IMG/VR virus record: IMGVR_UViG_3300024306_000016
Length of the DNA: 64,000 bases
Reading direction: 5' to 3' (one strand)
Source: an uncultured virus (IMG/VR IMGVR_UViG_3300024306_000016)
Taxonomy: Duplodnaviria > Heunggongvirae > Uroviricota > Caudoviricetes
Below, in pieces: positions 1 through 64,000 of the stretch (the stretch's first letter is position 1; the number at the start of each line of letters is the position of its first letter). The notes below the pieces were generated by a model. That model was not told the origin of the DNA, made no database searches, and saw only the letters and a list, made by a program, of their open reading frames with translations. The translations under genes and the position numbers were made by a program.

Positions 1-101
1 AGTATCTTGGCAAACTCTTTTTTACGGAGTTTGGAAATCGCTTCTTCATCGTGTGAAAGACAAGCCTGATACAGTTTCTGAAGCAGTTTTTTCTGTTTCA
101 T
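1..101 (-). CDS. hypothetical protein (partial, runs off window start)
   Basis: Manual translation MKQKKLLQKLYQACLSHDEEAISKLRKKEFAKI...; GGAGG SD and TAAATA (122-127) upstream. Confidence 0.7.
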   Translation of the reverse strand, partial: MKQKKLLQKLYQACLSHDEEAISKLRKKEFAKI

Positions 102-124
102 AGCCAGTCCCTCCTGTAGTGTAT

Positions 125-859
125 TTACGCGAATATCTCCAAAGCAGTACCACATTCGGCGCAAAACTTAGCAGTTGCTCGATTCTGCTTGCCGCAGGTT
201 ACACACTTTGGTTTGTGTTTAACCGTGACAGCTTCCTTGACTGCTTCTCCGCCTAGCAGATGGAATACCATACTGTGTTTTACGGTTTCCAAAATACCAA
301 CAGTCGTAGAAACGAACGATTGATCGCTGTGACTACCGGGAACAGTGATACCAACATCATTAAGAACTGCATGGCTGCTGTTCACTGAATAAGCATCGTA
401 GCTAACTGAACAGGTAGTAGACCCCATAGGCCAGATAGTGTTATCACCAGTAGTGCCACGCAACACACTGTTTTGGTAGATGCTAGGTGTGGCCCAAGTG
501 ATAGGAGCCATTTGCTCGAACTGGAACTCGATTCGAACGAGGCCGTCTTCTAGTTTGACTCCTCGATTCTTTTCGATATTGCCTGTGCGTTCGATGAACT
601 TGAAACGATTGCCTTCGCGAAGATTGCCGTTCTTAATCCAACGCTCAAGATCGACTTCTCGACCCGGGTCTATGACCAATCCGCCAGGAACGGCATCGTC
701 GCCATCTATGAAGATATTAGCTACTGCTCGTTTTGTATTGAGATTTTTTACTAGGATGCTATATTCACTGCCAAATGGAATATAGACTGTGTCCCCGAAC
801 TCACGTAGGACTTTGCCGTTTACTTTGATAGCCGCGGCGAGCTTTGATTCATACATCAT
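125..859 (-). CDS. conserved phage protein with C-terminal zinc ribbon
   Basis: C-terminal CxxC-x10-CxxC (CVTC...CAEC); start moved to ATG 859 behind AAGGAG (865-870). Confidence 0.75.
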   Translation of the reverse strand: MMYESKLAAAIKVNGKVLREFGDTVYIPFGSEYSILVKNLNTKRAVANIFIDGDDAVPGGLVIDPGREVDLERWIKNGNLREGNRFKFIERTGNIEKNRGVKLEDGLVRIEFQFEQMAPITWATPSIYQNSVLRGTTGDNTIWPMGSTTCSVSYDAYSVNSSHAVLNDVGITVPGSHSDQSFVSTTVGILETVKHSMVFHLLGGEAVKEAVTVKHKPKCVTCGKQNRATAKFCAECGTALEIFA

Positions 860-874
860 GTTTTCTCCTTTTAC

Positions 875-930
875 GGTACACACTCTAAGTACCTATCATT
901 TAAAGAGTGTTGGTTGTGGGACCTTCCCAC
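875..930 (-). promoter_or_regulatory. 5'-leader hairpin plus H-type pseudoknot next to the SD
   Basis: Minus strand: GTGGGA/TCCCAC hairpin (916-930); stem ACACTCT(910-904)/AGAGTGT(886-880); loop GGTAC(893-889) pairs with GTACC(879-875). Confidence 0.6.
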
Positions 931-935
931 GCATC

Positions 936-943
936 TATTTATA
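936..943 (-). promoter_or_regulatory. T4-like late promoter TATAAATA
   Basis: Exact TATAAATA. Core TAAATA recurs before genes on - at 122, 8713, 10718, 13105, 13562, 13890, 14236, 14679, 15186, 17408, 21141, 23259, 28541, 34823, 35502, 36023, 51703, 53281, 54384, 55491, 60860 and on + at 17493, 30816, 36063, 36812, 48871. Confidence 0.75.
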
Positions 944-1205
944 GATACTGTTCTATAAACGGATCTTCGTTTGGGAAATAGTGTACGTCATACATTATTC
1001 CACCAATGCTATATTCAGCACACCAGCTGTGTTGATTGTTAGTCTCTCTAACTGGCTCTGTTAACTGTAGTAGCAACCAAACGCGATCATGCTCGACACC
1101 TTCTAGCCTACGCTTTGGAGGCCCCATGATCTTGCGGATGAAAGCTTCTGCTTCTTCTTTGGTCTTATGAATTTTAATACCTACTTCCTGGTTGTCCTGG
1201 CTCAT
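939..1205 (-). CDS. hypothetical protein
   Basis: 88 aa ORF in a tightly packed minus-strand run. Confidence 0.65.
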   Translation of the reverse strand: MSQDNQEVGIKIHKTKEEAEAFIRKIMGPPKRRLEGVEHDRVWLLLQLTEPVRETNNQHSWCAEYSIGGIMYDVHYFPNEDPFIEQYL

Positions 1206-1626
1206 TAGAGCCTGTACATTCTAGATTATGATCAGTTGCGTGTGGGCAACGTTTGTTGCCGCAGGTTGGACATACGATCATCACAGTGGCAACGAATGGA
1301 ATGCCTGAGAATGTTTTCTTGTCTTTGTTGCAGTTGAAACAGTAACAGGCAGTTTCATCGTCTTCGATAGCAGGCATAATATCAGGCATAACATATGTTC
1401 GTTCCTGTATATCATCCTGTCCTAACAGCTTGCCAATCTGTTTGGCCATATCTCTCTGATGACTGTTGCTAGTATAAGCATAATCATAATGCAGTTGTAT
1501 AAAAGTAAATGGCTTTGTGTCCGGAGCCATATGCTGCATCTTGATATGGATAGTACCAAAGAAGTCTTTCTCAAACCAAACTTCGGTTGGATAGATGTGT
1601 ACGATTTCAGCAGTTTCGATTTTCAT
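1174..1626 (-). CDS. hypothetical protein with Cys-rich zinc-binding C-terminus
   Basis: CYCFNC...CPTCGNKRCPHATDH; ATG 1626 overlaps the upstream stop. Confidence 0.65.
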   Translation of the reverse strand: MKIETAEIVHIYPTEVWFEKDFFGTIHIKMQHMAPDTKPFTFIQLHYDYAYTSNSHQRDMAKQIGKLLGQDDIQERTYVMPDIMPAIEDDETACYCFNCNKDKKTFSGIPFVATVMIVCPTCGNKRCPHATDHNLECTGSNEPGQPGSRY

Positions 1627-1844
1627 TGATTGTCCACAGCCTGTATAATAAGATGTTGCCATTCAGCAACGTCTGCCATATCGGGACCGAATCGAGCATC
1701 ATAACTCAATCCGACTTCTTGTTCTAACAAAACGAAATCGTTTTCTGTGTTAGTTACTTTTAGAACGCCTCGATATTCATCTGTGCGAGTAACTTCGCAT
1801 TGATAGATATTATCGAGTTTTGATTCCCAAATCGTCTGCGACAT
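1623..1844 (-). CDS. hypothetical protein
   Basis: ORF MSQTIWESKLD..., coupled to neighbours. Confidence 0.65.
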   Translation of the reverse strand: MSQTIWESKLDNIYQCEVTRTDEYRGVLKVTNTENDFVLLEQEVGLSYDARFGPDMADVAEWQHLIIQAVDNQ

Positions 1845-2037
1845 CTTTCTTGTCCTTTTCATTGGCTGGTTCTGGAGGAAGGAAACCTTTCCAACTGTCA
1901 GGGTGGAAGATCTTTACTGGTTTCCAATGTTTGTGCAGTATGTTGTTGACTACTACAATGCCAACAATGATTACCACGATTCCGAGGGTAAAAAGTATGC
2001 TGCCTCCTAAGAAGACAGCCATTGTATTCATATCCAT
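1810..2037 (-). CDS. small membrane protein
   Basis: One hydrophobic segment, residues ~7-31. Confidence 0.6.
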   Translation of the reverse strand: MDMNTMAVFLGGSILFTLGIVVIIVGIVVVNNILHKHWKPVKIFHPDSWKGFLPPEPANEKDKKDVADDLGIKTR

Positions 2038-2040
2038 GCT

Positions 2041-2232
2041 TTACTTTATTTCGATACTACCAGTACCCCAAAGGATAGCGATAGTGGGGAGAGCGATATG
2101 CTCGAAAATCTCGTAGAGAGCCCAAAAAGTTAGAGCCAGTGCCCATAAGGGATGACTTTCAGCCTTTTTGCTCAACCAGAGGAAGAACTGTCCATGCCAA
2201 CGTCCAATCTTGTTAGCAAAATCAATAATCAT
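2041..2232 (-). CDS. small membrane protein
   Basis: 63 aa hydrophobic ORF; ATGA overlap with upstream gene. Confidence 0.6.
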   Translation of the reverse strand: MIIDFANKIGRWHGQFFLWLSKKAESHPLWALALTFWALYEIFEHIALPTIAILWGTGSIEIK

Positions 2233-2642
2233 TTAAACCATCCAATCTTTTCACCGGCATCTTTACGACGTTGCCATTCTTCTTTGTTAGCTGGATATCT
2301 CCAAGCCCAAATAGCCACTAACAACATAGTGATGCCTGTTGCCACAACGGCTTTGACATTCTGGGTGGTAAACCACATTATGATCAAAGAAGACTCCATG
2401 ACCACGACCATTAATATCTTACCGCTTTTAGGAAATATACGCTTTTCTCCCCAGTTTGTCAAGAAGGGACCAAACCATTTGTGATTATACAGCCAGGCAT
2501 GCATCTTTGGGTTGACTTTGGCGAAACAGTAAGCTGAAAATACTAAGAAGATACTAAATGGAATGCCCGGTGTAACAAATCCAATATAGGCCATTCCTAG
2601 GCTGGCGAAACCTAATGCATTCCAAAGTATCTTTTTGATCAT
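2229..2642 (-). CDS. ybaN: YbaN/DUF454 family inner-membrane protein
   Basis: LGMAYIGFVTPGIP...FLVFSAYCFAK...HAWLYNHKWFGPFLTNW matches the DUF454 pattern. Confidence 0.75.
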   Translation of the reverse strand: MIKKILWNALGFASLGMAYIGFVTPGIPFSIFLVFSAYCFAKVNPKMHAWLYNHKWFGPFLTNWGEKRIFPKSGKILMVVVMESSLIIMWFTTQNVKAVVATGITMLLVAIWAWRYPANKEEWQRRKDAGEKIGWFK

Positions 2643-3643
2643 CCTGCTACTACCCTGTTTATGCCAGCTTTTTCAATGATATCTGCGTGTAGTCCAGGAG
2701 TGAACTTGCCGCCGGCTGCTCCATTTAGTGTTGCAAGTTGGCTGGCTTTTCCTTTGCTCTTGCCTACACTGATACCACCATGTGGTAAACCTTCGATCGC
2801 ATAACTGCAATGTATCCAAACAGTCTTACCTGGAAGGTATTCGAGCAATAGTTGATCGAATGGAAGATTTTTACTAAACCAAACAGCTACATCGAAATAT
2901 CCACTGCTGTGCAGACCTCTGAACTGAAAGTCTCCTGCTTGACCAGTACCGTGCTGACCTCCACCGATCTTAGCACCATCTCTAAATGTATTGGTCAGGA
3001 ACGCTTTAGGGAACTGTGCCTTGACAGGCTCGTAGATATTGACCGCGAACGCTGCTAGATTGTTAACTATAGTATGAGGTTTCATACCTGGATAACCATT
3101 TGATAGTTGTTCGATAGTCCTAGGAAAGGTTACATTCTTGATCATTTGACCTAGTGTAGTTCCCTTAGATGTTAGTACAGTATCATAGGTGAACTTGGCA
3201 TCAGGACCAAAGACATTAGCACCATTAGTAGTTCCGGTAGGAATGCTTGGCGGTGCAGAAACTCCAGGACCTGCAGGTGCCGGAGTGGTTGTTATTTGTG
3301 TATGCTCTTCTTTGGTAATACGACCTTCAGCAAGGAATCTATCAGCTTCGGCTTTACCTTCTGTGTTTTCTGTGCTACCTTCTACTTGTTGTACAGCGAT
3401 AGAAACAGTTACAGGACCGACTGCGTTTCTTGTAAAACTTCCTTTGGCTGTAGCAGCATTATAAAGAGCAATAACTTGATTGTTAGCTATAACATCAGCA
3501 CTATCATATACTGGTTCAACACGACCATTAGGCCCAAATCGTAACCCTGTGATAGCCGTATAGGGATGTCCGTGAGCTGGTACTCCTGCAGGATTTTGTG
3601 TAATGCCCGGTTGCGGGCTAGGGCTGATGGTTGGTTCGGTCAT
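2639..3643 (-). CDS. peptidase M15-like (Zn peptidoglycan peptidase) protein, probably virion-associated lysin
   Basis: FR...QHGTGQAGD and WIHCSY Zn-ligand motifs in the C-terminal half; Pro/Gly-rich linker. Confidence 0.65.
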   Translation of the reverse strand: MTEPTISPSPQPGITQNPAGVPAHGHPYTAITGLRFGPNGRVEPVYDSADVIANNQVIALYNAATAKGSFTRNAVGPVTVSIAVQQVEGSTENTEGKAEADRFLAEGRITKEEHTQITTTPAPAGPGVSAPPSIPTGTTNGANVFGPDAKFTYDTVLTSKGTTLGQMIKNVTFPRTIEQLSNGYPGMKPHTIVNNLAAFAVNIYEPVKAQFPKAFLTNTFRDGAKIGGGQHGTGQAGDFQFRGLHSSGYFDVAVWFSKNLPFDQLLLEYLPGKTVWIHCSYAIEGLPHGGISVGKSKGKASQLATLNGAAGGKFTPGLHADIIEKAGINRVVAG

Positions 3644-3933
3644 TAGGCTAACTTAATTCCTGTGGTTTGTTCTGTGTAGGCGTTGGCAAACTCTTTTAGA
3701 GTAGCTTCCATCACTACCACTGTAGCTGTAGAAATCCTTACAGCCTTGTCTGGATCTACGGTAAAAAGATATGGAACCATACCGATGCCTTTGTTAGTGG
3801 CACTTAATACCATAGGTTTTGAGATCTTGTAATAGAGAGGGCCGATCTCGACCAACTTACCTATAACTTCTTCGCCAGAAGTAAGTTTGATAGTTACTAC
3901 CTCTCCTTCGATGACACCTTTATCAATGAGCAT
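3643..3933 (-). CDS. Sm/LSm-like fold phage protein
   Basis: Sm1-like segment VVTIKLTSGEEVIGKL. Confidence 0.5.
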   Translation of the reverse strand: MLIDKGVIEGEVVTIKLTSGEEVIGKLVEIGPLYYKISKPMVLSATNKGIGMVPYLFTVDPDKAVRISTATVVVMEATLKEFANAYTEQTTGIKLA

Positions 3934-4153
3934 TTGTTAGTTTATTCCTTAGTTCTGTGAACCCACCTACATATTCGTTTTCTAAAAATATCTGTGGTAG
4001 AGTTCTCGCTCCTGGTACTGCTTCTAAAAGTTGTTCTTTCGTCCAATCTTTTTGAATGTTTCTTTCTTCGTATTCAATGCCCTTAGCGTTCAATAGATTC
4101 TTGGCCTGATCGCAATAAGGACACCCATTCTTGCTCCATACAATCGCTCGCAT
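3923..4153 (-). CDS. grxC: glutaredoxin
   Basis: CPYC active site, RTLPQIF, GGF; near nrdAB. Confidence 0.9.
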   Translation of the reverse strand: MRAIVWSKNGCPYCDQAKNLLNAKGIEYEERNIQKDWTKEQLLEAVPGARTLPQIFLENEYVGGFTELRNKLTNAH

Positions 4154-4164
4154 AAGTTTTCCTT

Positions 4165-4332
4165 TCAACTTGAATATATTACGTGATTATTTTTATCAAT
4201 AACACGCACCAACAACATGCCCTTGTTCTTATAAGATAGAGCAGAGCTTACGGCTGCTTGTTCAGTGCCATAATGTCCGATCGTGGTCCAACTTTCGTAT
4301 GGTGAGTGTCTTTTAAACTGTGCTTTATACAT
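4165..4332 (-). CDS. hypothetical protein (55 aa, not in ORF track)
   Basis: Manual translation MYKAQFKRHSPYESWTTIGHYGTEQAAVSSALSYKNKGMLLVRVIDKNNHVIYSS; fills the nrdB-grx gap. Confidence 0.65.
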   Translation of the reverse strand: MYKAQFKRHSPYESWTTIGHYGTEQAAVSSALSYKNKGMLLVRVIDKNNHVIYSS

Positions 4333-4336
4333 ATTA

Positions 4337-5437
4337 TTATATAGCTGGTAAACTATCGTAATCTAGTTTATCTGACATAACTCCGATCACGTAGTTTGTG
4401 CTTTCGTTTTCCTGTAGAGCTGTCTGCTTCTTGCTAGTATCACTATGCTTGTTAAACCAAGGAATCGGAGTTGACTTTGGAGCAGGATTCCAATATTTGA
4501 TTCCAATATCTTTTAGAGCACCGACAGCAGTATAATCTACGAAATCTTTTAGAATATTAGCATTAAGTCCAATAACAGGACCCTTCATAAACAGATAGTC
4601 TGCCCAGGCCTTTTCTTCATCAATGACATCTTTGTAGATTTGAATAACCTCGTCGTGACATTCTTGTGCTGCTTTGGCAAATCGAGGATCTTCTTTGACT
4701 ACTTGATTGATCAAGAAGGCTGTCCAACCTTTGTGTAGTAGTTCGTCTTGTAGGATTAGGCTGATGATGTTGCCATTACCGATAAAGATCTTGTTCTCTA
4801 CCATGGCCAATGATGTAGCAAAGCTAACCATAAAGCGGAATGCTTCGAGAGCGTAACTGGCATGTAGTGCTAGATAGATAGCACGGACATGGTCTTCTTC
4901 TTTAACATCGCCGTTGCATTCTACAACACAGTTAATCTGGTGTAACTTGTCATAGTATGCACCAACGCTTGAGGCCATATCTACAATCTGTTTTGTATCG
5001 TGGATAGTGTTGAACACATCCTTAGGCACATTATAGATGTTGCGGATGATATGGCTGTAACTGCGACTATGAATGTTAGTTTCAAAGAATGTCCAGTTGT
5101 AAACTAACGCTTCTAGTTCTGGTAGGCTTACGACCGGAGTAAAGATTTGACTTGGGCCGCGACCTTGCAGACTGTCAAGAGCAGTTTGGCGGAGCAGGTT
5201 ACTAGTGAAGATATGTTTAACTGCATCCGATGCTTCCTTAAAATCATTTGCATCTTTGGCTAGACTAATCTCTTCTGGAACCCAGAAAAAGCCACGTGCT
5301 GTTTTTTCAAAGTCAGCGATCTTGTTATACTTTACTTCTTCGAATCGTTGAATAGTAACTGGGCCTGCCGGATCTAAGAACATCTTACGATGAAGGTAGT
5401 CTGTCTTTGCGTGTAGGTTATATTGTTGTTTGCTCAT
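4337..5437 (-). CDS. nrdB: ribonucleotide reductase class Ia beta subunit
   Basis: FFWVPEEI, LDSLQ, ETNIHSRSY (radical Tyr), LEAFRF, DELLH diiron motifs. Confidence 0.95.
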   Translation of the reverse strand: MSKQQYNLHAKTDYLHRKMFLDPAGPVTIQRFEEVKYNKIADFEKTARGFFWVPEEISLAKDANDFKEASDAVKHIFTSNLLRQTALDSLQGRGPSQIFTPVVSLPELEALVYNWTFFETNIHSRSYSHIIRNIYNVPKDVFNTIHDTKQIVDMASSVGAYYDKLHQINCVVECNGDVKEEDHVRAIYLALHASYALEAFRFMVSFATSLAMVENKIFIGNGNIISLILQDELLHKGWTAFLINQVVKEDPRFAKAAQECHDEVIQIYKDVIDEEKAWADYLFMKGPVIGLNANILKDFVDYTAVGALKDIGIKYWNPAPKSTPIPWFNKHSDTSKKQTALQENESTNYVIGVMSDKLDYDSLPAI

Positions 5438-5814
5438 TGTCTTTTCTTTTTATAATCGTCTATCGCTGATTTGATTGCATCTTCAGCAAGGATGCTACAA
5501 TGGATTTTGACTGGGGGCAATGCGAGTTCTTCAGCAATCGCTGAATTTTTAATAGTTGAGGCTTCGTCCAGCGTCTTGCCTTTAACCCATTCGGTAACAA
5601 GAGAGGAACTTGCAATCGCAGATCCACACCCGTATGTTTTGAACTTCGCATCTTCAATGATCCCTTTGTCGTTGACTTTGATTTGCAGTTTCATTACGTC
5701 ACCACAAGCTGGAGCCCCAACCATGCCAGTGCCAACATTAGGGTCAGACTTATCAAAGCTGCCAACGTTTCTAGGGTTTTCGTAGTGATCAATAACCTTG
5801 TCTGAGTAGGCCAT
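5434..5814 (-). CDS. iscU: Fe-S cluster scaffold IscU
   Basis: YSDKVIDHYENPRNVG, GAPACGDVM, GCGSAIAS, LPPVKIHC. Confidence 0.97.
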   Translation of the reverse strand: MAYSDKVIDHYENPRNVGSFDKSDPNVGTGMVGAPACGDVMKLQIKVNDKGIIEDAKFKTYGCGSAIASSSLVTEWVKGKTLDEASTIKNSAIAEELALPPVKIHCSILAEDAIKSAIDDYKKKRQ

Positions 5815-6346
5815 TTACTTTCTCCCAGTTGACTATTTTCCATTGATTCTCTAAATACTTTTTCTTGTCTGCCTGATAGTCAAGAGCCCAGGCATGCTCC
5901 CACCAATCTACTAAAATCAAAATATCTTTCTTGATCTGATGATTAGTTATAGTTTTTATTTTACCATCTTTAGCCAAATAGATCCAACCACTTCCTTGTA
6001 TACTCATAGCTGTTTTGGTAAACTCTTCTTTGAACTTATCGAAACTAGAATAATGTTCTTCAATAAACTCTAGTACGCGACCGCTTGGTTTATTACTAGA
6101 AGAGTATTCTTGATATTGTTGGAACAGTATGTTGTGCAGGAAAACACCGGCTTCATTAAAGTCAGGATCGCCTTCACCTTTGTTATATCTTTCTGCGTAG
6201 GTTTTGGCTAGTTTACCATAATGATAGTCTATGGTGTTTTCTGATATGCTAGGATCTAGTTTTTTAGCATCGTAAGGAAGCGGCTCTATTTCTAATACAT
6301 GAGCCTTGCCTTCCTGTAATACATTACGAATAAAACTAAATGCCAT
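5789..6346 (-). CDS. sod: Fe/Mn superoxide dismutase
   Basis: LPY...L.PSIS..TIDYHYGK, LHN, GSGW, DWWEHAW: all four metal ligands present. Confidence 0.9.
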   Translation of the reverse strand: MAFSFIRNVLQEGKAHVLEIEPLPYDAKKLDPSISENTIDYHYGKLAKTYAERYNKGEGDPDFNEAGVFLHNILFQQYQEYSSSNKPSGRVLEFIEEHYSSFDKFKEEFTKTAMSIQGSGWIYLAKDGKIKTITNHQIKKDILILVDWWEHAWALDYQADKKKYLENQWKIVNWEKVNGLLRQGY

Positions 6347-8679
6347 TATAACTTACATGCCTCACAGTCTTCTTCTATACTAGTTTCTACTTCTCTTTCA
6401 TTGTGAAATCCGTTATAGTGTACTTCCGGTGTTGCATCAACAACTTTACTTCCTGCCTTATTGATCAGACTATAATAGAATGTCTTCAGTCCCCACATAT
6501 GTGCCTGCATGAGATTCTTAGCGATCAACGTAGTAGGTACTTTACGATCTGGGAAATGAGCAGGGTTGTAGAAAGTATTAGTACTAATACTCTGATCCAC
6601 ATAAGCAGCCAAGACAGCCGCAGTTTTAATATAGTTAACACAGTCAGTCTGATCCCACATTAGTTGGTATTTGTTCTTGAGCTTATTATAATCTGGGACT
6701 ACTTGAGTAAATGATCCAGCCTTGCTTTCTTTGGTCTGAATCAATGTCATTGGTAACTCAATACCGTTGGTACTATTAATAACCACACTACTGCTTTCCA
6801 CAGGAGCAATAGCCATAAGTGTCGAGTTTCTAACACCATGCTGTTTCATATCCTCTCTTAGGCTTTCCCAATCAAGTTCCGGAGTGAAGTCTGCTAGTTC
6901 GTTAACACCCTTAGAACGAAGTTCCCAAGGAAATATTCCTTGTCCATATCTTGTCTTATCACTGTCTAGGCACTTGCCACGCTCTTTGGCCAGTTCAACT
7001 GTAGCTTCAGTTAGATAGTAAGCCTGATGCTCCATCCATGATTTTACTTCCTGTAGTGCATCTTTCTCGCCATACTTAAGGCCGCGCTTGGCGTGCCAGT
7101 AGGCTAGGTTAGTAACACCAATACCCAATGGTTGGATCTCGTCATTGCTTAGTTTGCTCTGTATCGACAAGAAGTCTTGATAGTCAAGGATGTTACACAG
7201 GCTACGCTGTAGAATCCTACAGGCTCTACGCATATCCTCTGGATTTCGGAACGATCCCCAGTTGATAGATCCCAGTGTACATAACGCTATGCGACCACTA
7301 TCGTCGTCGAGTCTCTTAAAAGGACGTGTGGGTAATAGGATCTCACAGCACAAGTTACTCTGATATATCGTGTGATATTCAGGATCAAAGGGTCCTTGAT
7401 TCATTACGTTATCAATGAACACCAAATAGATACGACCCGTGTCTGTGCGTTCTTTCAGTATACCACCCTTGAAAACTTCCTCGGCACTCATGACCTTCTT
7501 GCGTAGGTCTTTGCGCTTTTCATATTTTACATAGAGCTCTTCAAATAGTTTTGTGTCTTTATAGAAGGACTCATAGAGATCAGGAACTTCGTTAGGATCA
7601 AAGAAAGTAATATTTTCTTTGTTCTTAAAACGGCGCCAGAAGAAACTTGATAGGACCACTCCGTAGTCCATGTGTCTAACGCGAGTCTCTTCAGTTCCTT
7701 GATTATTTTTAAGGACGATGAGATCGTCAAACTGATGATGCCAAATAGGATAAAAGACTGTAGCACTAGCATTTCTAATGCCACCTTGTGAACATGAACG
7801 TAAGTCACTGAACCATTTCTTTAAAAAAGGAATCATGCCAGTGTGCATGATCTCTCCACCTCTGATGGGACTACCTAATGGACGTAGTCTACCGATCTCT
7901 AAACCAATGCCTGCACGTTTGCTGGCATACTTGGCCATCATCTCCCCAGAAGCAAATATGCTATCCAGATCGTCGTCACTCCTGATAAGAACACAACTAG
8001 AAAACTGCTTAGTTGGAGTCCCAAGACCAGCCAACACAGGTGTAGCAAGAGTAAACAGACCATCTGAAGCCGCGTTGTAGTACTCTCTGATGTAACGCAT
8101 ACGGGCTGCATTAGGTTCTTCTTTATGGAATACAGTCGCGGCAGCAACCATATAACGAACTTGTGGTGTTTCATATATTTCCTTGGTAGCTCTATTGCGT
8201 ACCAAGTACTTCTCTATCAACTGCTCAATGGCCGCATATGAGTATTCTTCATCTTTAGAATGATCAATCATATCATTCATTTTGTTCCAGTCTTCTTCAC
8301 TATACCATTCAAGAAGCTCCGGAGTGTAAAGACCAACCTTTACATTTCTTTTAACGATTTCATATAAGTGTGGAGGTTCATATTCTCCATAAACATCTTT
8401 TCGTAACATGCTGAGTCTCTGCTTGCCTGCTACGTACTGATAGTTGGTATGGCCAACATCGGGATTGTGTTCGACATCAATAAGATCGATTATCGCTCTT
8501 AGAGTTATTCCATCAATCTCTTCTGTAGTAATACCATCATAAAAGTTAGGCTGTGCTTTGATCTCTATCATTGACTGGCTGACATCTGCGATGCCTTTGC
8601 ACACTTTTGCTACTTGTGCCTGCCACTTTTCTACCGCTAGGGGCTCTTTCGCTCCACTTCTTTTAATAACTGTGATCAT
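6346..8679 (-). CDS. nrdA: ribonucleotide reductase class Ia alpha subunit
   Basis: ATP-cone N-terminus (VIKRSG), SSCVL, SNLCCEI, ALCTL, TFYY, C-terminal CEAC. Confidence 0.97.
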   Translation of the reverse strand: MITVIKRSGAKEPLAVEKWQAQVAKVCKGIADVSQSMIEIKAQPNFYDGITTEEIDGITLRAIIDLIDVEHNPDVGHTNYQYVAGKQRLSMLRKDVYGEYEPPHLYEIVKRNVKVGLYTPELLEWYSEEDWNKMNDMIDHSKDEEYSYAAIEQLIEKYLVRNRATKEIYETPQVRYMVAAATVFHKEEPNAARMRYIREYYNAASDGLFTLATPVLAGLGTPTKQFSSCVLIRSDDDLDSIFASGEMMAKYASKRAGIGLEIGRLRPLGSPIRGGEIMHTGMIPFLKKWFSDLRSCSQGGIRNASATVFYPIWHHQFDDLIVLKNNQGTEETRVRHMDYGVVLSSFFWRRFKNKENITFFDPNEVPDLYESFYKDTKLFEELYVKYEKRKDLRKKVMSAEEVFKGGILKERTDTGRIYLVFIDNVMNQGPFDPEYHTIYQSNLCCEILLPTRPFKRLDDDSGRIALCTLGSINWGSFRNPEDMRRACRILQRSLCNILDYQDFLSIQSKLSNDEIQPLGIGVTNLAYWHAKRGLKYGEKDALQEVKSWMEHQAYYLTEATVELAKERGKCLDSDKTRYGQGIFPWELRSKGVNELADFTPELDWESLREDMKQHGVRNSTLMAIAPVESSSVVINSTNGIELPMTLIQTKESKAGSFTQVVPDYNKLKNKYQLMWDQTDCVNYIKTAAVLAAYVDQSISTNTFYNPAHFPDRKVPTTLIAKNLMQAHMWGLKTFYYSLINKAGSKVVDATPEVHYNGFHNEREVETSIEEDCEACKL

Positions 8680-8718
8680 CTATGTCTCAACTTATAATAA
8701 TGATTAGAAAGATATTTA

Positions 8719-9135
8719 TTACAGAGCGTTTCCAGAGTACAGAAGGCTGATTCTGTAGCCTTCTAGCTTGGTTCTAGGAACGACTTCTGCCCAATCTAAA
8801 TTCAAAACGTGTTCATTATCTACTAAGAGAATGAAGCATGTTTCTTTGCCTGCCTGTGCTGTATGTATCTCGCATTTGGAATCCATAAACCGATGTGTTA
8901 ACTTAAGAGTGTACAGCATTCCTAAGGCGATTGCAAGATAGTCGAGACGATCGTCAAGCACCAAATGCCAAGGATCTGGCCATTTGGAAGGATCATTTGG
9001 ATCGAGATAACGATTAACGAATGGGGCTTTACTCCAAAACTTTGCCAACTCTTCTAAGGGTTTTTGGCTAGTTTCAAGTTCGTCTCTAAATCGTTTCCAT
9101 TCAGCTAATCGTTCAGTGCCTCTGAGATTAAACAC
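8719..9135 (-). CDS. hypothetical phage protein
   Basis: WPDPWHLV motif; probable GTG start at 9135 overlapping upstream stop. Confidence 0.65.
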   Translation of the reverse strand: MFNLRGTERLAEWKRFRDELETSQKPLEELAKFWSKAPFVNRYLDPNDPSKWPDPWHLVLDDRLDYLAIALGMLYTLKLTHRFMDSKCEIHTAQAGKETCFILLVDNEHVLNLDWAEVVPRTKLEGYRISLLYSGNAL

Positions 9136-10696
9136 CGTAGGTAACGTCAAAAGTGATCGTACCAGTGGCCCCAGAAGAGAGAGGGTTCTGATATGACAAC
9201 ACTATTGTATCAATGCCACTGTCGGCATCGTTATCGGTAAGTGTAGCTGTAAACTGAAAGTTTGTCATTCGTATTCCCTCCGGTGATGTTGCATCGATGA
9301 CTGAATAGTGATAGTTATCGCTAACGGATACTTCTCCTTTATAGTCTCCGATGGTTAGGATCAGTTGTCCTAGTCTTGAATGTGGTCCTAGTTCTAAGAA
9401 ATAGTTTACTACTAGGTATTTGTTGAAAGCAGATAATACTGTCAACGGTCTGTAACTGTCTGAAAGATATATATTGGCTTTGATTCTATCGGTAAAGTTT
9501 ACCTTAGAACCGTTGTATACTTCTGTGACCGATGCCACGGTGTCAGAAGAAACGATTCCTGCGGCCTGCTGCCTATCACTGGTGCAGTTTAGTACTATAT
9601 TGTTAGAGCTTTCGCCAAAGTAAACTATCTGTGTAGTTGGTGATGCTGCGGTTCCAGTACCGTTACCGCAGTTTATAAAACGAGTGTCTCTGATTAATGT
9701 GTCAGTGCCGTATGTAGATCTAAATGCCTGATGATGCATCTGTTCAAACACAGTGTCAGAGATAGTCCATTTATTTGATTGTAATGTTACGCCATTGATA
9801 TAGATTGCTGTATAGTTTATAAAGAACTTACATTCTTGTATCTGAAGACGAGTTTCAAATGCATTAGATTGAATAGCTGCCATTGCGATACTTACAGAAT
9901 CAAATGTGCATCTTTTAAAATTAACATCAGTGACTGCTGTACCGATGATGTTATTGCTCCAAGCTACCACAGATTTCTCTGAGTCTATATTAGACACCGT
10001 GGTTCCTAGCGTATAGTTTCCTTTAAATGTTATGTCAGTGAAACTAGAGTTAGCAACACCTGTTAATACAACCTGACCTGTAGTTCTTAGTATGGTTAGA
10101 TTAGAAATATCTATATTGCTTGGTCTATTTGAGCTGTCAAAGAAAATAGCTTCTTGCCCAGCTGATGTGACAAAACGAATATTGTTGCTGCCAATATTAA
10201 TCTTAGCTCCCATCGGTGTCTCGCCTCTAATGATAGTTCCGCTAGGAATAGCGAGAGCGTTAGAGATAAGATATGTTCCGTTAGGAATCATTAAAACTTT
10301 TTTATATTTAGGATTAGCATTTCTAAACAGTTGCGAAAATGCTGTTTCAAAAGCAGTAGTACAATCAGTAGACCCGTCACCTACCGCGCCAAAATCAACT
10401 ACGCTGACATATTCGTCTAGCTTGCTTTGAAAGCCTCTAGGAATACTTTGCGTGATGCTAGTATCTGTGGATGCAAACTGATAAGTTCCTGCTAGATCTA
10501 GAATGTTATCGTGTTCAGTAAGGATCTTGGTGTTGCCTACGTAAGGAGCACCTTCAGAAACGCTGCCGTTACCGATAAAAAGTTCTTGCGTATCGATGGC
10601 CCACGCGAACTCTGCAGAACTTAGTTGCGGAATACCACTATTTGAGTTTTTTTGTCCTCTTCGGACTTGAATTTTAGAGATCTGTACGACGGCCAT
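9128..10696 (-). CDS. tail fibre/spike-like virion protein with beta-helix domain
   Basis: N-terminal IQVRRG...L...EFAWAIDTQELFIGNG (Mtd-N-like); VSVVDFGAVGDGSTDCT pectate-lyase-3-type beta-helix start. Confidence 0.75.
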   Translation of the reverse strand: MAVVQISKIQVRRGQKNSNSGIPQLSSAEFAWAIDTQELFIGNGSVSEGAPYVGNTKILTEHDNILDLAGTYQFASTDTSITQSIPRGFQSKLDEYVSVVDFGAVGDGSTDCTTAFETAFSQLFRNANPKYKKVLMIPNGTYLISNALAIPSGTIIRGETPMGAKINIGSNNIRFVTSAGQEAIFFDSSNRPSNIDISNLTILRTTGQVVLTGVANSSFTDITFKGNYTLGTTVSNIDSEKSVVAWSNNIIGTAVTDVNFKRCTFDSVSIAMAAIQSNAFETRLQIQECKFFINYTAIYINGVTLQSNKWTISDTVFEQMHHQAFRSTYGTDTLIRDTRFINCGNGTGTAASPTTQIVYFGESSNNIVLNCTSDRQQAAGIVSSDTVASVTEVYNGSKVNFTDRIKANIYLSDSYRPLTVLSAFNKYLVVNYFLELGPHSRLGQLILTIGDYKGEVSVSDNYHYSVIDATSPEGIRMTNFQFTATLTDNDADSGIDTIVLSYQNPLSSGATGTITFDVTYGV

Positions 10697-10720
10697 AGAT
10701 TTATACCCTTGTTAGAGTAT

Positions 10721-11431
10721 TTATCTTAGACTGTTGTAGTATTCCTCTACCTTGTTGAGCCACAGATCTTGGTATTTGTTAAAGTCGCTGGGCATAAGAT
10801 CAAACTGCTGATATTCAAAAGCCCTAGAACACATGAAGACTACACCCCGACGGATGTCTGTACCGTAGACTTCATTATGTGCTAGTATATAGGCTACTAA
10901 CTGCATCTTGTAATCTTCAACCCATTCTTCTTTCTTGGGCTTGTTAGTCTGCTTGTAATCCATTACTGCTGGTTCACCATTATACACACCGACAAGGTCT
11001 GTAGTGCCCGAATACAATCCCGGGAAGTAAAGGCTCTGTTCCATAGCCCACACTTCATTTACAGAGCTTAGACCGTTGCTGATGATAATATCAGCCATCT
11101 TATGTGCCTGTACCTGCACAGGATGTTGGCCCGGTAAACGGTTTATGCCAGCAATAAATCTTTCTAGGTTGGCATGCATAGCTGTCCCTATGCCAGCAGC
11201 CTCTGTGGTGATTTCTTTGGCCTTGGCTTCTCCTACTCGTTTCTTCCACTCATTAAGTGCTGTCATATCTTTGGTAGCACTGAGAATAGTTGTAACGCTA
11301 GGGAGGCTTTCACCGTCAGGAGTTAGATAAACTCTCTTGCGTGTGACTGGATCATTGACCTGTGTACATTTCTTATATTGAAACTTTTCAATAAAAGGTG
11401 GGGGAGCTATAGTTTGAATATTCATATTCAT
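10721..11431 (-). CDS. PD-(D/E)XK exonuclease (Cas4-like fold)
   Basis: PSVTTIL, GTAMH, GTTDLV, DYKQ, QLVAY; sigma70-like promoter just upstream. Confidence 0.85.
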   Translation of the reverse strand: MNMNIQTIAPPPFIEKFQYKKCTQVNDPVTRKRVYLTPDGESLPSVTTILSATKDMTALNEWKKRVGEAKAKEITTEAAGIGTAMHANLERFIAGINRLPGQHPVQVQAHKMADIIISNGLSSVNEVWAMEQSLYFPGLYSGTTDLVGVYNGEPAVMDYKQTNKPKKEEWVEDYKMQLVAYILAHNEVYGTDIRRGVVFMCSRAFEYQQFDLMPSDFNKYQDLWLNKVEEYYNSLR

Positions 11432-11458
11432 ATATAGTATAGGATTGTTTTAGAAATG

Positions 11459-11851
11459 TCAAGCCTGGACGCCGGCTTGTGCTTGTGCTAGTTGTTTGGG
11501 GGCTGCGCTAGATGCTATCTTATCTACAGCATCTGCGCTTGTTTCGCCGCTGTTTACAGGAGTCTGTTCTTCTTCGCTGTCTGGGGCGCCAGGAACCTTT
11601 AGTTCCATACCGTTGGCATTAAAGTTTTTAACTAGGTTTTGTAGTATAGGATATTGATCATACATAGACTTAAAAGTTTCGTAGTCTGCTCCAAACTCAA
11701 AGCCTGTGTCTTTGCTCATCTGTGCTACTGCATTCCAGTTTAACTTAGCCGGTGCTTTTTTACTGGCTGCACGGCCAATGTGATTTCTTAGTGCGATTAT
11801 AAACTTGTCTATATTCGCATCATTAGAATCTATAAATTCAAAAAATCTCAT
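11459..11851 (-). CDS. putative head/internal virion protein
   Basis: N-terminus MRFFEFIDS resembles the T4 capsid-targeting sequence; late operon. Confidence 0.55.
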   Translation of the reverse strand: MRFFEFIDSNDANIDKFIIALRNHIGRAASKKAPAKLNWNAVAQMSKDTGFEFGADYETFKSMYDQYPILQNLVKNFNANGMELKVPGAPDSEEEQTPVNSGETSADAVDKIASSAAPKQLAQAQAGVQA

Positions 11852-12135
11852 TTCATTGTCGCCAGTTGTTTTTGCTGATCGGCCAGTTGCTTCTGTAGTT
11901 CTACTATCTGCTGTTGTGTCTGCTTGATTTGATCAGTCAGTTCTTTTTTCTTGTTCTGTCTATCCAAGGCCTGTTGAGCCTGCATCTTTGCAGCCGCTTG
12001 AGGATCCTGTGTCGCTTGTGCAGCACCCGGTGCAGCAGCACCTGGAGCAGGAGCAGTTCCAGGAGTTGCTGATGCACCCATTGGTTGGGTCGATGAAGCT
12101 GCATCGGCTTCATGGACTAGATCAGAAAATCTCAT
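11848..12135 (-). CDS. putative internal virion protein (Ala/Pro-rich, coiled coil)
   Basis: MRFSDLVHE N-terminus; Gln-rich coiled-coil C-terminus. Confidence 0.55.
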   Translation of the reverse strand: MRFSDLVHEADAASSTQPMGASATPGTAPAPGAAAPGAAQATQDPQAAAKMQAQQALDRQNKKKELTDQIKQTQQQIVELQKQLADQQKQLATMK

Positions 12136-13079
12136 TATCCAGCCAATACTTTTAGTAGACGATTCTGATATTCAATGCTTTCGCGTTGTTCACGGCCTGT
12201 GGTTTCCATTCCACCAGCTGCTGGTTCAGCTGCTCCGAAATCGTCTCCGCCGATCGCACCTTCTTCGTCTGGGTTCATCATGTCTGGTTCTGCTGGGCCC
12301 ATTTCATCGCCGCCCATTTCACCGCCAGCTGGCTCACCGCCTAGCATATCTGCAGGTGCTTCGCCGCTAGCAAGACTGCGCACACCACTTGACACTGTGT
12401 CGCGAGTTTGCTTTAGATTTTCTAGTGCTTGTTGGATAGCAGGTGCGCAAGTGCTGATAAAGCTCTTGGCCTGCTCTTGGCCCATTTCGTCACGGATCTG
12501 ATCGCCTAGTTGGAGAAGGGTTTCATTTTCCATACCGGAAAGTTCTTCAATCCAACGGCCGATTCTATCCACCATGGTCTTAGCGGTTACGATCGCACTG
12601 GCCTGTTGGATCTCACCTTCTCTTAGTTTAGTCATGTTATCTCCTGTTTGGGTTGACTCATTCTTGTTCTTATGCTTCCATGCTGTTGCATAAGCAATAG
12701 ATTTTTCTTTGTCTGATAGTTTACCATCTTTGGCATAGCCTTTTTTGATATGCTTTACCATACGTTCGTACTTATCGCCCGGAGGAGCATCCTCTACAGC
12801 GATTGGTTCTTCTACGGGAGCTTCTGATCTAGTAAGAAGCTCGGCGTTGATAGCATCTAGCATGTACTGTGCTTCTAGATACGCTTCATTTTCTACGTCT
12901 TCGTTGAACCCGGACTGTGAACGAACTTGGCTGAGCTGTGTGCGTAGCTTGTTCCTAGCATCTTCTAGCTGTTCTTGGCTAAAAGATTCTAGATTTAGCT
13001 TTCTGCCAAAGGTCTTTTCCAGAGCTTCGTTGAGCTTCTCGGGTGTTCTGTTAATCTTAAAAATATCTGTTGTTTTCAT
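12135..13079 (-). CDS. putative prohead core/scaffold-like protein
   Basis: Acidic and helical; C-terminal RLLKVLAG; TAAATA at 13105; internal SD plus in-frame ATG at 12635. Confidence 0.55.
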   Translation of the reverse strand: MKTTDIFKINRTPEKLNEALEKTFGRKLNLESFSQEQLEDARNKLRTQLSQVRSQSGFNEDVENEAYLEAQYMLDAINAELLTRSEAPVEEPIAVEDAPPGDKYERMVKHIKKGYAKDGKLSDKEKSIAYATAWKHKNKNESTQTGDNMTKLREGEIQQASAIVTAKTMVDRIGRWIEELSGMENETLLQLGDQIRDEMGQEQAKSFISTCAPAIQQALENLKQTRDTVSSGVRSLASGEAPADMLGGEPAGGEMGGDEMGPAEPDMMNPDEEGAIGGDDFGAAEPAAGGMETTGREQRESIEYQNRLLKVLAG

Positions 13080-13107
13080 TTGTCCGGATCCAGATGTTGT
13101 CTAGTAT

Positions 13108-13539
13108 TTATTCAATCCTCGATAAAGTTTGGGCGCGGTTCTTGGCAGCTACAGCCCGTTCTCTGCTTTCTACGTAGCGAGCCCAGAATATATCTGCCCT
13201 TGAATGACTGCCCGAATCTACAGCTTTTTGGTACATAGATCGTAGGTGTTGGCTATCTTGATACCATTTGCCGTACTCGTGGTCTTCGTTGTATATCTTG
13301 TCTGCAAGTATGTGGCTCTGTCTTTTAGCTATGATGTTGGCTATAGCGATAGCTGCAACATTAAGGCTTATTTCTTTGTAAAGCAAACGATCGTTTTGAT
13401 AGATATGTTTGATCGGCCCATCACTGACTATTAGTACATCACCTACTAGAATACCCTTGTCCGTTTTCACGGGCAATATTGGGCCTTTACGGATTATCGA
13501 TTGTAATCGTTTTTCTAGTTGTTTTGATACTTCAGTCAT
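13108..13539 (-). CDS. hypothetical protein
   Basis: 143 aa ORF with TAAATA upstream. Confidence 0.7.
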   Translation of the reverse strand: MTEVSKQLEKRLQSIIRKGPILPVKTDKGILVGDVLIVSDGPIKHIYQNDRLLYKEISLNVAAIAIANIIAKRQSHILADKIYNEDHEYGKWYQDSQHLRSMYQKAVDSGSHSRADIFWARYVESRERAVAAKNRAQTLSRIE

Positions 13540-13540
13540 A

Positions 13541-13565
13541 AAAAAAGGACCTATGGTCCTTTATT
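13541..13565 (-). terminator. intrinsic terminator
   Basis: AAGGACC-TAT-GGTCCTT hairpin with flanking A run (U tract on minus strand). Confidence 0.65.
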
Positions 13566-13580
13566 TAACTGCGTATATTT

Positions 13581-13826
13581 TCATCCCATCTTCATTAGGA
13601 TCGTTATTACTATACCTAGAACTCCTGCGATAACAGTACCTGCAGTTCCAATAATAACTTTGGTCATTGACTTTTGACCTTCGATGATATCTTTATGTAC
13701 GTCACTTACCTTTTTTTCTAGGCTAGTGAGTCGTGTATCTAAGGTAAGATAACGCATAGCACACAGATCAACGTGTGCTTCCAGGCTTTCTTTTTCTAGT
13801 TTCGTAGTCTGTGATAAATCAGACAT
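13581..13826 (-). CDS. coiled-coil protein with C-terminal TM helix (holin/XhlA-like)
   Basis: LEAHVDLCAMRY coiled coil then hydrophobic C-terminus; GGAG SD before ATG 13826. Confidence 0.55.
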   Translation of the reverse strand: MSDLSQTTKLEKESLEAHVDLCAMRYLTLDTRLTSLEKKVSDVHKDIIEGQKSMTKVIIGTAGTVIAGVLGIVITILMKMG

Positions 13827-13888
13827 AAAGATATTTCTCCAATAAAAATATGGATGCCTAACAATACGCCTGAACAATGCCTGATACT

Positions 13889-14212
13889 TTATTTATCTTT
13901 CGATAAAAGATCTTGTACTATGCTTCTTATGCCTTTGATATCTTTAAGAACATCATCTACACCGTCTTTGGTTTTATCCCATTGATTAACTAGATTCTTC
14001 AATACAAACATTACCCACCACCACCAAAGTACCGCTACCATAAACATAATAGTCTCACCGATGATCATGGCATAACCAAAGATCGTCTTATCATAAAATG
14101 CCCATACGAAAAAAATGCCTGCTAGTGCTGATATTGGGAGTACGGCCGCGGCCCAAGCCCAGCAACGGATTTGGGTTATGGTCTTATCCCTAAAGTTGTT
14201 TAAAAATGCCAT
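13889..14212 (-). CDS. membrane protein (2 TM)
   Basis: Two hydrophobic segments and a coiled-coil tail. Confidence 0.6.
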   Translation of the reverse strand: MAFLNNFRDKTITQIRCWAWAAAVLPISALAGIFFVWAFYDKTIFGYAMIIGETIMFMVAVLWWWWVMFVLKNLVNQWDKTKDGVDDVLKDIKGIRSIVQDLLSKDK

Positions 14213-14272
14213 AATGGTCTGCCTCTTTATGAAAATATTTAAGGCATTTTGGCGAGAAATTTTAACTAGAGA

Positions 14273-14668
14273 TTATGGAACTATCTCTATGAAGGTATTG
14301 AAGTTGTCTCCTTTAACAAGGAAACAGGCAGGATCTAGATCTGCGTCATCATCGAGTAGAGTAACTATTGGCACTGCATGTAGGTCGTCAACTAATAGCC
14401 CTACAGGATCATCGTCTTTAAGAAACTCATCTACACGTTCTGTATCAAACTCCCAAGTCCAATGATTGGCCTTACCTTTGAATGGACGGGGTAGACTTCC
14501 TGTACGCATCTTTGGATCACTGGCCCAACTTACGTTAGCTCTTAGACCAATAGCCTGTATGAGACTGTTAAAGTTGGCTTGTTGTCCAATCTTCTTTTTA
14601 TCAGTTTCTGAACGTGTGACCTGTGTACGAGTAATGTCCACAAGAGTAATGATTTTATATCGTGCCAT
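14273..14668 (-). CDS. hypothetical phage protein
   Basis: TLVDIT...QQANFNSLIQAIGLRAN; TAAATA upstream. Confidence 0.7.
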   Translation of the reverse strand: MARYKIITLVDITRTQVTRSETDKKKIGQQANFNSLIQAIGLRANVSWASDPKMRTGSLPRPFKGKANHWTWEFDTERVDEFLKDDDPVGLLVDDLHAVPIVTLLDDDADLDPACFLVKGDNFNTFIEIVP

Positions 14669-14707
14669 AATGTGCTATTATTTACTCTACAGAAAAAGAA
14701 GTCAACA

Positions 14708-14730
14708 AAAAAGGACCTTTCGGTCCTTTA
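14708..14730 (-). terminator. intrinsic terminator
   Basis: Minus strand AAAGGACC-GAAA-GGTCCTTTTTT after gene 14761-15141. Confidence 0.75.
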
Positions 14731-14760
14731 ATGCTTCCCATCCCTGAGAATATCTTAAGA

Positions 14761-15141
14761 TTAAGATGTTTGGAAAACTGCTGTAGTTACAGTAGCACCG
14801 TTACCTGTTACAGCTTCGATAGCTGCTTCTAGGTCAGCCACTGCGTTTGCGTTTGTTAGTGCGTCATCAGTTGTCTTAGTTTCTTCTGTTCCCTTGCTGA
14901 TAGCAACAACCATGAAGTTTGCTGCGGTTGTTTGAGAATAGTGTACTTCTGCAACGCTTTGGATACCACGTAGTACTTGTGCGTATACGCTGTTAGCATT
15001 GCCTGGGTTAGTACCAACGCCTGTGAACTGAACTTTGTACCACTGTAGTTCACGAATACCATATGCAAATGGTGTAACTGCTTTCTGATAGTTAGCGCCA
15101 ACGGTTGTTGAGCCAACTGCTAATGAGGTAATATCTGCCAT
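14761..15141 (-). CDS. abundant small virion protein (head-decoration-like)
   Basis: Ala/Thr/Val-rich, strongly biased codons, own TATAAATA (15186-15193), AAGGAG SD and terminator. Confidence 0.55.
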   Translation of the reverse strand: MADITSLAVGSTTVGANYQKAVTPFAYGIRELQWYKVQFTGVGTNPGNANSVYAQVLRGIQSVAEVHYSQTTAANFMVVAISKGTEETKTTDDALTNANAVADLEAAIEAVTGNGATVTTAVFQTS

Positions 15142-15223
15142 TTTAGTTTCTCCTTAAATATAGTCCCGCTCCGGGACCGGCATAGTATTTATATTTTGGA
15201 GGAAAAATCAGGCGATTAGAGCC

Positions 15224-16342
15224 TTAATCTGCTCGGAATGGAGTCCAGCGATCTCGTGGAACTAGCTTGACGCTTTCAGGTCCGTGTACATAACCCTCGC
15301 CGCCGGGCTTACCTCCGGTGTGAGCAGCTATATCACCGCCAGCTTGATCTAGCTCTGCGATAACTTCATTCTTGGCTTTCATCAACTCACGCACTAGGAC
15401 AAACATATTATCCATGACTCCCTGATGCTGTTGATTTAGTGATGCTATCTTAGCCTGCTTAGGTGCGCTGACTTTGCTGCCCTTGATCCATTCAAAGAAG
15501 TCCTTGCTGCTTAGACTATCTAATGCCTTGTCTCTACTGCGTTGATTAACATAGGTATAGATTATATTCTGTAGATCACTGAGTCCTTGTGTAGGAGTTA
15601 GCAGTTGATCTATCTTCTGTGCATAGCTGTTAGCTAGCTTTTCTATAGTACCTATGTTGTCTGCGTTGACAGCAGGTTGATGGCTAACATAGGTCTGACC
15701 AAACACTACTAGATCCGGGGATCCATTAAACTGTTTTACATCTGCTAGATCTTCTCCGCTCTTATCACCAAAGTAATCTAGATGTTTATGAGCAGCCACA
15801 GCTACCTTAGCCTTGCCTAATCTACGTCCTACTTCGCTAGCACCTTTAACTTCATAGGTAGTTTGGTTAGGAGTAAAGATTAGTTTACCATCACGACCTT
15901 CGTAGGGTTTGCCTGGATGGAATAAGATATCTCCGTAGATATAACCACGGAAGTCTTTAGGCGTAGCACGTTCGAATATAGGCCATAGGCTGGCCATATC
16001 ACCAGCAAACTTTTCACGCCAGTCCTCGCCTTTGCCGCGACTCATGATAAACTGTTTAAGTTCTTCTGGACTAGAACTGCGCCCTTCTTCACGACCCCAG
16101 TTGTTCTTGCCAACCATACGGAAGGTACCGTCTTCGTCTCTACCCCAATATACTGTAGGATTTCCATCCCACTTGATGCTGATGTTTTTGGCATCAGCTG
16201 AAATATTCTTTAATACGCTGACAGCACGTAAAGCACCACGAGGTTCTGTGAATACTAGATCTTCTAGATGGTTGAACTCTCGGCCGACTTTCTTAGGAGC
16301 AGAGGGAGCTAGATCTTCTGTTAAAAACTCAAAAGCTCTCAT
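15224..16342 (-). CDS. ATP-dependent ligase-like nucleotidyltransferase (DUF6267-like)
   Basis: NHLEDL, motif-I-like SIKWDG, YGDILF, GEGYV, VKLV; capsid-targeting-like MRAFEFLTE. Confidence 0.6.
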   Translation of the reverse strand: MRAFEFLTEDLAPSAPKKVGREFNHLEDLVFTEPRGALRAVSVLKNISADAKNISIKWDGNPTVYWGRDEDGTFRMVGKNNWGREEGRSSSPEELKQFIMSRGKGEDWREKFAGDMASLWPIFERATPKDFRGYIYGDILFHPGKPYEGRDGKLIFTPNQTTYEVKGASEVGRRLGKAKVAVAAHKHLDYFGDKSGEDLADVKQFNGSPDLVVFGQTYVSHQPAVNADNIGTIEKLANSYAQKIDQLLTPTQGLSDLQNIIYTYVNQRSRDKALDSLSSKDFFEWIKGSKVSAPKQAKIASLNQQHQGVMDNMFVLVRELMKAKNEVIAELDQAGGDIAAHTGGKPGGEGYVHGPESVKLVPRDRWTPFRAD

Positions 16343-17109
16343 TTAATAATCTCTATCATCCTACGGAACCATGCGCCAGTTCCTGGTACAAAACTTTCTA
16401 CCTTGCCTGCCTCTGGAAGTTTCAATCCTTCTCTTCCTAGTGTTTCTCTAGCATCTGCGACTAGCTCTTCGTAGTTAGGTAGCTTGATGATATAATCGAT
16501 TACAGCTTCTGGATCTTGTAGATTCTTAGGACTAGCTGTTTGTCCTAGCAGCTTCTTAGCTATTTCGTTTGGATCTTTGGTAATAAGTTCTTTGCCGTCG
16601 CCACTCATTAATCCATTGTTAGGACTCCACTTCATACCACGTGCTTTGGCTATGCTTGCTAACAATACGTGTCTATGGCTTCCTTTTAACTCGCTGCCTT
16701 CTTTGCCGCCTTGTAGGCTCCAGCGAAGCCACGATGGTTCACCAAACATAAAGTCTGCTTGTACGAATCCGTTATCTGGATTACCTTTGATAGGAGTTTT
16801 GAAGTGTACAGATATACCGCTTTTCTTAACCCATTCTTTTGGATTACCACCGTCCTTGGCAATGTAGTCCATAAGACGTTGTGCGAACTCATTTTTGTTT
16901 ACAGCATTAGCATCTACAGCTAGATCTAGATCTCCACTGGTTTCTTTTTTGCCAGTCGTTCCTAGCATGTTATCAGTAAGTTCAAGTCCTGTAACTTTTT
17001 CTAGCCACTGTACTGTGGGCAGAACGTCCGCTTTATTAATGCGTACTGTTAGAACTGTACCGGCATCATCTTTGAAGATATTGCCGCCTTCAAATAGTAA
17101 GTCACTCAT
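16339..17109 (-). CDS. Pol-beta superfamily nucleotidyltransferase
   Basis: LGTTGKKETSGDLDLAVD signature plus VQADF third Asp. Confidence 0.7.
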   Translation of the reverse strand: MSDLLFEGGNIFKDDAGTVLTVRINKADVLPTVQWLEKVTGLELTDNMLGTTGKKETSGDLDLAVDANAVNKNEFAQRLMDYIAKDGGNPKEWVKKSGISVHFKTPIKGNPDNGFVQADFMFGEPSWLRWSLQGGKEGSELKGSHRHVLLASIAKARGMKWSPNNGLMSGDGKELITKDPNEIAKKLLGQTASPKNLQDPEAVIDYIIKLPNYEELVADARETLGREGLKLPEAGKVESFVPGTGAWFRRMIEIIK

Positions 17110-17386
17110 TGTTTGATTCTTCTAGTTTTCTTTTTGCTTTGCGAGATTCTGATATCTTGCGTATTCCGCGGGTGAACTTAGCAGGATCTGCACCTTTGAT
17201 AGCATTGATAAAGCGACGTTCTAGCTCATCTGCCATTTCTGGGTCGTAGGCCTTATGAATGCTTTCTAGCAGATTGATAGCAGAGTTGATGATATTGGTT
17301 GCTCTGCTTTCATACAGGGCATCCTTGTTTCGAACTTCTGCTAACTCATTAAGCTCTTGTAATATTGATCTAGTTTTTACTTTCAT
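17102..17386 (-). CDS. hypothetical phage protein
   Basis: 94 aa helical ORF; TAAATA at 17408. Confidence 0.7.
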   Translation of the reverse strand: MKVKTRSILQELNELAEVRNKDALYESRATNIINSAINLLESIHKAYDPEMADELERRFINAIKGADPAKFTRGIRKISESRKAKRKLEESNNE

Positions 17387-17460
17387 TGCTGTTCCGAGTC
17401 GTTATTGTATTTAACTCAAATACGTTTTAGTTTAAACAAAAGATTTGGCTGTGTCAACAC

Positions 17461-17498
17461 TTGCTTTTTGTGCGGTTGCACAATACTATGTATAAATA
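17461..17498 (+). promoter_or_regulatory. sigma70-like promoter with palindromic operator, plus late promoter
   Basis: TTGCTT-17-TACTAT with TTGTGC-GGTT-GCACAA (17468-17483) in the spacer; TATAAATA 17491-17498. Confidence 0.55.
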
Positions 17499-17547
17499 CA
17501 TTAGTAGAAACCATGAGTTACTACACACACATACGGAGATTCACATA

Positions 17548-17727
17548 ATGAATAAACTATCAGCAAAAATGCTATCGCTATTGGAGCGACTAGCAGAAAT
17601 GTTTCCTAAGCAACATTACCAAACTCGCTTAGAGCAGTATATCAACAGCAAACGTCCAACCAACGCTGCAGAAGTAGAATATTGGCAGCGTGAGTATGAT
17701 GCTCACCAATGGGGGCGCGGACTATGA
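17548..17727 (+). CDS. DUF3563-like small protein
   Basis: LLERLAEMF...RLEQYINS...AEVEYWQREYD pattern; GGAG SD. Confidence 0.5.
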   Translation: MNKLSAKMLSLLERLAEMFPKQHYQTRLEQYINSKRPTNAAEVEYWQREYDAHQWGRGL

Positions 17728-17828
17728 TTAAAGTTTTTAAAAGCATCTATGAGTTTTTAATCGCTTGTTCGGAGTCGCTTTATGAATACAAAAAATCACA
17801 GTACAGCAAACGATACGGCGGATACTGA
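17724..17828 (+). CDS. small hypothetical protein (34 aa, not in track)
   Basis: MIKVFKSIYEFLIACSESLYEYKKSQYSKRYGGY; ATGA overlap. Confidence 0.5.
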   Translation: MIKVFKSIYEFLIACSESLYEYKKSQYSKRYGGY

Positions 17829-17841
17829 GGAGGCTTGGCCC

Positions 17842-17907
17842 ATGCATGAGAAGATCTGCTTATGGGCCATCCTAGGTATGATTTGTTATCTGGTTATCGC
17901 AGGTTAA
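17842..17907 (+). CDS. tiny hydrophobic peptide (21 aa)
   Basis: MHEKICLWAILGMICYLVIAG behind GAGGAGG. Confidence 0.4.
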   Translation: MHEKICLWAILGMICYLVIAG

Positions 17908-18023
17908 CAAATCTTGCCATTGTATCTGTTTTTAGTTGTTTTTTTGCGATAAGAGATATATAATAACACATCAACGAAAAAGAAGTAGTTGATAGTGAAC
18001 AGACAAACACACAGGAGAAAAAT

Positions 18024-18245
18024 ATGTTTACACCAGATTTTTACATCGAATCAATCCAGAATGCCAAGAAGGCCGTAGCCAATGCTGTTATCGCTGATAA
18101 AGCATTGAACAAAGCAGCTCATTCTTATATCGACGCTCAGACAGCGTTCGCAAAAGTTCTAGTAAGTAACACTATCGAAGTCACTCGCTTTGCGGTTGAA
18201 AAAGCTTCAACAGTGTTGTTTTCAAGAAAGGACGCAACCGCCTAA
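18024..18245 (+). CDS. phasin-like amphipathic helical protein
   Basis: Ala-rich helical 73 aa; leader AACAGACAAACACACAGGAGA, near-repeated before the next gene. Confidence 0.45.
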   Translation: MFTPDFYIESIQNAKKAVANAVIADKALNKAAHSYIDAQTAFAKVLVSNTIEVTRFAVEKASTVLFSRKDATA

Positions 18246-18278
18246 GGTTGAACAGACATACACACAAAGGAGATTATT

Positions 18279-18551
18279 ATGTCAAATAACGGTTTAGAAA
18301 TGAAACTACCAGAAGTAAAGTTTAATAAGAACGGATATGAAATCCGCACAGATATTCTAGCAATGGCCAAAGACTTGGTCCAGAGCGAATATCATGTTAA
18401 GTTCCAGGGTTGGGAAATGTCAACTAAGCGAGACGAGAAGACAGGTCAGATCGTATCTAAGGTTGATATGCCTGAGTTTCCAGGACTAGATAAGGTGTTA
18501 GAAACCGCAGAAAAAATGTACGCCTTCGTTAACAGTGGCGTGAAGAAATAA
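18279..18551 (+). CDS. conserved phage hypothetical protein
   Basis: KNGYEIRTDILAMAKD...VLETAEKMYAFVN; AAGGAG SD. Confidence 0.7.
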   Translation: MSNNGLEMKLPEVKFNKNGYEIRTDILAMAKDLVQSEYHVKFQGWEMSTKRDEKTGQIVSKVDMPEFPGLDKVLETAEKMYAFVNSGVKK

Positions 18552-18588
18552 TATTACCCGCATAGCGGCATATTATATTGGTAGAAAG

Positions 18589-18618
18589 AAAAAGGACATC
18601 TCCGGATGTCCTTTTTTA
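18589..18618. terminator. bidirectional intrinsic terminator
   Basis: AAAAAGGACATC-TCCG-GATGTCCTTTTTT between convergent genes. Confidence 0.85.
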
Positions 18619-19329
18619 TTATGTGGTAGTTCTTAATCTTGCTAGTCCTACTGACTCTAATATCTTTATATAGAGCCAACCTATATCAAACTCCCACCAC
18701 TTCTGAGAGAGGCGGGCACTCGCTGGTTCCAAGTGGTGGTTGTTGTGCAACTCTTCTCCACCAATAACAATGCCCCAAGGCACAATATTACGACTATAAT
18801 CACGTGTCGTTCCATTTCTATACCCCCACCAATGTGCTAGGCCGTTTATTACTCCTGCGGCCCAAAATGGAATCCATATCATTTGTATACCCCATACCAA
18901 CAATCCCCACCATCCAAAGATCAAGGTGTTGAGCACAAGGAGAATGCCAATGCCAAGTCTACTGTGAGGCTGGTATAAGTGAAGCTCCAACCAATCAGCA
19001 GGAGTACCAACACCGTATGTATCGACCATATCTTTATCTTTCGATGCTTCATGATACAATAATGCTCCTTGACTAAACACACGCCATATTCCATATACGT
19101 GGGGGCTGTGTGGATCACCATCTTCATCGCTGAATCTGTGATGCTTACGATGTATAGCTACCCATTGTTTTGTTACCATACCGGTTGTTAGCCATAACCA
19201 GAATCGCATAAAATGCTCAACGGCTGGATGAAAAGTTACTGCTCTATGTGCTTGTGCTCTGTGCAAAAACAAAGTAACACACATAATGGTTATGTGTGTC
19301 ATTATTAAAGTGTATATCAATTCTATCAT
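18619..19329 (-). CDS. desA: acyl-CoA/acyl-lipid delta-9 fatty acid desaturase
   Basis: His boxes HRAQAH, HRKHH, HNNHH; DPHSP; WWEFDIGW. Confidence 0.92.
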   Translation of the reverse strand: MIELIYTLIMTHITIMCVTLFLHRAQAHRAVTFHPAVEHFMRFWLWLTTGMVTKQWVAIHRKHHRFSDEDGDPHSPHVYGIWRVFSQGALLYHEASKDKDMVDTYGVGTPADWLELHLYQPHSRLGIGILLVLNTLIFGWWGLLVWGIQMIWIPFWAAGVINGLAHWWGYRNGTTRDYSRNIVPWGIVIGGEELHNNHHLEPASARLSQKWWEFDIGWLYIKILESVGLARLRTTT

Positions 19330-19910
19330 AGTGATCGTTTTATCCTGTTTATAATCAAATCAACTACTCTGTCACTGATAACCACTTCGTAATGATTTAA
19401 CTCCATCTCGACTATTTCAAAGTCTTTGCGTGATCGCATACTATTTAACGTGACCACTCCGTCGTTGGGTTCACTTATCCACGGGCTCTGTCCAGCAGTT
19501 GTTACTACCTGTGTCCAGTTAGGAGGCGCAGGCAAATGACGAGCTTCCATCATCGGTTCGCTCATAGTACCAACATCCTTCATCAACCTGTTAAATGGTA
19601 AGAAGTATTTGGCAAAATCTGCTTGTTCGCTGCCAGCATAAGGAGTGCTTAAACTGACACCTCCTTTGGTAGTTTCTTTATAATGATGGGCCAAATATAA
19701 ACTATAGATACCGCCTAGACTATGACTGATAAAGAACAGTCTGTCGGCATCATCAAGCTGGCCTTTCATCTTTTCGAGATTGTTGAAGAACCCATCATGG
19801 CTCTTATACTCGAGCATTATGTCGGGTTCTTCAAATGTATCTCTAACATACTGCCTAATGTGCGTAAAGCTCTCAGCTGTCGCACTCGCTCCGTGGATAT
19901 AAACTATCAT
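19326..19910 (-). CDS. alpha/beta hydrolase (lipase/esterase-like)
   Basis: YIHG, SHSLGG nucleophile elbow, STPYAG, NDGVV, NH. Confidence 0.85.
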   Translation of the reverse strand: MIVYIHGASATAESFTHIRQYVRDTFEEPDIMLEYKSHDGFFNNLEKMKGQLDDADRLFFISHSLGGIYSLYLAHHYKETTKGGVSLSTPYAGSEQADFAKYFLPFNRLMKDVGTMSEPMMEARHLPAPPNWTQVVTTAGQSPWISEPNDGVVTLNSMRSRKDFEIVEMELNHYEVVISDRVVDLIINRIKRSL

Positions 19911-21118
19911 TAGTGAAACTGATCTGCCTCTGTTGAAGATTTATTAGCTACTGTGCTTGTAGCTCCTACTGCTTCGCTGATCAAATCAAAGTAGCTTACG
20001 CCAACTTCGCGTTGATGTTTGACAGTAGTAAAGCCGCGTTCCTGTGCGGCAAACTCACGTTCCTGCATTTCTGAATAACCAGCCATACCACGTTGCTTGT
20101 AGGCTTCTGCAAGTTCAAATGTTGCTAGGTTAACACTATGGAATCCTGCAAGTGTGATGAACTGGAACTTGTATCCTAGTTCGCCTAGTTCACGTTGGAA
20201 AGTTTCGCATTCATCTACAGATAAAAACTTACGCCAGTTAAAACTAGGAGAGCAGTTATAAGCCAACATTTGGTCTGGAAACTCAGCATGTATAGCATCG
20301 GCGAATTTCTTAGCCTGTGCAATATCAGGTGTACTAGTTTCGAACCATAAGAGATCAGCGTAAGGGGCATAAGCAAGACCTCTCCTAATACATGCATCAA
20401 GCCCATTTTTAAACTTGTAAAAACCTTCTTCAGTGCGTTCATCGATAATAAAATCCTTGTCCAATGGATCGTGATTGCTAGTGATAAGTGTTGCCGATTC
20501 TGCATCTGTACGTGCTAGAATAACTGTGTCAACTCCTGCCACATCTGCGGCTAACCTTGCAGCCTGTAAGTTACGAATAGCTTGGCTAGTTGGGATTAGA
20601 ACCTTGCCGCCTAAGTGCCCACATTTCTTTTCGCTAGATAGTTGATCTTCAAAATGTACTGCGGCTGCGCCTGCTTCGATCATCGCTGACATTAGTTCGT
20701 ATGCGTTTAGTGCTCCGCCGAATCCCGCTTCAGCATCTGCTACGATTGGTAGAAAGTAATCTGTTTCTACTTTACCTTCTGAATATTCAATCTGATCAGC
20801 ACGACGGAATGCATTGTTAATCTGTTTAACAATCGTTGGTACTGAATTTACTGGGTATAGACTTTGGTCTGGGTATACTTGATTAGCTGTATTAGCAGCA
20901 GCAGCCACTTGCCAACCTGATAGATAAATCGCTTTTAGTCCTGCTTTGGCATGTTGAACAGCCTGTTGGCCGCTGTATGCTCCTAGCGTTGCGACATAGG
21001 GTTCTGTCGCTAATAGCTCACGTAGTTTTGTGGCACCACGTTTAGCTAGTGTATGCTCTATTTGCACAGAGCCTTGTAGTTTACGGACTGTGTCTTGTGT
21101 GTAGTTACGCTTCTTCAT
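19910..21118 (-). CDS. aceA: isocitrate lyase
   Basis: [38 protein letters not shown]. Confidence 0.97.
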
Positions 21119-21159
21119 TCATATCTCCTTAAAAGCCTAGTATTTATGGCTCTGCACAA

Positions 21160-21266
21160 GAGAATGATGCTCACTTTAGGAACGGTCCTCGGGCACGACT
21201 CCTACTCCGTTCCAGCCCAGCAGCCGGGCCACCCTGTAACGCATAACGTCCTAAGGTAGGGTGTTC
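21160..21266 (-). ncRNA. candidate structured RNA (multi-stem, possible pseudoknot), family unassigned
   Basis: GC-rich intergenic segment; stems CACCCT/AGGGTG, GCCC/GGGC, GGAACGG/CCGTTCC; loop UGCU can pair with 3' AGCA. Confidence 0.55.
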
Positions 21267-22379
21267 TTACTCTTCTCGTTGTAGTTCAAACGTGAAGTCG
21301 TCTAAGTTAATATTTGGATGTCTTGCTAGAAGTTTTTGTTGTGCATCATCTCTGCTTTCTGCAGGGATACGTGCTGTACGTCCTGTTTGAGTATGTGTGA
21401 CTAACCAGGTACCTTCACCATCGTTAGAGTCGCCTTCTTCTTTGTCGGCTTTAGGAGCTTCGCTGGCGTATGATAATGGGAATCTGCGTTTAATATCAGC
21501 AACACTCTGTGCAATATCATACCCACCTGATACTATACCTGTGCTGTTAGATTTGATTTCTTCGCCTTTCTGTTCAATAGCTGCAACGATGCGTTTCATC
21601 AACCCAGGAAATAGTTCAGAGAATCTTTCATCACTGCGCACAGTCTGGTTACCGTTGTTCAACTGGTTAGTTGGGGCATGCATCTGCCACTTACCGTTGA
21701 CATCGTCTGCGTTTTGTTTGTCAAAGATACTAACGATAGGGCCGTCATCGGCGTAACGATTAAACCATTGAAGTCCCGAGCTAGATCCTGTACAGAAACT
21801 TGCTTGGTATCCGTGTTCGTTGTTGAATGTATAACATGAACCATAGTTCATAGGAACAGTTACTAGGAAACGATCATCGTCGATCAGTGTGATTTCTTTC
21901 TTTTCGCGCTTGTGTTTTTCAATGACTTCTGCGTCTTTGATTCTACGTAGTTCGTTTTGATAATCGCGATCACGAACGATGTTCTGTATCTGTCTTAGGC
22001 TTTTGAATCTGTTAAAATCTTGATCTTTTTCTTTTAGTCTACCGCGTATACTTAGAGCTTTCCATGCACCTAGTGCATCTCCACCTTCACCGTTGACGTC
22101 TTCATAATCTAGTTGTCCGTTTACATATAAACGAGTTAACCATTCATCAAACTTGCCGTCGGCAGAAACATCGCCGTAGTCTGTGGCTCTTAGGCTCTGG
22201 TCTAATAGATCGCTCCATAGCTTTACGATCTGTTCGTCTGTAGGCTTAGGTCCTAGCTTGCCTATTAGATGTTTTGGAATAGTGTGATCGTGTCGCATAG
22301 CGATACCGATCATCTTGATCATCTTGGGATCTTTGATCTTGGCAGCAACATTGGCTTCGAATATTTGTTTTAGTTTCAT
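21267..22379 (-). CDS. putative internal virion protein
   Basis: MKLKQIFE N-terminus; late-gene cluster. Confidence 0.6.
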   Translation of the reverse strand: MKLKQIFEANVAAKIKDPKMIKMIGIAMRHDHTIPKHLIGKLGPKPTDEQIVKLWSDLLDQSLRATDYGDVSADGKFDEWLTRLYVNGQLDYEDVNGEGGDALGAWKALSIRGRLKEKDQDFNRFKSLRQIQNIVRDRDYQNELRRIKDAEVIEKHKREKKEITLIDDDRFLVTVPMNYGSCYTFNNEHGYQASFCTGSSSGLQWFNRYADDGPIVSIFDKQNADDVNGKWQMHAPTNQLNNGNQTVRSDERFSELFPGLMKRIVAAIEQKGEEIKSNSTGIVSGGYDIAQSVADIKRRFPLSYASEAPKADKEEGDSNDGEGTWLVTHTQTGRTARIPAESRDDAQQKLLARHPNINLDDFTFELQREE

Positions 22380-23254
22380 CCTGAAATCAAACTCCTCTTA
22401 AAGAATGCCAATATCGTTCCTATCTTGCTAGTATCACCAGATGAAATATCTTTTAATAGTTTCTGTGGTCCTTCTGGAAACTGTGAACTGTAACTACCAC
22501 TGCCGTATCTGCTGCGTGTGATTTCGCCAGTTTCATCTGGATAGTAATGTGATGCGGCCATTAGTACTGCTGAGTTTATGGCAGTGTTTAAGAATCCAGG
22601 AGTATCTCCTCCGACTTCTAGAGCATCGATTCCATTCTGTAATCGTTGTATGTGTTCTAGTTTATGTTTGGCTTTTTCAAAAGCATCATTCTTGATTTGA
22701 TTGGCTACGTGTCCTTTGACATCGGCTATGGCGGCGTTCATTGCTTTAACCCATAGTGGTCGAAACTTTGTCAAAAGTTTTTCTTGATTCATTTCTGTAG
22801 GCGAGCTTGTGCCACGTAGCTCTTGACGTTTGCGTTGTACGTCTTTGACTTTGCCTTGCTCTTTACCTGTAAAGAACTTATAACTCTTAGGATTACCGAT
22901 CTGTCCTTTTAGGAAATCTAATATGTTTCCGCCACGATCATCTGTTTTTGTTGCTGGTTCGCCGCCTGCACTAGCTACTGCTGTATATGAACGACCATCA
23001 TACTTGATAGCACCCGTGCCTGTGGCTCCTTTGATCAATACCCATGTGCCTTTGTAGTTAGATTTAAGATCATTCCAAAGGATCTTAGGTATTGGTTGAT
23101 ATTGTTGGTCGTGTGATAGACCCATCTTGGTGTGAAGATACTGCACAGTCTGTTGTGCGCCTGGATGCCCTTTGACCATGTCTAATGTGCTACTAGCTTC
23201 TACTAGAGTAGATTCACATAGTCGAGCAAATAGTTGACAGCTTTCTAATCTCAT
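22376..23254 (-). CDS. putative internal virion protein
   Basis: Start moved to ATG 23254, 4 nt after TAAATA. Confidence 0.6.
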   Translation of the reverse strand: MRLESCQLFARLCESTLVEASSTLDMVKGHPGAQQTVQYLHTKMGLSHDQQYQPIPKILWNDLKSNYKGTWVLIKGATGTGAIKYDGRSYTAVASAGGEPATKTDDRGGNILDFLKGQIGNPKSYKFFTGKEQGKVKDVQRKRQELRGTSSPTEMNQEKLLTKFRPLWVKAMNAAIADVKGHVANQIKNDAFEKAKHKLEHIQRLQNGIDALEVGGDTPGFLNTAINSAVLMAASHYYPDETGEITRSRYGSGSYSSQFPEGPQKLLKDISSGDTSKIGTILAFFKRSLISG

Positions 23255-23261
23255 CTTGTAT

Positions 23262-24074
23262 TTATCGGTTAGGTAGTCTAGGACGATCATGTCCTAGAGC
23301 TCTGGGGTTTTCTACTGGGTGTACACTATCCTGTTCAGGCCAGCTATAGATATAATCACCAAACTCATCTCGTACTAATAGCCAGCGTATTCCGCCTGCA
23401 GAGTACTGATGTATCTGTGCTTGATATCCTGGGATAGTTGTATCAAAATCTATATCGCCTGTACCTACATCTTCGCCATTTTCGCGAGCCCAGTTTCCTA
23501 CAGCATTTACTTCTTGTCTAGTATTAGGTCCTTGTCCGTTAAGATTACCAATCATCCAAATATCATTTGTTTCTGTGCGAGTAAACGATCTAAACAGATG
23601 TCTGCCTAGTGTACGGATAGCACGTTGCATATTGCCTGGAAGATTAGCCACTTGATGGAACTCGGGATTTTGTATACCTGCTGCTGCTAGATTGGTTCCA
23701 GCGACTGCAGGCAAGTTACGAGTGTTAACATCAACCGCTGGTAAGTTTTGTTGATCAGGTTCAGGATATCCTGGATCATCTGGATCTGCATCTATGTCTC
23801 GCATACGACCAAGCAGGTCTCGCATACGTTGATTAGGTTCTATGTTTCTTGTAGCTCTATGTGTATCAGACTGACTGGCTCTGCGCTGTTGCGGAGCATC
23901 ACCTCGGGGTTCATCACGGGGTTCATCTCTACGCTCTGGTTCAGGAGCCGAAGGTAGATTATCTGCTTTGGGAGAGAAGAGATCGTCAAAACCGGACCAA
24001 TCAATATCCTTATCTTTGAGATCTTGTTTTTTCTTTTTGTCCGCTTCGAGCAGATAATCACGAAAGGTTTTCAT
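23262..24074 (-). CDS. putative internal virion protein
   Basis: MKTFRDYLLE closely resembles the T4 IP capsid-targeting sequence; RDEP and NLPAV repeats. Confidence 0.65.
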   Translation of the reverse strand: MKTFRDYLLEADKKKKQDLKDKDIDWSGFDDLFSPKADNLPSAPEPERRDEPRDEPRGDAPQQRRASQSDTHRATRNIEPNQRMRDLLGRMRDIDADPDDPGYPEPDQQNLPAVDVNTRNLPAVAGTNLAAAGIQNPEFHQVANLPGNMQRAIRTLGRHLFRSFTRTETNDIWMIGNLNGQGPNTRQEVNAVGNWARENGEDVGTGDIDFDTTIPGYQAQIHQYSAGGIRWLLVRDEFGDYIYSWPEQDSVHPVENPRALGHDRPRLPNR

Positions 24075-24901
24075 TAATCGGCTTTCCCGCACTTGGCACG
24101 TTTAGCATTTGTTAATGCTCCAAAATCTACTGGCCATTCTTGACCTGGTTGTAGCTCTTTAGCATTGGCAGGATATTTAAATGTTATTCCTGCTTGTTTT
24201 TGTATATCAGCTACGGGCATACGGAACTTGGTCAAGTCATTGCCTAGATTGCCATAAGGTTTATTGTGTGGGAATGCCCAGCCTGCTATGGCACCTGTTT
24301 GTTGATCGATAACGATCTTATAATATCCATGCGGAACGATGACTCCATTTCCGATAAATGGATCACCAGCGCCATAGAATGCCCCCACGTATATGGTAAA
24401 AGGACGATTCTGCTGTACCGCCCACCCACGGACTGATGTTTCCAGTAGTTTCCAAATTCCACGATTTAAACTTCCGTGCTGTGGATACATATTGGTCATC
24501 AAAAAACTCTCATACTCCACGATCTGTGACCAACTTAAGTCACCATCGGGAGCGGCATGTCCTTTGTCGTAGCCTGTGCCTGCGTAGTCATTAGGAGTTG
24601 GTCCTCCTGGAACTGACTGGTCCGCAACGAATGCGTTCGTACGTGGAAAGCATCCTAAGGCATTTTGTGGAAGTAGTGTGTAGGCCACGTAAGCAGGTAT
24701 CTTTACAGGAGCATCATATGCTACTAGATATGCTTCTCTGCAGATAGGCTGTGCCGGTCTGCTTGATTGTGCCCATCCCCATGGGCTATGTACTTTGCAG
24801 GCATCTACTGGAAGTGGTGCTCGTTGATCCCATGCATGAGACACTGAACAGGTACCTAGACCTGCCATGGTTAAAATAAAAATACCTAAGAGTTTATTCA
24901 T
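24074..24901 (-). CDS. secreted DNA/RNA non-specific endonuclease (NucA/EndoG family)
   Basis: Signal peptide ending SHA; YDKGH, SFLMTNMYPQ, LNRGIWKLLE, VPHGYYK. Confidence 0.9.
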   Translation of the reverse strand: MNKLLGIFILTMAGLGTCSVSHAWDQRAPLPVDACKVHSPWGWAQSSRPAQPICREAYLVAYDAPVKIPAYVAYTLLPQNALGCFPRTNAFVADQSVPGGPTPNDYAGTGYDKGHAAPDGDLSWSQIVEYESFLMTNMYPQHGSLNRGIWKLLETSVRGWAVQQNRPFTIYVGAFYGAGDPFIGNGVIVPHGYYKIVIDQQTGAIAGWAFPHNKPYGNLGNDLTKFRMPVADIQKQAGITFKYPANAKELQPGQEWPVDFGALTNAKRAKCGKAD

Positions 24902-24914
24902 TTATCATCCTTTA

Positions 24915-25550
24915 TCATTCCCAGATCACCATCTTAAATCGTTCTTTGGGAATGCCAAAAAAATCACACTTCCAATCACTCTGTGCGAAAAAATCTAAAT
25001 GATGCCATTTGTCTTTGTATTTAAGCAGATCGCGTCCTGCTTGCTCAAAATCTATGCTGTTAATCACGGGCTCGATTTTATCTTTAACTGCGCATATTTC
25101 TTCGTAGCTAAACCCATCGTACTCCCAATGGAGTATTTCAAAAGCATTTCCTTCACGATCAACATAGTCCATGCTAAAGTCTAAACCCCATTTAGGACGC
25201 ATGGCTATTATCTTGTATATCAACGGCAGAGTCTTGGCCCAAAATTTAAGCTGCTCCAAGGCAGCTCCTGTGTATCCTTTACGCTCAAACAATAGGCTGT
25301 GATTAAGGACAGCACCTTCCTTTTTTGTTTCCTGTGTGTACCAGTTTTGTTTTAGTGCTGTACGATGTTTACGATGCTGTTGTGTGATAGCGTCATTGGT
25401 GTTGGCAAAATGCTGTTCCAGGATAGTTAGGTCGTATCCGTTCTGATCAAATAGCGCAAGGTCTTCAGGCAAGGGTATGTATAACATCTTACCTATGGGT
25501 TTATCCCAGTAACCGTTGGGATCTAGTTGATTTTTTGTCAACTTGATCAT
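24915..25550 (-). CDS. conserved phage hypothetical protein
   Basis: FDQNGYDL, PKWGLDFSMDY; leader TAAGGAGCGAATC-ATG. Confidence 0.75.
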   Translation of the reverse strand: MIKLTKNQLDPNGYWDKPIGKMLYIPLPEDLALFDQNGYDLTILEQHFANTNDAITQQHRKHRTALKQNWYTQETKKEGAVLNHSLLFERKGYTGAALEQLKFWAKTLPLIYKIIAMRPKWGLDFSMDYVDREGNAFEILHWEYDGFSYEEICAVKDKIEPVINSIDFEQAGRDLLKYKDKWHHLDFFAQSDWKCDFFGIPKERFKMVIWE

Positions 25551-25560
25551 GATTCGCTCC

Positions 25561-25962
25561 TTACTTGACTATTGGCCCGCCAGTGATCCAAAGTTCGCAG
25601 CTACGTGACCCTGCGCATTTGAAATGTAGCAGATTACAGTAGCCCAAATCTGCTGCTTCACGAGTCTTTTCTGCTTCGTAGGCTTCTTTACCCATGCCAT
25701 CATGTATGCACTTGTACATAGCATTTGTAATGTTAAATGCCGCACAGTTACCGCAGGTCATAGTCTTAGCAGTCTTTTCATCTATGTCCCATTGCTTGGC
25801 TGCATCTTTCCAGTATCCGCCCGGTTCGTCTGGATTGGCAGGACCGTAGTGATGTTTGTCTATAGCAGTTTGTCTATTCTTAACATTAACTTCTAGGTCG
25901 TAGGTAGCGATAGGACAGCCCTTGTTGGCAGCTTCTACAATGTTGATATACTTACGATACAT
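25561..25962 (-). CDS. Cys-rich putative virion protein, HiPIP-like Cys spacing
   Basis: CGNC...GYC...C..W; MYRKYINIVE N-terminus. Confidence 0.55.
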   Translation of the reverse strand: MYRKYINIVEAANKGCPIATYDLEVNVKNRQTAIDKHHYGPANPDEPGGYWKDAAKQWDIDEKTAKTMTCGNCAAFNITNAMYKCIHDGMGKEAYEAEKTREAADLGYCNLLHFKCAGSRSCELWITGGPIVK

Positions 25963-27299
25963 TAGTAGATCTCCCGCCACTGTGTGCTGACTCGAACAGT
26001 GCCAGCAGTGTCACCTATATTTGTTACTGCTACTACGTATATTTCACTGTCTGTGCTGTCATAGTTTTGAACGATGTAGTTCTTTTTAGCTGAGCTCGGT
26101 AGATCACTGGGCGGAGCACCTGCTGACTTTTGACTACCTTGTGTGGTAGCTGCTAGATATCCACCATCGATCATCTCACCACCAGTAAATGCCGTAGCAC
26201 CTGCGTTGTATTCTACACCACTACCATCGTTAACTGGAACCCAACTGGTACCGGTAGTTAGTTGGCTTATCCCTGTAAGTTTGATCAACTTCCATTCCAT
26301 GTTTTCCTGTGTGCCAAACACATTGACACTACCCATACGCACGATCATACGATTAGCATAGGTATTGAATGCTGTCTTTAATCTAATAGCCAACACTGGC
26401 AATGTTGCGCCTGCGGCCAGTGCTCTTGACGCAGGACTGTTTACAGCCCAATCTTGTCCTGCTTCAACATAGCCTCCTTCTGATACCACAGTAGAACATA
26501 TCTGATCAAAGTATGCACCTGCTGTGGTACCTGTGTTTAAGATCTCACAGCGTACAGGCAAGTTTGGTGAGCTCATATATACTGTGGTCAAGTTGTTTGA
26601 GTGAAAGAATATATGGCAAGGTATGTAGGCACCTTCATGTACAAAACCTACTGTGACAGCCCCTACTCCTAACCATTGAAACTCAATAAAGATTAGTTGT
26701 GTTTTAGTAATATCTATGCTGAATAGACTGCCACCCTGGCCGTTGCACCGATCAATATTCCAGTTGGCCTGTGTTACACGATTTTCTACAGGAGTACCAG
26801 ATGTATAAGTTCTTATAACCCAACTGAGTGTTCCGTCGCCTGCTTGTTCAAAGAAGATACCGTTGTTGTCATCAAAGTATCCTGTGCGTTTGGTTACATT
26901 GGCTGTTGCGGAATAGAATACAAAACTTGAAAGTATCTGCTGGCTCTTACCTGGCATATAGTGATGATAGAACTTAGTCTGATGAACAACACGACTAGCG
27001 GAGTTGTTAGTAGTTGTCAATCTAGCGCAGGCTTTGTTTGATTGGAACGCCACTGAACCACCGTTGAATACTTTGTCGATAAAGTTAGGATCTAATCCGT
27101 ACAAGTGTTTGTAGTCACCTAGAGTAAAGGGACTACTCATACGTATGCGACCAAATGCGTCTGACTGTCCTACCTTGAGTGTAGTTCTTAGAACAGGCTG
27201 ACCTAGAGCATTATACTCCATGGCCTTATGCAGGTCATTTAGATTAGGTTCTCTAGGATGATTATACCCTGTGGTATTCTCTGGCTGGTCTTGAGACAT
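25962..27299 (-). CDS. virion structural protein (beta-rich)
   Basis: DAFGRIRMS, YMPGKSQ, WLGVG, PNLPVRCEI; Thr/Gly-rich. Confidence 0.65.
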   Translation of the reverse strand: MSQDQPENTTGYNHPREPNLNDLHKAMEYNALGQPVLRTTLKVGQSDAFGRIRMSSPFTLGDYKHLYGLDPNFIDKVFNGGSVAFQSNKACARLTTTNNSASRVVHQTKFYHHYMPGKSQQILSSFVFYSATANVTKRTGYFDDNNGIFFEQAGDGTLSWVIRTYTSGTPVENRVTQANWNIDRCNGQGGSLFSIDITKTQLIFIEFQWLGVGAVTVGFVHEGAYIPCHIFFHSNNLTTVYMSSPNLPVRCEILNTGTTAGAYFDQICSTVVSEGGYVEAGQDWAVNSPASRALAAGATLPVLAIRLKTAFNTYANRMIVRMGSVNVFGTQENMEWKLIKLTGISQLTTGTSWVPVNDGSGVEYNAGATAFTGGEMIDGGYLAATTQGSQKSAGAPPSDLPSSAKKNYIVQNYDSTDSEIYVVAVTNIGDTAGTVRVSTQWREIY

Positions 27300-27302
27300 C
27301 TA

Positions 27303-27995
27303 TCAGAATCCGTTTACGATTGTTTTGTAGAACACCAGTCCAGTGAAGGTTCCTGTTCTTTCCTGTGTAGAGTTAGACCAAGACACAAAACACGATCCAG
27401 TTACCTGATTGTTTCCGCATTGTATTCTTATTGGATAATAAGCACCTTCTGTTAACTGTATCGACCCAGATGCATCTTGATTACCATGTAGGCCACCGTT
27501 GTTAACTAGAGCATTAGCAGTAGTGAAACCAGATACTGCTGTATCGCCGATCCATAGATAACTGGCGTCATCGCTATTTGTATAAAATGTATAGGTATCA
27601 GTCTTTGGCGGTACGAAGAATCCTCTCCATTCTACACTAGTAGAAACTGGAATATTTGAATCTGCGATAGATATGGCACTTGGATAACCAAATACACTCG
27701 GTGAGTTCATTATAAAAAAATTAGGATCGTCATTAAAGTATCCTGCATACTTGTCATGCCACAAACCGTCGTAGTATAACTTTCCTGATCCTGTAATCCA
27801 AGGACGACCTTGTACAAGTCCTCCTGGATTTTCATTATTCAAAATGTCATTGTTGACATATCTTGTAGGTAACTGAGAAATATCATATTCAGATCTAAGA
27901 TTGCCATCTGCTGCTCGATCTGATGCTGCTAGATCAAGTTTGGCCTTTTGGCGTAGTTCTTTTGTTGATAGGGTTGAAATACCATTTGCTGACAT
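27303..27995 (-). CDS. PA14/GLEYA carbohydrate-binding virion protein
   Basis: WRGFFVP...YTFYTNSDDASYLWIG...NNGGLHG...YYPIRI. Confidence 0.8.
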   Translation of the reverse strand: MSANGISTLSTKELRQKAKLDLAASDRAADGNLRSEYDISQLPTRYVNNDILNNENPGGLVQGRPWITGSGKLYYDGLWHDKYAGYFNDDPNFFIMNSPSVFGYPSAISIADSNIPVSTSVEWRGFFVPPKTDTYTFYTNSDDASYLWIGDTAVSGFTTANALVNNGGLHGNQDASGSIQLTEGAYYPIRIQCGNNQVTGSCFVSWSNSTQERTGTFTGLVFYKTIVNGF

Positions 27996-28312
27996 CAGTT
28001 TCTCTCCCCGGGATATATTCTAAAACTGTTGCCACGGAGATCAGCTGCCTGTTTAGGACCATTGACTCCTCCGCCTGCGTTTGTTGTCACCGCATCTATT
28101 GAAGCATACTGTTCATTAGGTTCGTTGGCAAATGTAGGATCTACTTCTGGTTCTTGAACAAGATCGATGATCTGTTTGAAATGGTTGATGTCTGCAGGCT
28201 GACCTGCGATAGCTACATCCGCAGAAATGGCTTGTGGTTTTTCAACTTCCACGCCTGCATCAATGTTGTCTATAAGATCTAATAGATCTCTGATTATTTC
28301 TGTTGCTCTCAT
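27995..28312 (-). CDS. putative virion protein
   Basis: [23 protein letters not shown]. Confidence 0.6.
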   Translation of the reverse strand: MRATEIIRDLLDLIDNIDAGVEVEKPQAISADVAIAGQPADINHFKQIIDLVQEPEVDPTFANEPNEQYASIDAVTTNAGGGVNGPKQAADLRGNSFRIYPGERN

Positions 28313-28533
28313 AGTCCACTCAACTTTTTAATATCACTAACTTCATCAGCTTGATCGATGCTGTTCATGAACTTTAAGATCGCAGGATAATCTTCCATAG
28401 TCACTGGACTGTGCTGCGATAGCTTGATAACGATTTCAGCAACATCGTGTATGTCGCGGTCGTCTTTGATATCTTCGCGAGCCAGTTCTAACAAGCGAAT
28501 AAATAAAGGTACATCGATTTTAATAATATCCAT
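28309..28533 (-). CDS. putative virion protein
   Basis: [16 protein letters not shown]-terminal IKKLSGL; ATG 7 nt after TAAATA. Confidence 0.6.
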
Positions 28534-28563
28534 AGTACAATATTTAGCGTAGAAAGGTGCAGG

Positions 28564-29769
28564 ATGATAGATAAAAAACCCTTTACAGAACTGCTTGCAG
28601 GACTAAAAGAAAACGGAAAATATCGTGTTTTTAACGACATCGTGCGTGAGCGAGGCAAGTTTCCCACAGCATTATGGTATGGTCCTTACAATATCAAGAA
28701 CATCGTAAACTGGTGCTCCAACGATTACCTTGGCATGGGTCAGCACAAAGTTGTCTTAGACGCTATGCACACAGCCTTAGATCATACAGGATCAGGTTCG
28801 GGCGGTACACGCAACATCGGCGGTACCAGCCACTATCACGTAGCTCTAGAACACGAGCTAGCACTACTACACAATAAGGCGCGAGCACTGTTGTTCAGCA
28901 GTGCATATGTGGCCAACGAATGGACTCTTATCGCACTAGCTAAGATCATTCCTAACATACAATACATCAGCGATGAGAATAATCACAACTCGATCATCGT
29001 TGGTATCAGTCACAGCAAGGCATCTAAACAGGTATTCAAGCACAATGACATGGCTGACCTAGAAGATAAACTAGTCAACGCCCAGTTAACTGGTCATGTT
29101 CCTTGTATCGTATTTGAGTCAGTTTATTCTATGGATGGTGATGTAGGCAAGATCAAAGAGATCTGCGATCTCGCAGACAAGTATCATGCCATGACCTATA
29201 TTGATGAAGTACACGCGGTAGGACTCTATGGCGCCCACGGTGGCGGTAAAGTAGAAGAACTAGGATTGGAGTCTAGGATTGATATAATCAATGGTACACT
29301 AGGCAAAGCCTATGGAGTCCAAGGCGGCTATATTGCTGCCGATAGTGACGTCATCGATGCCATACGTTCAGTGGCAGCTGGATTCATCTTTACTACCAGC
29401 ATGAGTCCTGTGGCCTGTGCAGGTGCCCTAGCTGCTGTGAAGTATCTCAAGGATCATAATGAGATACGAGAGAAACATCAAGAACGTGCTCGTAAACTCA
29501 AACACAGACTAAAGGTAGCAGGTATTCCTGTTATGGAATGCTCTACTACTCACATCGTTCCTGTGCTTGTAGGTGATGCTAAGAAGTGTAAGTCAATGAG
29601 TGATATGCTGTTAGCAGAACACAATATCTATGTGCAGCCAATCAACTATCCTACTGTGGACGTAGGCACAGAGCGTTTACGCTTTGCACCTACACCATTC
29701 CATAATGATTCTATGATTGAGGATCTGGTAACTGCGCTGGTTGCCGTGTTTGAGAGTCACCGGGACTAA
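28564..29769 (+). CDS. hemA: 5-aminolevulinate synthase (Shemin/C4 pathway)
   Basis: [48 protein letters not shown] (PLP Lys), GFIFTTS, INYPTV. Confidence 0.93.
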
Positions 29770-30103
29770 TACGATAACGATCCTCTCCGTTTTCAGTGGT
29801 TCCCACTTCAAAGATAATGCCGCTATCGCTAAGGCAAGTTAGTTGATGTGGACTCAAAGGCGCTACTTCAAAGGCACTGCCTGTCTGAAGTTCTATCTCT
29901 CTATGTTCGCCAGTCTTGGTATCAACAAAGTTTAGTTTAAATGTGCCTTCATTAATGAACCAGCTCTTTCTACGTTCGCTGTGATAGACCATGCTAGTCT
30001 TAGCGCCTGCACGTTCAAAGACTAAGAGCTTGCCGCTATACTTTTCATTGTTGCACCAAAGGATTTCAAATCCCCAACCTCTTTCTATTCTTCCTAGATC
30101 CAT
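29711..30103 (-). CDS. cupin-fold protein (mannose-6-phosphate isomerase type II-like)
   Basis: RGWGFE...YSGKLL...SMVYH...PHQL...FEVGT. Confidence 0.7.
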
Positions 30104-30693
30104 TATGGTCTCCGATCGATGATTTGATCTACTAGACCATAGGCCTTGGCTTCTTCTGCTGACATAAACGTATCACGATCCATGTCACGTTCAAAGTCTT
30201 GATAGGTCTTGCCCGCAGTATTGTGCTTGACATAGAGCTCAGTTAAGATAGTTTTCATCTTAGTGATCTCTTTGTATTGGATTTCGATATCGCTCTGCAT
30301 ACCACGAGCACCTCCCGATGGTTGGTGGATCATATGACGTGCATAGGGCAACATAAACCTTTTACCTTTGGCTCCTGCCTGTGCAAGGAAACTGCCCATT
30401 GAGCAGGCTTGACCCATTACATAGGTTGCTACGTCTGGCTTAATAAACTGCATGGTATCATAGATAGCCATACCTGCTGTGATAACACCGCCAGGACTGT
30501 TAATAAACAAACTGATGTCTTGATCAGGATTTTCACTTTCTAAGAATAGCAACTGTGCTACGATAGTATTAGCCATGTTATCTTCTACAGGACCATTCAA
30601 CATGATGATCCGTTCTTTGAGCAAGCGACTGTAGATATCGTAGGCACGCTCACCCTTGCTGGTAGTTTCGATAACCATTGGAATCAAACTCAT
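30103..30693 (-). CDS. clpP: ATP-dependent Clp protease proteolytic subunit
   Basis: [23 protein letters not shown] (Ser), MIHQP (His), DRD (Asp). Confidence 0.96.
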
Positions 30694-30722
30694 AGTCTTT
30701 CCTTTTTGTTGTAAGTTGTATT

Positions 30723-30751
30723 AGTATAATGTGGCAACTTGGACACGTCAA
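30723..30751 (-). promoter_or_regulatory. sigma70 promoter for clpP
   Basis: TTGACG-17-TATACT on minus strand. Confidence 0.65.
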
Positions 30752-30838
30752 CTATATTTTATCTCAAAAGGCTCTTGTTTTCAGCAATATATGAGTATAT
30801 AATGAATCTTGTAGTTAAATACTCAAAAGTAGCAAATC

Positions 30839-31357
30839 ATGACAACACTTCTATTAAATGCCGACGCTCAGCCAGTCAGCCTGCTACCACTTAGCACTGT
30901 AGATTGGCAAGAAGCGATCAGATATCTAGTCCTGGACAAGGTCCGTGTGATGAGTTGGTACGACGATTGGATCGTTCGTTCTGCTCGTTGGGAGACCCGC
31001 GTCCCTGCGGTCATGATGCTCAAAGAGTATCAGAAGACTAAAAACTATGTGCGTTTGAGTAAACGTAATGTGTTCCTGCGTGACCGTTATATCTGTCAAT
31101 ACTGCGGTACACAATGCCAAAGCGAAAACGCCACTTTGGACCATGTGCATCCAATCAGCCTGGGTGGTAAGACCACTTGGGATAACAGTACTACGGCCTG
31201 CAAACGCTGTAACTACGAAAAGGCTGCGCATACCAAAATGAAGCCCAAAATCAAACCCTACAAGCCAGATTACTGGGAACTTGCAGAAAAACGTAAGAAA
31301 ATGGGTTACCATATCGCTCATCCAAGTTGGCGAGATTGGTTGGGCATAGAGGGTTGA
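30839..31357 (+). CDS. HNH endonuclease
   Basis: RNVFLRDRYICQYCG...TLDHVHP...GG...W.N..TACKRCN. Confidence 0.9.
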   Translation: MTTLLLNADAQPVSLLPLSTVDWQEAIRYLVLDKVRVMSWYDDWIVRSARWETRVPAVMMLKEYQKTKNYVRLSKRNVFLRDRYICQYCGTQCQSENATLDHVHPISLGGKTTWDNSTTACKRCNYEKAAHTKMKPKIKPYKPDYWELAEKRKKMGYHIAHPSWRDWLGIEG

Positions 31358-31382
31358 CAAACTGCTTCTAAGGTGCTATACT
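31354..31382 (+). promoter_or_regulatory. sigma70 promoter
   Basis: TTGACA-17-TATACT, then AGGAGC leader. Confidence 0.8.
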
Positions 31383-31412
31383 ATTGTCATAGTTAACACT
31401 TTAGGAGCAACC

Positions 31413-31772
31413 TTGAAAGATACCCGCTATTGGTTAGTCAGCTGGGACAACCTCGGTGTTGAGTTTCTCGAGGAAATCACAGACAGCCACCCAGACAACT
31501 GGGCTAAGAAGCATCTGTTTGATTCTATCAAGTATTCTAAAAAAATCGAAGCGCCTCTAAGTTTTAATCTCAGCCACTTAGTGATGCGGGCTCAGATGAA
31601 TAGTCATCGCCACTACGAGATCTATGTGTTTACCAGCACCGCAGATATCGGTCTAAATGAAATAAAGATTTGGACTGACAGCGACCCGCAAGGATTCGCA
31701 GATTGGGTCCGTGAAAACTATTCTTATCAAGTTTTTAGCAACCGTAAAACTACGAAAGACGTGATCGTATGA
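31413..31772 (+). CDS. hypothetical protein
   Basis: TTG start after AGGAG; coupled to the ligase. Confidence 0.65.
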   Translation: MKDTRYWLVSWDNLGVEFLEEITDSHPDNWAKKHLFDSIKYSKKIEAPLSFNLSHLVMRAQMNSHRHYEIYVFTSTADIGLNEIKIWTDSDPQGFADWVRENYSYQVFSNRKTTKDVIV

Positions 31773-33106
31773 GAACACAACCACAGACTATCATCCAGCA
31801 ACTAGAAGCAGACAACTCACGACTGGCCAAAGAAGCTATCCTAGCCAAGGCCATGCAAGAAGGACTCGATGAGTTCTTCGAAGGTCTGCGTATGTGCTTG
31901 GACAAACTACATACATTTGGCATCAAGCAGGTGCCCGTAAAAGAGGAAGACGATGGACAGGGACTATCTTGGACTAACTTTATTGAGCTTGCGGACAGTC
32001 TATATCGCCGTAGGCTTACTGGGCATGCCGCTAGGGATGCTGTTAATCTGGCTATGTCAGTAGCTACCAAAGAGCAATGGAACGATTGGTATCGACGTAT
32101 CCTTATCAAAGACCTGCGCTGTGGTGTTTCAGAAAAGACGGTAAACTCCGTGGCCAAGGACACGGGGTTGACTCAATACCGTGTGCCTGTGTTTGAGTGC
32201 ATGTTGGCACACGACGGAGCCAATCACGAAAGCAAGATCACAGGCAAGAAGATCCTGCAACGCAAACTAGATGGTGTGCGCTGTCTTACTGTAGTAGACT
32301 TTGAAAGCCGTACTGTTACCATGTACACACGCAACGGTAAAGAGTTGGCTAACTTTCCGCATATCGTTAAGGCCTTTGAAGATAACCTAGACAACTTTGG
32401 ACGTAGTTTTGTCTTTGACGGTGAAGTCATGAGCGAAACATTCCAGGATTTGATGAAGCAAGTGCATCGCAAGGACAATGTGCAGAGCGGTGATGCTGTG
32501 CTACATCTCTTTGACATCGTGCCTTTGGTAGAGTTCAAGCAGGGTCAGAGCTCCATGGGTCAGCGACGCCGTGTTAACTTCCTCAAGGGCTTTGAAAACA
32601 TCTTTGCTGACGCAGGCTGTATCACTATCGTTCCACAGATCGAAGTGGATCTAGATCAGTTCGTAGGCAAGATCGAGTTCCAGGACTTTAACAAACAGAT
32701 GATCGCTGAGGGCTACGAGGGCATCATGATCAAGGATCCTGAAGCCAAATACGAGTGCAAACGTAGCACCAGCTGGCTCAAGCAAAAGCCCTATATCGAA
32801 GTAACATTGACGGTCACGGCTGTGGAAGAGGGCACTGGCCGTAATCAAGGACGTTTGGGTGCCCTAGTATGTGAAGGTGTAGATGATGGAAAGAGTATCG
32901 CAGTTAACGTGGGCAGTGGATTCAGTGACAGCCAGCGTAAAGAGTTTTGGGAAGCCTACACGCTTCGAGCCGATAGCATCGTGGGTCAGGTCATTGAAGT
33001 CCGAGCGGATGCGGCGACTAGGAGCCAAGATAGTGAAGACCTATACTCGCTACGGTTCCCCAGATTCCTTCGATTCCGCGGTTTTGCGAAAGGTGAAAAA
33101 ATCTAA
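31769..33106 (+). CDS. lig: ATP-dependent DNA ligase
   Basis: KLDGVR, FDGE, FDIV, EGIMIK, WLKQK, LRFPRF. Confidence 0.95.
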   Translation: MRTQPQTIIQQLEADNSRLAKEAILAKAMQEGLDEFFEGLRMCLDKLHTFGIKQVPVKEEDDGQGLSWTNFIELADSLYRRRLTGHAARDAVNLAMSVATKEQWNDWYRRILIKDLRCGVSEKTVNSVAKDTGLTQYRVPVFECMLAHDGANHESKITGKKILQRKLDGVRCLTVVDFESRTVTMYTRNGKELANFPHIVKAFEDNLDNFGRSFVFDGEVMSETFQDLMKQVHRKDNVQSGDAVLHLFDIVPLVEFKQGQSSMGQRRRVNFLKGFENIFADAGCITIVPQIEVDLDQFVGKIEFQDFNKQMIAEGYEGIMIKDPEAKYECKRSTSWLKQKPYIEVTLTVTAVEEGTGRNQGRLGALVCEGVDDGKSIAVNVGSGFSDSQRKEFWEAYTLRADSIVGQVIEVRADAATRSQDSEDLYSLRFPRFLRFRGFAKGEKI

Positions 33107-33107
33107 A

Positions 33108-33347
33108 ATGGATCGACAGGCTATCAAAGACCTAACCTACGGTGGCATACAAGAACTGCTTAAAAACCGTACCTACTACTATCACAGCTCAGTGGGCTCG
33201 GGCTATAGTCATTGGACTGAAGAAGGCAAGGCTGCGCTGGCGGAGTTCATGAACATGGTGGGCTTTGAAATGCTACGTGCTGAAGAAGCTGAACTGGACC
33301 GTCGTGCCAAAAAGATGGTCATGGATGGATTGAAAGGCGTAAAATGA
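33108..33347 (+). CDS. hypothetical protein
   Basis: Start moved to ATG 33108, right after the ligase stop. Confidence 0.65.
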   Translation: MDRQAIKDLTYGGIQELLKNRTYYYHSSVGSGYSHWTEEGKAALAEFMNMVGFEMLRAEEAELDRRAKKMVMDGLKGVK

Positions 33348-33607
33348 AGTTATTTCTAGGATGGGTCCTGCATCTCATACAGGGCCTTAAGTTTTGGCAG
33401 TGGACTTTCTTTGTGGGTTGGGGCCTGCTGATCACCAGCTGGCTCACTGAAGATCCCGTCAGACTCTACTGCAACTTGGGCGCCATGGCCATATTCTTAT
33501 TTTGGATTTTCAAGTGGTTCTTGGTAGAGCCCTTGATGGAAAGCTGGCATCGTTATCGCGAACAACGCGAACGCTTATTCGATACTATCAAGAACAGCGA
33601 TCACTAA
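33344..33607 (+). CDS. membrane protein
   Basis: Two Trp-rich TM segments. Confidence 0.6.
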   Translation: MKLFLGWVLHLIQGLKFWQWTFFVGWGLLITSWLTEDPVRLYCNLGAMAIFLFWIFKWFLVEPLMESWHRYREQRERLFDTIKNSDH

Positions 33608-34161
33608 AGCCAAGCATTCACAGCCTGATGCCCACAGAGCTCAGTGCTGTTAGACCATAGATCCGCAGGATCCTGCTCAAAGAGCCAATCAGGGCTGGGA
33701 CCACGAGCTATGAGCCAGCTAGAGCTGTGATGCCAGGGTGGGCTACCACGTAGCTCTGCTTCCAACTGTTCTGGAGCCCAAGCACAGAGCCCAAACATAA
33801 AACGAAAGTGTCGAGGGTAGTCACCATCTGCCACACAGGCAAACATCTTTTCATCGCTGGTCATAGACCAATGCTCGTTGATCTCTATGGTCTCCATCAT
33901 GGACCACTCTGAACTGTGCAGCATCCAAACTGTAGTGGTGTTCACAGGGCCACCCCAGTACAGAGGAAAGTTCATGCGTTCGGGCAGATTAAGATCCACT
34001 TCACGTGCTAGATCTAGCAGTGTATGAGGTGTGGGTTTATTGATGGTCAAGCCCGCCCAGCCCCCTTGGTGTTGCTGTGTCAGCATGATCACTGACTTTT
34101 TAAAACGTAGGTCGGGCATCTTTGGGGGTGCTATGAGTAGATCACCTAGTTCTAGATGCAT
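33604..34161 (-). CDS. yqgE: YqgE/AlgH (DUF179) family protein
   Basis: LLIAPP.M.D..F..SVI, GLTINKP, GGPV, G..AW...QLEAEL. Confidence 0.85.
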   Translation of the reverse strand: MHLELGDLLIAPPKMPDLRFKKSVIMLTQQHQGGWAGLTINKPTPHTLLDLAREVDLNLPERMNFPLYWGGPVNTTTVWMLHSSEWSMMETIEINEHWSMTSDEKMFACVADGDYPRHFRFMFGLCAWAPEQLEAELRGSPPWHHSSSWLIARGPSPDWLFEQDPADLWSNSTELCGHQAVNAWL

Positions 34162-34167
34162 GATCTG

Positions 34168-34410
34168 TCAACTCCAGTCTGGTAAGGGGCCGCCGTATTT
34201 CTTGCCCTTGATACGTTTTCCTCGGACCTTGATGCGCTCTGAGCCTACCTTGTGGCTCTTGCCCCCATCACGGCTACGATAGCCCTGGCTCTTGCATGAA
34301 GCCAGTTGGCTAGCACCTAGGGCCGAGTCTGGCTTACCGCTTAGGCAAAGGTCTCTGCTCGCGGGTTCTTCGTCTACTAGTGATTCTCTGATGATTTCGT
34401 TGATTTTCAT
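34168..34410 (-). CDS. putative virion protein
   Basis: MKINEIIRE N-terminus; YGGPLPDWS. Confidence 0.6.
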   Translation of the reverse strand: MKINEIIRESLVDEEPASRDLCLSGKPDSALGASQLASCKSQGYRSRDGGKSHKVGSERIKVRGKRIKGKKYGGPLPDWS

Positions 34411-34817
34411 GCGTAGGTGCCTCGAGGGTGTGTGGGCCATGTGATGTCATAGGGCCATCCTGGCTGCGAAGGTAGATCTCTCAGGGCCTGACGGAATGCA
34501 GTCCAAGAGTGCTGTTGCTGTGTGGTCATCTGTGCCCAGCGATCTGGTAGTACATAGACGTCACTTTCTCTAAGGAACTTGTCACGTTGACTGCGTGTGG
34601 CCAGGGTGTCTTCTGCGAGCCTACTTACTCGTTCTTGTGCAGTGATAGTTCTAGTCTGCCACTGTAGATGCCACTGTCCATTGACCTGTACAGGACCCAC
34701 TTGTTCTACTATCGTGCGGCGATCCATGGGCTTAGAATGGTCGGGTTCTGGGGGCGCATCAAGCTGGATGTTCTGGCCCTGATCTCTTAGCTGGCGATAT
34801 AGTTGTTGGTCAATCAT
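34407..34817 (-). CDS. tail fibre assembly chaperone-like protein
   Basis: R..RD..L.ESD...W..FRQALRDLPSQPGWP.DITWP. Confidence 0.75.
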   Translation of the reverse strand: MIDQQLYRQLRDQGQNIQLDAPPEPDHSKPMDRRTIVEQVGPVQVNGQWHLQWQTRTITAQERVSRLAEDTLATRSQRDKFLRESDVYVLPDRWAQMTTQQQHSWTAFRQALRDLPSQPGWPYDITWPTHPRGTYA

Positions 34818-34825
34818 ATGTGTAT

Positions 34826-35281
34826 TTACGCTCCGTAGATGATGCCCGCGACTAATATGTCACGGGTCAGCTGTTTCTTTAGTGTTTTGAAGTCTGCGCC
34901 CACATCATACCACTGTATGTAGCCACGTTCATCGTGATAAAGCACCTGTGGTGTCGTTGATGTGACATCGGGTATAGTATTGCCCACAGCATCCTGTCCA
35001 GGTAGGCCACGTGGACCCTGTTCGCCCGGGGCTCCCTGTGGACCTTGTGGTCCAGCGATAGTGACTATGCCTGTGACTGTGTCAGTGGTAGCTGTGCTGC
35101 CCGCAGCGACCTGTACAGTGACGGTGGCAGTGGCAGCAGCGGCAGCAACATCAGCAGTGGCTATACCATAGCTCACAGGGTTCAATCGCAGGGTAGTAAC
35201 GCTGGTACCGTCTACTGCGCTTTGTCGTGTGAATCCCTGTGCAGCAGCAGTGACTAGATCGCTTCGTGTAGTGATGGCCAT
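34826..35281 (-). CDS. short collagen-repeat fibre-like protein
   Basis: GPQGPQGAPGEQGPRGLPGQD; GGAG SD before ATG 35281. Confidence 0.6.
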   Translation of the reverse strand: MAITTRSDLVTAAAQGFTRQSAVDGTSVTTLRLNPVSYGIATADVAAAAATATVTVQVAAGSTATTDTVTGIVTIAGPQGPQGAPGEQGPRGLPGQDAVGNTIPDVTSTTPQVLYHDERGYIQWYDVGADFKTLKKQLTRDILVAGIIYGA

Positions 35282-35496
35282 TATTCTCTCTCCACCCAAG
35301 TGCCCCAACCGGGAAACTCTGTGTCTATGACTGCCTGCATATGATCAGCATTGTGCATGGCTACCAAACTGTAGAAATCTTTAGAGCCCACACGCTCAGT
35401 CATGAGCATCATAGAGTTGTTGGGATCCGCGACGAATGCTCTAACAGACGCTAGTCGCTCAGAGTCAGGATCAGTGAGTTGATATATGATTCTCAT
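35281..35496 (-). CDS. hypothetical protein
   Basis: ATG 5 nt after TAAATA. Confidence 0.55.
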   Translation of the reverse strand: MRIIYQLTDPDSERLASVRAFVADPNNSMMLMTERVGSKDFYSLVAMHNADHMQAVIDTEFPGWGTWVERE

Positions 35497-35554
35497 ATAC
35501 ATATTTAACCCTAGTTCACAAGAATCCAAAAATGCAGAGCAGAGACTTTGACTA

Positions 35555-35600
35555 GGCGAAGCCCTAGCGCAATTTTTATAGCCGCGAAGCGGCAGCGGTC
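35555..35600 (+). repeat. GCGAAGC double mini-hairpin element, copy 1
   Basis: GGCGAAGC-cct-AGCGCAATTTTTA-ta-GCCGCGAAGCGGC-AGCGGT; inverted homologue at 52110-52150. Confidence 0.75.
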
Positions 35601-35611
35601 GCGAAGGGTTT

Positions 35612-35821
35612 CTAGCAGAAATCCAAATGCTGTTGACGAGTTAACTCAGGATACTGTAAGTGTATCCAAGCTAGATATCTCTCTGGAACGAAAAAGTCTA
35701 TGCAGTCCCCGCGAAACTCTAGATGACCGCCTAAGGGTTGTACGCGAGCCCATATGGCTTCTTGATCATAGGCAACCGTACTAGTAAGTCTTAGACACAC
35801 AAGCGATCTGCGATGTATCAC
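35612..35821 (-). CDS. hypothetical protein
   Basis: 69 aa ORF in a run of small minus-strand genes. Confidence 0.5.
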   Translation of the reverse strand: MIHRRSLVCLRLTSTVAYDQEAIWARVQPLGGHLEFRGDCIDFFVPERYLAWIHLQYPELTRQQHLDFC

Positions 35822-35822
35822 G

Positions 35823-36017
35823 TTATAAGAGTAATAGGAATGTGTACATGACCTCAGAGCATTCTATGAGCACTATGTAGCGATCACCAAAAAAGTCCAG
35901 TTGATCTGGATTGACTTCATCGCGTATGAGCGTGTGTATGATGCGTATGGGCTGGCCTGAGTCTATGAAGTCGTGTAGACGTTCCAGCTGGCCAAGATCA
36001 TAGTCTAGAGTGTACAT
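35823..36017 (-). CDS. hypothetical protein
   Basis: ATG 5 nt after TAAATA. Confidence 0.55.
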   Translation of the reverse strand: MYTLDYDLGQLERLHDFIDSGQPIRIIHTLIRDEVNPDQLDFFGDRYIVLIECSEVMYTFLLLL

Positions 36018-36073
36018 ACTGCTATTTAACGTAGAATCAGGGCTTGCGGGCCGCTAGAGGCTTAAATATGCAT

Positions 36074-36199
36074 ATGAATAAACTAGTTCGTACTGTAGTA
36101 GAAGATGATGTTTGGTACGTGTTAGCACTCTTATTATTGAGTGTGATCAGCTTTAACTTGGGTTTACTCATAGGCTGGATTTGGATACTAGCACGATGA
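36074..36199 (+). CDS. small membrane protein (41 aa, not in track)
   Basis: MNKLVRTVVEDDVWYVLALLLLSVISFNLGLLIGWIWILAR; 5 nt after TAAATA. Confidence 0.55.
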   Translation: MNKLVRTVVEDDVWYVLALLLLSVISFNLGLLIGWIWILAR

Positions 36200-36450
36200 T
36201 GTCAGTCTACTATCTAGTACACAAGGACACGGGTCGTAGACTGCGCTACTATAAGAATCGGGCAGGAGCCCGAATAGCCCAACGTGCTCGTAACTCGCAC
36301 TTGGGCTTTAAAGATCGTGTAGAACGAGTAGACATAGGCAACTGGGAAATGGAACAGTGTAGACTACAGGACGGAACTATAGTAGAAGCAACTTACTGTA
36401 TAGTAGAAGATACCGTAGATACCATAGACTTCATAGAAGCTGCAGACTAG
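36196..36450 (+). CDS. hypothetical protein
   Basis: ATGA-coupled to the previous ORF. Confidence 0.6.
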   Translation: MMSVYYLVHKDTGRRLRYYKNRAGARIAQRARNSHLGFKDRVERVDIGNWEMEQCRLQDGTIVEATYCIVEDTVDTIDFIEAAD

Positions 36451-36822
36451 CAGGCCCCGCTGCAAGATGTTGTGTGCTTGCGCACAACAACACTGGGTCA
36501 TGTGCGTATGCGCATACGGGTCAGTAAATGCAGAAAAGTGTGATTTACTGATCGGAGGTCTGCGTATAGACATCGCTACAGGGGGTCTAGGGTGCAAGAG
36601 AGTGCAGAAAAGTGTGGATTTGTGTGAAAAAGTGTGACCATTTAGCATAGCCTCTCTGACCACCGAAGCCAAAAAATCTTTTACCTTTTAGGCAGGATCT
36701 CTACCTTGCTCAAACGGCGTGATTCCACCATTATTCTACCACGATCTGACCACTCTTGATGGCCGTCCCATGGTGCAGTCATAGGCCCCGCTGCTAAGGA
36801 TACACACACTGTAAATACTAGT

Positions 36823-37020
36823 ATGCAGAAAGTTAGACTCATCACTGAATATCAAGACGGCCGTCCTGTATATACTGTACGCGATTCTTGGAATCTCACT
36901 GTCATACAGACCTCTAACTATACACTAGCACGTGGCTTCTTTGAGATGTGCAGTCGTGGGCACACGGCTCGTACACTGTTCATGATTAGTCGCAGGCCTC
37001 GTCGCTACTACTCTAGATAG
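36823..37020 (+). CDS. hypothetical protein
   Basis: ATG 5 nt after TAAATA. Confidence 0.55.
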   Translation: MQKVRLITEYQDGRPVYTVRDSWNLTVIQTSNYTLARGFFEMCSRGHTARTLFMISRRPRRYYSR

Positions 37021-37132
37021 CTAGGCCCCGCTGCTAAGGATACTATATTTTGGACTTGACAGACCTTGTGTGATCACATATAATATACACATGCGCAAGA
37101 AACGTTTGCTTAGCCAAAGTAGAGGAGAACCC

Positions 37133-37432
37133 ATGACACTTCCAGATGAACGATACCGTGCGGTCAGGATGGCCGAACGATTCATGCAGGATTTGCTGGA
37201 TCCACGTAAGACTCCTAGAGTGCCCAAGACTATACGTGCCCAGGCTCGCAGTGTACTACGTCATTATCCCTCAACGTATGATCTAGATCGTGCAGCACAG
37301 GCAAGTCCTGAGATCTTTACTAAGCAGCTAGATCCTCTCTACAAGATGGTCAAGCAGCATGACATGAGGGATCGCATGACTGAAGAAGTAGAAGAAGATC
37401 TACGCGAAGCCCGGAACACGGGACTTATATAA
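37133..37432 (+). CDS. conserved phage hypothetical protein
   Basis: MTLPDERYRAV...TPRVPK..R..A...LRHYP; AGGAG SD. Confidence 0.75.
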   Translation: MTLPDERYRAVRMAERFMQDLLDPRKTPRVPKTIRAQARSVLRHYPSTYDLDRAAQASPEIFTKQLDPLYKMVKQHDMRDRMTEEVEEDLREARNTGLI

Positions 37433-37565
37433 ACAGCAGCTACAGCAGCAGAGTTTTCCGGGGGGCCTATAGCTCAGACGGTTAGAGCAGTGGACTCATA
37501 ATCCATTGGTCCTTGGTTCGAATCCAAGTGGGCCCACCATCACAACAACAGCAGCTACAGCAGCA
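37432..37565 (+). repeat. 19 bp direct repeat flanking the tRNA
   Basis: AACAGCAGCTACAGCAGCA at 37432-37450 and 37547-37565. Confidence 0.85.
37463..37539 (+). tRNA. tRNA with CAT anticodon, most likely tRNA-Ile2 (lysidine, reads AUA)
   Basis: Acceptor GGGCCTA/TGGGCCC, D arm GCTC/GAGC, anticodon loop CTCATAA, TTCGAAT T loop, encoded CCA; lacks initiator features. Confidence 0.9.
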
Positions 37566-37568
37566 ACT

Positions 37569-37715
37569 ATGAAGAGATCTCCTAATCCCATGGACCCCCT
37601 AGACGATGTCAAACGTTGGTTCGCGGAGTTGTGGCCCGTGCAGCAGTGTGCGGTCATCGTGGGAGTTCTAGCTGCGCTCGCTGTACTAGTTGCCTGGGCC
37701 CTGCGAGGACCTTGA
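37569..37715 (+). CDS. small membrane protein
   Basis: Hydrophobic C-terminal half; start uncertain. Confidence 0.4.
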   Translation: MKRSPNPMDPLDDVKRWFAELWPVQQCAVIVGVLAALAVLVAWALRGP

Positions 37716-37803
37716 CCCCGAGGCTGCATGTGCTGCGAATTGACCGGGGTCATGGGTCGAGGTATGCGCAGCACGTGAGCTAGCTCCGGGGAATCTCCTA
37801 GAC

Positions 37804-37824
37804 TGTGGATAACCCTGTGGATAA
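37804..37824 (-). promoter_or_regulatory. two tandem consensus DnaA boxes
   Basis: TGTGGATAA (= TTATCCACA) at 37804-37812 and 37816-37824. Confidence 0.7.
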
Positions 37825-37905
37825 CTTTTTTTAAACGAGTTGGCGATTTTGGTTGACAGATTGGGCTAGGGGTGCTATACTATATGCATAATGAAGGAGC
37901 GAGCA

Positions 37906-38226
37906 ATGCGGGCCAAACGTACAGACCGGAATCACATCGTATACGAGCTGCAGGTACCTGCGGGCAACTACATCGGCGTTACAGCTAAGACTGAGACTAC
38001 TATTAATAAGAGTGTACGTGCTCGCGCTGCCAAGCACTTCTATCGTGCCCATTCAGAGAACAAAGATTGGGCCCTGTGCTGCGCTCTGCGAGATGTCGCG
38101 AGCAAGGATGACATCACTATCATAGTACATGCTGTGATCCGAGGCAAAGCTGCGGCACATAAAGAAGAGGTACGCATCCGGCGCGAAATTAAGCCCACGC
38201 TCAACACAGATGTGCGCGGCGACTAA
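37906..38226 (+). CDS. GIY-YIG-like small protein
   Basis: HIVY...NYIGVT...R...H...E...LN; AGGAGCG leader. Confidence 0.55.
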   Translation: MRAKRTDRNHIVYELQVPAGNYIGVTAKTETTINKSVRARAAKHFYRAHSENKDWALCCALRDVASKDDITIIVHAVIRGKAAAHKEEVRIRREIKPTLNTDVRGD

Positions 38227-38288
38227 AAAACGGTTGACATTTTGGCTAGAGAGTGTATAATACACACATGTTTAACAAGGAGCGCGAT

Positions 38289-38591
38289 ATGCTAACACTT
38301 ACAGCACAGCACAACGAAGACGGCATGTTAACACGTGAATACGACTGCGACTTTACAGTTACTACAGCTGGTGACGGCTTGTGGGGCTGTGAAGCAGGCA
38401 GACAAGTGCGTGTGACTGCGATTAGTGTAACAGAAGAAGATGACTATAAGAGCATTTATGTTACACACAACAGCACGTGGGACATTTACACAGACACAGC
38501 GTTTGAAGATGCTATTAGCACAGCACTAGGCTACGAAGTGCGTTTTACAGAGCAAGGCATGCAAGAAGACGAGCTTGCTAGCATGGAATAA
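38289..38591 (+). CDS. hypothetical early protein
   Basis: Own promoter and AGGAGCG leader; IYTD..FE...FTEQGMQ. Confidence 0.7.
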   Translation: MLTLTAQHNEDGMLTREYDCDFTVTTAGDGLWGCEAGRQVRVTAISVTEEDDYKSIYVTHNSTWDIYTDTAFEDAISTALGYEVRFTEQGMQEDELASME

Positions 38592-38665
38592 GCTAACAGC
38601 AGCAGAGGGGTTGACAAGGTGCAGCTCCTCTGCTATAATACACACTTAACACACAGGAGCGAACT

Positions 38666-39103
38666 ATGGGTACACGTTGTCTTACTTTTGTCTACGATGG
38701 CGACATTACTGAGGGTGCCATCATCAATCTCTATCGCCAGTACGACGGCTACCCCAGCGGGCACGGTGCTGAGCTAGCACGTTTCCTCACACAGGGTACA
38801 CTAGTCAACGGCCTACGTGGTGAAGATCGTGTGGTGTTCAACGGTATGGGCTGTTTGGCTGCGCAACTGGTCGCACACTTCAAAGATGGCCCCGGGCAGT
38901 TCTATCTCTACCCCGTGACTGCTGCAGACTGCGGCCAGGACTATGAGTATCACGTCTACGAGCGCGATAACATCATACACGTACAGGTCCGCGATCGTGG
39001 CTGCAACATGTTTGGGCTCACCATGAGCGAGACCAATGCTGCGTTGTTCGATGGGCCCATTGGTCGCTTCTACGAGTACTGCGAGGATAGGCAAGCAGCA
39101 TAA
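38666..39103 (+). CDS. conserved phage hypothetical early protein
   Basis: MGTR...LYRQYDGYPSGHG..LA.FL. Confidence 0.75.
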   Translation: MGTRCLTFVYDGDITEGAIINLYRQYDGYPSGHGAELARFLTQGTLVNGLRGEDRVVFNGMGCLAAQLVAHFKDGPGQFYLYPVTAADCGQDYEYHVYERDNIIHVQVRDRGCNMFGLTMSETNAALFDGPIGRFYEYCEDRQAA

Positions 39104-39127
39104 CCCTTTGGACTCTAAGGGTTTTTT
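39102..39127 (+). terminator. intrinsic terminator
   Basis: AACCCTT-N8-AAGGGTT-TTTT. Confidence 0.55.
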
Positions 39128-39194
39128 CTGGGGTTGACAGGGTACCCAAAACCCTGTATAATACAGACTTGTTTAACACACACAGGAGCGCAAA

Positions 39195-39548
39195 ATGGAA
39201 GCAACGCAACGCGAGTATTTCGTACGTCGTCTCAACGAGATCGCACGTGAAAAGGTGCAGGCTAAAGCAGTAGAACTGTTTGGGCCCACAGGCCGTCCTC
39301 AGCAACCCACGTGGGGCATGGTCTTTGAAGGCATCCGTTCCGGAGAGATTACCCTTAAAGAAGACAAGGTGGACTACACGGGTCCTTACCTTAACCCCAG
39401 CGATGTAGTGTGGCCTGCTATGGAAGCCAAAAAGGCAGAGCTGGAAGACTACCGCAAGACTGTAGAGCGCGAGCGTCAGAGTGCCGAAGATCGTGCTATG
39501 CTAGACGCAGACGCACAGAAAGCCCTTGATGCTTTCCAGGGTATTTAA
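39195..39548 (+). CDS. hypothetical early protein
   Basis: Own promoter and AGGAGCG leader. Confidence 0.7.
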   Translation: MEATQREYFVRRLNEIAREKVQAKAVELFGPTGRPQQPTWGMVFEGIRSGEITLKEDKVDYTGPYLNPSDVVWPAMEAKKAELEDYRKTVERERQSAEDRAMLDADAQKALDAFQGI

Positions 39549-39616
39549 CAAATAGGTTGACAGGGCCTTCGGGCCCTGTTATAATACGATTTTAAACAAC
39601 ATAGGAGCGAAGACTT

Positions 39617-40687
39617 ATGCCAGCAATCATCGAGATGCGCGAAGGTACCTATAAGATCCGTGGCGCTGAAGTGTCCATGGCGGGTAACCGTTTCGAGCTC
39701 GTGGAACAATACAAAGAAGGCGCCAATGGCGGTTATGTTACTGTTGCGGGTGGCTCAGTATACCCAAAGAATGCTGGTATTCCAGATCGTTCAATCCGCA
39801 TCCGTTGTGCATCAGCACAAAGCTACGTGGTAGTCTCTGGGGCAGTGCCTGCTACGCCCGCAGGTGACAAGAGCCTAGAGCAGATCAAGGTTTCGGATGA
39901 AGTAGTCGCACACGAGACTGATGAGCAGATCGTAGAGCGACTGCGTGGCCGCTTCCAAGTACTCAAGGACATGACCAAAGCAGTCAAAGAGGGCACCGTG
40001 CGAGCTATGATCGTCACTGGCCCTCCAGGTGTGGGCAAGAGCTTTGGTGTCGAAGAAGTACTGTCGCGAGACGATCTCTTTGATACCCTGGGCAATCGCA
40101 AGCCCAAATACGAGATCGTCAAGGGTGCTATGAGTGCCGTGGGTCTGTACAGCAAGCTCTATCACTACAGCGAAAAAGGCAACGTTATCGTGTTCGATGA
40201 CTGCGACTCTGTGCTGTTAGATGATCTTAGCCTTAACATCTTGAAGGCTGCTCTGGATAGCTCTAAGAAGCGTACTATCTCGTGGAACACTGACAGCCGT
40301 ATCCTGCGCTCTGAGGGAGTGCCGGACAAGTTTGAGTTCAAGGCAGGTGCTATCTTTATCACTAACATCAAGTTTGAGAATGTGCGTTCTAAGAAACTGC
40401 AGGATCACTTGGCGGCTTTGGAGTCACGCTGTCACTACATCGATCTCCAAATGGATACAGATCGTGAAAAGGTGCTTCGTATCAAGCAGATCGTCACTGA
40501 CGGCATGTTGGATACCTATGAGTTCGAGGATGTACAACGCGATGAAGTCGTAGACTACATCATCGAGAATCGCGGCAAGATGCGTGAGCTGAGCCTGCGT
40601 ACGGTGCTCAAAGTCGCAGACCTGCGCAAGAGCTTTCCTACTAACTGGCAGAGCATGGCTGAAGTCACTGTCATGAAGCGAGGTTAA
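39617..40687 (+). CDS. AAA+ ATPase
   Basis: Walker A GPPGVGKS, Walker B VIVFDDCD, IFITN, ALESR. Confidence 0.85.
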   Translation: MPAIIEMREGTYKIRGAEVSMAGNRFELVEQYKEGANGGYVTVAGGSVYPKNAGIPDRSIRIRCASAQSYVVVSGAVPATPAGDKSLEQIKVSDEVVAHETDEQIVERLRGRFQVLKDMTKAVKEGTVRAMIVTGPPGVGKSFGVEEVLSRDDLFDTLGNRKPKYEIVKGAMSAVGLYSKLYHYSEKGNVIVFDDCDSVLLDDLSLNILKAALDSSKKRTISWNTDSRILRSEGVPDKFEFKAGAIFITNIKFENVRSKKLQDHLAALESRCHYIDLQMDTDREKVLRIKQIVTDGMLDTYEFEDVQRDEVVDYIIENRGKMRELSLRTVLKVADLRKSFPTNWQSMAEVTVMKRG

Positions 40688-40688
40688 C

Positions 40689-40928
40689 ATGGAATGGACA
40701 CCCAAAACATGTCAATGGATTGGGCCCGACAAGGACCCAGTCCGTGACACAGATCTGTTCACTTGCCTGAGTGCCGTGATGCCAGGCAAGAGCTACTGCG
40801 CAGAGCACTACTCAAGGGTCTACATGGGTGGTACAGCTCTGCGTCGCAAGCGCCAGAACAAGAAGGAGCTCGAAGCTGAGCTGGCTAAAATAATGTGTAA
40901 GGATGAAGATCATGAACACTCTGTTTAA
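40689..40928 (+). CDS. GcrA C-terminal-like Zn-binding protein
   Basis: TCQWIG...C....PGKSYCAEH...VY. Confidence 0.55.
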   Translation: MEWTPKTCQWIGPDKDPVRDTDLFTCLSAVMPGKSYCAEHYSRVYMGGTALRRKRQNKKELEAELAKIMCKDEDHEHSV

Positions 40929-41106
40929 ACTCGTAGGGCTTCTAGCTCTGATTATATTCTTTATCGCGATTGGTCCACTGGCCGTTATTTGGGCGTGGAA
41001 CACGCTGTTTGGTGCTACGCATGAGATCCCGTTCACCTTTTGGACGTGGTTGGCCGCTGCTATTTTGATGGCAGTGCCCCAGGTGCGTGTTAAAACGGCA
41101 AAATAA
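40912..41106 (+). CDS. membrane protein
   Basis: Two TM segments. Confidence 0.6.
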   Translation: MNTLFKLVGLLALIIFFIAIGPLAVIWAWNTLFGATHEIPFTFWTWLAAAILMAVPQVRVKTAK

Positions 41107-41193
41107 GCCATTGACCTTTGCGGTAAGGTTGTTGTAATATAAAGGTACGCTGTTGAACTACAGCTATATTAACTTTAAAGGAAAAGGCAAACT

Positions 41194-41466
41194 ATGAAGT
41201 TCATCAACAAAGATACGAAGACCTACAAGGTTTTCAATGCACTCTACAATGGTGCTGCTCTAACCCAAAGCCAAGCTGAGAAGCGTTTTGGCGTGGGTAA
41301 CCTGGCTGCAGAAGCAAGCCGTATTCGTCAGCATGGTTATGCTGTTTACGCTAACAGCCGTACAGCTGGTAATGGCGTGACTGTTACCGAATACGTCATG
41401 GGCAAGCCAAGCCGTGAGATCGTTGCTCTTGGCTACAAGGCTAAGGCTCTAGGCATTACGCTCTAA
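41194..41466 (+). CDS. winged-helix DNA-binding protein
   Basis: LTQSQAEKRFGVGNLAAEASRIRQHGY HTH pattern; biased codons; leader AAAGGAAAAGGCA. Confidence 0.65.
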   Translation: MKFINKDTKTYKVFNALYNGAALTQSQAEKRFGVGNLAAEASRIRQHGYAVYANSRTAGNGVTVTEYVMGKPSREIVALGYKAKALGITL

Positions 41467-41477
41467 GAGCTTATCGG

Positions 41478-41546
41478 TTCAAAATCCAAGCCGATTCGCT
41501 CCCGGGGCGGGTTTTGGGAAGGGTCCTTTAGGGGCCCTTTCTTTTT
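41478..41546 (+). ncRNA. candidate 3'-UTR antisense RNA (anti-GGAGCGAAUC loop) with terminator, copy 1
   Basis: TCAAAATCC/GGGTTTTGG stem carrying CCG-ATTCGCTCC-CGG (41491-41505), then AAGGGTCC/GGGCCCTT hairpin and U tract. Confidence 0.55.
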
Positions 41547-41677
41547 GGCCCTGTGTTGCATAAAAGCCACACCTCGCCGGCACTCCCGCCTGTTGCAAAA
41601 ATACAACAGTTTTTTTGGTTGACAGCCCTGAGTAAATACCGTATAATAGAGGCATAGTTAGGACATAGGAGCGAGCT

Positions 41678-42313
41678 ATGCAGTTTACAGCAGATCAAGT
41701 TTGGGGTGCCGCAGCCGCTGCCCAACGCATCAACGGTGAGTACCTCAAAGAGGACAAAGGCCGTTACACTGACGAAGGCTACGTAGTTGATAAACGAGCC
41801 AACAAAGCTATGGTCAAGCAATGGCTCCGCGAGGGCGATTTCAGCCAGATCACTGAGGCCGATTATGCTGCTGGCCGCAGCGCCCGGGATCACTTCAAAT
41901 CCTACACACTGTTGGCGCTCACAGGTAAGATGAACGATTTCCAAACCACGGCTATGAAGATCGCTGCTATGGAAGAGTTCACAGGTAAAAACATGTACGA
42001 GTTCGCTGTTATCAGCTGCCTACCCAGCGTGGCTGTGCGCGATCAGGCCCGTACGGAACTCAAGCGAGAGATCTATGCCTCTGAGCAGCTCAAGGCTGCT
42101 GTAGGTGATACCATCGTCGGGGAGATCACTGTGGTCAGCGCAAGGTATAACCCTAACTTCGACAAGTATCGCGTCAACGCCCGTATGGGTGAGAGCTTCG
42201 TGGACTTCTGGTTCGGCAAAGCCCTTGAGGGCAGTGTGCGGGTCAAGGCCAAGGTCAAGGCACTCCGTGGCGATAATACAACACAACTGAACTACGTCAA
42301 AATAGTTGGTTGA
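41678..42313 (+). CDS. hypothetical protein, possible C-terminal OB fold
   Basis: AAQRING.Y.K; C-terminal VKAKVK...TQLNYVK. Confidence 0.7.
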   Translation: MQFTADQVWGAAAAAQRINGEYLKEDKGRYTDEGYVVDKRANKAMVKQWLREGDFSQITEADYAAGRSARDHFKSYTLLALTGKMNDFQTTAMKIAAMEEFTGKNMYEFAVISCLPSVAVRDQARTELKREIYASEQLKAAVGDTIVGEITVVSARYNPNFDKYRVNARMGESFVDFWFGKALEGSVRVKAKVKALRGDNTTQLNYVKIVG

Positions 42314-42385
42314 CAAAGAGCTCACTTGGTGCTACAATAATGATACTGAGAGAGCGTTTTTAACCCTGAGAAAGAAAGGTCTAGT

Positions 42386-43468
42386 ATGTCAAAGCAAGAT
42401 ATCTCTATTCGCCAAGTTGGCCCTAAGGGTGCCAAGAAGGCAATCCGCAAGTCGCTGACTGTGCGTCGCCCTGTGTTCCTGTGGGGCCCTCCAGGCATTG
42501 GTAAGTCCGATGTCGTTAAGCAGATCGCTGATGAGCTCAACCGTGAGGTCATCGACGTCCGCCTAGCTCTTTGGGAGCCCACTGACATCAAGGGTATCCC
42601 CTATTACAATGCAGATGTAGGCAAGATGGTGTGGGCACCGCCCGCAGAACTGCCTGTGGATCCTGAGTCCACTGCTGTGATCTTCTTGGACGAGCTTAAC
42701 TCCGCTCCTCCTGCTGTTCAGGCCGCGGCCTATCAGTTGATCCTTAATCGCCGTGTTGGCACCTATGTCCTGCCCAAAGGCGTTGACGTAGTCGCCGCTG
42801 GTAACCGTGAAGGTGACCGTGGTGTTACCTACCGTATGCCTGCTCCGTTGGCTAACCGCTTCGTCCACTTGGAGATGAAGGTAGACTTCGATGACTTCCA
42901 AGACTGGGCTACGCTCAACAAAGTCCACCCTGATGTGGTAGGTTATGTGGGCTTTGCCAAGCAGGACCTCTACGACTTCGATCCTAAGAGCCCTAGCAAG
43001 AGCTTCGCAACTCCGCGTTCTTGGGTGTTCGTGAGCGATCTGCTCAAGGACGATGACACTGATCAAGATACCCTGCACACTCTGGTCGCAGGTGCTATTG
43101 GTGACGGCCTTAGCATGAAGTTTATGGCTCACCGTAAGATCGCAGGCAAGATGCCTAAGGCTGGTGACATCCTCGACGGCAAGGTCAAGGACCTCCAGAT
43201 CAAGGAAGTGTCAGCGATGTATTCTTTGACCGTTAGCCTCTGCTACGAGCTCAAGGATCGTGCAGACAAGAAGGTCAAGAACTGGGACGAGGGTGCCGAT
43301 AACTTCTTCCGCTACATGATGGATAACTTCCCTACTGAGCTGGTAGTTATGGGTGCTAAGACCGCGCTCACCAACTATGACTTGCCTTTGGATGCTTCGA
43401 AGATGAAGAGCTTCGATGAGTTCCATAAGCGTTTTGGCAAGTATGTTTTGAGCGCCATGGAGAACTAG
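42386..43468 (+). CDS. MoxR-like AAA+ ATPase
   Basis: WGPPGIGKS, IFLDELN, AAGN, PLANRF, TPRSW. Confidence 0.9.
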   Translation: MSKQDISIRQVGPKGAKKAIRKSLTVRRPVFLWGPPGIGKSDVVKQIADELNREVIDVRLALWEPTDIKGIPYYNADVGKMVWAPPAELPVDPESTAVIFLDELNSAPPAVQAAAYQLILNRRVGTYVLPKGVDVVAAGNREGDRGVTYRMPAPLANRFVHLEMKVDFDDFQDWATLNKVHPDVVGYVGFAKQDLYDFDPKSPSKSFATPRSWVFVSDLLKDDDTDQDTLHTLVAGAIGDGLSMKFMAHRKIAGKMPKAGDILDGKVKDLQIKEVSAMYSLTVSLCYELKDRADKKVKNWDEGADNFFRYMMDNFPTELVVMGAKTALTNYDLPLDASKMKSFDEFHKRFGKYVLSAMEN

Positions 43469-43485
43469 ACCTCTCCAGCGCCAAA

Positions 43486-43522
43486 GGGCGGGGACTTCTC
43501 AGGGTCGCCCGCCCACCTTTTT
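43486..43522 (+). terminator. probable intrinsic terminator
   Basis: GGGCGGG...CCCGCCC followed by a T run. Confidence 0.55.
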
Positions 43523-43580
43523 CGGTTGACAAATAAATAAACAGAGCATATAATAGAAGCATACTAAGAAGGAGCGTGTT

Positions 43581-44783
43581 ATGGACCCGATCGTAGAGAA
43601 ACTGACAACTGCCCGAGTAGGACTGCTACTCAAGGAGCCGTTCTTCGGCAACATGGCTACTCGTATGCGTCTGCTCGATGCCAGCGACTGGTGCCCGACT
43701 GCGGCAACTAACGGTCGTGACTTCATGTATAACAAGAAGTTCATCGAGAAACTTTCTATCAAGAAACTAGAGTTCCTGTTTGCACATGAGATCTGCCACT
43801 GCATCTTTGACCACTTTGGTCGTGTTGGTAGCCGCGATCGTCAACTGTCTAACATCGCACAGGACTTCGCTGTTAATCAGATCCTTATCGACGAGCGTAT
43901 CGGCGAGAAGATCACTGAGGTTAAGATCTGCTACGATCCAAAGTATCGTGGTATGGCCTGGGAAGAGATCTACGATGATCTGTATGCCAAGGCAGAGAAG
44001 ATTCCTATGGACCAGCTCTTGAAGCAACTTGGTGACCTTCTCGACGAGCACATCAAGGAAGGCGATGGCGGCGGCAAGGACGGCAAGGAAGATCAAAAGG
44101 ATGGTCGCCCTAGCATCTCCAAAGAGGATGCACAACGCATCAAAGACGAGATCAAAGAGGCCATGATCCAGAGTGCCGCGGCCGCTGGTGCAGGTAAGAC
44201 TCCTGCAGGTATCATGCGTATGATCAAGGACATGACTGAGCCTAAGATCAGCTGGCGTGAGTTGGTGCGTCAAGAGATCCAAAGCATCATCCGCAACGAC
44301 TACTCCTTCACCCGCCCTAACCGCAAGAGTATGCACTCAGGTGCGGTGCTTCCAGGCATGAAGGAAGCCACTACTATCGACATCGCTATCTCTATGGATA
44401 TGTCAGGCAGTATTGGGCACGAGGATGCAACTGTATTCTTGAGCGAGATCAAGGGTATCATGGATCAGTATGAGGACTTCAGCATCAACCTGTGGTGCTT
44501 TGACACAGAGATCTATAACCACAAGACTATCACTCACGACAACGTCGAAGACTTGGTAGACTACGAGCCTCAGGGCGGTGGTGGAACTATGTTCGAAGCC
44601 AACTGGGAGTTCATGCGTGAGCAGAACATCCAGCCCAAGAAGTTTATCATGTTTACGGACGGTTACCCCTGCGGTAGTTGGGGTGAGGAAGACTACTGCG
44701 ATACTATCTTTATCGTTAAAGGAAACACACAGGCTGAGTCACCCTTTGGCCAGACTGTGATCTACGAGAAAGAGGTAGCCTGA
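43581..44783 (+). CDS. DUF2201-type metallopeptidase plus VWA-like protein
   Basis: TAATNG, HEICH (HExxH), DMSGS (MIDAS), GGGGT, FTDGY. Confidence 0.85.
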   Translation: MDPIVEKLTTARVGLLLKEPFFGNMATRMRLLDASDWCPTAATNGRDFMYNKKFIEKLSIKKLEFLFAHEICHCIFDHFGRVGSRDRQLSNIAQDFAVNQILIDERIGEKITEVKICYDPKYRGMAWEEIYDDLYAKAEKIPMDQLLKQLGDLLDEHIKEGDGGGKDGKEDQKDGRPSISKEDAQRIKDEIKEAMIQSAAAAGAGKTPAGIMRMIKDMTEPKISWRELVRQEIQSIIRNDYSFTRPNRKSMHSGAVLPGMKEATTIDIAISMDMSGSIGHEDATVFLSEIKGIMDQYEDFSINLWCFDTEIYNHKTITHDNVEDLVDYEPQGGGGTMFEANWEFMREQNIQPKKFIMFTDGYPCGSWGEEDYCDTIFIVKGNTQAESPFGQTVIYEKEVA

Positions 44784-44922
44784 TTTGGGAGTGCCAGGGG
44801 CTGTGGCTAAAATGCCACAGTACCCTAGGCCCCGCTGCTACACGTATGCGTGTAAGTGGTCTTGACAGATTGATAGATTGATCGTATAATATAGATACTG
44901 ACACACAGAAAGGAGCACCAAG

Positions 44923-45051
44923 ATGTTGAAATATGTCGTGGTTTTTGTAGCTGGTATAGTGTTCGGGCAAGTCGGATTCTCTGGCGTAGCTCGTATGCTA
45001 GATCATGGTGTTGATAAGGTTAAGACAACTTCCCAGGAGATGGCACGATGA
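44923..45051 (+). CDS. small protein (42 aa, not in track)
   Basis: MLKYVVVFVAGIVFGQVGFSGVARMLDHGVDKVKTTSQEMAR; promoter and AAGGAG upstream. Confidence 0.6.
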   Translation: MLKYVVVFVAGIVFGQVGFSGVARMLDHGVDKVKTTSQEMAR

Positions 45052-45251
45052 GCAGACTAGATCAGATCGCTTACGAGATCGAGCAACTGTTTATCGAAGG
45101 CCTTAGCCCTAGGATGATCAGTGAGACCCTTGGAGTGCCTGTGAGCATGGTCCATGACTGGCTCGCTAGCAACAGCCTCGATGATGAGGACGGCTGTGGT
45201 CCTGACCTAATAGAGGATGAGTTGAGTCCTTACTCAACTGTAAACAGTTAA
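45048..45251 (+). CDS. small HTH-like acidic protein
   Basis: GLSPRMISETLGVPVSMV. Confidence 0.55.
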   Translation: MSRLDQIAYEIEQLFIEGLSPRMISETLGVPVSMVHDWLASNSLDDEDGCGPDLIEDELSPYSTVNS

Positions 45252-45574
45252 TGAGTAAACTAGAGTTCTACGCAAGGCCCTTAGTGGCCTTCGACGCTTA
45301 CAATAAAGATCATAGGCGCTACTACGCAGAGTTCCTAGAATATGGCGGATGGGGCCGTTGCCCTGTCCGTTTCGTTTGTCCGGAAGATTATGGTATGGAC
45401 CTGCCTACTATGATCAAGCATAGGTTAATCCAGTACTACGTGGATCGTGAGTTTGGGGGCAGCAAACTATCACAGGAACGATCTAAGGCCCTAGCTGAGG
45501 ATGCTGACCGTATGTACAAGGAAGCGGGCAGGCTGCGCAAGGAGAGCCAGGCTCTTCTTAAACCCCGAAGGTAA
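45251..45574 (+). CDS. hypothetical protein
   Basis: RPLVAFD..NKDHR...WGRCPVRF. Confidence 0.7.
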   Translation: MSKLEFYARPLVAFDAYNKDHRRYYAEFLEYGGWGRCPVRFVCPEDYGMDLPTMIKHRLIQYYVDREFGGSKLSQERSKALAEDADRMYKEAGRLRKESQALLKPRR

Positions 45575-45694
45575 TTCTGCAGCGAATTGACCGGGGCTAG
45601 CTATGCGTGTACAGCATACCAGCCCTGCAAAAAGATTGGTTGACAGCTCGGGCTATAGCTGCTACATTACACGGGTAAACAAAGGAGCAAGCCC

Positions 45695-45937
45695 ATGTAT
45701 ATCCATCTCAAGTATACCGACAACAGCACGATCTACAGCATCGATGGTGAGCAGATCGAGTTCGTAGGGGGCCGTAGATCAGGGGACGTGGTCGTAAACG
45801 GCGATCATGTGTATCGTTACCAGCTGCGCGGTGAATACGTGCAGATCATCGATGAATACGACGATCTCGTAGAAGAGTTTGAGGACAGCGACGATTACTG
45901 GGAACGCTACGCTATGGAACTGGCGGGTGTGGCATAA
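45695..45937 (+). CDS. hypothetical early protein
   Basis: Own promoter and AAGGAG. Confidence 0.65.
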   Translation: MYIHLKYTDNSTIYSIDGEQIEFVGGRRSGDVVVNGDHVYRYQLRGEYVQIIDEYDDLVEEFEDSDDYWERYAMELAGVA

Positions 45938-46024
45938 AAGCCACACCTTTTTCTTTTCTGCAGATTTTGGTTGACAGTTTGGATTTTTGGTGCTATACTG
46001 TAGGCATACTAAGGAGAGCGAGTT

Positions 46025-46243
46025 ATGGGATACTTTGCAAATCTGGAACTGGAAGTGATGAGCATGGCCCACGATATGGGTGATGATTTTGGCCAGGACG
46101 AAGGCACGATCCTAACCATCAGCGAAACGCTAGGTGTATCCCCAGAAGAAGTCCAACGAATCCTAAGCAGCGATTCTGATGCGGATTACGACGGTCAACC
46201 CGACGAGATGCAGGAGTGGCACGATTTTGACCCTGACTGCTAA
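46025..46243 (+). CDS. small acidic HTH-like protein
   Basis: ISETLGVS (similar to ORF 45048); DGQPDEMQEWHDFDPDC tail. Confidence 0.65.
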   Translation: MGYFANLELEVMSMAHDMGDDFGQDEGTILTISETLGVSPEEVQRILSSDSDADYDGQPDEMQEWHDFDPDC

Positions 46244-46312
46244 AGGATTTTGGTTGACAGTTTGGACGTTTGGTGCTATACTAGCATCATAGTTAGATAA
46301 AAGGAGCGAAGA

Positions 46313-46570
46313 ATGTATCCAGAGATTTCAGAACAAGAGCGTGTGGTCCGTGCCCTCAAGGGCTGGCAGTTCCTGCGCTCAGAACACGGTTGCCTCTACG
46401 ATCGTGGCTCAGCAGACTCTTACTACGGCCGGGCTCGTCGGCCGCACTACGGTGGAGTTGGCGGCGAGTCAGGTCCCCGCGTTGAGGTTACGGATCCTGA
46501 GAGCGTGGCCGAATACATGGCTGGCTACGACTACAACGAACGCTACGGCGACAAAAAAGATTGGCGCTGA
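46313..46570 (+). CDS. conserved phage hypothetical protein
   Basis: HG..YDRGSADSYYGR...Y.AGY..NE..GDKKDW. Confidence 0.7.
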   Translation: MYPEISEQERVVRALKGWQFLRSEHGCLYDRGSADSYYGRARRPHYGGVGGESGPRVEVTDPESVAEYMAGYDYNERYGDKKDWR

Positions 46571-46633
46571 TCGGTTGACAGATTGGTATTTTGGTCGTAT
46601 AATACACATACTAAACAACTTAGGAGCGAATCA

Positions 46634-46831
46634 ATGACACAGTCATCAATGGAAAAATCCGGAATGTTCTGCTTTATCGTAGGACTGCTCGTAACGATCT
46701 TCGGTGTGGGCGGCATTGAGCAGAGCTTGGACAACTCCGGTCTTTTGCTGGGTGCCTTGGTTTCTACCGTGGGATTGATGATCATGGGCTGTGGCGCGAT
46801 GATGATCCAGAATGCAGAGGCCTACAAGTGA
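46634..46831 (+). CDS. membrane protein
   Basis: Two TM segments; AGGAGCGAATC leader. Confidence 0.6.
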   Translation: MTQSSMEKSGMFCFIVGLLVTIFGVGGIEQSLDNSGLLLGALVSTVGLMIMGCGAMMIQNAEAYK

Positions 46832-47034
46832 TCAAGCCCGAGGAACTGGACTATCTACGCCGCGCTCTGGATGCCCTGAGTGCCCCGGAAACGACCGCGA
46901 TGGCCCAGGCTAAGATCCTAAGGACCGTGAGCCAGATCGCCGATCGAGCCTCACGTGAGATCGAGCAGAGGTTCGTGGATCGGGTAGACCAGAACTTGGC
47001 CAATCAACATTTGGTTGACATTTTGAAACGCTGA
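46828..47034 (+). CDS. hypothetical protein
   Basis: GTGA-coupled ORF. Confidence 0.55.
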   Translation: MIKPEELDYLRRALDALSAPETTAMAQAKILRTVSQIADRASREIEQRFVDRVDQNLANQHLVDILKR

Positions 47035-47066
47035 GTGTATAATACACATACACTTAGGAGAGCGAT

Positions 47067-47252
47067 ATGAGAGATTTTAATGCAGTTGGTCATGATCTAC
47101 AAGCGATTGATGGACTCTTGGATCAGATCGAGGAACTGGCCATGGCCCTCCCGATCAGAGCCGGCCAGAAGAAGATCATCCAGAGTAAGATCTACGATCT
47201 ATACACAGAGATCGAAGACGGTGTTGAAGTGAGTTCAGTTGACTTTGACTGA
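47067..47252 (+). CDS. hypothetical early protein
   Basis: Own promoter and AGGAG. Confidence 0.6.
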   Translation: MRDFNAVGHDLQAIDGLLDQIEELAMALPIRAGQKKIIQSKIYDLYTEIEDGVEVSSVDFD

Positions 47253-47293
47253 TTTTGGATGTATAATACTAACTTAACTTAAGGAGCGAACCT

Positions 47294-47917
47294 ATGCCAA
47301 ACTGGTGCAACAACTATGTGGAAATCAGCCACAAGGACCCTGAGAAAATCCGTGCTCTCGCAGACGCATTCAATCGTGGAGAGTTTTGCCAGCATGTGAT
47401 TCCTACTCCTAAAGAGCTCACTGACACAGTGTCAGGCTTCATGGGCGAGGACAAGCGTGAGGCCCACGAAGCACAGCAGAAGTCCAACCTTGAGAAGTAT
47501 GGACATGCTGATTGGTATAGTTTCCAGACCAGCCGTTGGGGCACCAAGTGGGATGTGGGTGGCGATGACTGCAACCCTGCAGACGTCAGCGAGGATGGCA
47601 CTAGCATGAGCGTGGGCTTTGACAGTGCTTGGGCTCCTCCAGTGGGCGTTTACCAAGAACTGACCGAGCAGGGCTATGAAGTGCGAGCCATGTATTATGA
47701 GCCCGGCATGTGCTTCGCTGGCGTCTTTGAAGATGGCTGTGAAGACAACTATGACCTGAGCGAGATGTCCAGCAAACAGGTCCGCGATGAGATTCCTGAG
47801 GACTTGGATGAGTGCTTTGGCATCAGCGAGTGCATGGAAGAGTATGAGCGTGAGAATGAGGAAGAGCTCACACAGTGGATCCGTGAGGGTGCCGAAGCCA
47901 AGGAGCAGCCGCTGTGA
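47294..47917 (+). CDS. DUF1281/YubB ferredoxin-like domain protein
   Basis: MPNWCNN, WY......WGTKWD, FDSAWAPP, YYEPG..FAG. Confidence 0.8.
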   Translation: MPNWCNNYVEISHKDPEKIRALADAFNRGEFCQHVIPTPKELTDTVSGFMGEDKREAHEAQQKSNLEKYGHADWYSFQTSRWGTKWDVGGDDCNPADVSEDGTSMSVGFDSAWAPPVGVYQELTEQGYEVRAMYYEPGMCFAGVFEDGCEDNYDLSEMSSKQVRDEIPEDLDECFGISECMEEYERENEEELTQWIREGAEAKEQPL

Positions 47918-48222
47918 TGAATGTGGTCAAGTTGGACCGACGCTATGACGGGCATGAACGCTTTAGTCACAGGGTCGAGTTCACTGGCTACACAGGGCAA
48001 GGGCGTGTGATCCGTGTCAAGCAATGGGTCCGCGCCCGCAACTGGCTTTGGCAACAGTTTGGCGCCAGCGGAGAACTGTTCTGCGCTCGCCCAGAATACT
48101 TCGACGGCACACAGCCGGTTTGGGCTTGGGATGCAGAAAAGTCGAGTATATACCTAAACAAAGAAGCATACACGATGTTCATGCTACGCAAGGAGTTTTG
48201 GGAAAATGAAGCGAACCTTTGA
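47914..48222 (+). CDS. hypothetical protein
   Basis: Coupled ORF; KLDRRY.GH. Confidence 0.65.
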   Translation: MMNVVKLDRRYDGHERFSHRVEFTGYTGQGRVIRVKQWVRARNWLWQQFGASGELFCARPEYFDGTQPVWAWDAEKSSIYLNKEAYTMFMLRKEFWENEANL

Positions 48223-48406
48223 GTTCAAGTTTGAAGTCCTTTGTGCCGGAGAGGGCACAGCGGACGAGGCTAGGGTCGAGCAGATGATCGATCTGGCCAT
48301 GCAGGATCTTATCTATGACGACGAGTTCATCGCTGCTCTAGATGAGAAGGAAGCTGTGACTATTCGGGTCACCAAACTAGGAGATTTTGGTAAACCGAAT
48401 GGTTGA
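48206..48406 (+). CDS. hypothetical acidic protein
   Basis: Stop codon lies inside the next TTGACA. Confidence 0.6.
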   Translation: MKRTFEFKFEVLCAGEGTADEARVEQMIDLAMQDLIYDDEFIAALDEKEAVTIRVTKLGDFGKPNG

Positions 48407-48489
48407 CAGTATGGATTGGCTATGCTATATTAGTAGCATACCAAATAGGGTTGGTATACTTTTAAACACACACAGAAAGGCACATTAAA

Positions 48490-48795
48490 ATGGCAACTGA
48501 AAAGAAGTTCTCCGTAGCTGGCGTTTCGACGCTGAATGGTAAGACTAAGATCCGTTTCGCAAATGACTCGATGCGAATCAAGATCCTCGCAAAGAATGGT
48601 CACAAGGACGTTGACTTGATCAACCTTCCTAACGAGATGACCAAGGCTGAGATCGCTCAGCACCTGTACTCTACAGGTTATGGCACAGGTAAGCCTGCAG
48701 TGGAAGCTGCCATCGCTTACGTAGCCAAGAAGAACGGCGTCACCCTTGCTGCGCCTGCAGCTAAGGTCGAGACACGTGAAGCTGTTACTGCCTAA
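48490..48795 (+). CDS. conserved highly expressed phage protein
   Basis: FSVAGVS...K.RFAND..RIK.L.K.GH...L..LP..MTK; leader GAAAGGCA. Confidence 0.7.
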   Translation: MATEKKFSVAGVSTLNGKTKIRFANDSMRIKILAKNGHKDVDLINLPNEMTKAEIAQHLYSTGYGTGKPAVEAAIAYVAKKNGVTLAAPAAKVETREAVTA

Positions 48796-48857
48796 TCCGA
48801 TTCGCTCCCGGTAATAGGCACAGGGCGGGTGTACTCGATGCATCCGCCCTTTTTTTA
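48796..48857 (+). ncRNA. candidate 3'-UTR antisense RNA with terminator, copy 2
   Basis: CCGATTCGCTCCCGG (48797-48811) just after the stop, then AGGGCGGGTG/CATCCGCCCT hairpin and U tract. Confidence 0.55.
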
Positions 48858-48880
48858 TCTCTCTTAGGAGTAAATAATTC

Positions 48881-49273
48881 ATGGAACTGATCTTAATTCT
48901 ATTCACGGTATTCATCCTGGGATTCCTTCTGGGCCGCTTCGTAGAGCGTGTGTTCTTCCGTATGATCCTCGGCGAAGTGCTCAAGGATCTAGGCATCAAG
49001 CCCGCAGACCTTCGTAAATTACGCGAGAAATTAGAGCGGGAGATCACCGAGGACAGCGATGAGAGTGCCGAACCCGAGCTGATCCAGATCCGTATCGAGC
49101 AGCATCAAGGCCAGCTCTATGCCTATCGCAAGGACACAGAGCAGTTCGTAGGACAGAGCTCTACAGCTGAGGGACTACAGCGAGAGATCCGCAGCCGCTT
49201 CAAGGACACGGTTAAATTCATCGTTGATCGGGCCGAGGGTGGCGATCTACTGTTGCAAAAAAACAACACCTAA
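48881..49273 (+). CDS. membrane-anchored hypothetical protein
   Basis: N-terminal TM; AGGAG and TAAATA upstream. Confidence 0.65.
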   Translation: MELILILFTVFILGFLLGRFVERVFFRMILGEVLKDLGIKPADLRKLREKLEREITEDSDESAEPELIQIRIEQHQGQLYAYRKDTEQFVGQSSTAEGLQREIRSRFKDTVKFIVDRAEGGDLLLQKNNT

Positions 49274-49335
49274 ATCGGTTGACCTTTTCGCAGTTTGGCA
49301 GTACAATACACATACTGACACACAAAGGAGCAACT

Positions 49336-49608
49336 ATGCGCACAGACATCCGTGATTTCATCCTCAGGGACGCCACACTCGAGGATACCTCTGAAATGAT
49401 CGATCTGATCAAACAGCGGCGCACCAAGCTGTCAAAGATGGCTACCATCAACCTCATGGCCGGGGACAAGATCTCATTCACCAGCAGCCGCACCGGACGT
49501 TTGATGGTGGGCACCGTGGAAAAGGTCGCGATCAAGAACTGTATCGTTAACACAGCCTTTGGTCGCTACAGGGTTCCCGCAAACATGCTGTCTAGGGTCG
49601 AGGACTGA
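49336..49608 (+). CDS. hypothetical protein, SH3-like C-terminus
   Basis: GDKISF...GTVEKV......V......YRVP..ML. Confidence 0.65.
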   Translation: MRTDIRDFILRDATLEDTSEMIDLIKQRRTKLSKMATINLMAGDKISFTSSRTGRLMVGTVEKVAIKNCIVNTAFGRYRVPANMLSRVED

Positions 49609-49865
49609 TGTCAGGTTGGATCGTCTACGAGGTCCGCTCGGGCCGTATGGAAAAGTACTACAAGCGAGCCAGCACGGCCCGTAGGATAGTCACACAGCAC
49701 AACACTCCACGTGAATACGATTGGGGTCAAGGCTACGGCACATACCGCTACGAACCTCGCGAGATTTGGGCCTGCTGCTCTTACAGGGACTACGAAGGAA
49801 TCTTGATGGGGCTGCGCGGGGATCAGTTCAAGATGTGGCAATTCTGCAACAGCCCGACTGGTTGA
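49608..49865 (+). CDS. hypothetical protein
   Basis: Coupled ORF; stop inside TTGACA. Confidence 0.6.
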   Translation: MSGWIVYEVRSGRMEKYYKRASTARRIVTQHNTPREYDWGQGYGTYRYEPREIWACCSYRDYEGILMGLRGDQFKMWQFCNSPTG

Positions 49866-49914
49866 CAGTTTGGGCGAACGGTAGTATACTACACACATAT
49901 TAACAAAGGAGCGA

Positions 49915-50091
49915 ATGATGATCAATCAAGATCTCAAAGTCATAGCAGGCATACAGGAACGCTTGGGTCAGCTGCCCGTGCTGGAAACCCTGATCTACAT
50001 CGAGAACAACACTGAAGAGTTCACCATCTCAGAGCTGCGTAGTTTCCACAACGTGATGAGCCAGTTCCGCGCTCTGTTCGCGGCAGCATAA
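49915..50091 (+). CDS. hypothetical protein (58 aa, not in track)
   Basis: MMINQDLKVIAGIQERLGQLPVLETLIYIENNTEEFTISELRSFHNVMSQFRALFAAA; promoter and AGGAGCGA. Confidence 0.65.
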   Translation: MMINQDLKVIAGIQERLGQLPVLETLIYIENNTEEFTISELRSFHNVMSQFRALFAAA

Positions 50092-50218
50092 CGTGGTTGA
50101 CAGTTTGGGTCTACGAGCATATAATATGGACATGACAACAAGGACTACTCATGCAGACACTCTTAGCCGTTGCGATGATCTTTGCGCCCCCCGTGGTATT
50201 CGCAGCCACACTCTTGCT

Positions 50219-50434
50219 ATGATCGCTGCTGCGGCCAAACACTTGGCGCTCATATGTACCCTAGCGGGTGCTGCGGCAACTGCACTGGGACAGGATCCCT
50301 TGAACATCCTGCTGCTGAACCTAGGCAGCGTCCTGTACCTATACTGGAGTCTAACCGTACGCGATTGGAACTTGGTAGCTGTGAACGCGGGACTATTGAC
50401 TATCTATGCTATTGGAGCTATACTAAGACTATGA
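50219..50434 (+). CDS. membrane protein
   Basis: Three hydrophobic segments; preceded by a 23-codon hydrophobic ORF at 50151-50222. Confidence 0.55.
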   Translation: MIAAAAKHLALICTLAGAAATALGQDPLNILLLNLGSVLYLYWSLTVRDWNLVAVNAGLLTIYAIGAILRL

Positions 50435-50661
50435 TACAGATCACAGGACTCACACATAGGCAGCGCGAGATCATAGACATACTATGGAACTGCCAAAGCC
50501 TAGGACAAGCTGAAGCTGTGCTGGCAGCACTGCCCTATAAGGACGGCTGCGATGGCCGTAGCCTGCTGCAGATCGCTGCGTGGGAATGCACAGAACAAGA
50601 ACAGGGGCTAGACACATATGCAGATGCTGCTAAGACTGCTATCCGTAACGCTAGCCGCTAG
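50431..50661 (+). CDS. hypothetical protein
   Basis: MIQITGLTHRQ...DILWN. Confidence 0.6.
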   Translation: MIQITGLTHRQREIIDILWNCQSLGQAEAVLAALPYKDGCDGRSLLQIAAWECTEQEQGLDTYADAAKTAIRNASR

Positions 50662-50830
50662 CTGTGCTGCGGGCTGCGCTGTTAGGGATCGTAGAGATGC
50701 GCCCTGGGACCCGAGACCGCCTTATCAGTTGACGGATCAGATCCCTGCTTGGTCGGGCGCAGCAGAAAGGATCTGTTCAGGGCACCTCAGAGACGACCAG
50801 AAGAGACCCGGCATGACGGATCGGTGTTGA
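50618..50830 (+). CDS. putative lipoprotein
   Basis: Hydrophobic N-terminus with AAGC lipobox-like motif. Confidence 0.45.
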   Translation: MQMLLRLLSVTLAASCAAGCAVRDRRDAPWDPRPPYQLTDQIPAWSGAAERICSGHLRDDQKRPGMTDRC

Positions 50831-50976
50831 GGTCTCGGTCGGTGAAGGTTCGGCCGATGGGGGTGGGGGGCTATAGTGCGTACAGTGTTGTATTTTTGCA
50901 ACAGGGGTAGCAAATCACCACCCTGAAAAGAAAAGTACTCCACCCAAATTTTTTGCGCGGCCAAAATTTTATCCCG

Positions 50977-51363
50977 CTAGGACCCTTTTCTACTCTGTTC
51001 TATATACTTGATAGCTCGCTGTAACCGTTCTACATCGTCTGCTAGATTTCCCAAGCCCATGTTGCATTTATGGCATAGCCAACCTCTAAATAGGCCTGTT
51101 TCGTGATCATGATCGCAGACCCAGTTTTTTCTACGCAGACTGTGACCCTGCATTTCATCATAGTTTCTTAGACAGATAGCACAGCGATGATCTTTCTCGG
51201 GCGGCTTTGCTGACCTTTTAATAGCTCTTAGAGTTCGACTCTGCTGTCTAGCGCATTCTCTGCATTCATAGCGTAGATACCCATGTCGACCGCCGTCTCT
51301 GCCAAAAGCCGATTCTGGCTTTTCCACTAGACACATCGCACAAGTTTTAGTTTGTTGTCGCAT
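50977..51363 (-). CDS. endonuclease VII-type nuclease
   Basis: CAIC...DHDHETG.FRGWLC..CN.GLG...D; sigma70-like TTGACA upstream. Confidence 0.85.
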   Translation of the reverse strand: MRQQTKTCAMCLVEKPESAFGRDGGRHGYLRYECRECARQQSRTLRAIKRSAKPPEKDHRCAICLRNYDEMQGHSLRRKNWVCDHDHETGLFRGWLCHKCNMGLGNLADDVERLQRAIKYIEQSRKGS

Positions 51364-51414
51364 AGTTATATGATACTATCTTATGGTCTAGGTTGTCAAC
51401 TCGATAAGTAACAG

Positions 51415-51501
51415 ATGCGCATAGACATCCATTTCCTAATATCTTATACACTGTGGCTGCTAGTGTTCCTAGTCATCATCGCGGTCATGATCCTGCAGTG
51501 A
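51415..51501 (+). CDS. tiny TM peptide (28 aa)
   Basis: MRIDIHFLISYTLWLLVFLVIIAVMILQ, 4 nt after TAAGTA. Confidence 0.35.
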   Translation: MRIDIHFLISYTLWLLVFLVIIAVMILQ

Positions 51502-51504
51502 TCT

Positions 51505-51684
51505 CTAGATCTGCCTTCCCCAGCTGACTCTTAGCCATAGTCTTTCATGCACATAATGTAACGCTGTCAGCACTATGTTGGCCCAGATCGCTCCTGACCA
51601 TCCTGCCCATATGGCTGTTACACAGGTAGCTATCACTCTCCATATCACAGCTCTAGCTATGGTTCTCTTGTGTGTTTCTGTCAT
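51505..51684 (-). CDS. DUF2061 family membrane protein (not in track)
   Basis: MTETHKRTIARAVIWR...HYVHERLWLRVSWG; GGAGG SD. Confidence 0.75.
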   Translation of the reverse strand: MTETHKRTIARAVIWRVIATCVTAIWAGWSGAIWANIVLTALHYVHERLWLRVSWGRQI

Positions 51685-51722
51685 TTTTTGCCTCCATTAG
51701 GTTATTTAAGCTATATACAATC

Positions 51723-51947
51723 ATGCCCTATAGAGAATATGCTGTCTACACTTCGGATCCCAGTCTAGAGCGTGCTCTACGCTTCGCAGAGAGGTATGGT
51801 CTACACTACGAAGTGCATCTAAATAGGACACGCATACTAGTGCCGCGCAACACCTTAGAAACACAGTTTTTGCTAGAGTGCGAGGGAGCAGTAGCCGTCA
51901 TTGAACGAGAAGAATATTATGGATATAGAGGAAATAAGAGGTCGTAA
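51723..51947 (+). CDS. hypothetical protein
   Basis: EVHLNRTR motif. Confidence 0.55.
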   Translation: MPYREYAVYTSDPSLERALRFAERYGLHYEVHLNRTRILVPRNTLETQFLLECEGAVAVIEREEYYGYRGNKRS

Positions 51948-52101
51948 GTACTACTACAGTAGGGAGGAAGATACTTGGTATCCCATGCCCGATAAGCTGG
52001 ACAACGATCTAAATGCATTCGCCATGTTCATGGCCAAGATTGGGGCGGTCTGTGTTGTATGCTGGCTAGCTATGGAATACTTTGGTCTTACTAGAAGCTA
52101 A
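51919..52101 (+). CDS. small membrane protein
   Basis: C-terminal TM. Confidence 0.5.
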   Translation: MDIEEIRGRKYYYSREEDTWYPMPDKLDNDLNAFAMFMAKIGAVCVVCWLAMEYFGLTRS

Positions 52102-52109
52102 AAAATCTT

Positions 52110-52150
52110 ACCGCTGTGCGCTTCGCGCTAAATTTTTGCGCTGCTTCGCC
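52110..52150 (-). repeat. GCGAAGC double mini-hairpin element, copy 2 (inverted)
   Basis: Minus strand GGCGAAGC-AGCGCAAAAATTTA-GCGCGAAGCGC-ACAGCGGT. Confidence 0.75.
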
Positions 52151-52210
52151 GAAAAAAAAATCGCGCGGCTGCGCCTTGACAAACAAGTCAGCATCGTGTA
52201 TACTAAGACT

Positions 52211-52456
52211 ATGAAAATACGAGTAAAGGATCTGGGTGAGCATCGTTGGCTCTGCTACTGTTGGCCTGCTAACAGTCTAGAACGGCATGAGTTTATACAG
52301 TGGTGCCAATCGCATCCTGGAAACTTTTGGATCAGCCGTAACACACATGTCTGGGGCACAGAACCCATAGAAGTGCGTGGCGGCTCTAGATCAGATCAGC
52401 TACTACTAGCTATGAGATGGGCAGGAGGACGACATGGACCCGAAAACAGCACTTGA
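52211..52456 (+). CDS. hypothetical protein (probably leaderless)
   Basis: TTGACA(52176)-17-TATACT, ATG 6 nt later. Confidence 0.6.
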   Translation: MKIRVKDLGEHRWLCYCWPANSLERHEFIQWCQSHPGNFWISRNTHVWGTEPIEVRGGSRSDQLLLAMRWAGGRHGPENST

Positions 52457-52739
52457 TAAGTTAAACGCAGACCTCGCACAGGAACTGCTACCCCCTATGA
52501 CCGCTGAAGAGCATCGTGAAGCCTATCGTCGGAGATACAGTGTCCAGCCCACGCCCGCTAGCCACCCACACTTATATGATCCCCTAGATCCGCCTGAAGG
52601 CTGGGTCTATGATGCGGCCTATGAGTTTTGGTACAAGCTGCCCGATGAACAGGATGTGCGTTGGATCAGTGTGATCACTGCCTTGACTATTGGACTAATG
52701 TTTGCGGCCTTTTGGCTAGCGGACTATCTCAGACCTTGA
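52434..52739 (+). CDS. hypothetical membrane protein
   Basis: AGGAGG SD; YDPLDPPEGW; C-terminal TM. Confidence 0.65.
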   Translation: MDPKTALDKLNADLAQELLPPMTAEEHREAYRRRYSVQPTPASHPHLYDPLDPPEGWVYDAAYEFWYKLPDEQDVRWISVITALTIGLMFAAFWLADYLRP

Positions 52740-53055
52740 AGCTTTCACCGCAGCCACAACGTGCGGTTTCGTTTGGGTTGGTAAATTCGAAGCCTTCGTT
52801 TAGACCCTTCTTGACCCAATCTACTTCTAGCCCTGAGAGATAAACCTGATCTCGGAATGACACCAAGACCACGAACTCGGGCTGTGCGAAGTTGGTCACT
52901 CCCTCTTCTGCTGTGTAGGTGTCTACGTATTCTAACACATAGCTCAGTCCTGAGCAGCCACGTGTGTTGGTGCCTATGCGTATGCCCACACCACGGCCAC
53001 GCTGTTTGAGTAGTTCTTGTATTTTAGTTCGGGCTCGTTCTGTGAACCTAATCAC
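52729..53055 (-). CDS. iscA: A-type Fe-S carrier IscA/HesB
   Basis: GCSGLSY, F.NPN....CGCGESF. Confidence 0.92.
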   Translation of the reverse strand: MIRFTERARTKIQELLKQRGRGVGIRIGTNTRGCSGLSYVLEYVDTYTAEEGVTNFAQPEFVVLVSFRDQVYLSGLEVDWVKKGLNEGFEFTNPNETARCGCGESFKV

Positions 53056-53057
53056 GT

Positions 53058-53261
53058 TTATACCACGGGGTTGTTGATCAGCTCGATGCGTCCCACCCAG
53101 TCCTGTGTGTTTAGGAACTTGTTGAGATTTAGACGATATGCGAAAGCATCAGCGATCTTTTGTGCATATGCAGGATCTGTGACTGGAGGATTTTTTTCCA
53201 GATTGAGTTCTCGCTGTAGTTGGTTTTCTTTGAGGCTGTAGGCCAAGATCGCATATTCCAT
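53058..53261 (-). CDS. hypothetical protein
   Basis: GGAG SD; TAAATA at 53281. Confidence 0.6.
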   Translation of the reverse strand: MEYAILAYSLKENQLQRELNLEKNPPVTDPAYAQKIADAFAYRLNLNKFLNTQDWVGRIELINNPVV

Positions 53262-53360
53262 GTTCTGCTCCGTTGTCTAGTATTTAGCTCAGCCAGCTCT
53301 GAGCCATTAACTGATCAGATTAAGCTAAGTATCTATATACAACTTTAACAAGGGAATATT

Positions 53361-53717
53361 ATGACTCTAGAACAGATAGTTTGGGCCACGACCGTTTGGC
53401 TAGCATTAACTGTGATCACATATAGGCTCACTGGCTTCCGAGAAATCCGTGACTGCTTTAGCATGTTTTTAACTCGTGAATATTGGCAACCTCTCTACAA
53501 CAAAGTAGAGTTTGCCAGTTGGTTCTGCAAGGCCATAATCATCATTCCAGGTTTGATTTTCGGCATACAGATTTGGTGGTTGTATTTCCTTACTCTGTTT
53601 ACTAGCCTAACATTGATCTGGGCTTCAAACAAGAAACTGTTGCCCACGTTGGTTAGTTTTAACACCATGTGGGCCTGGCTCAGCTGCATGGTACTAGCAC
53701 AACATTTGGTAAAATAA
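53361..53717 (+). CDS. membrane protein
   Basis: Multiple TM segments. Confidence 0.65.
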   Translation: MTLEQIVWATTVWLALTVITYRLTGFREIRDCFSMFLTREYWQPLYNKVEFASWFCKAIIIIPGLIFGIQIWWLYFLTLFTSLTLIWASNKKLLPTLVSFNTMWAWLSCMVLAQHLVK

Positions 53718-53718
53718 C

Positions 53719-53937
53719 ATGATAGAAGAAACACGCCAACGTACCATCACAAGGATGGTTACTTATAGGATAACCGCTTGGTTATTTACGATCTTTTGGA
53801 CTTGGTTGTTTACTGGAGATATTGGCTCAGCCACAGGATTTGCCACAGCACTGCACATCCTGCTCAGCATAGACTACTACATACACGAGCGTATCTGGTT
53901 AAAGATACGCTGGGGTCTTACTCGTAGAGATAGTTGA
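53719..53937 (+). CDS. DUF2061 family membrane protein
   Basis: ETRQRTI.R..TYR...YYIHERIW..I.WG. Confidence 0.75.
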   Translation: MIEETRQRTITRMVTYRITAWLFTIFWTWLFTGDIGSATGFATALHILLSIDYYIHERIWLKIRWGLTRRDS

Positions 53938-54352
53938 CCGTATCGGTGTTTTCGCGATAGGTCTTAGCGCCGTTCTTGTGATGAAACTTACGTGCCATTT
54001 CAGTCTTAGGACTTAGTGTCACGTAGGTTTTTACTTCGGGCTGTTCTTGCTTGATTTTAGCCTGCGCTTCTTCGATCAACTGGCGTCCAGCACCTGCAGC
54101 ATATGACCAAATAGTATAGAACACTGCGGTATTGGTATTGACCACTTTGTCAGCTAGATCTTCTACAGTCGCAGGAATATCAGCTAAGAACTTGACACAG
54201 GTCACTGCTAGCGGGTGACCATCATCATCTTTTAATACAAAGATACGGCTGTTTTCGTTGACTCGCTGCTCAGCAGGAATCTCCGGTCTTACCGGATCGT
54301 CTTTGATTAAACTTAATAGATTGTCTTGTAGATCAGTGATGATGTGTAACAT
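53918..54352 (-). CDS. GNAT-like hypothetical protein
   Basis: FYTIWSY..GAGR.LI...TLSP.T..A.KFH..NG resembles an acetyltransferase core. Confidence 0.55.
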   Translation of the reverse strand: MLHIITDLQDNLLSLIKDDPVRPEIPAEQRVNENSRIFVLKDDDGHPLAVTCVKFLADIPATVEDLADKVVNTNTAVFYTIWSYAAGAGRQLIEEAQAKIKQEQPEVKTYVTLSPKTEMARKFHHKNGAKTYRENTDTVNYLYE

Positions 54353-54393
54353 AGTCGTGCCCCATATATAATTATTATATAGGTATTTATTGA

Positions 54394-55098
54394 CTATGTC
54401 AAATTTTTGCTTTCTAGGCTCAGTTCTTGGTCTTCCAACTCACGTATCTTGTCTGTGAGCTTGTCGATGACTCCCAGATTGCGCAGTTTCTTGAACACTA
54501 GATTTTCTGTGCTCCATTCACCGGCACGTTCCAATCCTGCCTTGCGCATATTGGTTATACGTTCTTTCATGGACTCGATCTTGTCCAAACTGCCAGAACT
54601 TATAGCAGCATCTACATCATGTACTATAGATTCTAGTTTACGCTCTACAGCACTGTCATCAGTTGGTGGCTGTGTCTTGCTGGGTTCTTTGATCCACTGA
54701 CCATGTGCTACGCTATAGACTCCGGTGCTGTGATGTGCTTCATTTTCGCCCTGCACATAACATTCTACGGGAATACCACGTATGCTGATATTGTGATGTT
54801 CTCCCCACAGTGCCTTCTTTGCAGAAAATAACTCACGCATAGCTTCACTGACATCACCGCGGACGATCAAGTGTAGATCTAGATCGCTAAACTTGGTCCA
54901 CGAATAGTTAGCGTTTGATCCAGTTACAGTATAGTCAACTACGGGTAGATCTACACCGATAAACTCTTCGAACTTTTCTGCTATCTTGATCAACTTGTGT
55001 GATACTTCAGGAAGTAGATCACTGCCCGACCAAATCTTGGGATTTAGTTTAGAGTTGACAGTTACAAAATGTCCAGCCTTGAACTCAGAAAGCCTCAT
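54394..55098 (-). CDS. Pol-beta superfamily nucleotidyltransferase
   Basis: TGSNANY.W...SDLDLH, PVECY; MRLSEF N-terminus. Confidence 0.75.
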   Translation of the reverse strand: MRLSEFKAGHFVTVNSKLNPKIWSGSDLLPEVSHKLIKIAEKFEEFIGVDLPVVDYTVTGSNANYSWTKFSDLDLHLIVRGDVSEAMRELFSAKKALWGEHHNISIRGIPVECYVQGENEAHHSTGVYSVAHGQWIKEPSKTQPPTDDSAVERKLESIVHDVDAAISSGSLDKIESMKERITNMRKAGLERAGEWSTENLVFKKLRNLGVIDKLTDKIRELEDQELSLESKNLT

Positions 55099-55485
55099 TT
55101 AAACTCCGTATTTGTTACGTTTTGGCTTGGCCACAGGACTGGTCTTATTAGTGCCTTTGTTCTCTTCGCTTTTGCCGCGAGCAATAAGACCTTTATGATC
55201 TGTTGGAATCGTAGCGATCGCTTGGTTAACCATCATCGCTTCTAAGTCGCTGTATGGGAATGCGATATTGTATTTTTCGTACCAGCTAGCTGCATCCATG
55301 TCAACAGGTTTTTTACTTTTACCGTCAGCCATAGCCATAGCCATCATCATACGATTTAAGTGATAAACACGGTCATACCCACCCACGTCACGAGTTAGCT
55401 GAACGCCGCCGTGTCCTTTGTCAACGAGATCTTTGGGTACATCGCCCGTGACTTTTCCTTCGCTGATAACGTCTTTGATTCTCAT
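55099..55485 (-). CDS. putative virion protein
   Basis: MRIKDVISE, 5 nt after TAAATA; SPVAK.K.NKYGV tail. Confidence 0.6.
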   Translation of the reverse strand: MRIKDVISEGKVTGDVPKDLVDKGHGGVQLTRDVGGYDRVYHLNRMMMAMAMADGKSKKPVDMDAASWYEKYNIAFPYSDLEAMMVNQAIATIPTDHKGLIARGKSEENKGTNKTSPVAKPKRNKYGV

Positions 55486-55489
55486 ATTA

Positions 55490-55726
55490 CTATTTAGCCC
55501 ATCGCAAATAATAGTCTGTAAGGGCATCATCACGATAAAACTCAGCTACTAGCGTGAGTCTTTCGTTGAGTTTATCTACTACTAGCTGGCAGCGTTCTGG
55601 GGGCTGTTTTAGAAGCCAGTTTACCTGATCAGTGCCTATTTCTGCGTGTACTTTAGGCCAGGGTATGTCTATTAGATCTGTTACCCTGTTTTCCCAGTTA
55701 TAAAGATTGATTCTCTTATTCTTCAT
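55490..55726 (-). CDS. hypothetical protein
   Basis: Overlaps the helicase stop. Confidence 0.6.
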   Translation of the reverse strand: MKNKRINLYNWENRVTDLIDIPWPKVHAEIGTDQVNWLLKQPPERCQLVVDKLNERLTLVAEFYRDDALTDYYLRWAK

Positions 55727-57131
55727 CTGAGTTCATGCTACTTAGAATCTCACGCAGCTTCGTGGATTCTACATTGGCACGAACTTTGCCTAGACTAGAA
55801 CCCTGATCGGGTTCTTCTCTAGGTTGTACTTCCGTCTTACGTTTAATGGAATCAATGATGCTGCTTGCGCCTCTGCTTGTGGCGCCTGAGTGTTCTTGTT
55901 CTTCTTCTGGCAGATCTGAAATCTTCAAGCTCTCTAGATTAAACTCTAGATCTACTTTCATACCTACACCACTACTGCTACGTGTTTTCATCAACTGTAT
56001 CTGATAGCGTCCACGCTCACGCATAGCACGACTTGTAAAGATACCAAACACATTATCTGCTGTCTGGATCTTTGACAGACCGCCCGAAATATGACTATGA
56101 TCAAACTCTACTTCTTCTACAGCACCACGATTTAACTGTGCGGCAGTTACTAGTATGCAGTTCTTTTCTACAGCCAAATTTCTAAGTTCTTCTGAAACGT
56201 ACTTGTCTTTGATAAACAGGTCTGCTGGGCTAATCTTCTTGCTAACAGGCATCAATAAGTCTAGATAGTCTACTAGCAGTACATCTACTTTACGTCCTGT
56301 TTTGATTTCAAACTCTTTGAGATATGCTCTTAGATCATTAGCAGTCTTTCCACTGGGCATATACTTGATCTGCATAGCGCCAGACTTCTTGCCGATGATC
56401 TTGACTTTCATTTCTACGTCATCTAGATCACGGAAAATCTCTTTAGTTGGTATGCCTGTGAGCATGGCATCGATACGCATACTAACAAGTTCTTCTGAAA
56501 GTTCTAGTGTCAGGTACACTACATTTAAACCCTGTAGTGCCCAGTTCACACCTAGGTTCGCTAAGAATAAGCTCTTACCTGCACCAGATCCACCCGCAAA
56601 GATATTCAACTCTCCACGGTTCATACCACCAAACAATCTCTTATCTAACGTCGGCCAACCTGTAGATATCTGACCATTCTTATCCTTGATACGCATGAGT
56701 CGACTTCTAGGATCAGCAAAATAGTCTGTGCCCATGTCCTTGGCTAGACCTATCTGTACTGCCTCTTTGATCATGACTTCTACCTGACCATAGTCATGTT
56801 TTTCTAATAGGTCTGCAGAGTTAATGATCGCACGTTCAAGTGCCTTGTGCCTAGTGAACTGCTCGAACTCATCCATGAGCCAATCCATGTGGCCATCTTT
56901 GACGTCTTCGGGTTTTTCTAATGAAACATTGCAGGTAGCATTGACCATTGCATAGTCTGGCAACACACTATATTGCTTGGCATATTCGTTGACAAACTCT
57001 GCGGCATCTTGTAGTTTCCGATCAAACAATGTGTGGTCAAAGATGCCTTGGCATCTGACGAAAACCTCTGCATCTGCTAGCATCAGTTCTAGGTATAGTT
57101 TTTGTACTTCGTATCCGTAATCTTTAATCAT
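55716..57131 (-). CDS. replicative DnaB/gp41-like helicase
   Basis: GGSGAGKS, TLELSE, VDYLDL, TAAQLNR, KTR. Confidence 0.93.
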   Translation of the reverse strand: MIKDYGYEVQKLYLELMLADAEVFVRCQGIFDHTLFDRKLQDAAEFVNEYAKQYSVLPDYAMVNATCNVSLEKPEDVKDGHMDWLMDEFEQFTRHKALERAIINSADLLEKHDYGQVEVMIKEAVQIGLAKDMGTDYFADPRSRLMRIKDKNGQISTGWPTLDKRLFGGMNRGELNIFAGGSGAGKSLFLANLGVNWALQGLNVVYLTLELSEELVSMRIDAMLTGIPTKEIFRDLDDVEMKVKIIGKKSGAMQIKYMPSGKTANDLRAYLKEFEIKTGRKVDVLLVDYLDLLMPVSKKISPADLFIKDKYVSEELRNLAVEKNCILVTAAQLNRGAVEEVEFDHSHISGGLSKIQTADNVFGIFTSRAMRERGRYQIQLMKTRSSSGVGMKVDLEFNLESLKISDLPEEEQEHSGATSRGASSIIDSIKRKTEVQPREEPDQGSSLGKVRANVESTKLREILSSMNSDEE

Positions 57132-57148
57132 AGTTATTATTATATACT

Positions 57149-58612
57149 CTAGTTAAACACAGGTAAACCATATTTTTGACTCCAACGCTCAGAATCTTCT
57201 ATGTCGTTTACCATAGGCTCTCCCTTGATATTAAGACTGGTGTTTAACAGCATTGGACAGCCTGTACGTGCATACCATATCTCTAAGAGTCGTCTAAATG
57301 GAGATCCGTCTTTTTCAACTGTCTGTACACGAGAAGTCCCGTCAACGTGAACGATAGCAGGATAAAGCTCAGGATTCCTGCACTTAGCGACCATTTGCAT
57401 ATAAGGACTGCGGCCACCAGGGATATCAAAATAATCATTAGATAACTCAGCCAAAACTGCAGGGGCAAAGGGTCTAAATTTTTGTCTTCGTTTAATATCA
57501 TTTACTCTTTCCTTTATATCATTACCTCTGGGATCTGCAATAAGACTTCTATTGCCTAGTGCTCTAGGTCCAAACTCTGCACGACCCCTAGCTAGTCCAC
57601 AAATCTTATGTTCTATAAGATAATCGACGATATGTTCTTCAGTAGTGTGATATCCCATATCGTAGCCCAAGAATGGTTCATCCCAATAGGTACCAAACCG
57701 CCAAACAGGATGATGTGCCAATACTGCGCCGATAGCTGATCCACTGTCGCCAGGACTAGGATAGATCCATAGTTTATCAAAATATCGATATACTAATCTA
57801 TTGGCCACACAGTTTAAGGCACAGCCGCCCATGAGAACGAGATTTTCACAATCTACTAACTCTCTTGCTTTCTTTAGCGCAGTCATGAATAATGTTTCAT
57901 ATACTTTCTGCGTGGCAGAAGCTATATCAAAGTTAGCGTCTTCTAAGAGTTCAGGAGCCCAAGTCTTACAGCCTCTATGCAGATTATCTTTAAACTCAAA
58001 ACGATCAGCATTCCTAATAAAGTCATCGTATACTTTGTTAGTCAGGCTATCATCGCCATACGCTGACATGCCCATTAGGATATATTCTTCTTCATTGGGC
58101 TTTAGTCCCACACGTTGCGTCATAGCACTGTACCATAGGCCTATAGAGTTAGGATATCTTTGGCTGTATACCTTCTTAAGTTCTAATCCGTCAGCTTTCC
58201 ATATCGTTAGTGTTTCAAACTCACCGATAGCATCAATCACGAGAACACAAGCGCGATCAAATGGACTAGTAAAATAACCAGCAGCGGCGTGACTACGATG
58301 ATGATCAGTGTAACGAATAGGTGCATTGATATTATATGTACTAAGGTACCTCTTGATATTATTTTCTTTTATATTTTCAATCTGTCCTGCAAATAGCTGT
58401 CGTATACTTTTCTTTAGCGGGTTCTCATACCAATAGATGCGTCCTGGTTTACCCCATCGTTGTTCTGCGTATGCGATCATAGAATAATCCAGATGCGGAT
58501 CATTCTTGACACCACTAAATCTTTCGCTTTGGCTAGCGAATGCTAGTTTCTCGTCACAGAATACTGCTAGAGCAGCATCATGACTGTTTGCTGAAATACC
58601 CCAAGTAATCAT
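57149..58612 (-). CDS. NodU/CmcH family carbamoyltransferase
   Basis: HDAA, SERFS, HHRSHA, DAIGE, GGCALN, EFGPRALGNRS, FRPFAP, HVDGTSR, LNTSLN. Confidence 0.92.
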   Translation of the reverse strand: MITWGISANSHDAALAVFCDEKLAFASQSERFSGVKNDPHLDYSMIAYAEQRWGKPGRIYWYENPLKKSIRQLFAGQIENIKENNIKRYLSTYNINAPIRYTDHHRSHAAAGYFTSPFDRACVLVIDAIGEFETLTIWKADGLELKKVYSQRYPNSIGLWYSAMTQRVGLKPNEEEYILMGMSAYGDDSLTNKVYDDFIRNADRFEFKDNLHRGCKTWAPELLEDANFDIASATQKVYETLFMTALKKARELVDCENLVLMGGCALNCVANRLVYRYFDKLWIYPSPGDSGSAIGAVLAHHPVWRFGTYWDEPFLGYDMGYHTTEEHIVDYLIEHKICGLARGRAEFGPRALGNRSLIADPRGNDIKERVNDIKRRQKFRPFAPAVLAELSNDYFDIPGGRSPYMQMVAKCRNPELYPAIVHVDGTSRVQTVEKDGSPFRRLLEIWYARTGCPMLLNTSLNIKGEPMVNDIEDSERWSQKYGLPVFN

Positions 58613-58713
58613 TTGTAAATGAACGGATCCTTATCTTTTAGTCTGGCTACTTTCTTTCTAAAAGCTCTCAGTTCTCTCCATTCACGAAACCACTTTAACC
58701 ATTTTTTAATCAT
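58609..58713 (-). CDS. small basic protein (34 aa, not in track)
   Basis: MIKKWLKWFREWRELRAFRKKVARLKDKDPFIYK, coupled to both neighbours. Confidence 0.6.
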   Translation of the reverse strand: MIKKWLKWFREWRELRAFRKKVARLKDKDPFIYK

Positions 58714-59718
58714 TTATTTCTCTAGATTGTTTTTAAATTTATTCATAGCCATCGTTATTTTTATCTTGCCTTTTTGAGCTGTTTTGATAGCGTCAACTAT
58801 GACAAATAGTTTTCCATATTTAAGCACAGCATCTGCAGGATCTTTGACATCAATATCCCAGTTAGGAAACGCCACAGACCAATCATAATCTATGGCTTTC
58901 TTTATTAGATTTAGCCCTGCTTCATCTTGATCCGGAATAACGATAACTTCTGCACCCAGGCTGTTTATGATACGTGCCTGCTGATCTGCTATATCATTGG
59001 TTAGCAAAGCTACACCTCCTACTGATATAGCATCAAACGGGCCTTCACATACAAAGAGATATTTTTGATCCTCTTCTTGAGAATCGATATTAAAGACAAA
59101 ATGTGGATGTTGATCAGAAAGATACTTTGGTTTTCCTTCAGTGACCTTACGTGCTGTGTTACCAACAACGACACCATTATAAAAGAATGGAATGATCACA
59201 CGATTCTCATACCCTGCTTCAGGACTCCAATGATACAAAGGATCAGTTGGATCTAGTCCTCTATTAGTTAGATATTCTACAACTTCTGCTATCTTAATGC
59301 CGTACTCTTCAGGCAAACAAGGATGTTCAGCCCACTCTGTTAGTGGAGCACTTCCTTCGGGTAGTTTTTTAGGAGTGAAGCTAACTGCTTCTTTGACTTC
59401 GTGTACATAGTCTGGCGCTTCTGTTTTTAATGCTTCAAAGACTAACGTCTTGATATCATCTTCAGTGGCACCGAGCCAACGACATAGAGCTTTTAGTTTT
59501 TCTGATATTGGGCGACCCGGTTGCCAACTTGCACTAAACTTGCAGTTGAAACAGTTGAATACTATTCCTTGGTCAAACCTTACTCCACCACGTTTTCGAG
59601 TATCTGGACTATGGCCACGATGACCGCAACATGGGGCATTGAAACTAGTCCACCCAGAGGGAGTTGCCTTAGCACGGGGTGGGAGTAGTTTACGGAATGT
59701 ATCTATTACCAGAGTCAT
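58714..59718 (-). CDS. DNA primase (gp61-like)
   Basis: Zn finger NAPCC...NCFNC; TOPRIM CEGPFD and PDQD. Confidence 0.9.
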   Translation of the reverse strand: MTLVIDTFRKLLPPRAKATPSGWTSFNAPCCGHRGHSPDTRKRGGVRFDQGIVFNCFNCKFSASWQPGRPISEKLKALCRWLGATEDDIKTLVFEALKTEAPDYVHEVKEAVSFTPKKLPEGSAPLTEWAEHPCLPEEYGIKIAEVVEYLTNRGLDPTDPLYHWSPEAGYENRVIIPFFYNGVVVGNTARKVTEGKPKYLSDQHPHFVFNIDSQEEDQKYLFVCEGPFDAISVGGVALLTNDIADQQARIINSLGAEVIVIPDQDEAGLNLIKKAIDYDWSVAFPNWDIDVKDPADAVLKYGKLFVIVDAIKTAQKGKIKITMAMNKFKNNLEK

Positions 59719-59729
59719 ACTTTATTGTA

Positions 59730-60839
59730 TTATCTGTATAATAGTTTGTCAATACGTCCGCCTGTAGTTGGTAACATTGCTGGTGTTACAAAGTAAGTTC
59801 GATATCCAATCGGAGAAACGCCAGTCCAATTTACTTGAGCGATTCCGCCAATACCGGTGGTCGATGTTACCGTTAAGAAAAGATCATTGGTAGGAGATGT
59901 GCCGCCTAAAGAACGACCGTTAATAACGATTTGATCTCCAGTAGAATAACCTTGGCCTCCGTTATCGATGTCTACGATATAGTTTCCAAGAGTTGTTTGT
60001 TGCACGGTAAATGATGCATAGAAACCTTTGTTTGATCCAAAATATAATCTTAACCAAACCCACTTTCCTGTAACATTTTTATAAACTAGTGGTGTGTTTA
60101 GTATTTCAAAGTTATTGCCGCCAGGGCTAATAGAACTATCTGGAATATTAACCCATGATGATTCTCCCGGAACTGCACTCTCGTCTAGGCTTCCTTGTAT
60201 CAATACTTTACCGCTGTAGTTTGTTGAGTAGATTGCTAGGGTATGTAGACTCTGCGGAGTCTCTAGATAATGTCGTGTGTCGATTATACTGCTGACACTA
60301 TATGCAGGATTATCATATCCAGTGACCCATGGATTGATATAGTTAAACTTTGTTATCTCGAGACTGTCATGTATTTCACCAGCAACATCATTTGATATTT
60401 CTAAAGTTCCGCTGGCACCATACTGTGCATCAGTGTACAATGGTGTTCTACTGCTAACTCTGTAGCCGTCGCCTTCTACTTGTCTTATTTCTTGAATGAC
60501 ACTGTAGTTGTACATTCCTGGGTCTAGTGTGGCTAGATCGCTTTCACCTAAGGTGACATATACCTTGCCTGAACTGTTTGCTACAGTCATGCAGTCTTTC
60601 TGGACCACTAAATCTCTGGTCTCTCTTCCTACGATGTTAAATACCAAAACAGATCCAGTAATATCGGCGGCTTTTTCGTCGCTGTTACGGACCTGCAGAT
60701 CGATGCGATTGTCGACACCTCGATATACTTTTAGGTTGCGGTTGTACACTCTACGATACCTCTCTGTTTTCCAGGAAGCTAACGCATTGGTAAAAACATC
60801 TATTTTATTTGGATATAAATAAACTGGGTTAAGTTGCAT
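59730..60839 (-). CDS. putative baseplate/virion structural protein
   Basis: KVYRGVDN.I...V.N.D.K (BppU-like); GG.GY..GD.I.I.G..LGG motif; TAAATA upstream. Confidence 0.55.
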   Translation of the reverse strand: MQLNPVYLYPNKIDVFTNALASWKTERYRRVYNRNLKVYRGVDNRIDLQVRNSDEKAADITGSVLVFNIVGRETRDLVVQKDCMTVANSSGKVYVTLGESDLATLDPGMYNYSVIQEIRQVEGDGYRVSSRTPLYTDAQYGASGTLEISNDVAGEIHDSLEITKFNYINPWVTGYDNPAYSVSSIIDTRHYLETPQSLHTLAIYSTNYSGKVLIQGSLDESAVPGESSWVNIPDSSISPGGNNFEILNTPLVYKNVTGKWVWLRLYFGSNKGFYASFTVQQTTLGNYIVDIDNGGQGYSTGDQIVINGRSLGGTSPTNDLFLTVTSTTGIGGIAQVNWTGVSPIGYRTYFVTPAMLPTTGGRIDKLLYR

Positions 60840-60868
60840 ACATTAGCGGACCTTTATAGTATTTATCG

Positions 60869-61240
60869 ATGAGAATAACAGAAAACTTACAAGAAAACTT
60901 TCCATTCATAAGTATCCTAACCCACGTAAATCAGGAATACGTGGGGATAATAATCAATCAGGATGCTCAAGTTACCAGCATCTACGATTATTCATCTATT
61001 CGCACAGAAGCTGAAAAAGCCAAGTTCTTAGAGCTAGGAGAAGCTTGGTGGTGGGAGTCTAATAGACAAATACCTATCAATATTTTCCTAAACAAAGAAA
61101 TAATACAGTTTAGGTACGTTATTAGGAACTTTGCTACCAAAGATGTAAAGGTAGTACTAGGGCCATGTACTAGCCTTAATGATATAATCGTTAAACGTAT
61201 TAAACGTAAATCGATTACTTTGGTGCGAAAAGCACCTTAA
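60869..61240 (+). CDS. conserved phage hypothetical protein
   Basis: FPF.S......EYVGII.N, WWWESNRQIPINIFL. Confidence 0.75.
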   Translation: MRITENLQENFPFISILTHVNQEYVGIIINQDAQVTSIYDYSSIRTEAEKAKFLELGEAWWWESNRQIPINIFLNKEIIQFRYVIRNFATKDVKVVLGPCTSLNDIIVKRIKRKSITLVRKAP

Positions 61241-61815
61241 CTATATCCATAACTGATCTGCTCGCAGATTAGATTCATCTGTACTGCTACAGCAGTGGCA
61301 TACGCTACAGCGTGGCTCTTCTTGAAATAGTAGTCACCGTTCGTCGGCTTCTTCCATATCTCCGCACCAATCTCGCTCCAGGTCTTCCCTTGTAGGTGCC
61401 GTTTGCCCGGGCGTATCAAAGACAAGCACATTGCCAACTCTTCGATACTTCGGGGTTTCATCTGTTTCATCAATGAACTGTGCCCATTTACGTGAAACAG
61501 TAAGTCCGTGAATTCTTCTTGTTCCAGTAGATCCCATAGTGGTTCAGTCTCCATCAGTTTCTTGAGATGCTCTTCATCTCGGATGCCTTTGTAGATACTT
61601 ACATTTAAAAAATCTATTTTAAAATAACCACGTTCCTCTGCTTCTTCATACGGTACTGCACACATACCGTTTTCTGCATTCATAGGTACTTCGTGAAAGT
61701 ATACTCCTGTATTATGTTTTACAAGAGAACCATCTTCGATTCGACTAGCACGTATATGTTTGAACAACTTTAGTGCTTGGTCTCTATCAACGAAATCTAT
61801 GTCAATGTCCGGCAT
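61237..61815 (-). CDS. dnaE: minimal C-family DNA polymerase (DnaE palm/fingers fragment)
   Basis: MPDIDIDF, HNTGV, GYFKIDFL, LIRPG, Y.FKKSHAVAY. Confidence 0.8.
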   Translation of the reverse strand: MPDIDIDFVDRDQALKLFKHIRASRIEDGSLVKHNTGVYFHEVPMNAENGMCAVPYEEAEERGYFKIDFLNVSIYKGIRDEEHLKKLMETEPLWDLLEQEEFTDLLFHVNGHSSLMKQMKPRSIEELAMCLSLIRPGKRHLQGKTWSEIGAEIWKKPTNGDYYFKKSHAVAYATAVAVQMNLICEQISYGYS

Positions 61816-61988
61816 GTATTAACTTTTTTCCAACTTTGATTTCCATCAGTAATGTATCCAGTATAACGCTCTCCAGTCTCTAAGTCAACCAATAACCATT
61901 TTTCTGGACATTTCGTTTTAACGGTAAGGATTTTTGGTTCCTCAAGTTCTTGAACTTCAGAACCATCTTGTAACTTTCTGGTTTTCAT
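61797..61988 (-). CDS. hypothetical protein
   Basis: KTKCPEKW.LVD.ETG. Confidence 0.6.
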   Translation of the reverse strand: MKTRKLQDGSEVQELEEPKILTVKTKCPEKWLLVDLETGERYTGYITDGNQSWKKVNTCRTLT

Positions 61989-62212
61989 TACTGCAATCTC
62001 GTCGTTTCGAATAATAGTAGAGGTAACGTGTCAGCTAAAAACTGTGCATACTCTTCAGCATCTTCTTCGTCTTCGAAGCCACTAAACTTAACATATACAT
62101 CAGGTGATTCATTGCCAACGACTACTTCGATGTCTAGATCGTCTCTGGAAATAAACTCTTCGTTATCAGCCAGTTCTTCTTCTACTACTTCTTCTTTAGG
62201 TCTTTTAGGCAT
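61988..62212 (-). CDS. highly acidic small protein
   Basis: About 23 Asp/Glu in 74 aa. Confidence 0.65.
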   Translation of the reverse strand: MPKRPKEEVVEEELADNEEFISRDDLDIEVVVGNESPDVYVKFSGFEDEEDAEEYAQFLADTLPLLLFETTRLQ

Positions 62213-62895
62213 TATAAAATTTTCGCTTCTTTAACAACGTCTTTGATGAGTTCGATATCAGCAGGCAGTGCTTTAAACCTTCGAATCCAGAACTGTGGAT
62301 CTATAATCGGGCCTATTATTTCTAACTGCTCATCGTTCATCCTAGACAACATCTCTTTCCCCGATTTGGTATTTAACACTAACCAAGGACTTACCAATCC
62401 TTCTCGGATATCGTGTGTGGCTCTGTTTAGATTGACGTATTGAAAATAATGCTCCCACGGTGCATTGTTAGCATCACCCCAATCCATCATAGTTTTAATA
62501 GATCGCTGTATAGCACCGTCTGCAGGCTCTTTTTTTACTAGTTCGCTAAGGTATTGTTCATAGAGTTCGTCTCGACACCAGTGATCTAGTTTCACTCCAC
62601 TCTTTACAACAAAATCAATAAACTGTTCAGGATATATAGGCGAGGTATTGATCAGAAAGCTGCCAAACTTAACGAATGCCGTGTAATAAGGACTGGCTTC
62701 AAACTCATCAAATGTCTTAGGAGTTTTATTCTTTTGTGCGACTTCATAGAACTTTTGAAACGTGAGAAGACCTGCTTGTACATGCCGTTCATTACGGCTG
62801 ATGTATCTACGCTTCTGCTCACAAAGGTGAACTACTAAAGTTTTTTCTTTAGCGAATAACTTACCGCAGTGTTCACACTTATAGTTTAAGTCCAT
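62212..62895 (-). CDS. zinc-finger protein in the replication cluster
   Basis: YKCEHCGKLF.....L..HLC; start moved to ATG 62895. Confidence 0.7.
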   Translation of the reverse strand: MDLNYKCEHCGKLFAKEKTLVVHLCEQKRRYISRNERHVQAGLLTFQKFYEVAQKNKTPKTFDEFEASPYYTAFVKFGSFLINTSPIYPEQFIDFVVKSGVKLDHWCRDELYEQYLSELVKKEPADGAIQRSIKTMMDWGDANNAPWEHYFQYVNLNRATHDIREGLVSPWLVLNTKSGKEMLSRMNDEQLEIIGPIIDPQFWIRRFKALPADIELIKDVVKEAKIL

Positions 62896-63358
62896 TGATT
62901 TCTTTTTTATCCCAACCAAGTGTCTCACAGTATTCCTTTATCTCTTTATCTGTAGTGATAGCGGCCAATGCAGAAATATCATCAAGTTTCATATTGGGAA
63001 ACAGTTCCGATAAAACTTCTTCTTTGCGATTCTTAACTTTCTTTAAAGGAATCCATTCGTGAAAATGTGCTTTCTTAGATTCATGACTACATGCCACTAG
63101 AGTAAGCCATTGTAGCTTTGGGTGTGCGCTGATCTCATTCCAGTTCTTGTTGTAGTATTCATTAACTGTTAGGAGATAATGCTCTTGTAGTTCAGAGTTG
63201 CTGGTTTTAACACTGCTGATATATCTATTAAGATTGAAGAGGTCGCCTTTGATTTCTTTGCGACCTTCATCAGTGGCGGCATCCCAAAGCTCTTTGATAC
63301 CCATATCAACAGCAGGTATCATATCTTTGAATAGGTCTACGTGTTTATTCTTGCCCAT
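62879..63358 (-). CDS. clamp loader small subunit (gp62-like), tentative
   Basis: F.LNRYISS...NE..N......HPKLQW pattern and context. Confidence 0.5.
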   Translation of the reverse strand: MGKNKHVDLFKDMIPAVDMGIKELWDAATDEGRKEIKGDLFNLNRYISSVKTSNSELQEHYLLTVNEYYNKNWNEISAHPKLQWLTLVACSHESKKAHFHEWIPLKKVKNRKEEVLSELFPNMKLDDISALAAITTDKEIKEYCETLGWDKKEINGLKL

Positions 63359-63629
63359 CTTTCTTACTCAGCTCATATATTATTTTAGCACGATCTAATG
63401 CGTCTTGCAAGTTTTTGTTGGTTTTTGCCGCCAATCGTATCTCGTGCCACAGTTGATTTTCTAATACAGTTTCTCTCGCGGTACCTCGAACTCTTGCAGG
63501 ATTATCTTCAAGTTGCCAGTCATAACCTATCACGATGCGACTGCTAGGATCAGACCCCATCTCTCTGGCATAGACCGTACCACCTTGTCTTTCGTAGATA
63601 TAAGTTGCGCCCGGTTTTAACGATCCCAT
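63345..63629 (-). CDS. hypothetical protein
   Basis: YIYER.GGTVYARE. Confidence 0.65.
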   Translation of the reverse strand: MGSLKPGATYIYERQGGTVYAREMGSDPSSRIVIGYDWQLEDNPARVRGTARETVLENQLWHEIRLAAKTNKNLQDALDRAKIIYELSKKDGQE

Positions 63630-63877
63630 CTCAGTTCTCCTTTAAGAGCTTTGGTCATAAAAGTTTCCTTGGAATAGCAACGAAACTCTACTACCGCTTC
63701 AGTCGGTCCTGGGTATAGGGCCACGCCATGGTATGCAGGCACGAACCATAGAATTTTTTTCGTGATATGACATTTCTTTGGAAGCCAACAAAACTCTTTT
63801 TTCCATGCAGCAGTACGTTCGAACCCATCGTAGTTTTCACCCCAATATCTCCTACTTGTATCTGTGCCTGGTATCAT
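63617..63877 (-). CDS. hypothetical protein
   Basis: W.P.KC..T....W motif. Confidence 0.6.
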   Translation of the reverse strand: MIPGTDTSRRYWGENYDGFERTAAWKKEFCWLPKKCHITKKILWFVPAYHGVALYPGPTEAVVEFRCYSKETFMTKALKGELRWDR

Positions 63878-64000
63878 AGTATTTTTTCCAACTGCAATAC
63901 TTCACTCTGTCTGCTAACTTCTTTGACAAAATATGCACATGGAGGATTTTCTCCATCATGCAATGGTACTGTTAGCAGTTGTCCGTTTTTCATCTTTGGA
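63874..64000 (-). CDS. hypothetical protein (partial, 3' end only)
   Basis: ...PKMKNGQLLTVPLHDGENPPCAYFVKEVSRQSEVLQLEKIL*. Confidence 0.6.
   Translation of the reverse strand, partial: PKMKNGQLLTVPLHDGENPPCAYFVKEVSRQSEVLQLEKIL

Follow-up and report, generated by a model that had tools for sequence, protein, structure and literature searches.

A family of structured RNAs in aquatic phages predicted to pair with host 23S rRNA

A short gap on the minus strand of a phage genome, between an open reading frame (ORF) and an isocitrate lyase gene, reads like a structured RNA, and the locus raises the question of whether such an RNA exists and, if it does, what it acts on. The stretch of DNA analyzed here (the window, 64,000 nt) belongs to a 122.5-kb fragment, 34% complete, of a phage that we judge to be a T4-like myovirus from its gp32, gp15, sheath, and terminase matches, and whose genome carries class I ribonucleotide reductase genes. 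Host-like cargo is found in the window at 18619-21118, 28564-30693, and 37463-37539 (isocitrate lyase, fatty-acid desaturase, class I/II aminotransferase, and ClpP), regions that also include a single tRNA with a CAT anticodon. Genes for IscU/NifU and superoxide dismutase stand between two ribonucleotide reductase genes (window 4340-8679), and at 104-120 kb of the genome (L571:184-15775) there are four tryptophan-halogenase-family genes among about ten 2OG-Fe(II) oxygenase, JmjC, and DUF6445 genes. The features of the locus itself are as follows.

21168..21266, minus strand: whole RNA element, three stems and a loop-2/tail pseudoknot, beginning directly past the upstream stop codon
21230..21263, minus strand: stem 1 (21263-21258 with 21235-21230), enclosing the loop-1 bulge and a small variable hairpin
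21248..21259, minus strand: loop-1 block, 12 nt, exact complement of E. coli 23S 1922-1933
21215..21229, minus strand: stem 2 (four pairs) and the 7-nt loop 2 (21225-21219), with covariation
21224-21222 (loop 2) with 21171-21169 (tail), minus strand: pseudoknot, with covariation
21179..21213, minus strand: stem 3 (21213-21207 with 21185-21179), which holds an internal loop and loop 3
21193..21200, minus strand: loop 3 of the window, AGUCGUGC, 6-nt complement of 23S 1964-1969, weak alone
21186..21190, minus strand: 3' side of the stem-3 internal loop, which could add five pairs to 23S 1940-1944 (weak and post hoc)
21168..21177, minus strand: tail, of which 21171-21169 closes the pseudoknot with loop 2
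21267..22379, minus strand: upstream 370-aa ORF, of the commonest upstream protein family in the element set (26 of 133)
19910..21118, minus strand: isocitrate lyase gene aceA (PF00463, E 5.6e-102)
21141..21146, minus strand: TAAATA ahead of aceA, a putative promoter separating aceA from the element
23259..23264, minus strand: nearest upstream TAAATA, a putative promoter about 2 kb from the element

Re-reading and folding the sequence bore out the letters, the three helices, and the 21-nt helix-3 insert given by the original prediction, along with its high GC in an AT-rich region (0.57 in the element vs 0.43 in the genome), the lack of a U tract on the minus strand, and the TAAATA at 21146-21141. 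The upstream gene had been called a virion gene, an attribution that we could not sustain, as ORF 21267-22379 has no Pfam or PHROGs match. TAAATA recurs ahead of genes in this genome, and since the nearest upstream copy lies about 2 kb away and the next stands just downstream, the element likely ends a late unit, with 23259..23264 the likely start of a two-gene unit that it closes.

By folding energy, the window's element does not stand out from chance (z -0.28; 77 of 200 shuffles fold as well), so that the proof of the element is comparative. Six pattern scans of IMG/VR gave estimates of about 330, 1400, 270, 1700, 1100, and 810 stored stretches, and a scan of metagenome contigs gave about 1200; these estimates count stretches, not genomes, and the loose patterns include chance matches. 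About 120 loci were listed per scan, and the element counts given here come from the matches listed. The blocks demanded were varied between patterns, so that every block was seen unbiased once, and the homologues are related, so that counts are not independent. Stem 2 is present in 108 of 116 and 104 of 117 unique matches listed in two scans. Its inner three pairs are paired in all of 213 unique homologues, with CG/GC/AU flips, the innermost pair being fixed by the search filter in that set. In an alignment of 55 rows chosen for diversity, out of 65 candidates from 296 unique parses, stem 2 and the loop-2 GCU/tail AGC pairing show double changes in seven of seven pairs, which are 97.7% paired, a value that none of 500 shuffles reached and that lies far above slid controls. 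The covarying homologues anticipated in viral metagenomes are thus at hand. The predicted pseudoknot exists in a shifted register: the first GCU of loop 2 pairs with the tail AGC (double changes in three of three pairs, 96% paired), whereas the UGCU/AGCA register proposed before is 82% paired, a value matched by 102 of 500 shuffles. When the pattern left loop 2 and the tail open, deviating elements numbered 43 of 116 and 17 of 103; most of them change both sides together, up to wholly different knots of 5-8 pairs. RNAalifold on a MAFFT alignment recovered stem 2 alone because stems 1 and 3 vary in length; these two stems are based on per-sequence folds and inspection instead of pair counts, and the small hairpin within stem 1 is absent from short homologues. 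The minus strand folds better in 137 of 213 homologues, with more G-U pairs (537/5018 vs 383/4737), a modest margin. Reading the plus strand as an rRNA mimic was rejected because the blocks would stand out of order. On this comparative evidence the gap at 21168-21266 holds a real RNA element and, judged by sequence pattern, it belongs to a family that counts more than a thousand stored stretches among contigs of aquatic phages.

The failure to place the element in a known family by eye was upheld by Rfam 15: at two thresholds, its covariance models gave no match on the element and only tRNA elsewhere in the window. RF00442 (guanidine-I/ykkC) gave no match in the element's own record and did match the positive control, Bacillus subtilis. 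The genomic neighborhood is diverse, with 40 upstream and 50 downstream protein clusters around 140 elements with long flanks. There is no constant downstream gene class (50 clusters among 137 downstream proteins), and an isocitrate lyase cluster follows the element in 2 of 137 cases. Together with the intervening TAAATA, this agrees with the original view that the element, whose 3' end lies 50 nt ahead of aceA, is not an aceA leader; the isocitrate lyase gene is a neighbor, outside the element's system, and a riboswitch for aceA is scarcely credible. We found no second copy in the element's own record with the family covariance model, nor among 10 large records by patterns that miss some variants; an extra match in one record (G005) was rejected as a plain hairpin. 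In bacterial and archaeal genomes, one loose pattern gave a full element in 1 of the 120 loci listed. A genome-collection contig (L315) carries a full element of the window's loop-3 class and is probably a binned phage contig.

The strongest constraint in the family falls on loop 1. Its likeness to rRNA was tested against E. coli rrnB. Across the family, loop 1 reads as the reverse complement of 23S 1922-1930 (helix 69/70), and the match extends via stem letters to 1919-1933; in the window, allowing two one-base gaps, the match reaches 21236, with 22 of 23 aligned positions over 23S 1910-1933. In a search that did not demand it, loop 1 turned up in 189 of the 191 unique elements (for 11 of these, by inspection), and the longest antisense match in 16S plus 23S (4446 bases) is centered at 23S 1920-1929 in 175 of the 191. 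Another scan, with 110 unique matches, gave 87 exact cores, 10 elements with one change, and 13 apparent chance matches; six of the one-change elements shift the exposed match to 23S 1918-1927, one is degenerate, and several loop-1 changes keep rRNA pairing through G-U. Loop 1 is near-fixed, we argue, because it is complementary to 23S rRNA, and as loop 2 and the tail drift in step, fixity is confined to the rRNA-matching loops. The 23S target is itself near-invariant, being identical in E. coli, one Bacteroidota, and one gammaproteobacterial genome (three of five genomes gave the locus). One Streptomyces 23S (L1053, G011) departs from it at 1921-1922, a version that none of the observed loop-1 variants matches. 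A loop is degenerate or missing in L1051, L657, and L907, with L657 retaining stem 2, stem 3, and the tail and having no loop 1 within 80 nt upstream. In four homologues (L349, L446, L685, L700) and in a copy from the cultured Pseudomonas phage PA5oct (L1062:1501-1604; MK797984 115463-115566), the element contains a copy of the loop-1 target sequence, and pairing with it in a hairpin can mask loop 1.

Short matches to rRNA are common, and one match alone proves little; the force of the argument lies in the family. The window's genome holds 49 bare 12-nt rRNA matches against about 65 expected, and of 2474 tiles cut from it, 3 reach the element's score. It could be supposed, then, that the match arises by chance, with loop 1 serving as a self-dimerizing near-palindrome or protein site and the element as a 3'-end stabilizer or terminator. 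Loop 1 does contain an interrupted palindrome (CCUUAGG), perfect in 6 of 97 elements, and many homologues have U-rich letters past the tail; in the window's element, no G+C hairpin followed by a U run was found on the minus strand. We consider this explanation improbable, since it accounts neither for the rRNA match beyond the palindrome nor for the loop-1 changes preserved through G-U, and the exposed loop of the perfect-palindrome subgroup still complements 23S 1918-1927. It also leaves unexplained why independent loop-3 sequences land less than 50 nt from the loop-1 target.

Loop 3 was left free in the search, and five classes were distinguished by the stretch of 23S that they complement, with the chance P being that of a random loop against 23S 1900-1990.

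23S 1930-1937: 8 nt, P 0.002, the commonest class
23S 1968-1976: 9 nt, P 0.0004
23S 1971-1978: 8 nt, P 0.004
23S 1964-1969: 6 nt, P 0.05-0.08, the window's own class
23S 1938-1942: 5 nt, P 0.24-0.33

Three of the five classes match 23S strongly and two weakly, the window's class being among the weak ones. The core of the window's loop 3 has three equal 6-nt matches in 23S, whereas the homologue L922 carries a perfect 8-nt form of this class (23S 1964-1971) that is unique in rRNA, and the homologue L877 has the window's stems 1, 2, and 3 and tail nearly letter for letter with a loop 3 that matches 1968-1975 instead. In a separate metagenome set, gathered after the rRNA idea was formed, loop 3 falls in known classes for 97 of 104 elements; the other seven comprise three cut by contig ends, one apparent chance match, a deletion (L889), a shrunken stem 3 (L907), and L922. 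Classes 1968-1976 and 1971-1978 have a common core and may be of one origin, and with related sequences in addition, the data show about three separate choices of target. Past loop 3, a purine run that could pair with 23S 1938-1944 occurs in 100 of 142 elements of the window's class vs 24 of 154 others, an observation confined to one clade and noticed after the fact. Seven members of class 1971-1978 carry a linker able to hide loop 3, and five others of the class have no such linker; such linkers, like the internal copies that mask loop 1, could act as a proofreading or release switch.

Energy calculations point to the same region. With the cost of unfolding subtracted, the two best of 95 windows by net binding energy are those over helices 69-71 in five of six elements, L092 ranking another window first, and the PA5oct copy ranks a helix 69-71 window first. 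Searched against E. coli rrnB, the family model has as its sole match the reverse strand of 23S 1897-1942 (E 0.011). Loop 2 complements the 16S 530 loop over 9 nt (P 0.016; 209 of 214 in a set whose filter demanded that block), and we rejected this pairing as a requirement because loop 2 changes together with the tail. The commonest loop 2 and tail (window 21219-21225 and 21168-21177) complement 23S 1070-1076 and about 1098-1105, two neighboring pieces of the L11-binding domain; these 7-mers are each within chance, and both vary in other members. Taken together, conserved exposed loops complement one region, as in the antisense mode of C4-like RNAs, the window's own loop 3 being weak in this respect, and the element very probably pairs with 23S rRNA.

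What would such pairing do? We tentatively propose that the element works as an antisense clamp whose two arms grip free or immature 50S subunits at 23S 1919-1978 (helices 67-71). Its source would be a late message, of which it forms the 3' end, either uncut or trimmed, and it likely acts in trans. The pseudoknot would hold loops 1 and 3 out and shield the 3' end, and each loop would pair over less than one helical turn, loop 1 taking the 3' strand of helix 69 and helix 70 and loop 3 a neighboring strand. This would keep the subunit interface open, so that a free or unfinished 50S could not join the 30S. As working 70S ribosomes bury the target surface, phage translation would continue while idle and nascent 50S are withdrawn, and it may be conjectured that withdrawn subunits are broken down to feed the phage ribonucleotide reductase. 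The clamp is favored because the two arms would pull on strands of adjacent interface helices, and because H68-71 fold last and helix/loop 70 can be reached in the free 50S, with the formed 70S spared. In support of these premises, PMC11077053 states that the functional-core helices are the last to form and that an immature state leaves H68-71 unresolved, and PMC6101614 that MazF-mt6 cuts helix/loop 70 in the free 50S.

The same loops might instead guide a modifying or cutting protein to its site in 23S, or the RNA might cut by itself. In the commonest class, loops 1 and 3 tile 23S 1922-1930 and 1930-1937 end to end, as a guide would. Across classes, however, loop 3 shifts by up to 40 nt, with targets ranging from 1930 to 1978 and no fixed arm spacing, so that a fixed register is lost; there is no conserved neighbor protein, and a Pfam search of 162 ORFs in the 34%-complete record gave no Nop-domain or rRNA-modifying family. 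As for catalysis, the description of the element as ribozyme-like did not hold up: the pseudoknot letters and loop 3 change freely, loop 1 is the sole near-fixed block, no invariant catalytic core is found among loop 2, the tail, and loop 3, and there is no Rfam ribozyme match. We regard a guide or catalyst as very improbable.

Members in cultured phages bear on a further possibility. The family model has one match each in the Pseudomonas phages PA5oct and Paride (E 0.0014, rough calibration), which BLAST of three variants against cultured phages, giving only short chance matches, had missed; 11 Pseudomonas phage records hold a member. With E. coli 23S as reference, loop 1 of the PA5oct copy matches 1920-1930 and loop 3 matches 1929-1937. 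This copy is not among the four abundant noncoding RNAs in Table 1 of PMC7318152, and ncRNA001 and ncRNA002 of PA5oct, considered as candidates, are not the element. Paride replicates in deep-dormant cells, as stated in PMC10761892, and a shield or chaperone that covers helices 69-71 of the free 50S against toxins or nucleases, or that reactivates resting subunits in slow-growing hosts, would suit such a life. It would use the same complementarity to 23S as the clamp, helix/loop 70 is a toxin site on the free 50S (PMC6101614), one loop-3 class covers 1938-1942, and the self-masking variants would give reversible binding. Yet the commonest loops cover 1922-1937, beside the toxin site and not on it; the Paride paper (PMC10761892) makes no mention of ribosomes or rRNA; and an antisense 13-mer to helix 69 appears as an antimicrobial in PMC12916000. 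A protective role seems unlikely to us.

A cis-acting role is about equally unlikely, in which the element, as part of the message, tethers the 50S released at the upstream stop codon and holds it near phage mRNA for reuse. The position of the element invites this idea: 124 of 140 elements with long flanks follow an ORF on the same strand (3 lie inside an ORF), a stop codon stands 4-14 nt ahead of loop 1 in 81 of those 124 and 2-16 nt ahead in 134 of 194, the PA5oct copy abuts a stop codon, and TAAATA occurs within 60 nt upstream in only 12 of 140. River metatranscriptomes contain the region (21 runs, 19 of them recorded as RNA), and 1 of 4 RNA runs examined has a contig over the element (depth 2.8), which spans gene and element from 21344 to 21170 and ends at 21170; this contig, running from the gene into the element, is a weak hint. 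Against a tether stand the diversity of the neighboring clusters, the single copy in each genome examined, and the absence of a reading-frame lock between stop codon and element (63/48/43). In compact genomes, whatever lies between genes will be close to a stop codon, and helix 69-70, once opened, would have to be released before the subunits join. Whichever of these uses applies, whether withdrawal, salvage, or reactivation, it seems rather more probable than otherwise, from the sequence comparisons, that large phages seize host 50S subunits with a two-armed RNA at helices 69-71.

By our literature search, this is an undescribed kind of phage RNA element, with a predicted function. In a search of the open-access literature, we found no description of the motif, of a phage RNA complementary to 23S, or of a bacterial or phage RNA pairing with the working core of 23S rRNA, and the terms rRNA and 23S are absent from a 2025 review of phage small RNAs. 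The motif letters do not occur in four supplementary files of PMC10690425, whose tables may hold no sequences, and the fold may be present, without a name, among the candidates of that study. If the proposal is true, viruses would have a new means of controlling host ribosomes, one that is common among phages of aquatic habitats, and the element would offer a natural scaffold whose exchangeable arms address a universal target. It would also represent antisense regulation of rRNA that occurs in nature and whose targeting loops can be swapped, carried by a cultured phage able to multiply in dormant cells. The copies in PA5oct and Paride make the question testable at the bench, and the element bears on how large phages obtain ribosomes and nucleotides when the host grows slowly or lies dormant.

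Several known systems share parts of this design. TURBS lies before a stop codon and pairs with small-subunit rRNA, and both TURBS and the 3' translation enhancers of plant viruses are eukaryotic. They are likewise viral mRNA elements near a stop that contact rRNA or a subunit; unlike TURBS, the element lies past the stop codon and has its match in the interface of the large subunit. In H/ACA and chaperone snoRNAs, two short antisense arms on a folded scaffold pair with rRNA. The element has the two arms in common with them, but belongs to a bacterial virus, has a different fold and no fixed register, and no partner proteins were found. The likeness to the guanidine-I/ykkC scaffold, which is of similar size, is confined to two short blocks; the element differs from it in lacking an RF00442 match and a constant downstream gene. 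The C4 antisense RNA of phages P1 and P7, as described in PMC12197685, is likewise a phage-made folded RNA that presents complementary stretches in loops, but C4 targets the phage's own ant message, whereas the predicted target of the element, which has no Rfam match to the C4 family, is host 23S rRNA. The predicted outcome is shared with the ribosome silencing factor RsfS, which, according to PMC6101614, binds the free 50S, blocks joining, and spares the formed 70S; RsfS is a host protein that binds uL14, whereas the element is an RNA predicted to pair with 23S rRNA itself.

Follow-up and report, generated by a model that had tools for sequence, protein, structure and literature searches.

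On balance, we favour reading the two copies of a repeated 15-mer described below as members of a conserved family of anti-ribosome-binding-site (anti-RBS) RNA hairpins in uncultured giant (about 350 kb) freshwater phages, which would lower the translation of tagged genes through pairing between loop and tag. Each hairpin closes an early transcription unit at the 3' end, sitting immediately ahead of the intrinsic terminator or at its tip, and offers on a short stem a 7–9-nt loop composed of an anti-Shine–Dalgarno core (CUCC) and a clade-specific extension. The loop is the exact complement of a clade-specific tag, here GGAGCGA(A), that extends the Shine–Dalgarno (SD) site of early genes that the phage expresses from sigma-70 promoters. 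In the cell, it would pair with the tagged RBSs either in cis, within one polycistronic transcript, or in trans, as a stable 3' fragment from next to the terminator, competing with the 30S subunit and perhaps making an RNase site, with the outcome that the tagged genes would be translated less, as a set.

The window, by which we mean the whole 64,000-nt stretch that was analysed, comes from an uncultured giant river phage, and features are on the + strand unless stated otherwise. As the sequence-only reading had reported, the 15-mer CCGATTCGCTCCCGG is present in exact copies at 41491–41505 and 48797–48811, both + and the only two in the window (expectation 0.04 at up to two mismatches; two copies in 0 of 100 shuffles). 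Several other exact 15-nt repeats in the window are chance-like (D10, I19, I20, I23 and I25), so the repeat by itself is weak evidence, near chance in 64 kb; the weight of the case rests on its position and conservation, and the relatives settle that it is real. The first base of copy 1 lies 25 nt past the TAA of ORF 41194–41466 and that of copy 2 lies 2 nt past the TAA of ORF 48490–48795, and 3' of both copies are terminators with 12-bp stems and a U-run. The earlier description of a 15-mer set between the stop of a small, codon-biased gene and a terminator thus stands as to placement, but the codon bias is no more than moderate, the two genes taking 10th and 11th place by ENC among 80 ORFs. 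Use of the 15-mer as the RBS of an antisense ORF was rejected, the minus-strand frames after it being just 8 and 3 codons long.

Copy 1 follows P0001 (41194–41466), a 90-aa winged helix-turn-helix (wHTH) protein (Pfam HTH_39, E = 8.3e-6, 26 bits against a cut-off of 21.3) with 161 relatives in IMG/VR. In its consensus fold, hairpin 1 (41478–41518; −13.1 kcal/mol when constrained) consists of a 10-bp outer stem (41478–41487/41509–41518), a 3x3 internal loop and an inner stem of CCG (41491–41493) and CGG (41503–41505) around the 9-nt apical loop AUUCGCUCC (41494–41502). Intrinsic terminator 1 (41516–41546; 12-bp stem then UUUU; fold z −3.68, terminator scan, repeat family D6) is followed by two more terminator-like hairpins at 41553–41574 and 41590–41615. 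Copy 2 follows P0002 (48490–48795), a 101-aa protein with an early-type promoter ahead of it (48403–48431) and no assigned family: Pfam and PHROG gave none, and its AF2 model (pLDDT 82) had no PDB match by Foldseek at E ≤ 0.001. Hairpin 2 (48790–48819; MFE, z −4.58) pairs GCCUA (48790–48794) with UAGGC (48815–48819) and CCG (48797–48799) with CGG (48809–48811) around the same loop, AUUCGCUCC, at 48800–48808, which in the predicted fold is unpaired with a probability of at least 0.99. Terminator 2 (48822–48856; terminator scan) has a 12-bp stem followed by 7 U. The CCG/CGG fold proposed from the sequence was borne out for copy 2. In this strain, copy 1 is predicted to be most stable (MFE −16.3 kcal/mol) in a strain-specific alternative that buries the loop and beats the consensus fold by 3.2 kcal/mol. 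Among 34 distinct relatives, 28 have the extended consensus architecture of hairpin 1 as their MFE structure.

Read in reverse complement, the loop core UCGCUCC gives GGAGCGA, the SD extension carried by sigma-70-driven early genes. GGAGCGA occurs in eight + strand leaders from 37896 to 49908, and GGAGCG or GGAGAGCGA in five further leaders; GGAGCGAATC is found exactly at 46623 (+) and 25551–25560 (−), with an ATG shortly after each. Complementarity between seed and target spans 7–10 nt in the eight + strand leaders and in one − strand leader of the window. The early leader GGAGCGAAUC at 46623–46632 (ATG at 46634) is 10/10 complementary to the loop side GAUUCGCUCC, with a duplex energy of −13.7 kcal/mol, and GGAGCGAAU at 49908–49916 matches over 9 nt (−14.3 kcal/mol). 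Among the other early leaders, GGAGCGAA matches over 8 nt at 47283–47290, 46303–46310 and 38656–38663 and at 39604–39611, ahead of the AAA ATPase gene at 39617–40687; GGAGCGA accounts for 7 nt at 41668–41674 and 37896–37902. On the minus strand, GGAGCGAAUC recurs as an exact match in the leader (25551–25560) of ORF 24915–25550, which lies outside the early block and for which no sigma-70-like promoter was found. The two 10/10 matches claimed earlier, at 46622 and 25551(−), were recovered as exact; the earlier coordinates are off by one. Duplex energies of −9 kcal/mol or lower were reached with the real loop at 13 of 112 start regions, compared with an average of 4.1 and a maximum of 23 for shuffled loops; they discriminate poorly, because any loop with CUCC binds GGAG sites. 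The leaders of P0001 and P0002 are of the AAAGGCA type without the tag, just as had been claimed, and the untagged RBSs of these carriers were counted against the pairing model.

Among relatives, 37 of the 52 distinct 3'UTRs that follow P0001 homologues share an invariant 17-mer, with varying flanks. Nineteen homologous hairpins in P0002-type 3'UTRs show two-sided changes in three of four stem pairs (8 cells) around a fixed loop; the covariation score was matched by 0 of 500 shuffles and slid controls scored lower, and the element is therefore an RNA hairpin. At 80 loci of AAA ATPase homologues with 70–100% identity, 60 hairpins were found, all identical, and tandem and triple copies occur among relatives. 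The exact 15-mer appears in at least 123 IMG/VR stretches, compared to 13 for the motif read backwards. A Rho-independent terminator at the 3' end, a trait of base-pairing sRNAs, is present at both hairpins of the window, and 51 of the 77 distinct IMG/VR contexts of the 15-mer lie upstream of a same-strand T-run. On the leader side, 105 sigma-70 leaders with GGAG from six genomes continue with C (67%), G (63%), A (57%) and A (52%) and are flat thereafter, a decay that mirrors the loop, whose 5' AU is its variable part. A loop variant in one genome (G003), ACUCGCUCC, is unmatched, early-block leaders there reading GGAGCGAA in four of five cases and GGAGCGAG in none of five; only the 7-nt loop core is under constraint. 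A census of a 98%-complete genome (G006) revealed two hairpins, nine tagged early leaders at 310–327 kb, all on one strand, and two late-type leaders complementary to the hairpin over 13–14 nt.

The sequence-only reading had named joint change of loop and leader motif in related phages as a check, and the outcome is positive, with three tag/loop pairs at one syntenic site. This site is the 3'UTR of the AAA ATPase homologue, where distant clades with other tags have matching loops (tag GAGGGCAA with loop UUGCCCUC; tag AGCGAGGUA with loop UACCUCGCU). In clade B, a sigma-70-like promoter precedes 31 of 34 leaders tagged GAGGGCA(A), and the loop or terminator tip reads UGCCCUC or UUGCCCUC in four of five contigs, and the fifth contig has (C/A)GCCCUC at three places. 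In clade C, 6 of 17 leaders carry AGCGAGGUA and the loop is UACCUCGCU. By our own arithmetic, the chance expectation for the reverse complement of a given 7-mer within 60 nt of the AAA ATPase stop is ~0.004 per clade. Given this matched change across clades, selection on loop–leader pairing is well supported, and the joint change of loop and tag points to a putative RNA control of phage translation.

Pairing of the same kind might act strictly in cis, the hairpin folding back on the tagged RBS of the AAA ATPase operon as an autoregulatory device with no diffusible one-to-many regulator; we consider this unlikely, if worth weighing. The precedent is the icaR mRNA of Staphylococcus aureus, in which a 3'UTR anti-SD motif (UCCCCUG) pairs with the mRNA's own 5'UTR, stopping initiation and making an RNase III substrate (PMC3868564). 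The AAA ATPase 3'UTR itself holds the hairpins in subclade G004/G005 as well as in clades B and C, and the leader of this gene is tagged exactly in the window and at three of five clade-B loci, with near variants in G004 and at the other two. The unit ending at hairpin 1 in the window starts with the AAA ATPase gene and runs through two small ORFs to P0001, with no convincing terminator between that gene and the hairpin, and all promoters from 45971 to 48403 lead into terminator 2. Because the hairpins share operon transcripts with tagged RBSs, pairing of 5' and 3' ends in cis would be as likely as pairing in trans. Yet a single loop would mask one RBS at a time, and 8–17 leaders per genome keep the tag. 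Late-type genes with 13–15-nt complementarity are tens of kb away, some of them on the opposite strand, so that the hairpins could act on them in trans only, and the tandem and triple copies suggest a dosage effect.

As in icaR, a C-rich 3'UTR anti-SD motif in the phage faces an RBS, and hairpin and tagged RBSs share operon transcripts, the AAA ATPase leader included. Unlike icaR, a bacterial mRNA with a single site, the phage has a dozen or more RBSs sharing a private tag beyond the SD core, and its motif occupies the loop of a small hairpin within or next to a terminator, in 2–3 copies per genome, with the RBSs of P0001 and P0002 untagged. The early-type promoter of P0002 and the co-transcription of hairpins with tagged RBSs weaken the earlier picture of silencing as the carriers accumulate later. 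Since it is early transcripts that give rise to the hairpins, it is not evident how they could work as a simple delayed switch.

It is improbable that the hairpin is instead a protein-binding RNA site, whether for nut/boxB-like antitermination or as a signal for 3'-end stability or processing, with leader complementarity secondary. Its placement between a small-gene stop and a terminator, in identical copies at two places, resembles that of lambda nutR; a fixed loop on a covarying stem also suits recognition by a protein, as does the stem of type-1 copies, itself invariant. A single metatranscriptome contig stops at the 3' edge of hairpin 1 (41505) and is joined there to adapter, a weak hint of RNA processing; the metatranscriptome runs consist of assembled contigs only and may hold DNA. 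Protein binding would nevertheless leave unexplained why loop and tag are exact reverse complements in three clades with three sequences. Lambda boxB has a 5-bp stem and a GNRA-like pentaloop, with boxA (CGCUCUUA) a few nt upstream of the hairpin. Identity with boxB was rejected on the basis of the 7–9-nt loop and 3–4-bp stem found here, and boxA is absent upstream of the hairpins, where flanks vary, with only CGCUC present, inside the loop. In Rfam scans of window positions 36000–52000 and of 10 related loci, tRNA-Met alone reached its gathering score and neither hairpin had a match.

In relatives, 13–15 nt of the element in reverse orientation form the RBS of late-type genes, a use that the sequence-only reading did not anticipate. 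The sequence (C/U)CGGGAGCGAAUCG serves as RBS for two genes, one of them CsgF-like (Pfam CsgF, E = 4.2e-8) and the other encoding a 93-aa membrane protein, both downstream of TAAATACT boxes, which resemble T4 late promoters, and the resulting 13–15-bp duplex exceeds the length of early-leader pairing. These sites would also fit a model in which pairing does take place but has an effect other than repression, tagged mRNAs being stabilised or activated, or late mRNAs binding early 3' hairpins and triggering decay; we give this little credence. Masking of SD sites represses in known cases, among them Staphylococcus aureus RNAIII, a stand-alone regulatory RNA from a bacterium, which recognises the generic SD: its hairpin loops, including that of the terminator hairpin, show a C-rich anti-SD and repress several mRNAs by loop–RBS pairing. 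The same holds for icaR (PMC3868564), and the sequence gives no sign that the phage leaders require unmasking.

A role at the DNA level, as a site read either way, perhaps by the adjoining wHTH protein, or as leader DNA that recombination has copied elsewhere in inverted form, is very improbable: although the 15-mer occurs in both orientations among relatives, a DNA-binding protein gene adjoins copy 1 and the phage has many repeated promoter–leader cassettes, the orientation is strictly context-bound (the complement of the tag at 3' ends, the tag itself at RBSs) and follows transcription, which argues for RNA, the stems covary in RNA style at terminator tips, and gene conversion over 7–10 nt would hardly hold three clades matched at one syntenic site.

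We regard the hairpin family, preferred here as a repressor that pairs with tagged RBSs, as a new form of anti-SD RNA control; literature searches returned no published description of such tag-matching anti-RBS hairpins in phages. Like RNAIII, it displays a C-rich anti-SD in loops; unlike RNAIII, the loop reads the SD plus adjoining phage-specific bases, a combination that would leave host mRNAs and untagged phage mRNAs alone. More tentatively, the early genes could be seen as bearing a private SD 'barcode', and the anti-barcode loop at the terminator tip as the phage's own, more specific imitation of the anti-SD tail of 16S rRNA. If so, a whole temporal class of ~10–20 mRNAs plus a few fully matched late genes would be switched, and each phage clade would evolve its barcode and anti-barcode together, as a pair orthogonal to those of other clades.

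Phages P1 and P7 each encode a c4 antisense RNA, and its complementary sequences change in step from one phage to the other; c4 is processed out of a leader and has one target, icd/ant, downstream of it. It is Rfam family RF01695 (PMC8198154). As in c4, a phage-encoded RNA has loops pairing, here by prediction, with the RBS region of same-operon genes; unlike this immunity element of temperate phages, the present hairpin lies at 3' ends of early operons in giant, apparently lytic phages and faces many RBSs. The RF01695 covariance model had no match at E ≤ 1 in window positions 36000–52000 or at E ≤ 0.1 in 10 related loci.

The RegB endoribonuclease of T4, with early-mRNA sites GG*AGRAYARAA, is the established means by which a large lytic phage shuts off its early mRNAs as a class (PMC3014915). 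The tagged leaders were rejected as RegB sites because GGAGCGAA has C where this consensus, GGAGRAYARAA, needs a purine (PMC3014915), and no RegB family match was found among the 78 window ORFs at E ≤ 1e-5. The likeness is that the early-mRNA class of a large lytic phage would be inactivated through a sequence extending the GGAG SD site; unlike RegB, a protein nuclease, the reader of the tag here would be an RNA loop.

Two exact copies of the 15-mer CCGATTCGCTCCCGG were found in a scan of the window, both on the + strand, at 41491-41505 (copy 1) and 48797-48811 (copy 2), which confirms the repeat reported by the sequence-only reading. Copy 1 lies 25 nt 3' of the stop of a 90-aa ORF (41194-41466) and copy 2 lies 2 nt 3' of the stop of a 101-aa ORF (48490-48795), and a 12-bp terminator stem with a U-run lies downstream of each, so the described placement between a small gene and an intrinsic terminator holds for both. 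The first of these carrier genes, P0001, encodes a winged helix-turn-helix (wHTH) protein (Pfam HTH_39). No family was assigned to the product of the second, P0002, which had no usable match in the protein atlas and whose confident AF2 model had no Foldseek match in the PDB at E ≤ 0.001. The codon bias ascribed to the two carriers is present yet only moderate (ENC ranks 10 and 11 among 80 ORFs), while their leaders are indeed of the AAAGGCA type and without the tag, the Shine-Dalgarno extension found in early leaders. The exact repeat is unremarkable on its own because the window contains several other chance-like exact 15-nt direct or inverted pairs; the case for the 15-mer rests on its position and its relatives, not on repetition. 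We also looked on the minus strand for an antisense ORF of which the 15-mer would be the ribosome-binding site (RBS): the reverse complement of copy 1 precedes TTG and seven codons and that of copy 2 only three codons, and this reading was rejected.

The tag belongs to a block of small + strand genes at about 37-50.4 kb of the window, in which nearly every gene has a near-consensus sigma-70 promoter. Eleven + strand sites between 37056 and 50425, roughly one per small gene, match TTGACA-16/17-TATAAT at 12/12 positions; a conserved spacer and, upstream, a TGG are common to many of the early promoters (repeat families D1-D3). The Shine-Dalgarno site of the leaders in this block is extended to GGAGCGA(A), with GGAGCGA in eight + strand leaders of the window, GGAGCG or GGAGAGCGA in five more and GGAGCGAATC in the leader of one minus-strand gene outside the block. 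This tag is reverse-complementary to GAUUCGCUCC, which forms the loop side of the 15-mer. Loop-leader complementarity is 10/10 at 46623 and 25551(-), as had been claimed for two leaders, and extends over 9 nt at 49908, 8 nt in four leaders and 7 nt in two. Among sigma-70 leaders with GGAG from six genomes (n = 105), the positions after GGAG are conserved at 67% (C), 63% (G), 57% (A) and 52% (A) and the profile is flat beyond; the loop mirrors this gradient, its UCGCUCC being fixed and variation falling in the 5' AU. Duplex energies gave no clean separation of the real loop from shuffled loops.

The early block also contains a tRNA-Met (CAT) gene (37463-37539, +; Rfam 73 bits, ARAGORN) and, at 42386-44783, a gene pair for a MoxR-like AAA ATPase and a DUF2201 protein (VWA-like plus putative metallopeptidase). 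The phage itself is large, with a ribonucleotide reductase, ClpP, a DnaB-like helicase, DNA ligase and many auxiliary metabolic genes; the auxiliary set (4337-8679, 5434-6346, 18619-21118, 28564-30693 and 57149-58612) comprises the reductase, ClpP, a NifU-like protein, an Fe/Mn superoxide dismutase, a fatty acid desaturase, isocitrate lyase, a class I/II aminotransferase and a carbamoyltransferase.

Both copies of the 15-mer are kept in the nearest virus record available for comparison. From 161 relatives of carrier 1 we kept 80 loci, yielding 52 distinct 3'UTR sequences, of which 37 contain the invariant 17-mer CCGATTCGCTCCCGGGG between variable flanks. Copies of the form found behind carrier 1 homologues (type-1) were folded as single sequences in place of RNAalifold, which recovered only three pairs from a MAFFT alignment because indels misaligned the outer stem. 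The minimum free energy structure in 28 of 34 distinct type-1 sequences has a variable outer stem of ~10 bp, a 3x3 internal loop, CCG/CGG and a 9-nt loop. The CCG/CGG fold originally drawn around the loop is predicted for most relatives, and for copy 2, in which the loop is displayed, but not for copy 1 of the window strain, where a strain-specific alternative fold with the loop buried is predicted to be more favourable by 3.2 kcal/mol. Behind carrier 2 homologues, the hairpin directly follows the stop in 23 of 24 loci; distant homologues have the stem variants UCGG/CCGA, UUGG/CCAA, UCAG/CUGA and ACGG/CCGU, and throughout these changes UCGCU never varies and UCGCUCC scarcely does. Three of the four stem pairs are changed on both sides (8 cells; n = 19 sequences), and the covariation score of the stem was reached by none of 500 shuffles, with lower scores for slid controls. 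Rfam gave no match at either hairpin or in 10 related loci. Two departures from the pattern were seen: the loop variant ACUCGCUCC of one related genome is uncompensated in the leaders of that genome, suggesting that only the 7-nt core is constrained, and one related locus (L090) no longer has CUCC at the hairpin site, while the same contig keeps tagged leaders and one other match in hairpin orientation.

Co-change of loop and leader in related phages, the check proposed with the original observation, was positive, giving three matched pairs in the 3'UTR of an AAA ATPase gene. A profile search with carrier 2 retrieved relatives at 41-60% identity that have other early-leader tags and a matching loop behind their homologue of the ATPase gene at 39617-40687, a 3'UTR that also houses tandem UUCGCUCC hairpins in the subclade of G004 and G005, two related genomes. 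The tag/loop pairs are GGAGCGAA/UUCGCUCC in clade A, to which the window belongs, GAGGGCAA/UUGCCCUC in clade B and AGCGAGGUA/UACCUCGCU in clade C. Across the five contigs of clade B the tag is GAGGGCA(A), with a sigma-70-like promoter at 31 of 34 tagged leaders; one of these contigs, G020, has 17 matches in tag orientation versus 0-1 for the control pattern. In four of the five, UGCCCUC or UUGCCCUC either occupies a hairpin loop or is present twice in tandem, at a spacing of 70 nt and with the terminator tip holding the second copy, and the fifth carries three copies of (C/A)GCCCUC; three further TGCCCTC matches in unstructured coding sequence of these contigs were counted as chance. Of 17 leaders in the single contig of clade C, six carry its tag, AGCGAGGUA, and UACCUCGCU occupies a hairpin loop right 3' of the ATPase stop, upstream of a strong terminator. 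By our own arithmetic, the reverse complement of a given 7-mer would fall within 60 nt of the ATPase stop with a chance of about 0.004 per clade. Across clades, loop and tag thus co-vary; inside clade A both are fixed, so the test has no power there. The best 80 of 392 AAA ATPase homologues found in IMG/VR share 70% identity or more and their hairpins, where present, do not differ, precluding a covariation test.

In the search for cultured relatives, megablast of 40000-50000 against phage records gave no match, and a distant search matched jumbo phages, PA5oct-like ones among them, only over an AAA ATPase segment; CGATTCGCTCCCG was absent at up to one mismatch from five such genomes. Among cultured phages, P0001 matched only Pelagibacter phage HTVC008M (36% identity) and P0002 had no match. 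G004 and G005 fall in a second clade of P0001 homologues that lacks the 3' hairpin, has few early leaders within its 3-kb loci and, in these two genomes, has hairpins at other sites.

One nearly whole genome, G006 (353 kb, 98% complete), contains exactly two hairpins, 6.9 kb apart, and nine sigma-70-driven GGAGCGA leaders, all at 310-327 kb and co-oriented with the hairpins, as well as two late-type leaders with 13-14 nt of complementarity. Its GGAGCGA 7-mers total 26, about as base composition predicts (own arithmetic), and it is their placement, not their number, that is non-random.

Across IMG/VR, the exact 15-mer occurs in at least 123 stretches versus 13 for the motif read backwards. We examined 77 distinct contexts from 80 loci: 22 had the type-1 form, 19 sat at the tip of an intrinsic terminator (GC-rich outer stem, RUAARU, hairpin, then U-run), 10 lay in a 3'UTR ahead of a terminator and five were in reverse orientation with ATG immediately downstream. 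Another 21 were classed as 'other', including first copies of tandem pairs, and about 11 of these, GC-rich by eye, were taken for chance matches, near the control count. The reverse-orientation copies, (C/U)CGGGAGCGAAUCG with ATG after it, serve as the ribosome-binding sites of genes for a CsgF-like secreted protein (Pfam CsgF) and a 93-aa membrane protein, with upstream TAAATACT boxes that we take to resemble T4 late promoters; on the minus strand of the window, neither copy has a gene of this kind behind it. The CsgF-like protein (Pfam E 4.2e-8; CsgF is a component of curli secretion) has a signal-peptide-like N-terminus; its gene, on the minus strand at 8781-9260 of the related genome G002 (locus L107) and also present in G004 and L281-L302, has an RBS that is the hairpin's reverse complement over its full length.

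The hairpin family is structured, conserved and strictly oriented, with complementarity and co-variation, and comparison of the sequences supports a selected loop-leader pairing. On our best reading the loop, which joins an anti-SD core to a private extension and is presented on a stable terminator-proximal hairpin, would pair with tagged ribosome-binding sites and lower translation; we infer pairing in the cell, its sign and its mode of action, whether trans or cis. Action in trans would suit the many tagged leaders per genome, the longer complementarity at distant late-type genes and the occurrence of tandem copies. The loop may equally be read as acting in cis on tagged sites of its own transcript, as the hairpins share early transcripts with such sites and the leader of the ATPase gene is itself tagged. 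The hidden loop of copy 1 in the predicted fold of the window strain counts against this reading, as do the duplex energies. Improbable alternatives are that the hairpin is a protein-binding or nut-like site, that the 15-mer is a DNA site, or that these are inverted leader copies without function, all of which explain three matched tag/loop pairs less simply. In metatranscriptomes, covered by four RNA runs as assembled contigs only, the P0001 bin was deepest in all four. One adapter-joined contig stops at the 3' edge of hairpin 1 (41505) and another begins at 48459, in the carrier 2 leader; these may be RNA ends, each from a single contig, and the end at 41505 and the P0001 depth are hints at most.

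RNAIII, among the closest known systems, displays C-rich loops. Others are icaR, with 3'UTR anti-SD pairing (PMC3868564), and the c4 antisense RNA of P1/P7 (PMC8198154); the c4 covariance model was unmatched by the phage hairpins here. Closest in function is T4 RegB, which inactivates early mRNAs at GGAGRAYARAA sites (PMC3014915), a consensus that does not fit the tagged leaders. Full-text literature searches turned up no account of hairpins in phage 3'UTRs or at terminator tips that match a common early RBS tag. Should the pairing work as proposed, a lytic phage would for the first time be seen to control a temporal gene class as a whole through RNA, with a 7-9 nt RNA loop doing the job of the RegB protein nuclease in T4, and the co-evolved pairs of clades A, B and C would be ready-made orthogonal translation switches. 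These natural pairs make the idea testable in E. coli, the uncultured host being unneeded.

Several other repeats and boxes accompany the hairpins. Between the terminators that follow hairpin 1 and the early promoter next downstream is a conserved box, CCGGCACTCC (41575-41590), which, like the loop, has CUCC at its end and is kept in many related loci (for example, L010, L018, L027 and L046) despite variable flanks. The 22-mer TAGGCCCCGCTGCTAAGGATAC occurs at 36782-36803, 37022-37043 and 44826-44847, twice at 100% and once at 77%, and a similar TAGGCCCCGCTGCTAG lies downstream of a terminator in locus L088. A 35-nt repeat, ACCCCGA...GCGAATTGACCGGGG (37715-37749 and 45562-45596, 80% alike), has inverted ends (ACCCCG / CGGGGT-like) and may form a hairpin, and a perfect 20-nt inverted repeat, CCTGTTGCAAAAATACAACA (41589-41608 and 50886-50905), represents one terminator hairpin in both orientations, 9.3 kb apart. 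In one subclade (L012, L014, L015, L016 and L039) the 3'UTR begins at the stop codon with the Shine-Dalgarno-like UAAGGUGAAC, a predicted pairing partner of the anti-SD loop that may be a built-in decoy or switch. The second clade of wHTH (P0001) homologues (L021, L033, L045, L047, L061, L065, L068, L070 and L073) is without the hairpin and has, behind the stop, a perfect palindrome, GG(A/T)TAGGCCTA(T/A)CC, whose arms covary.
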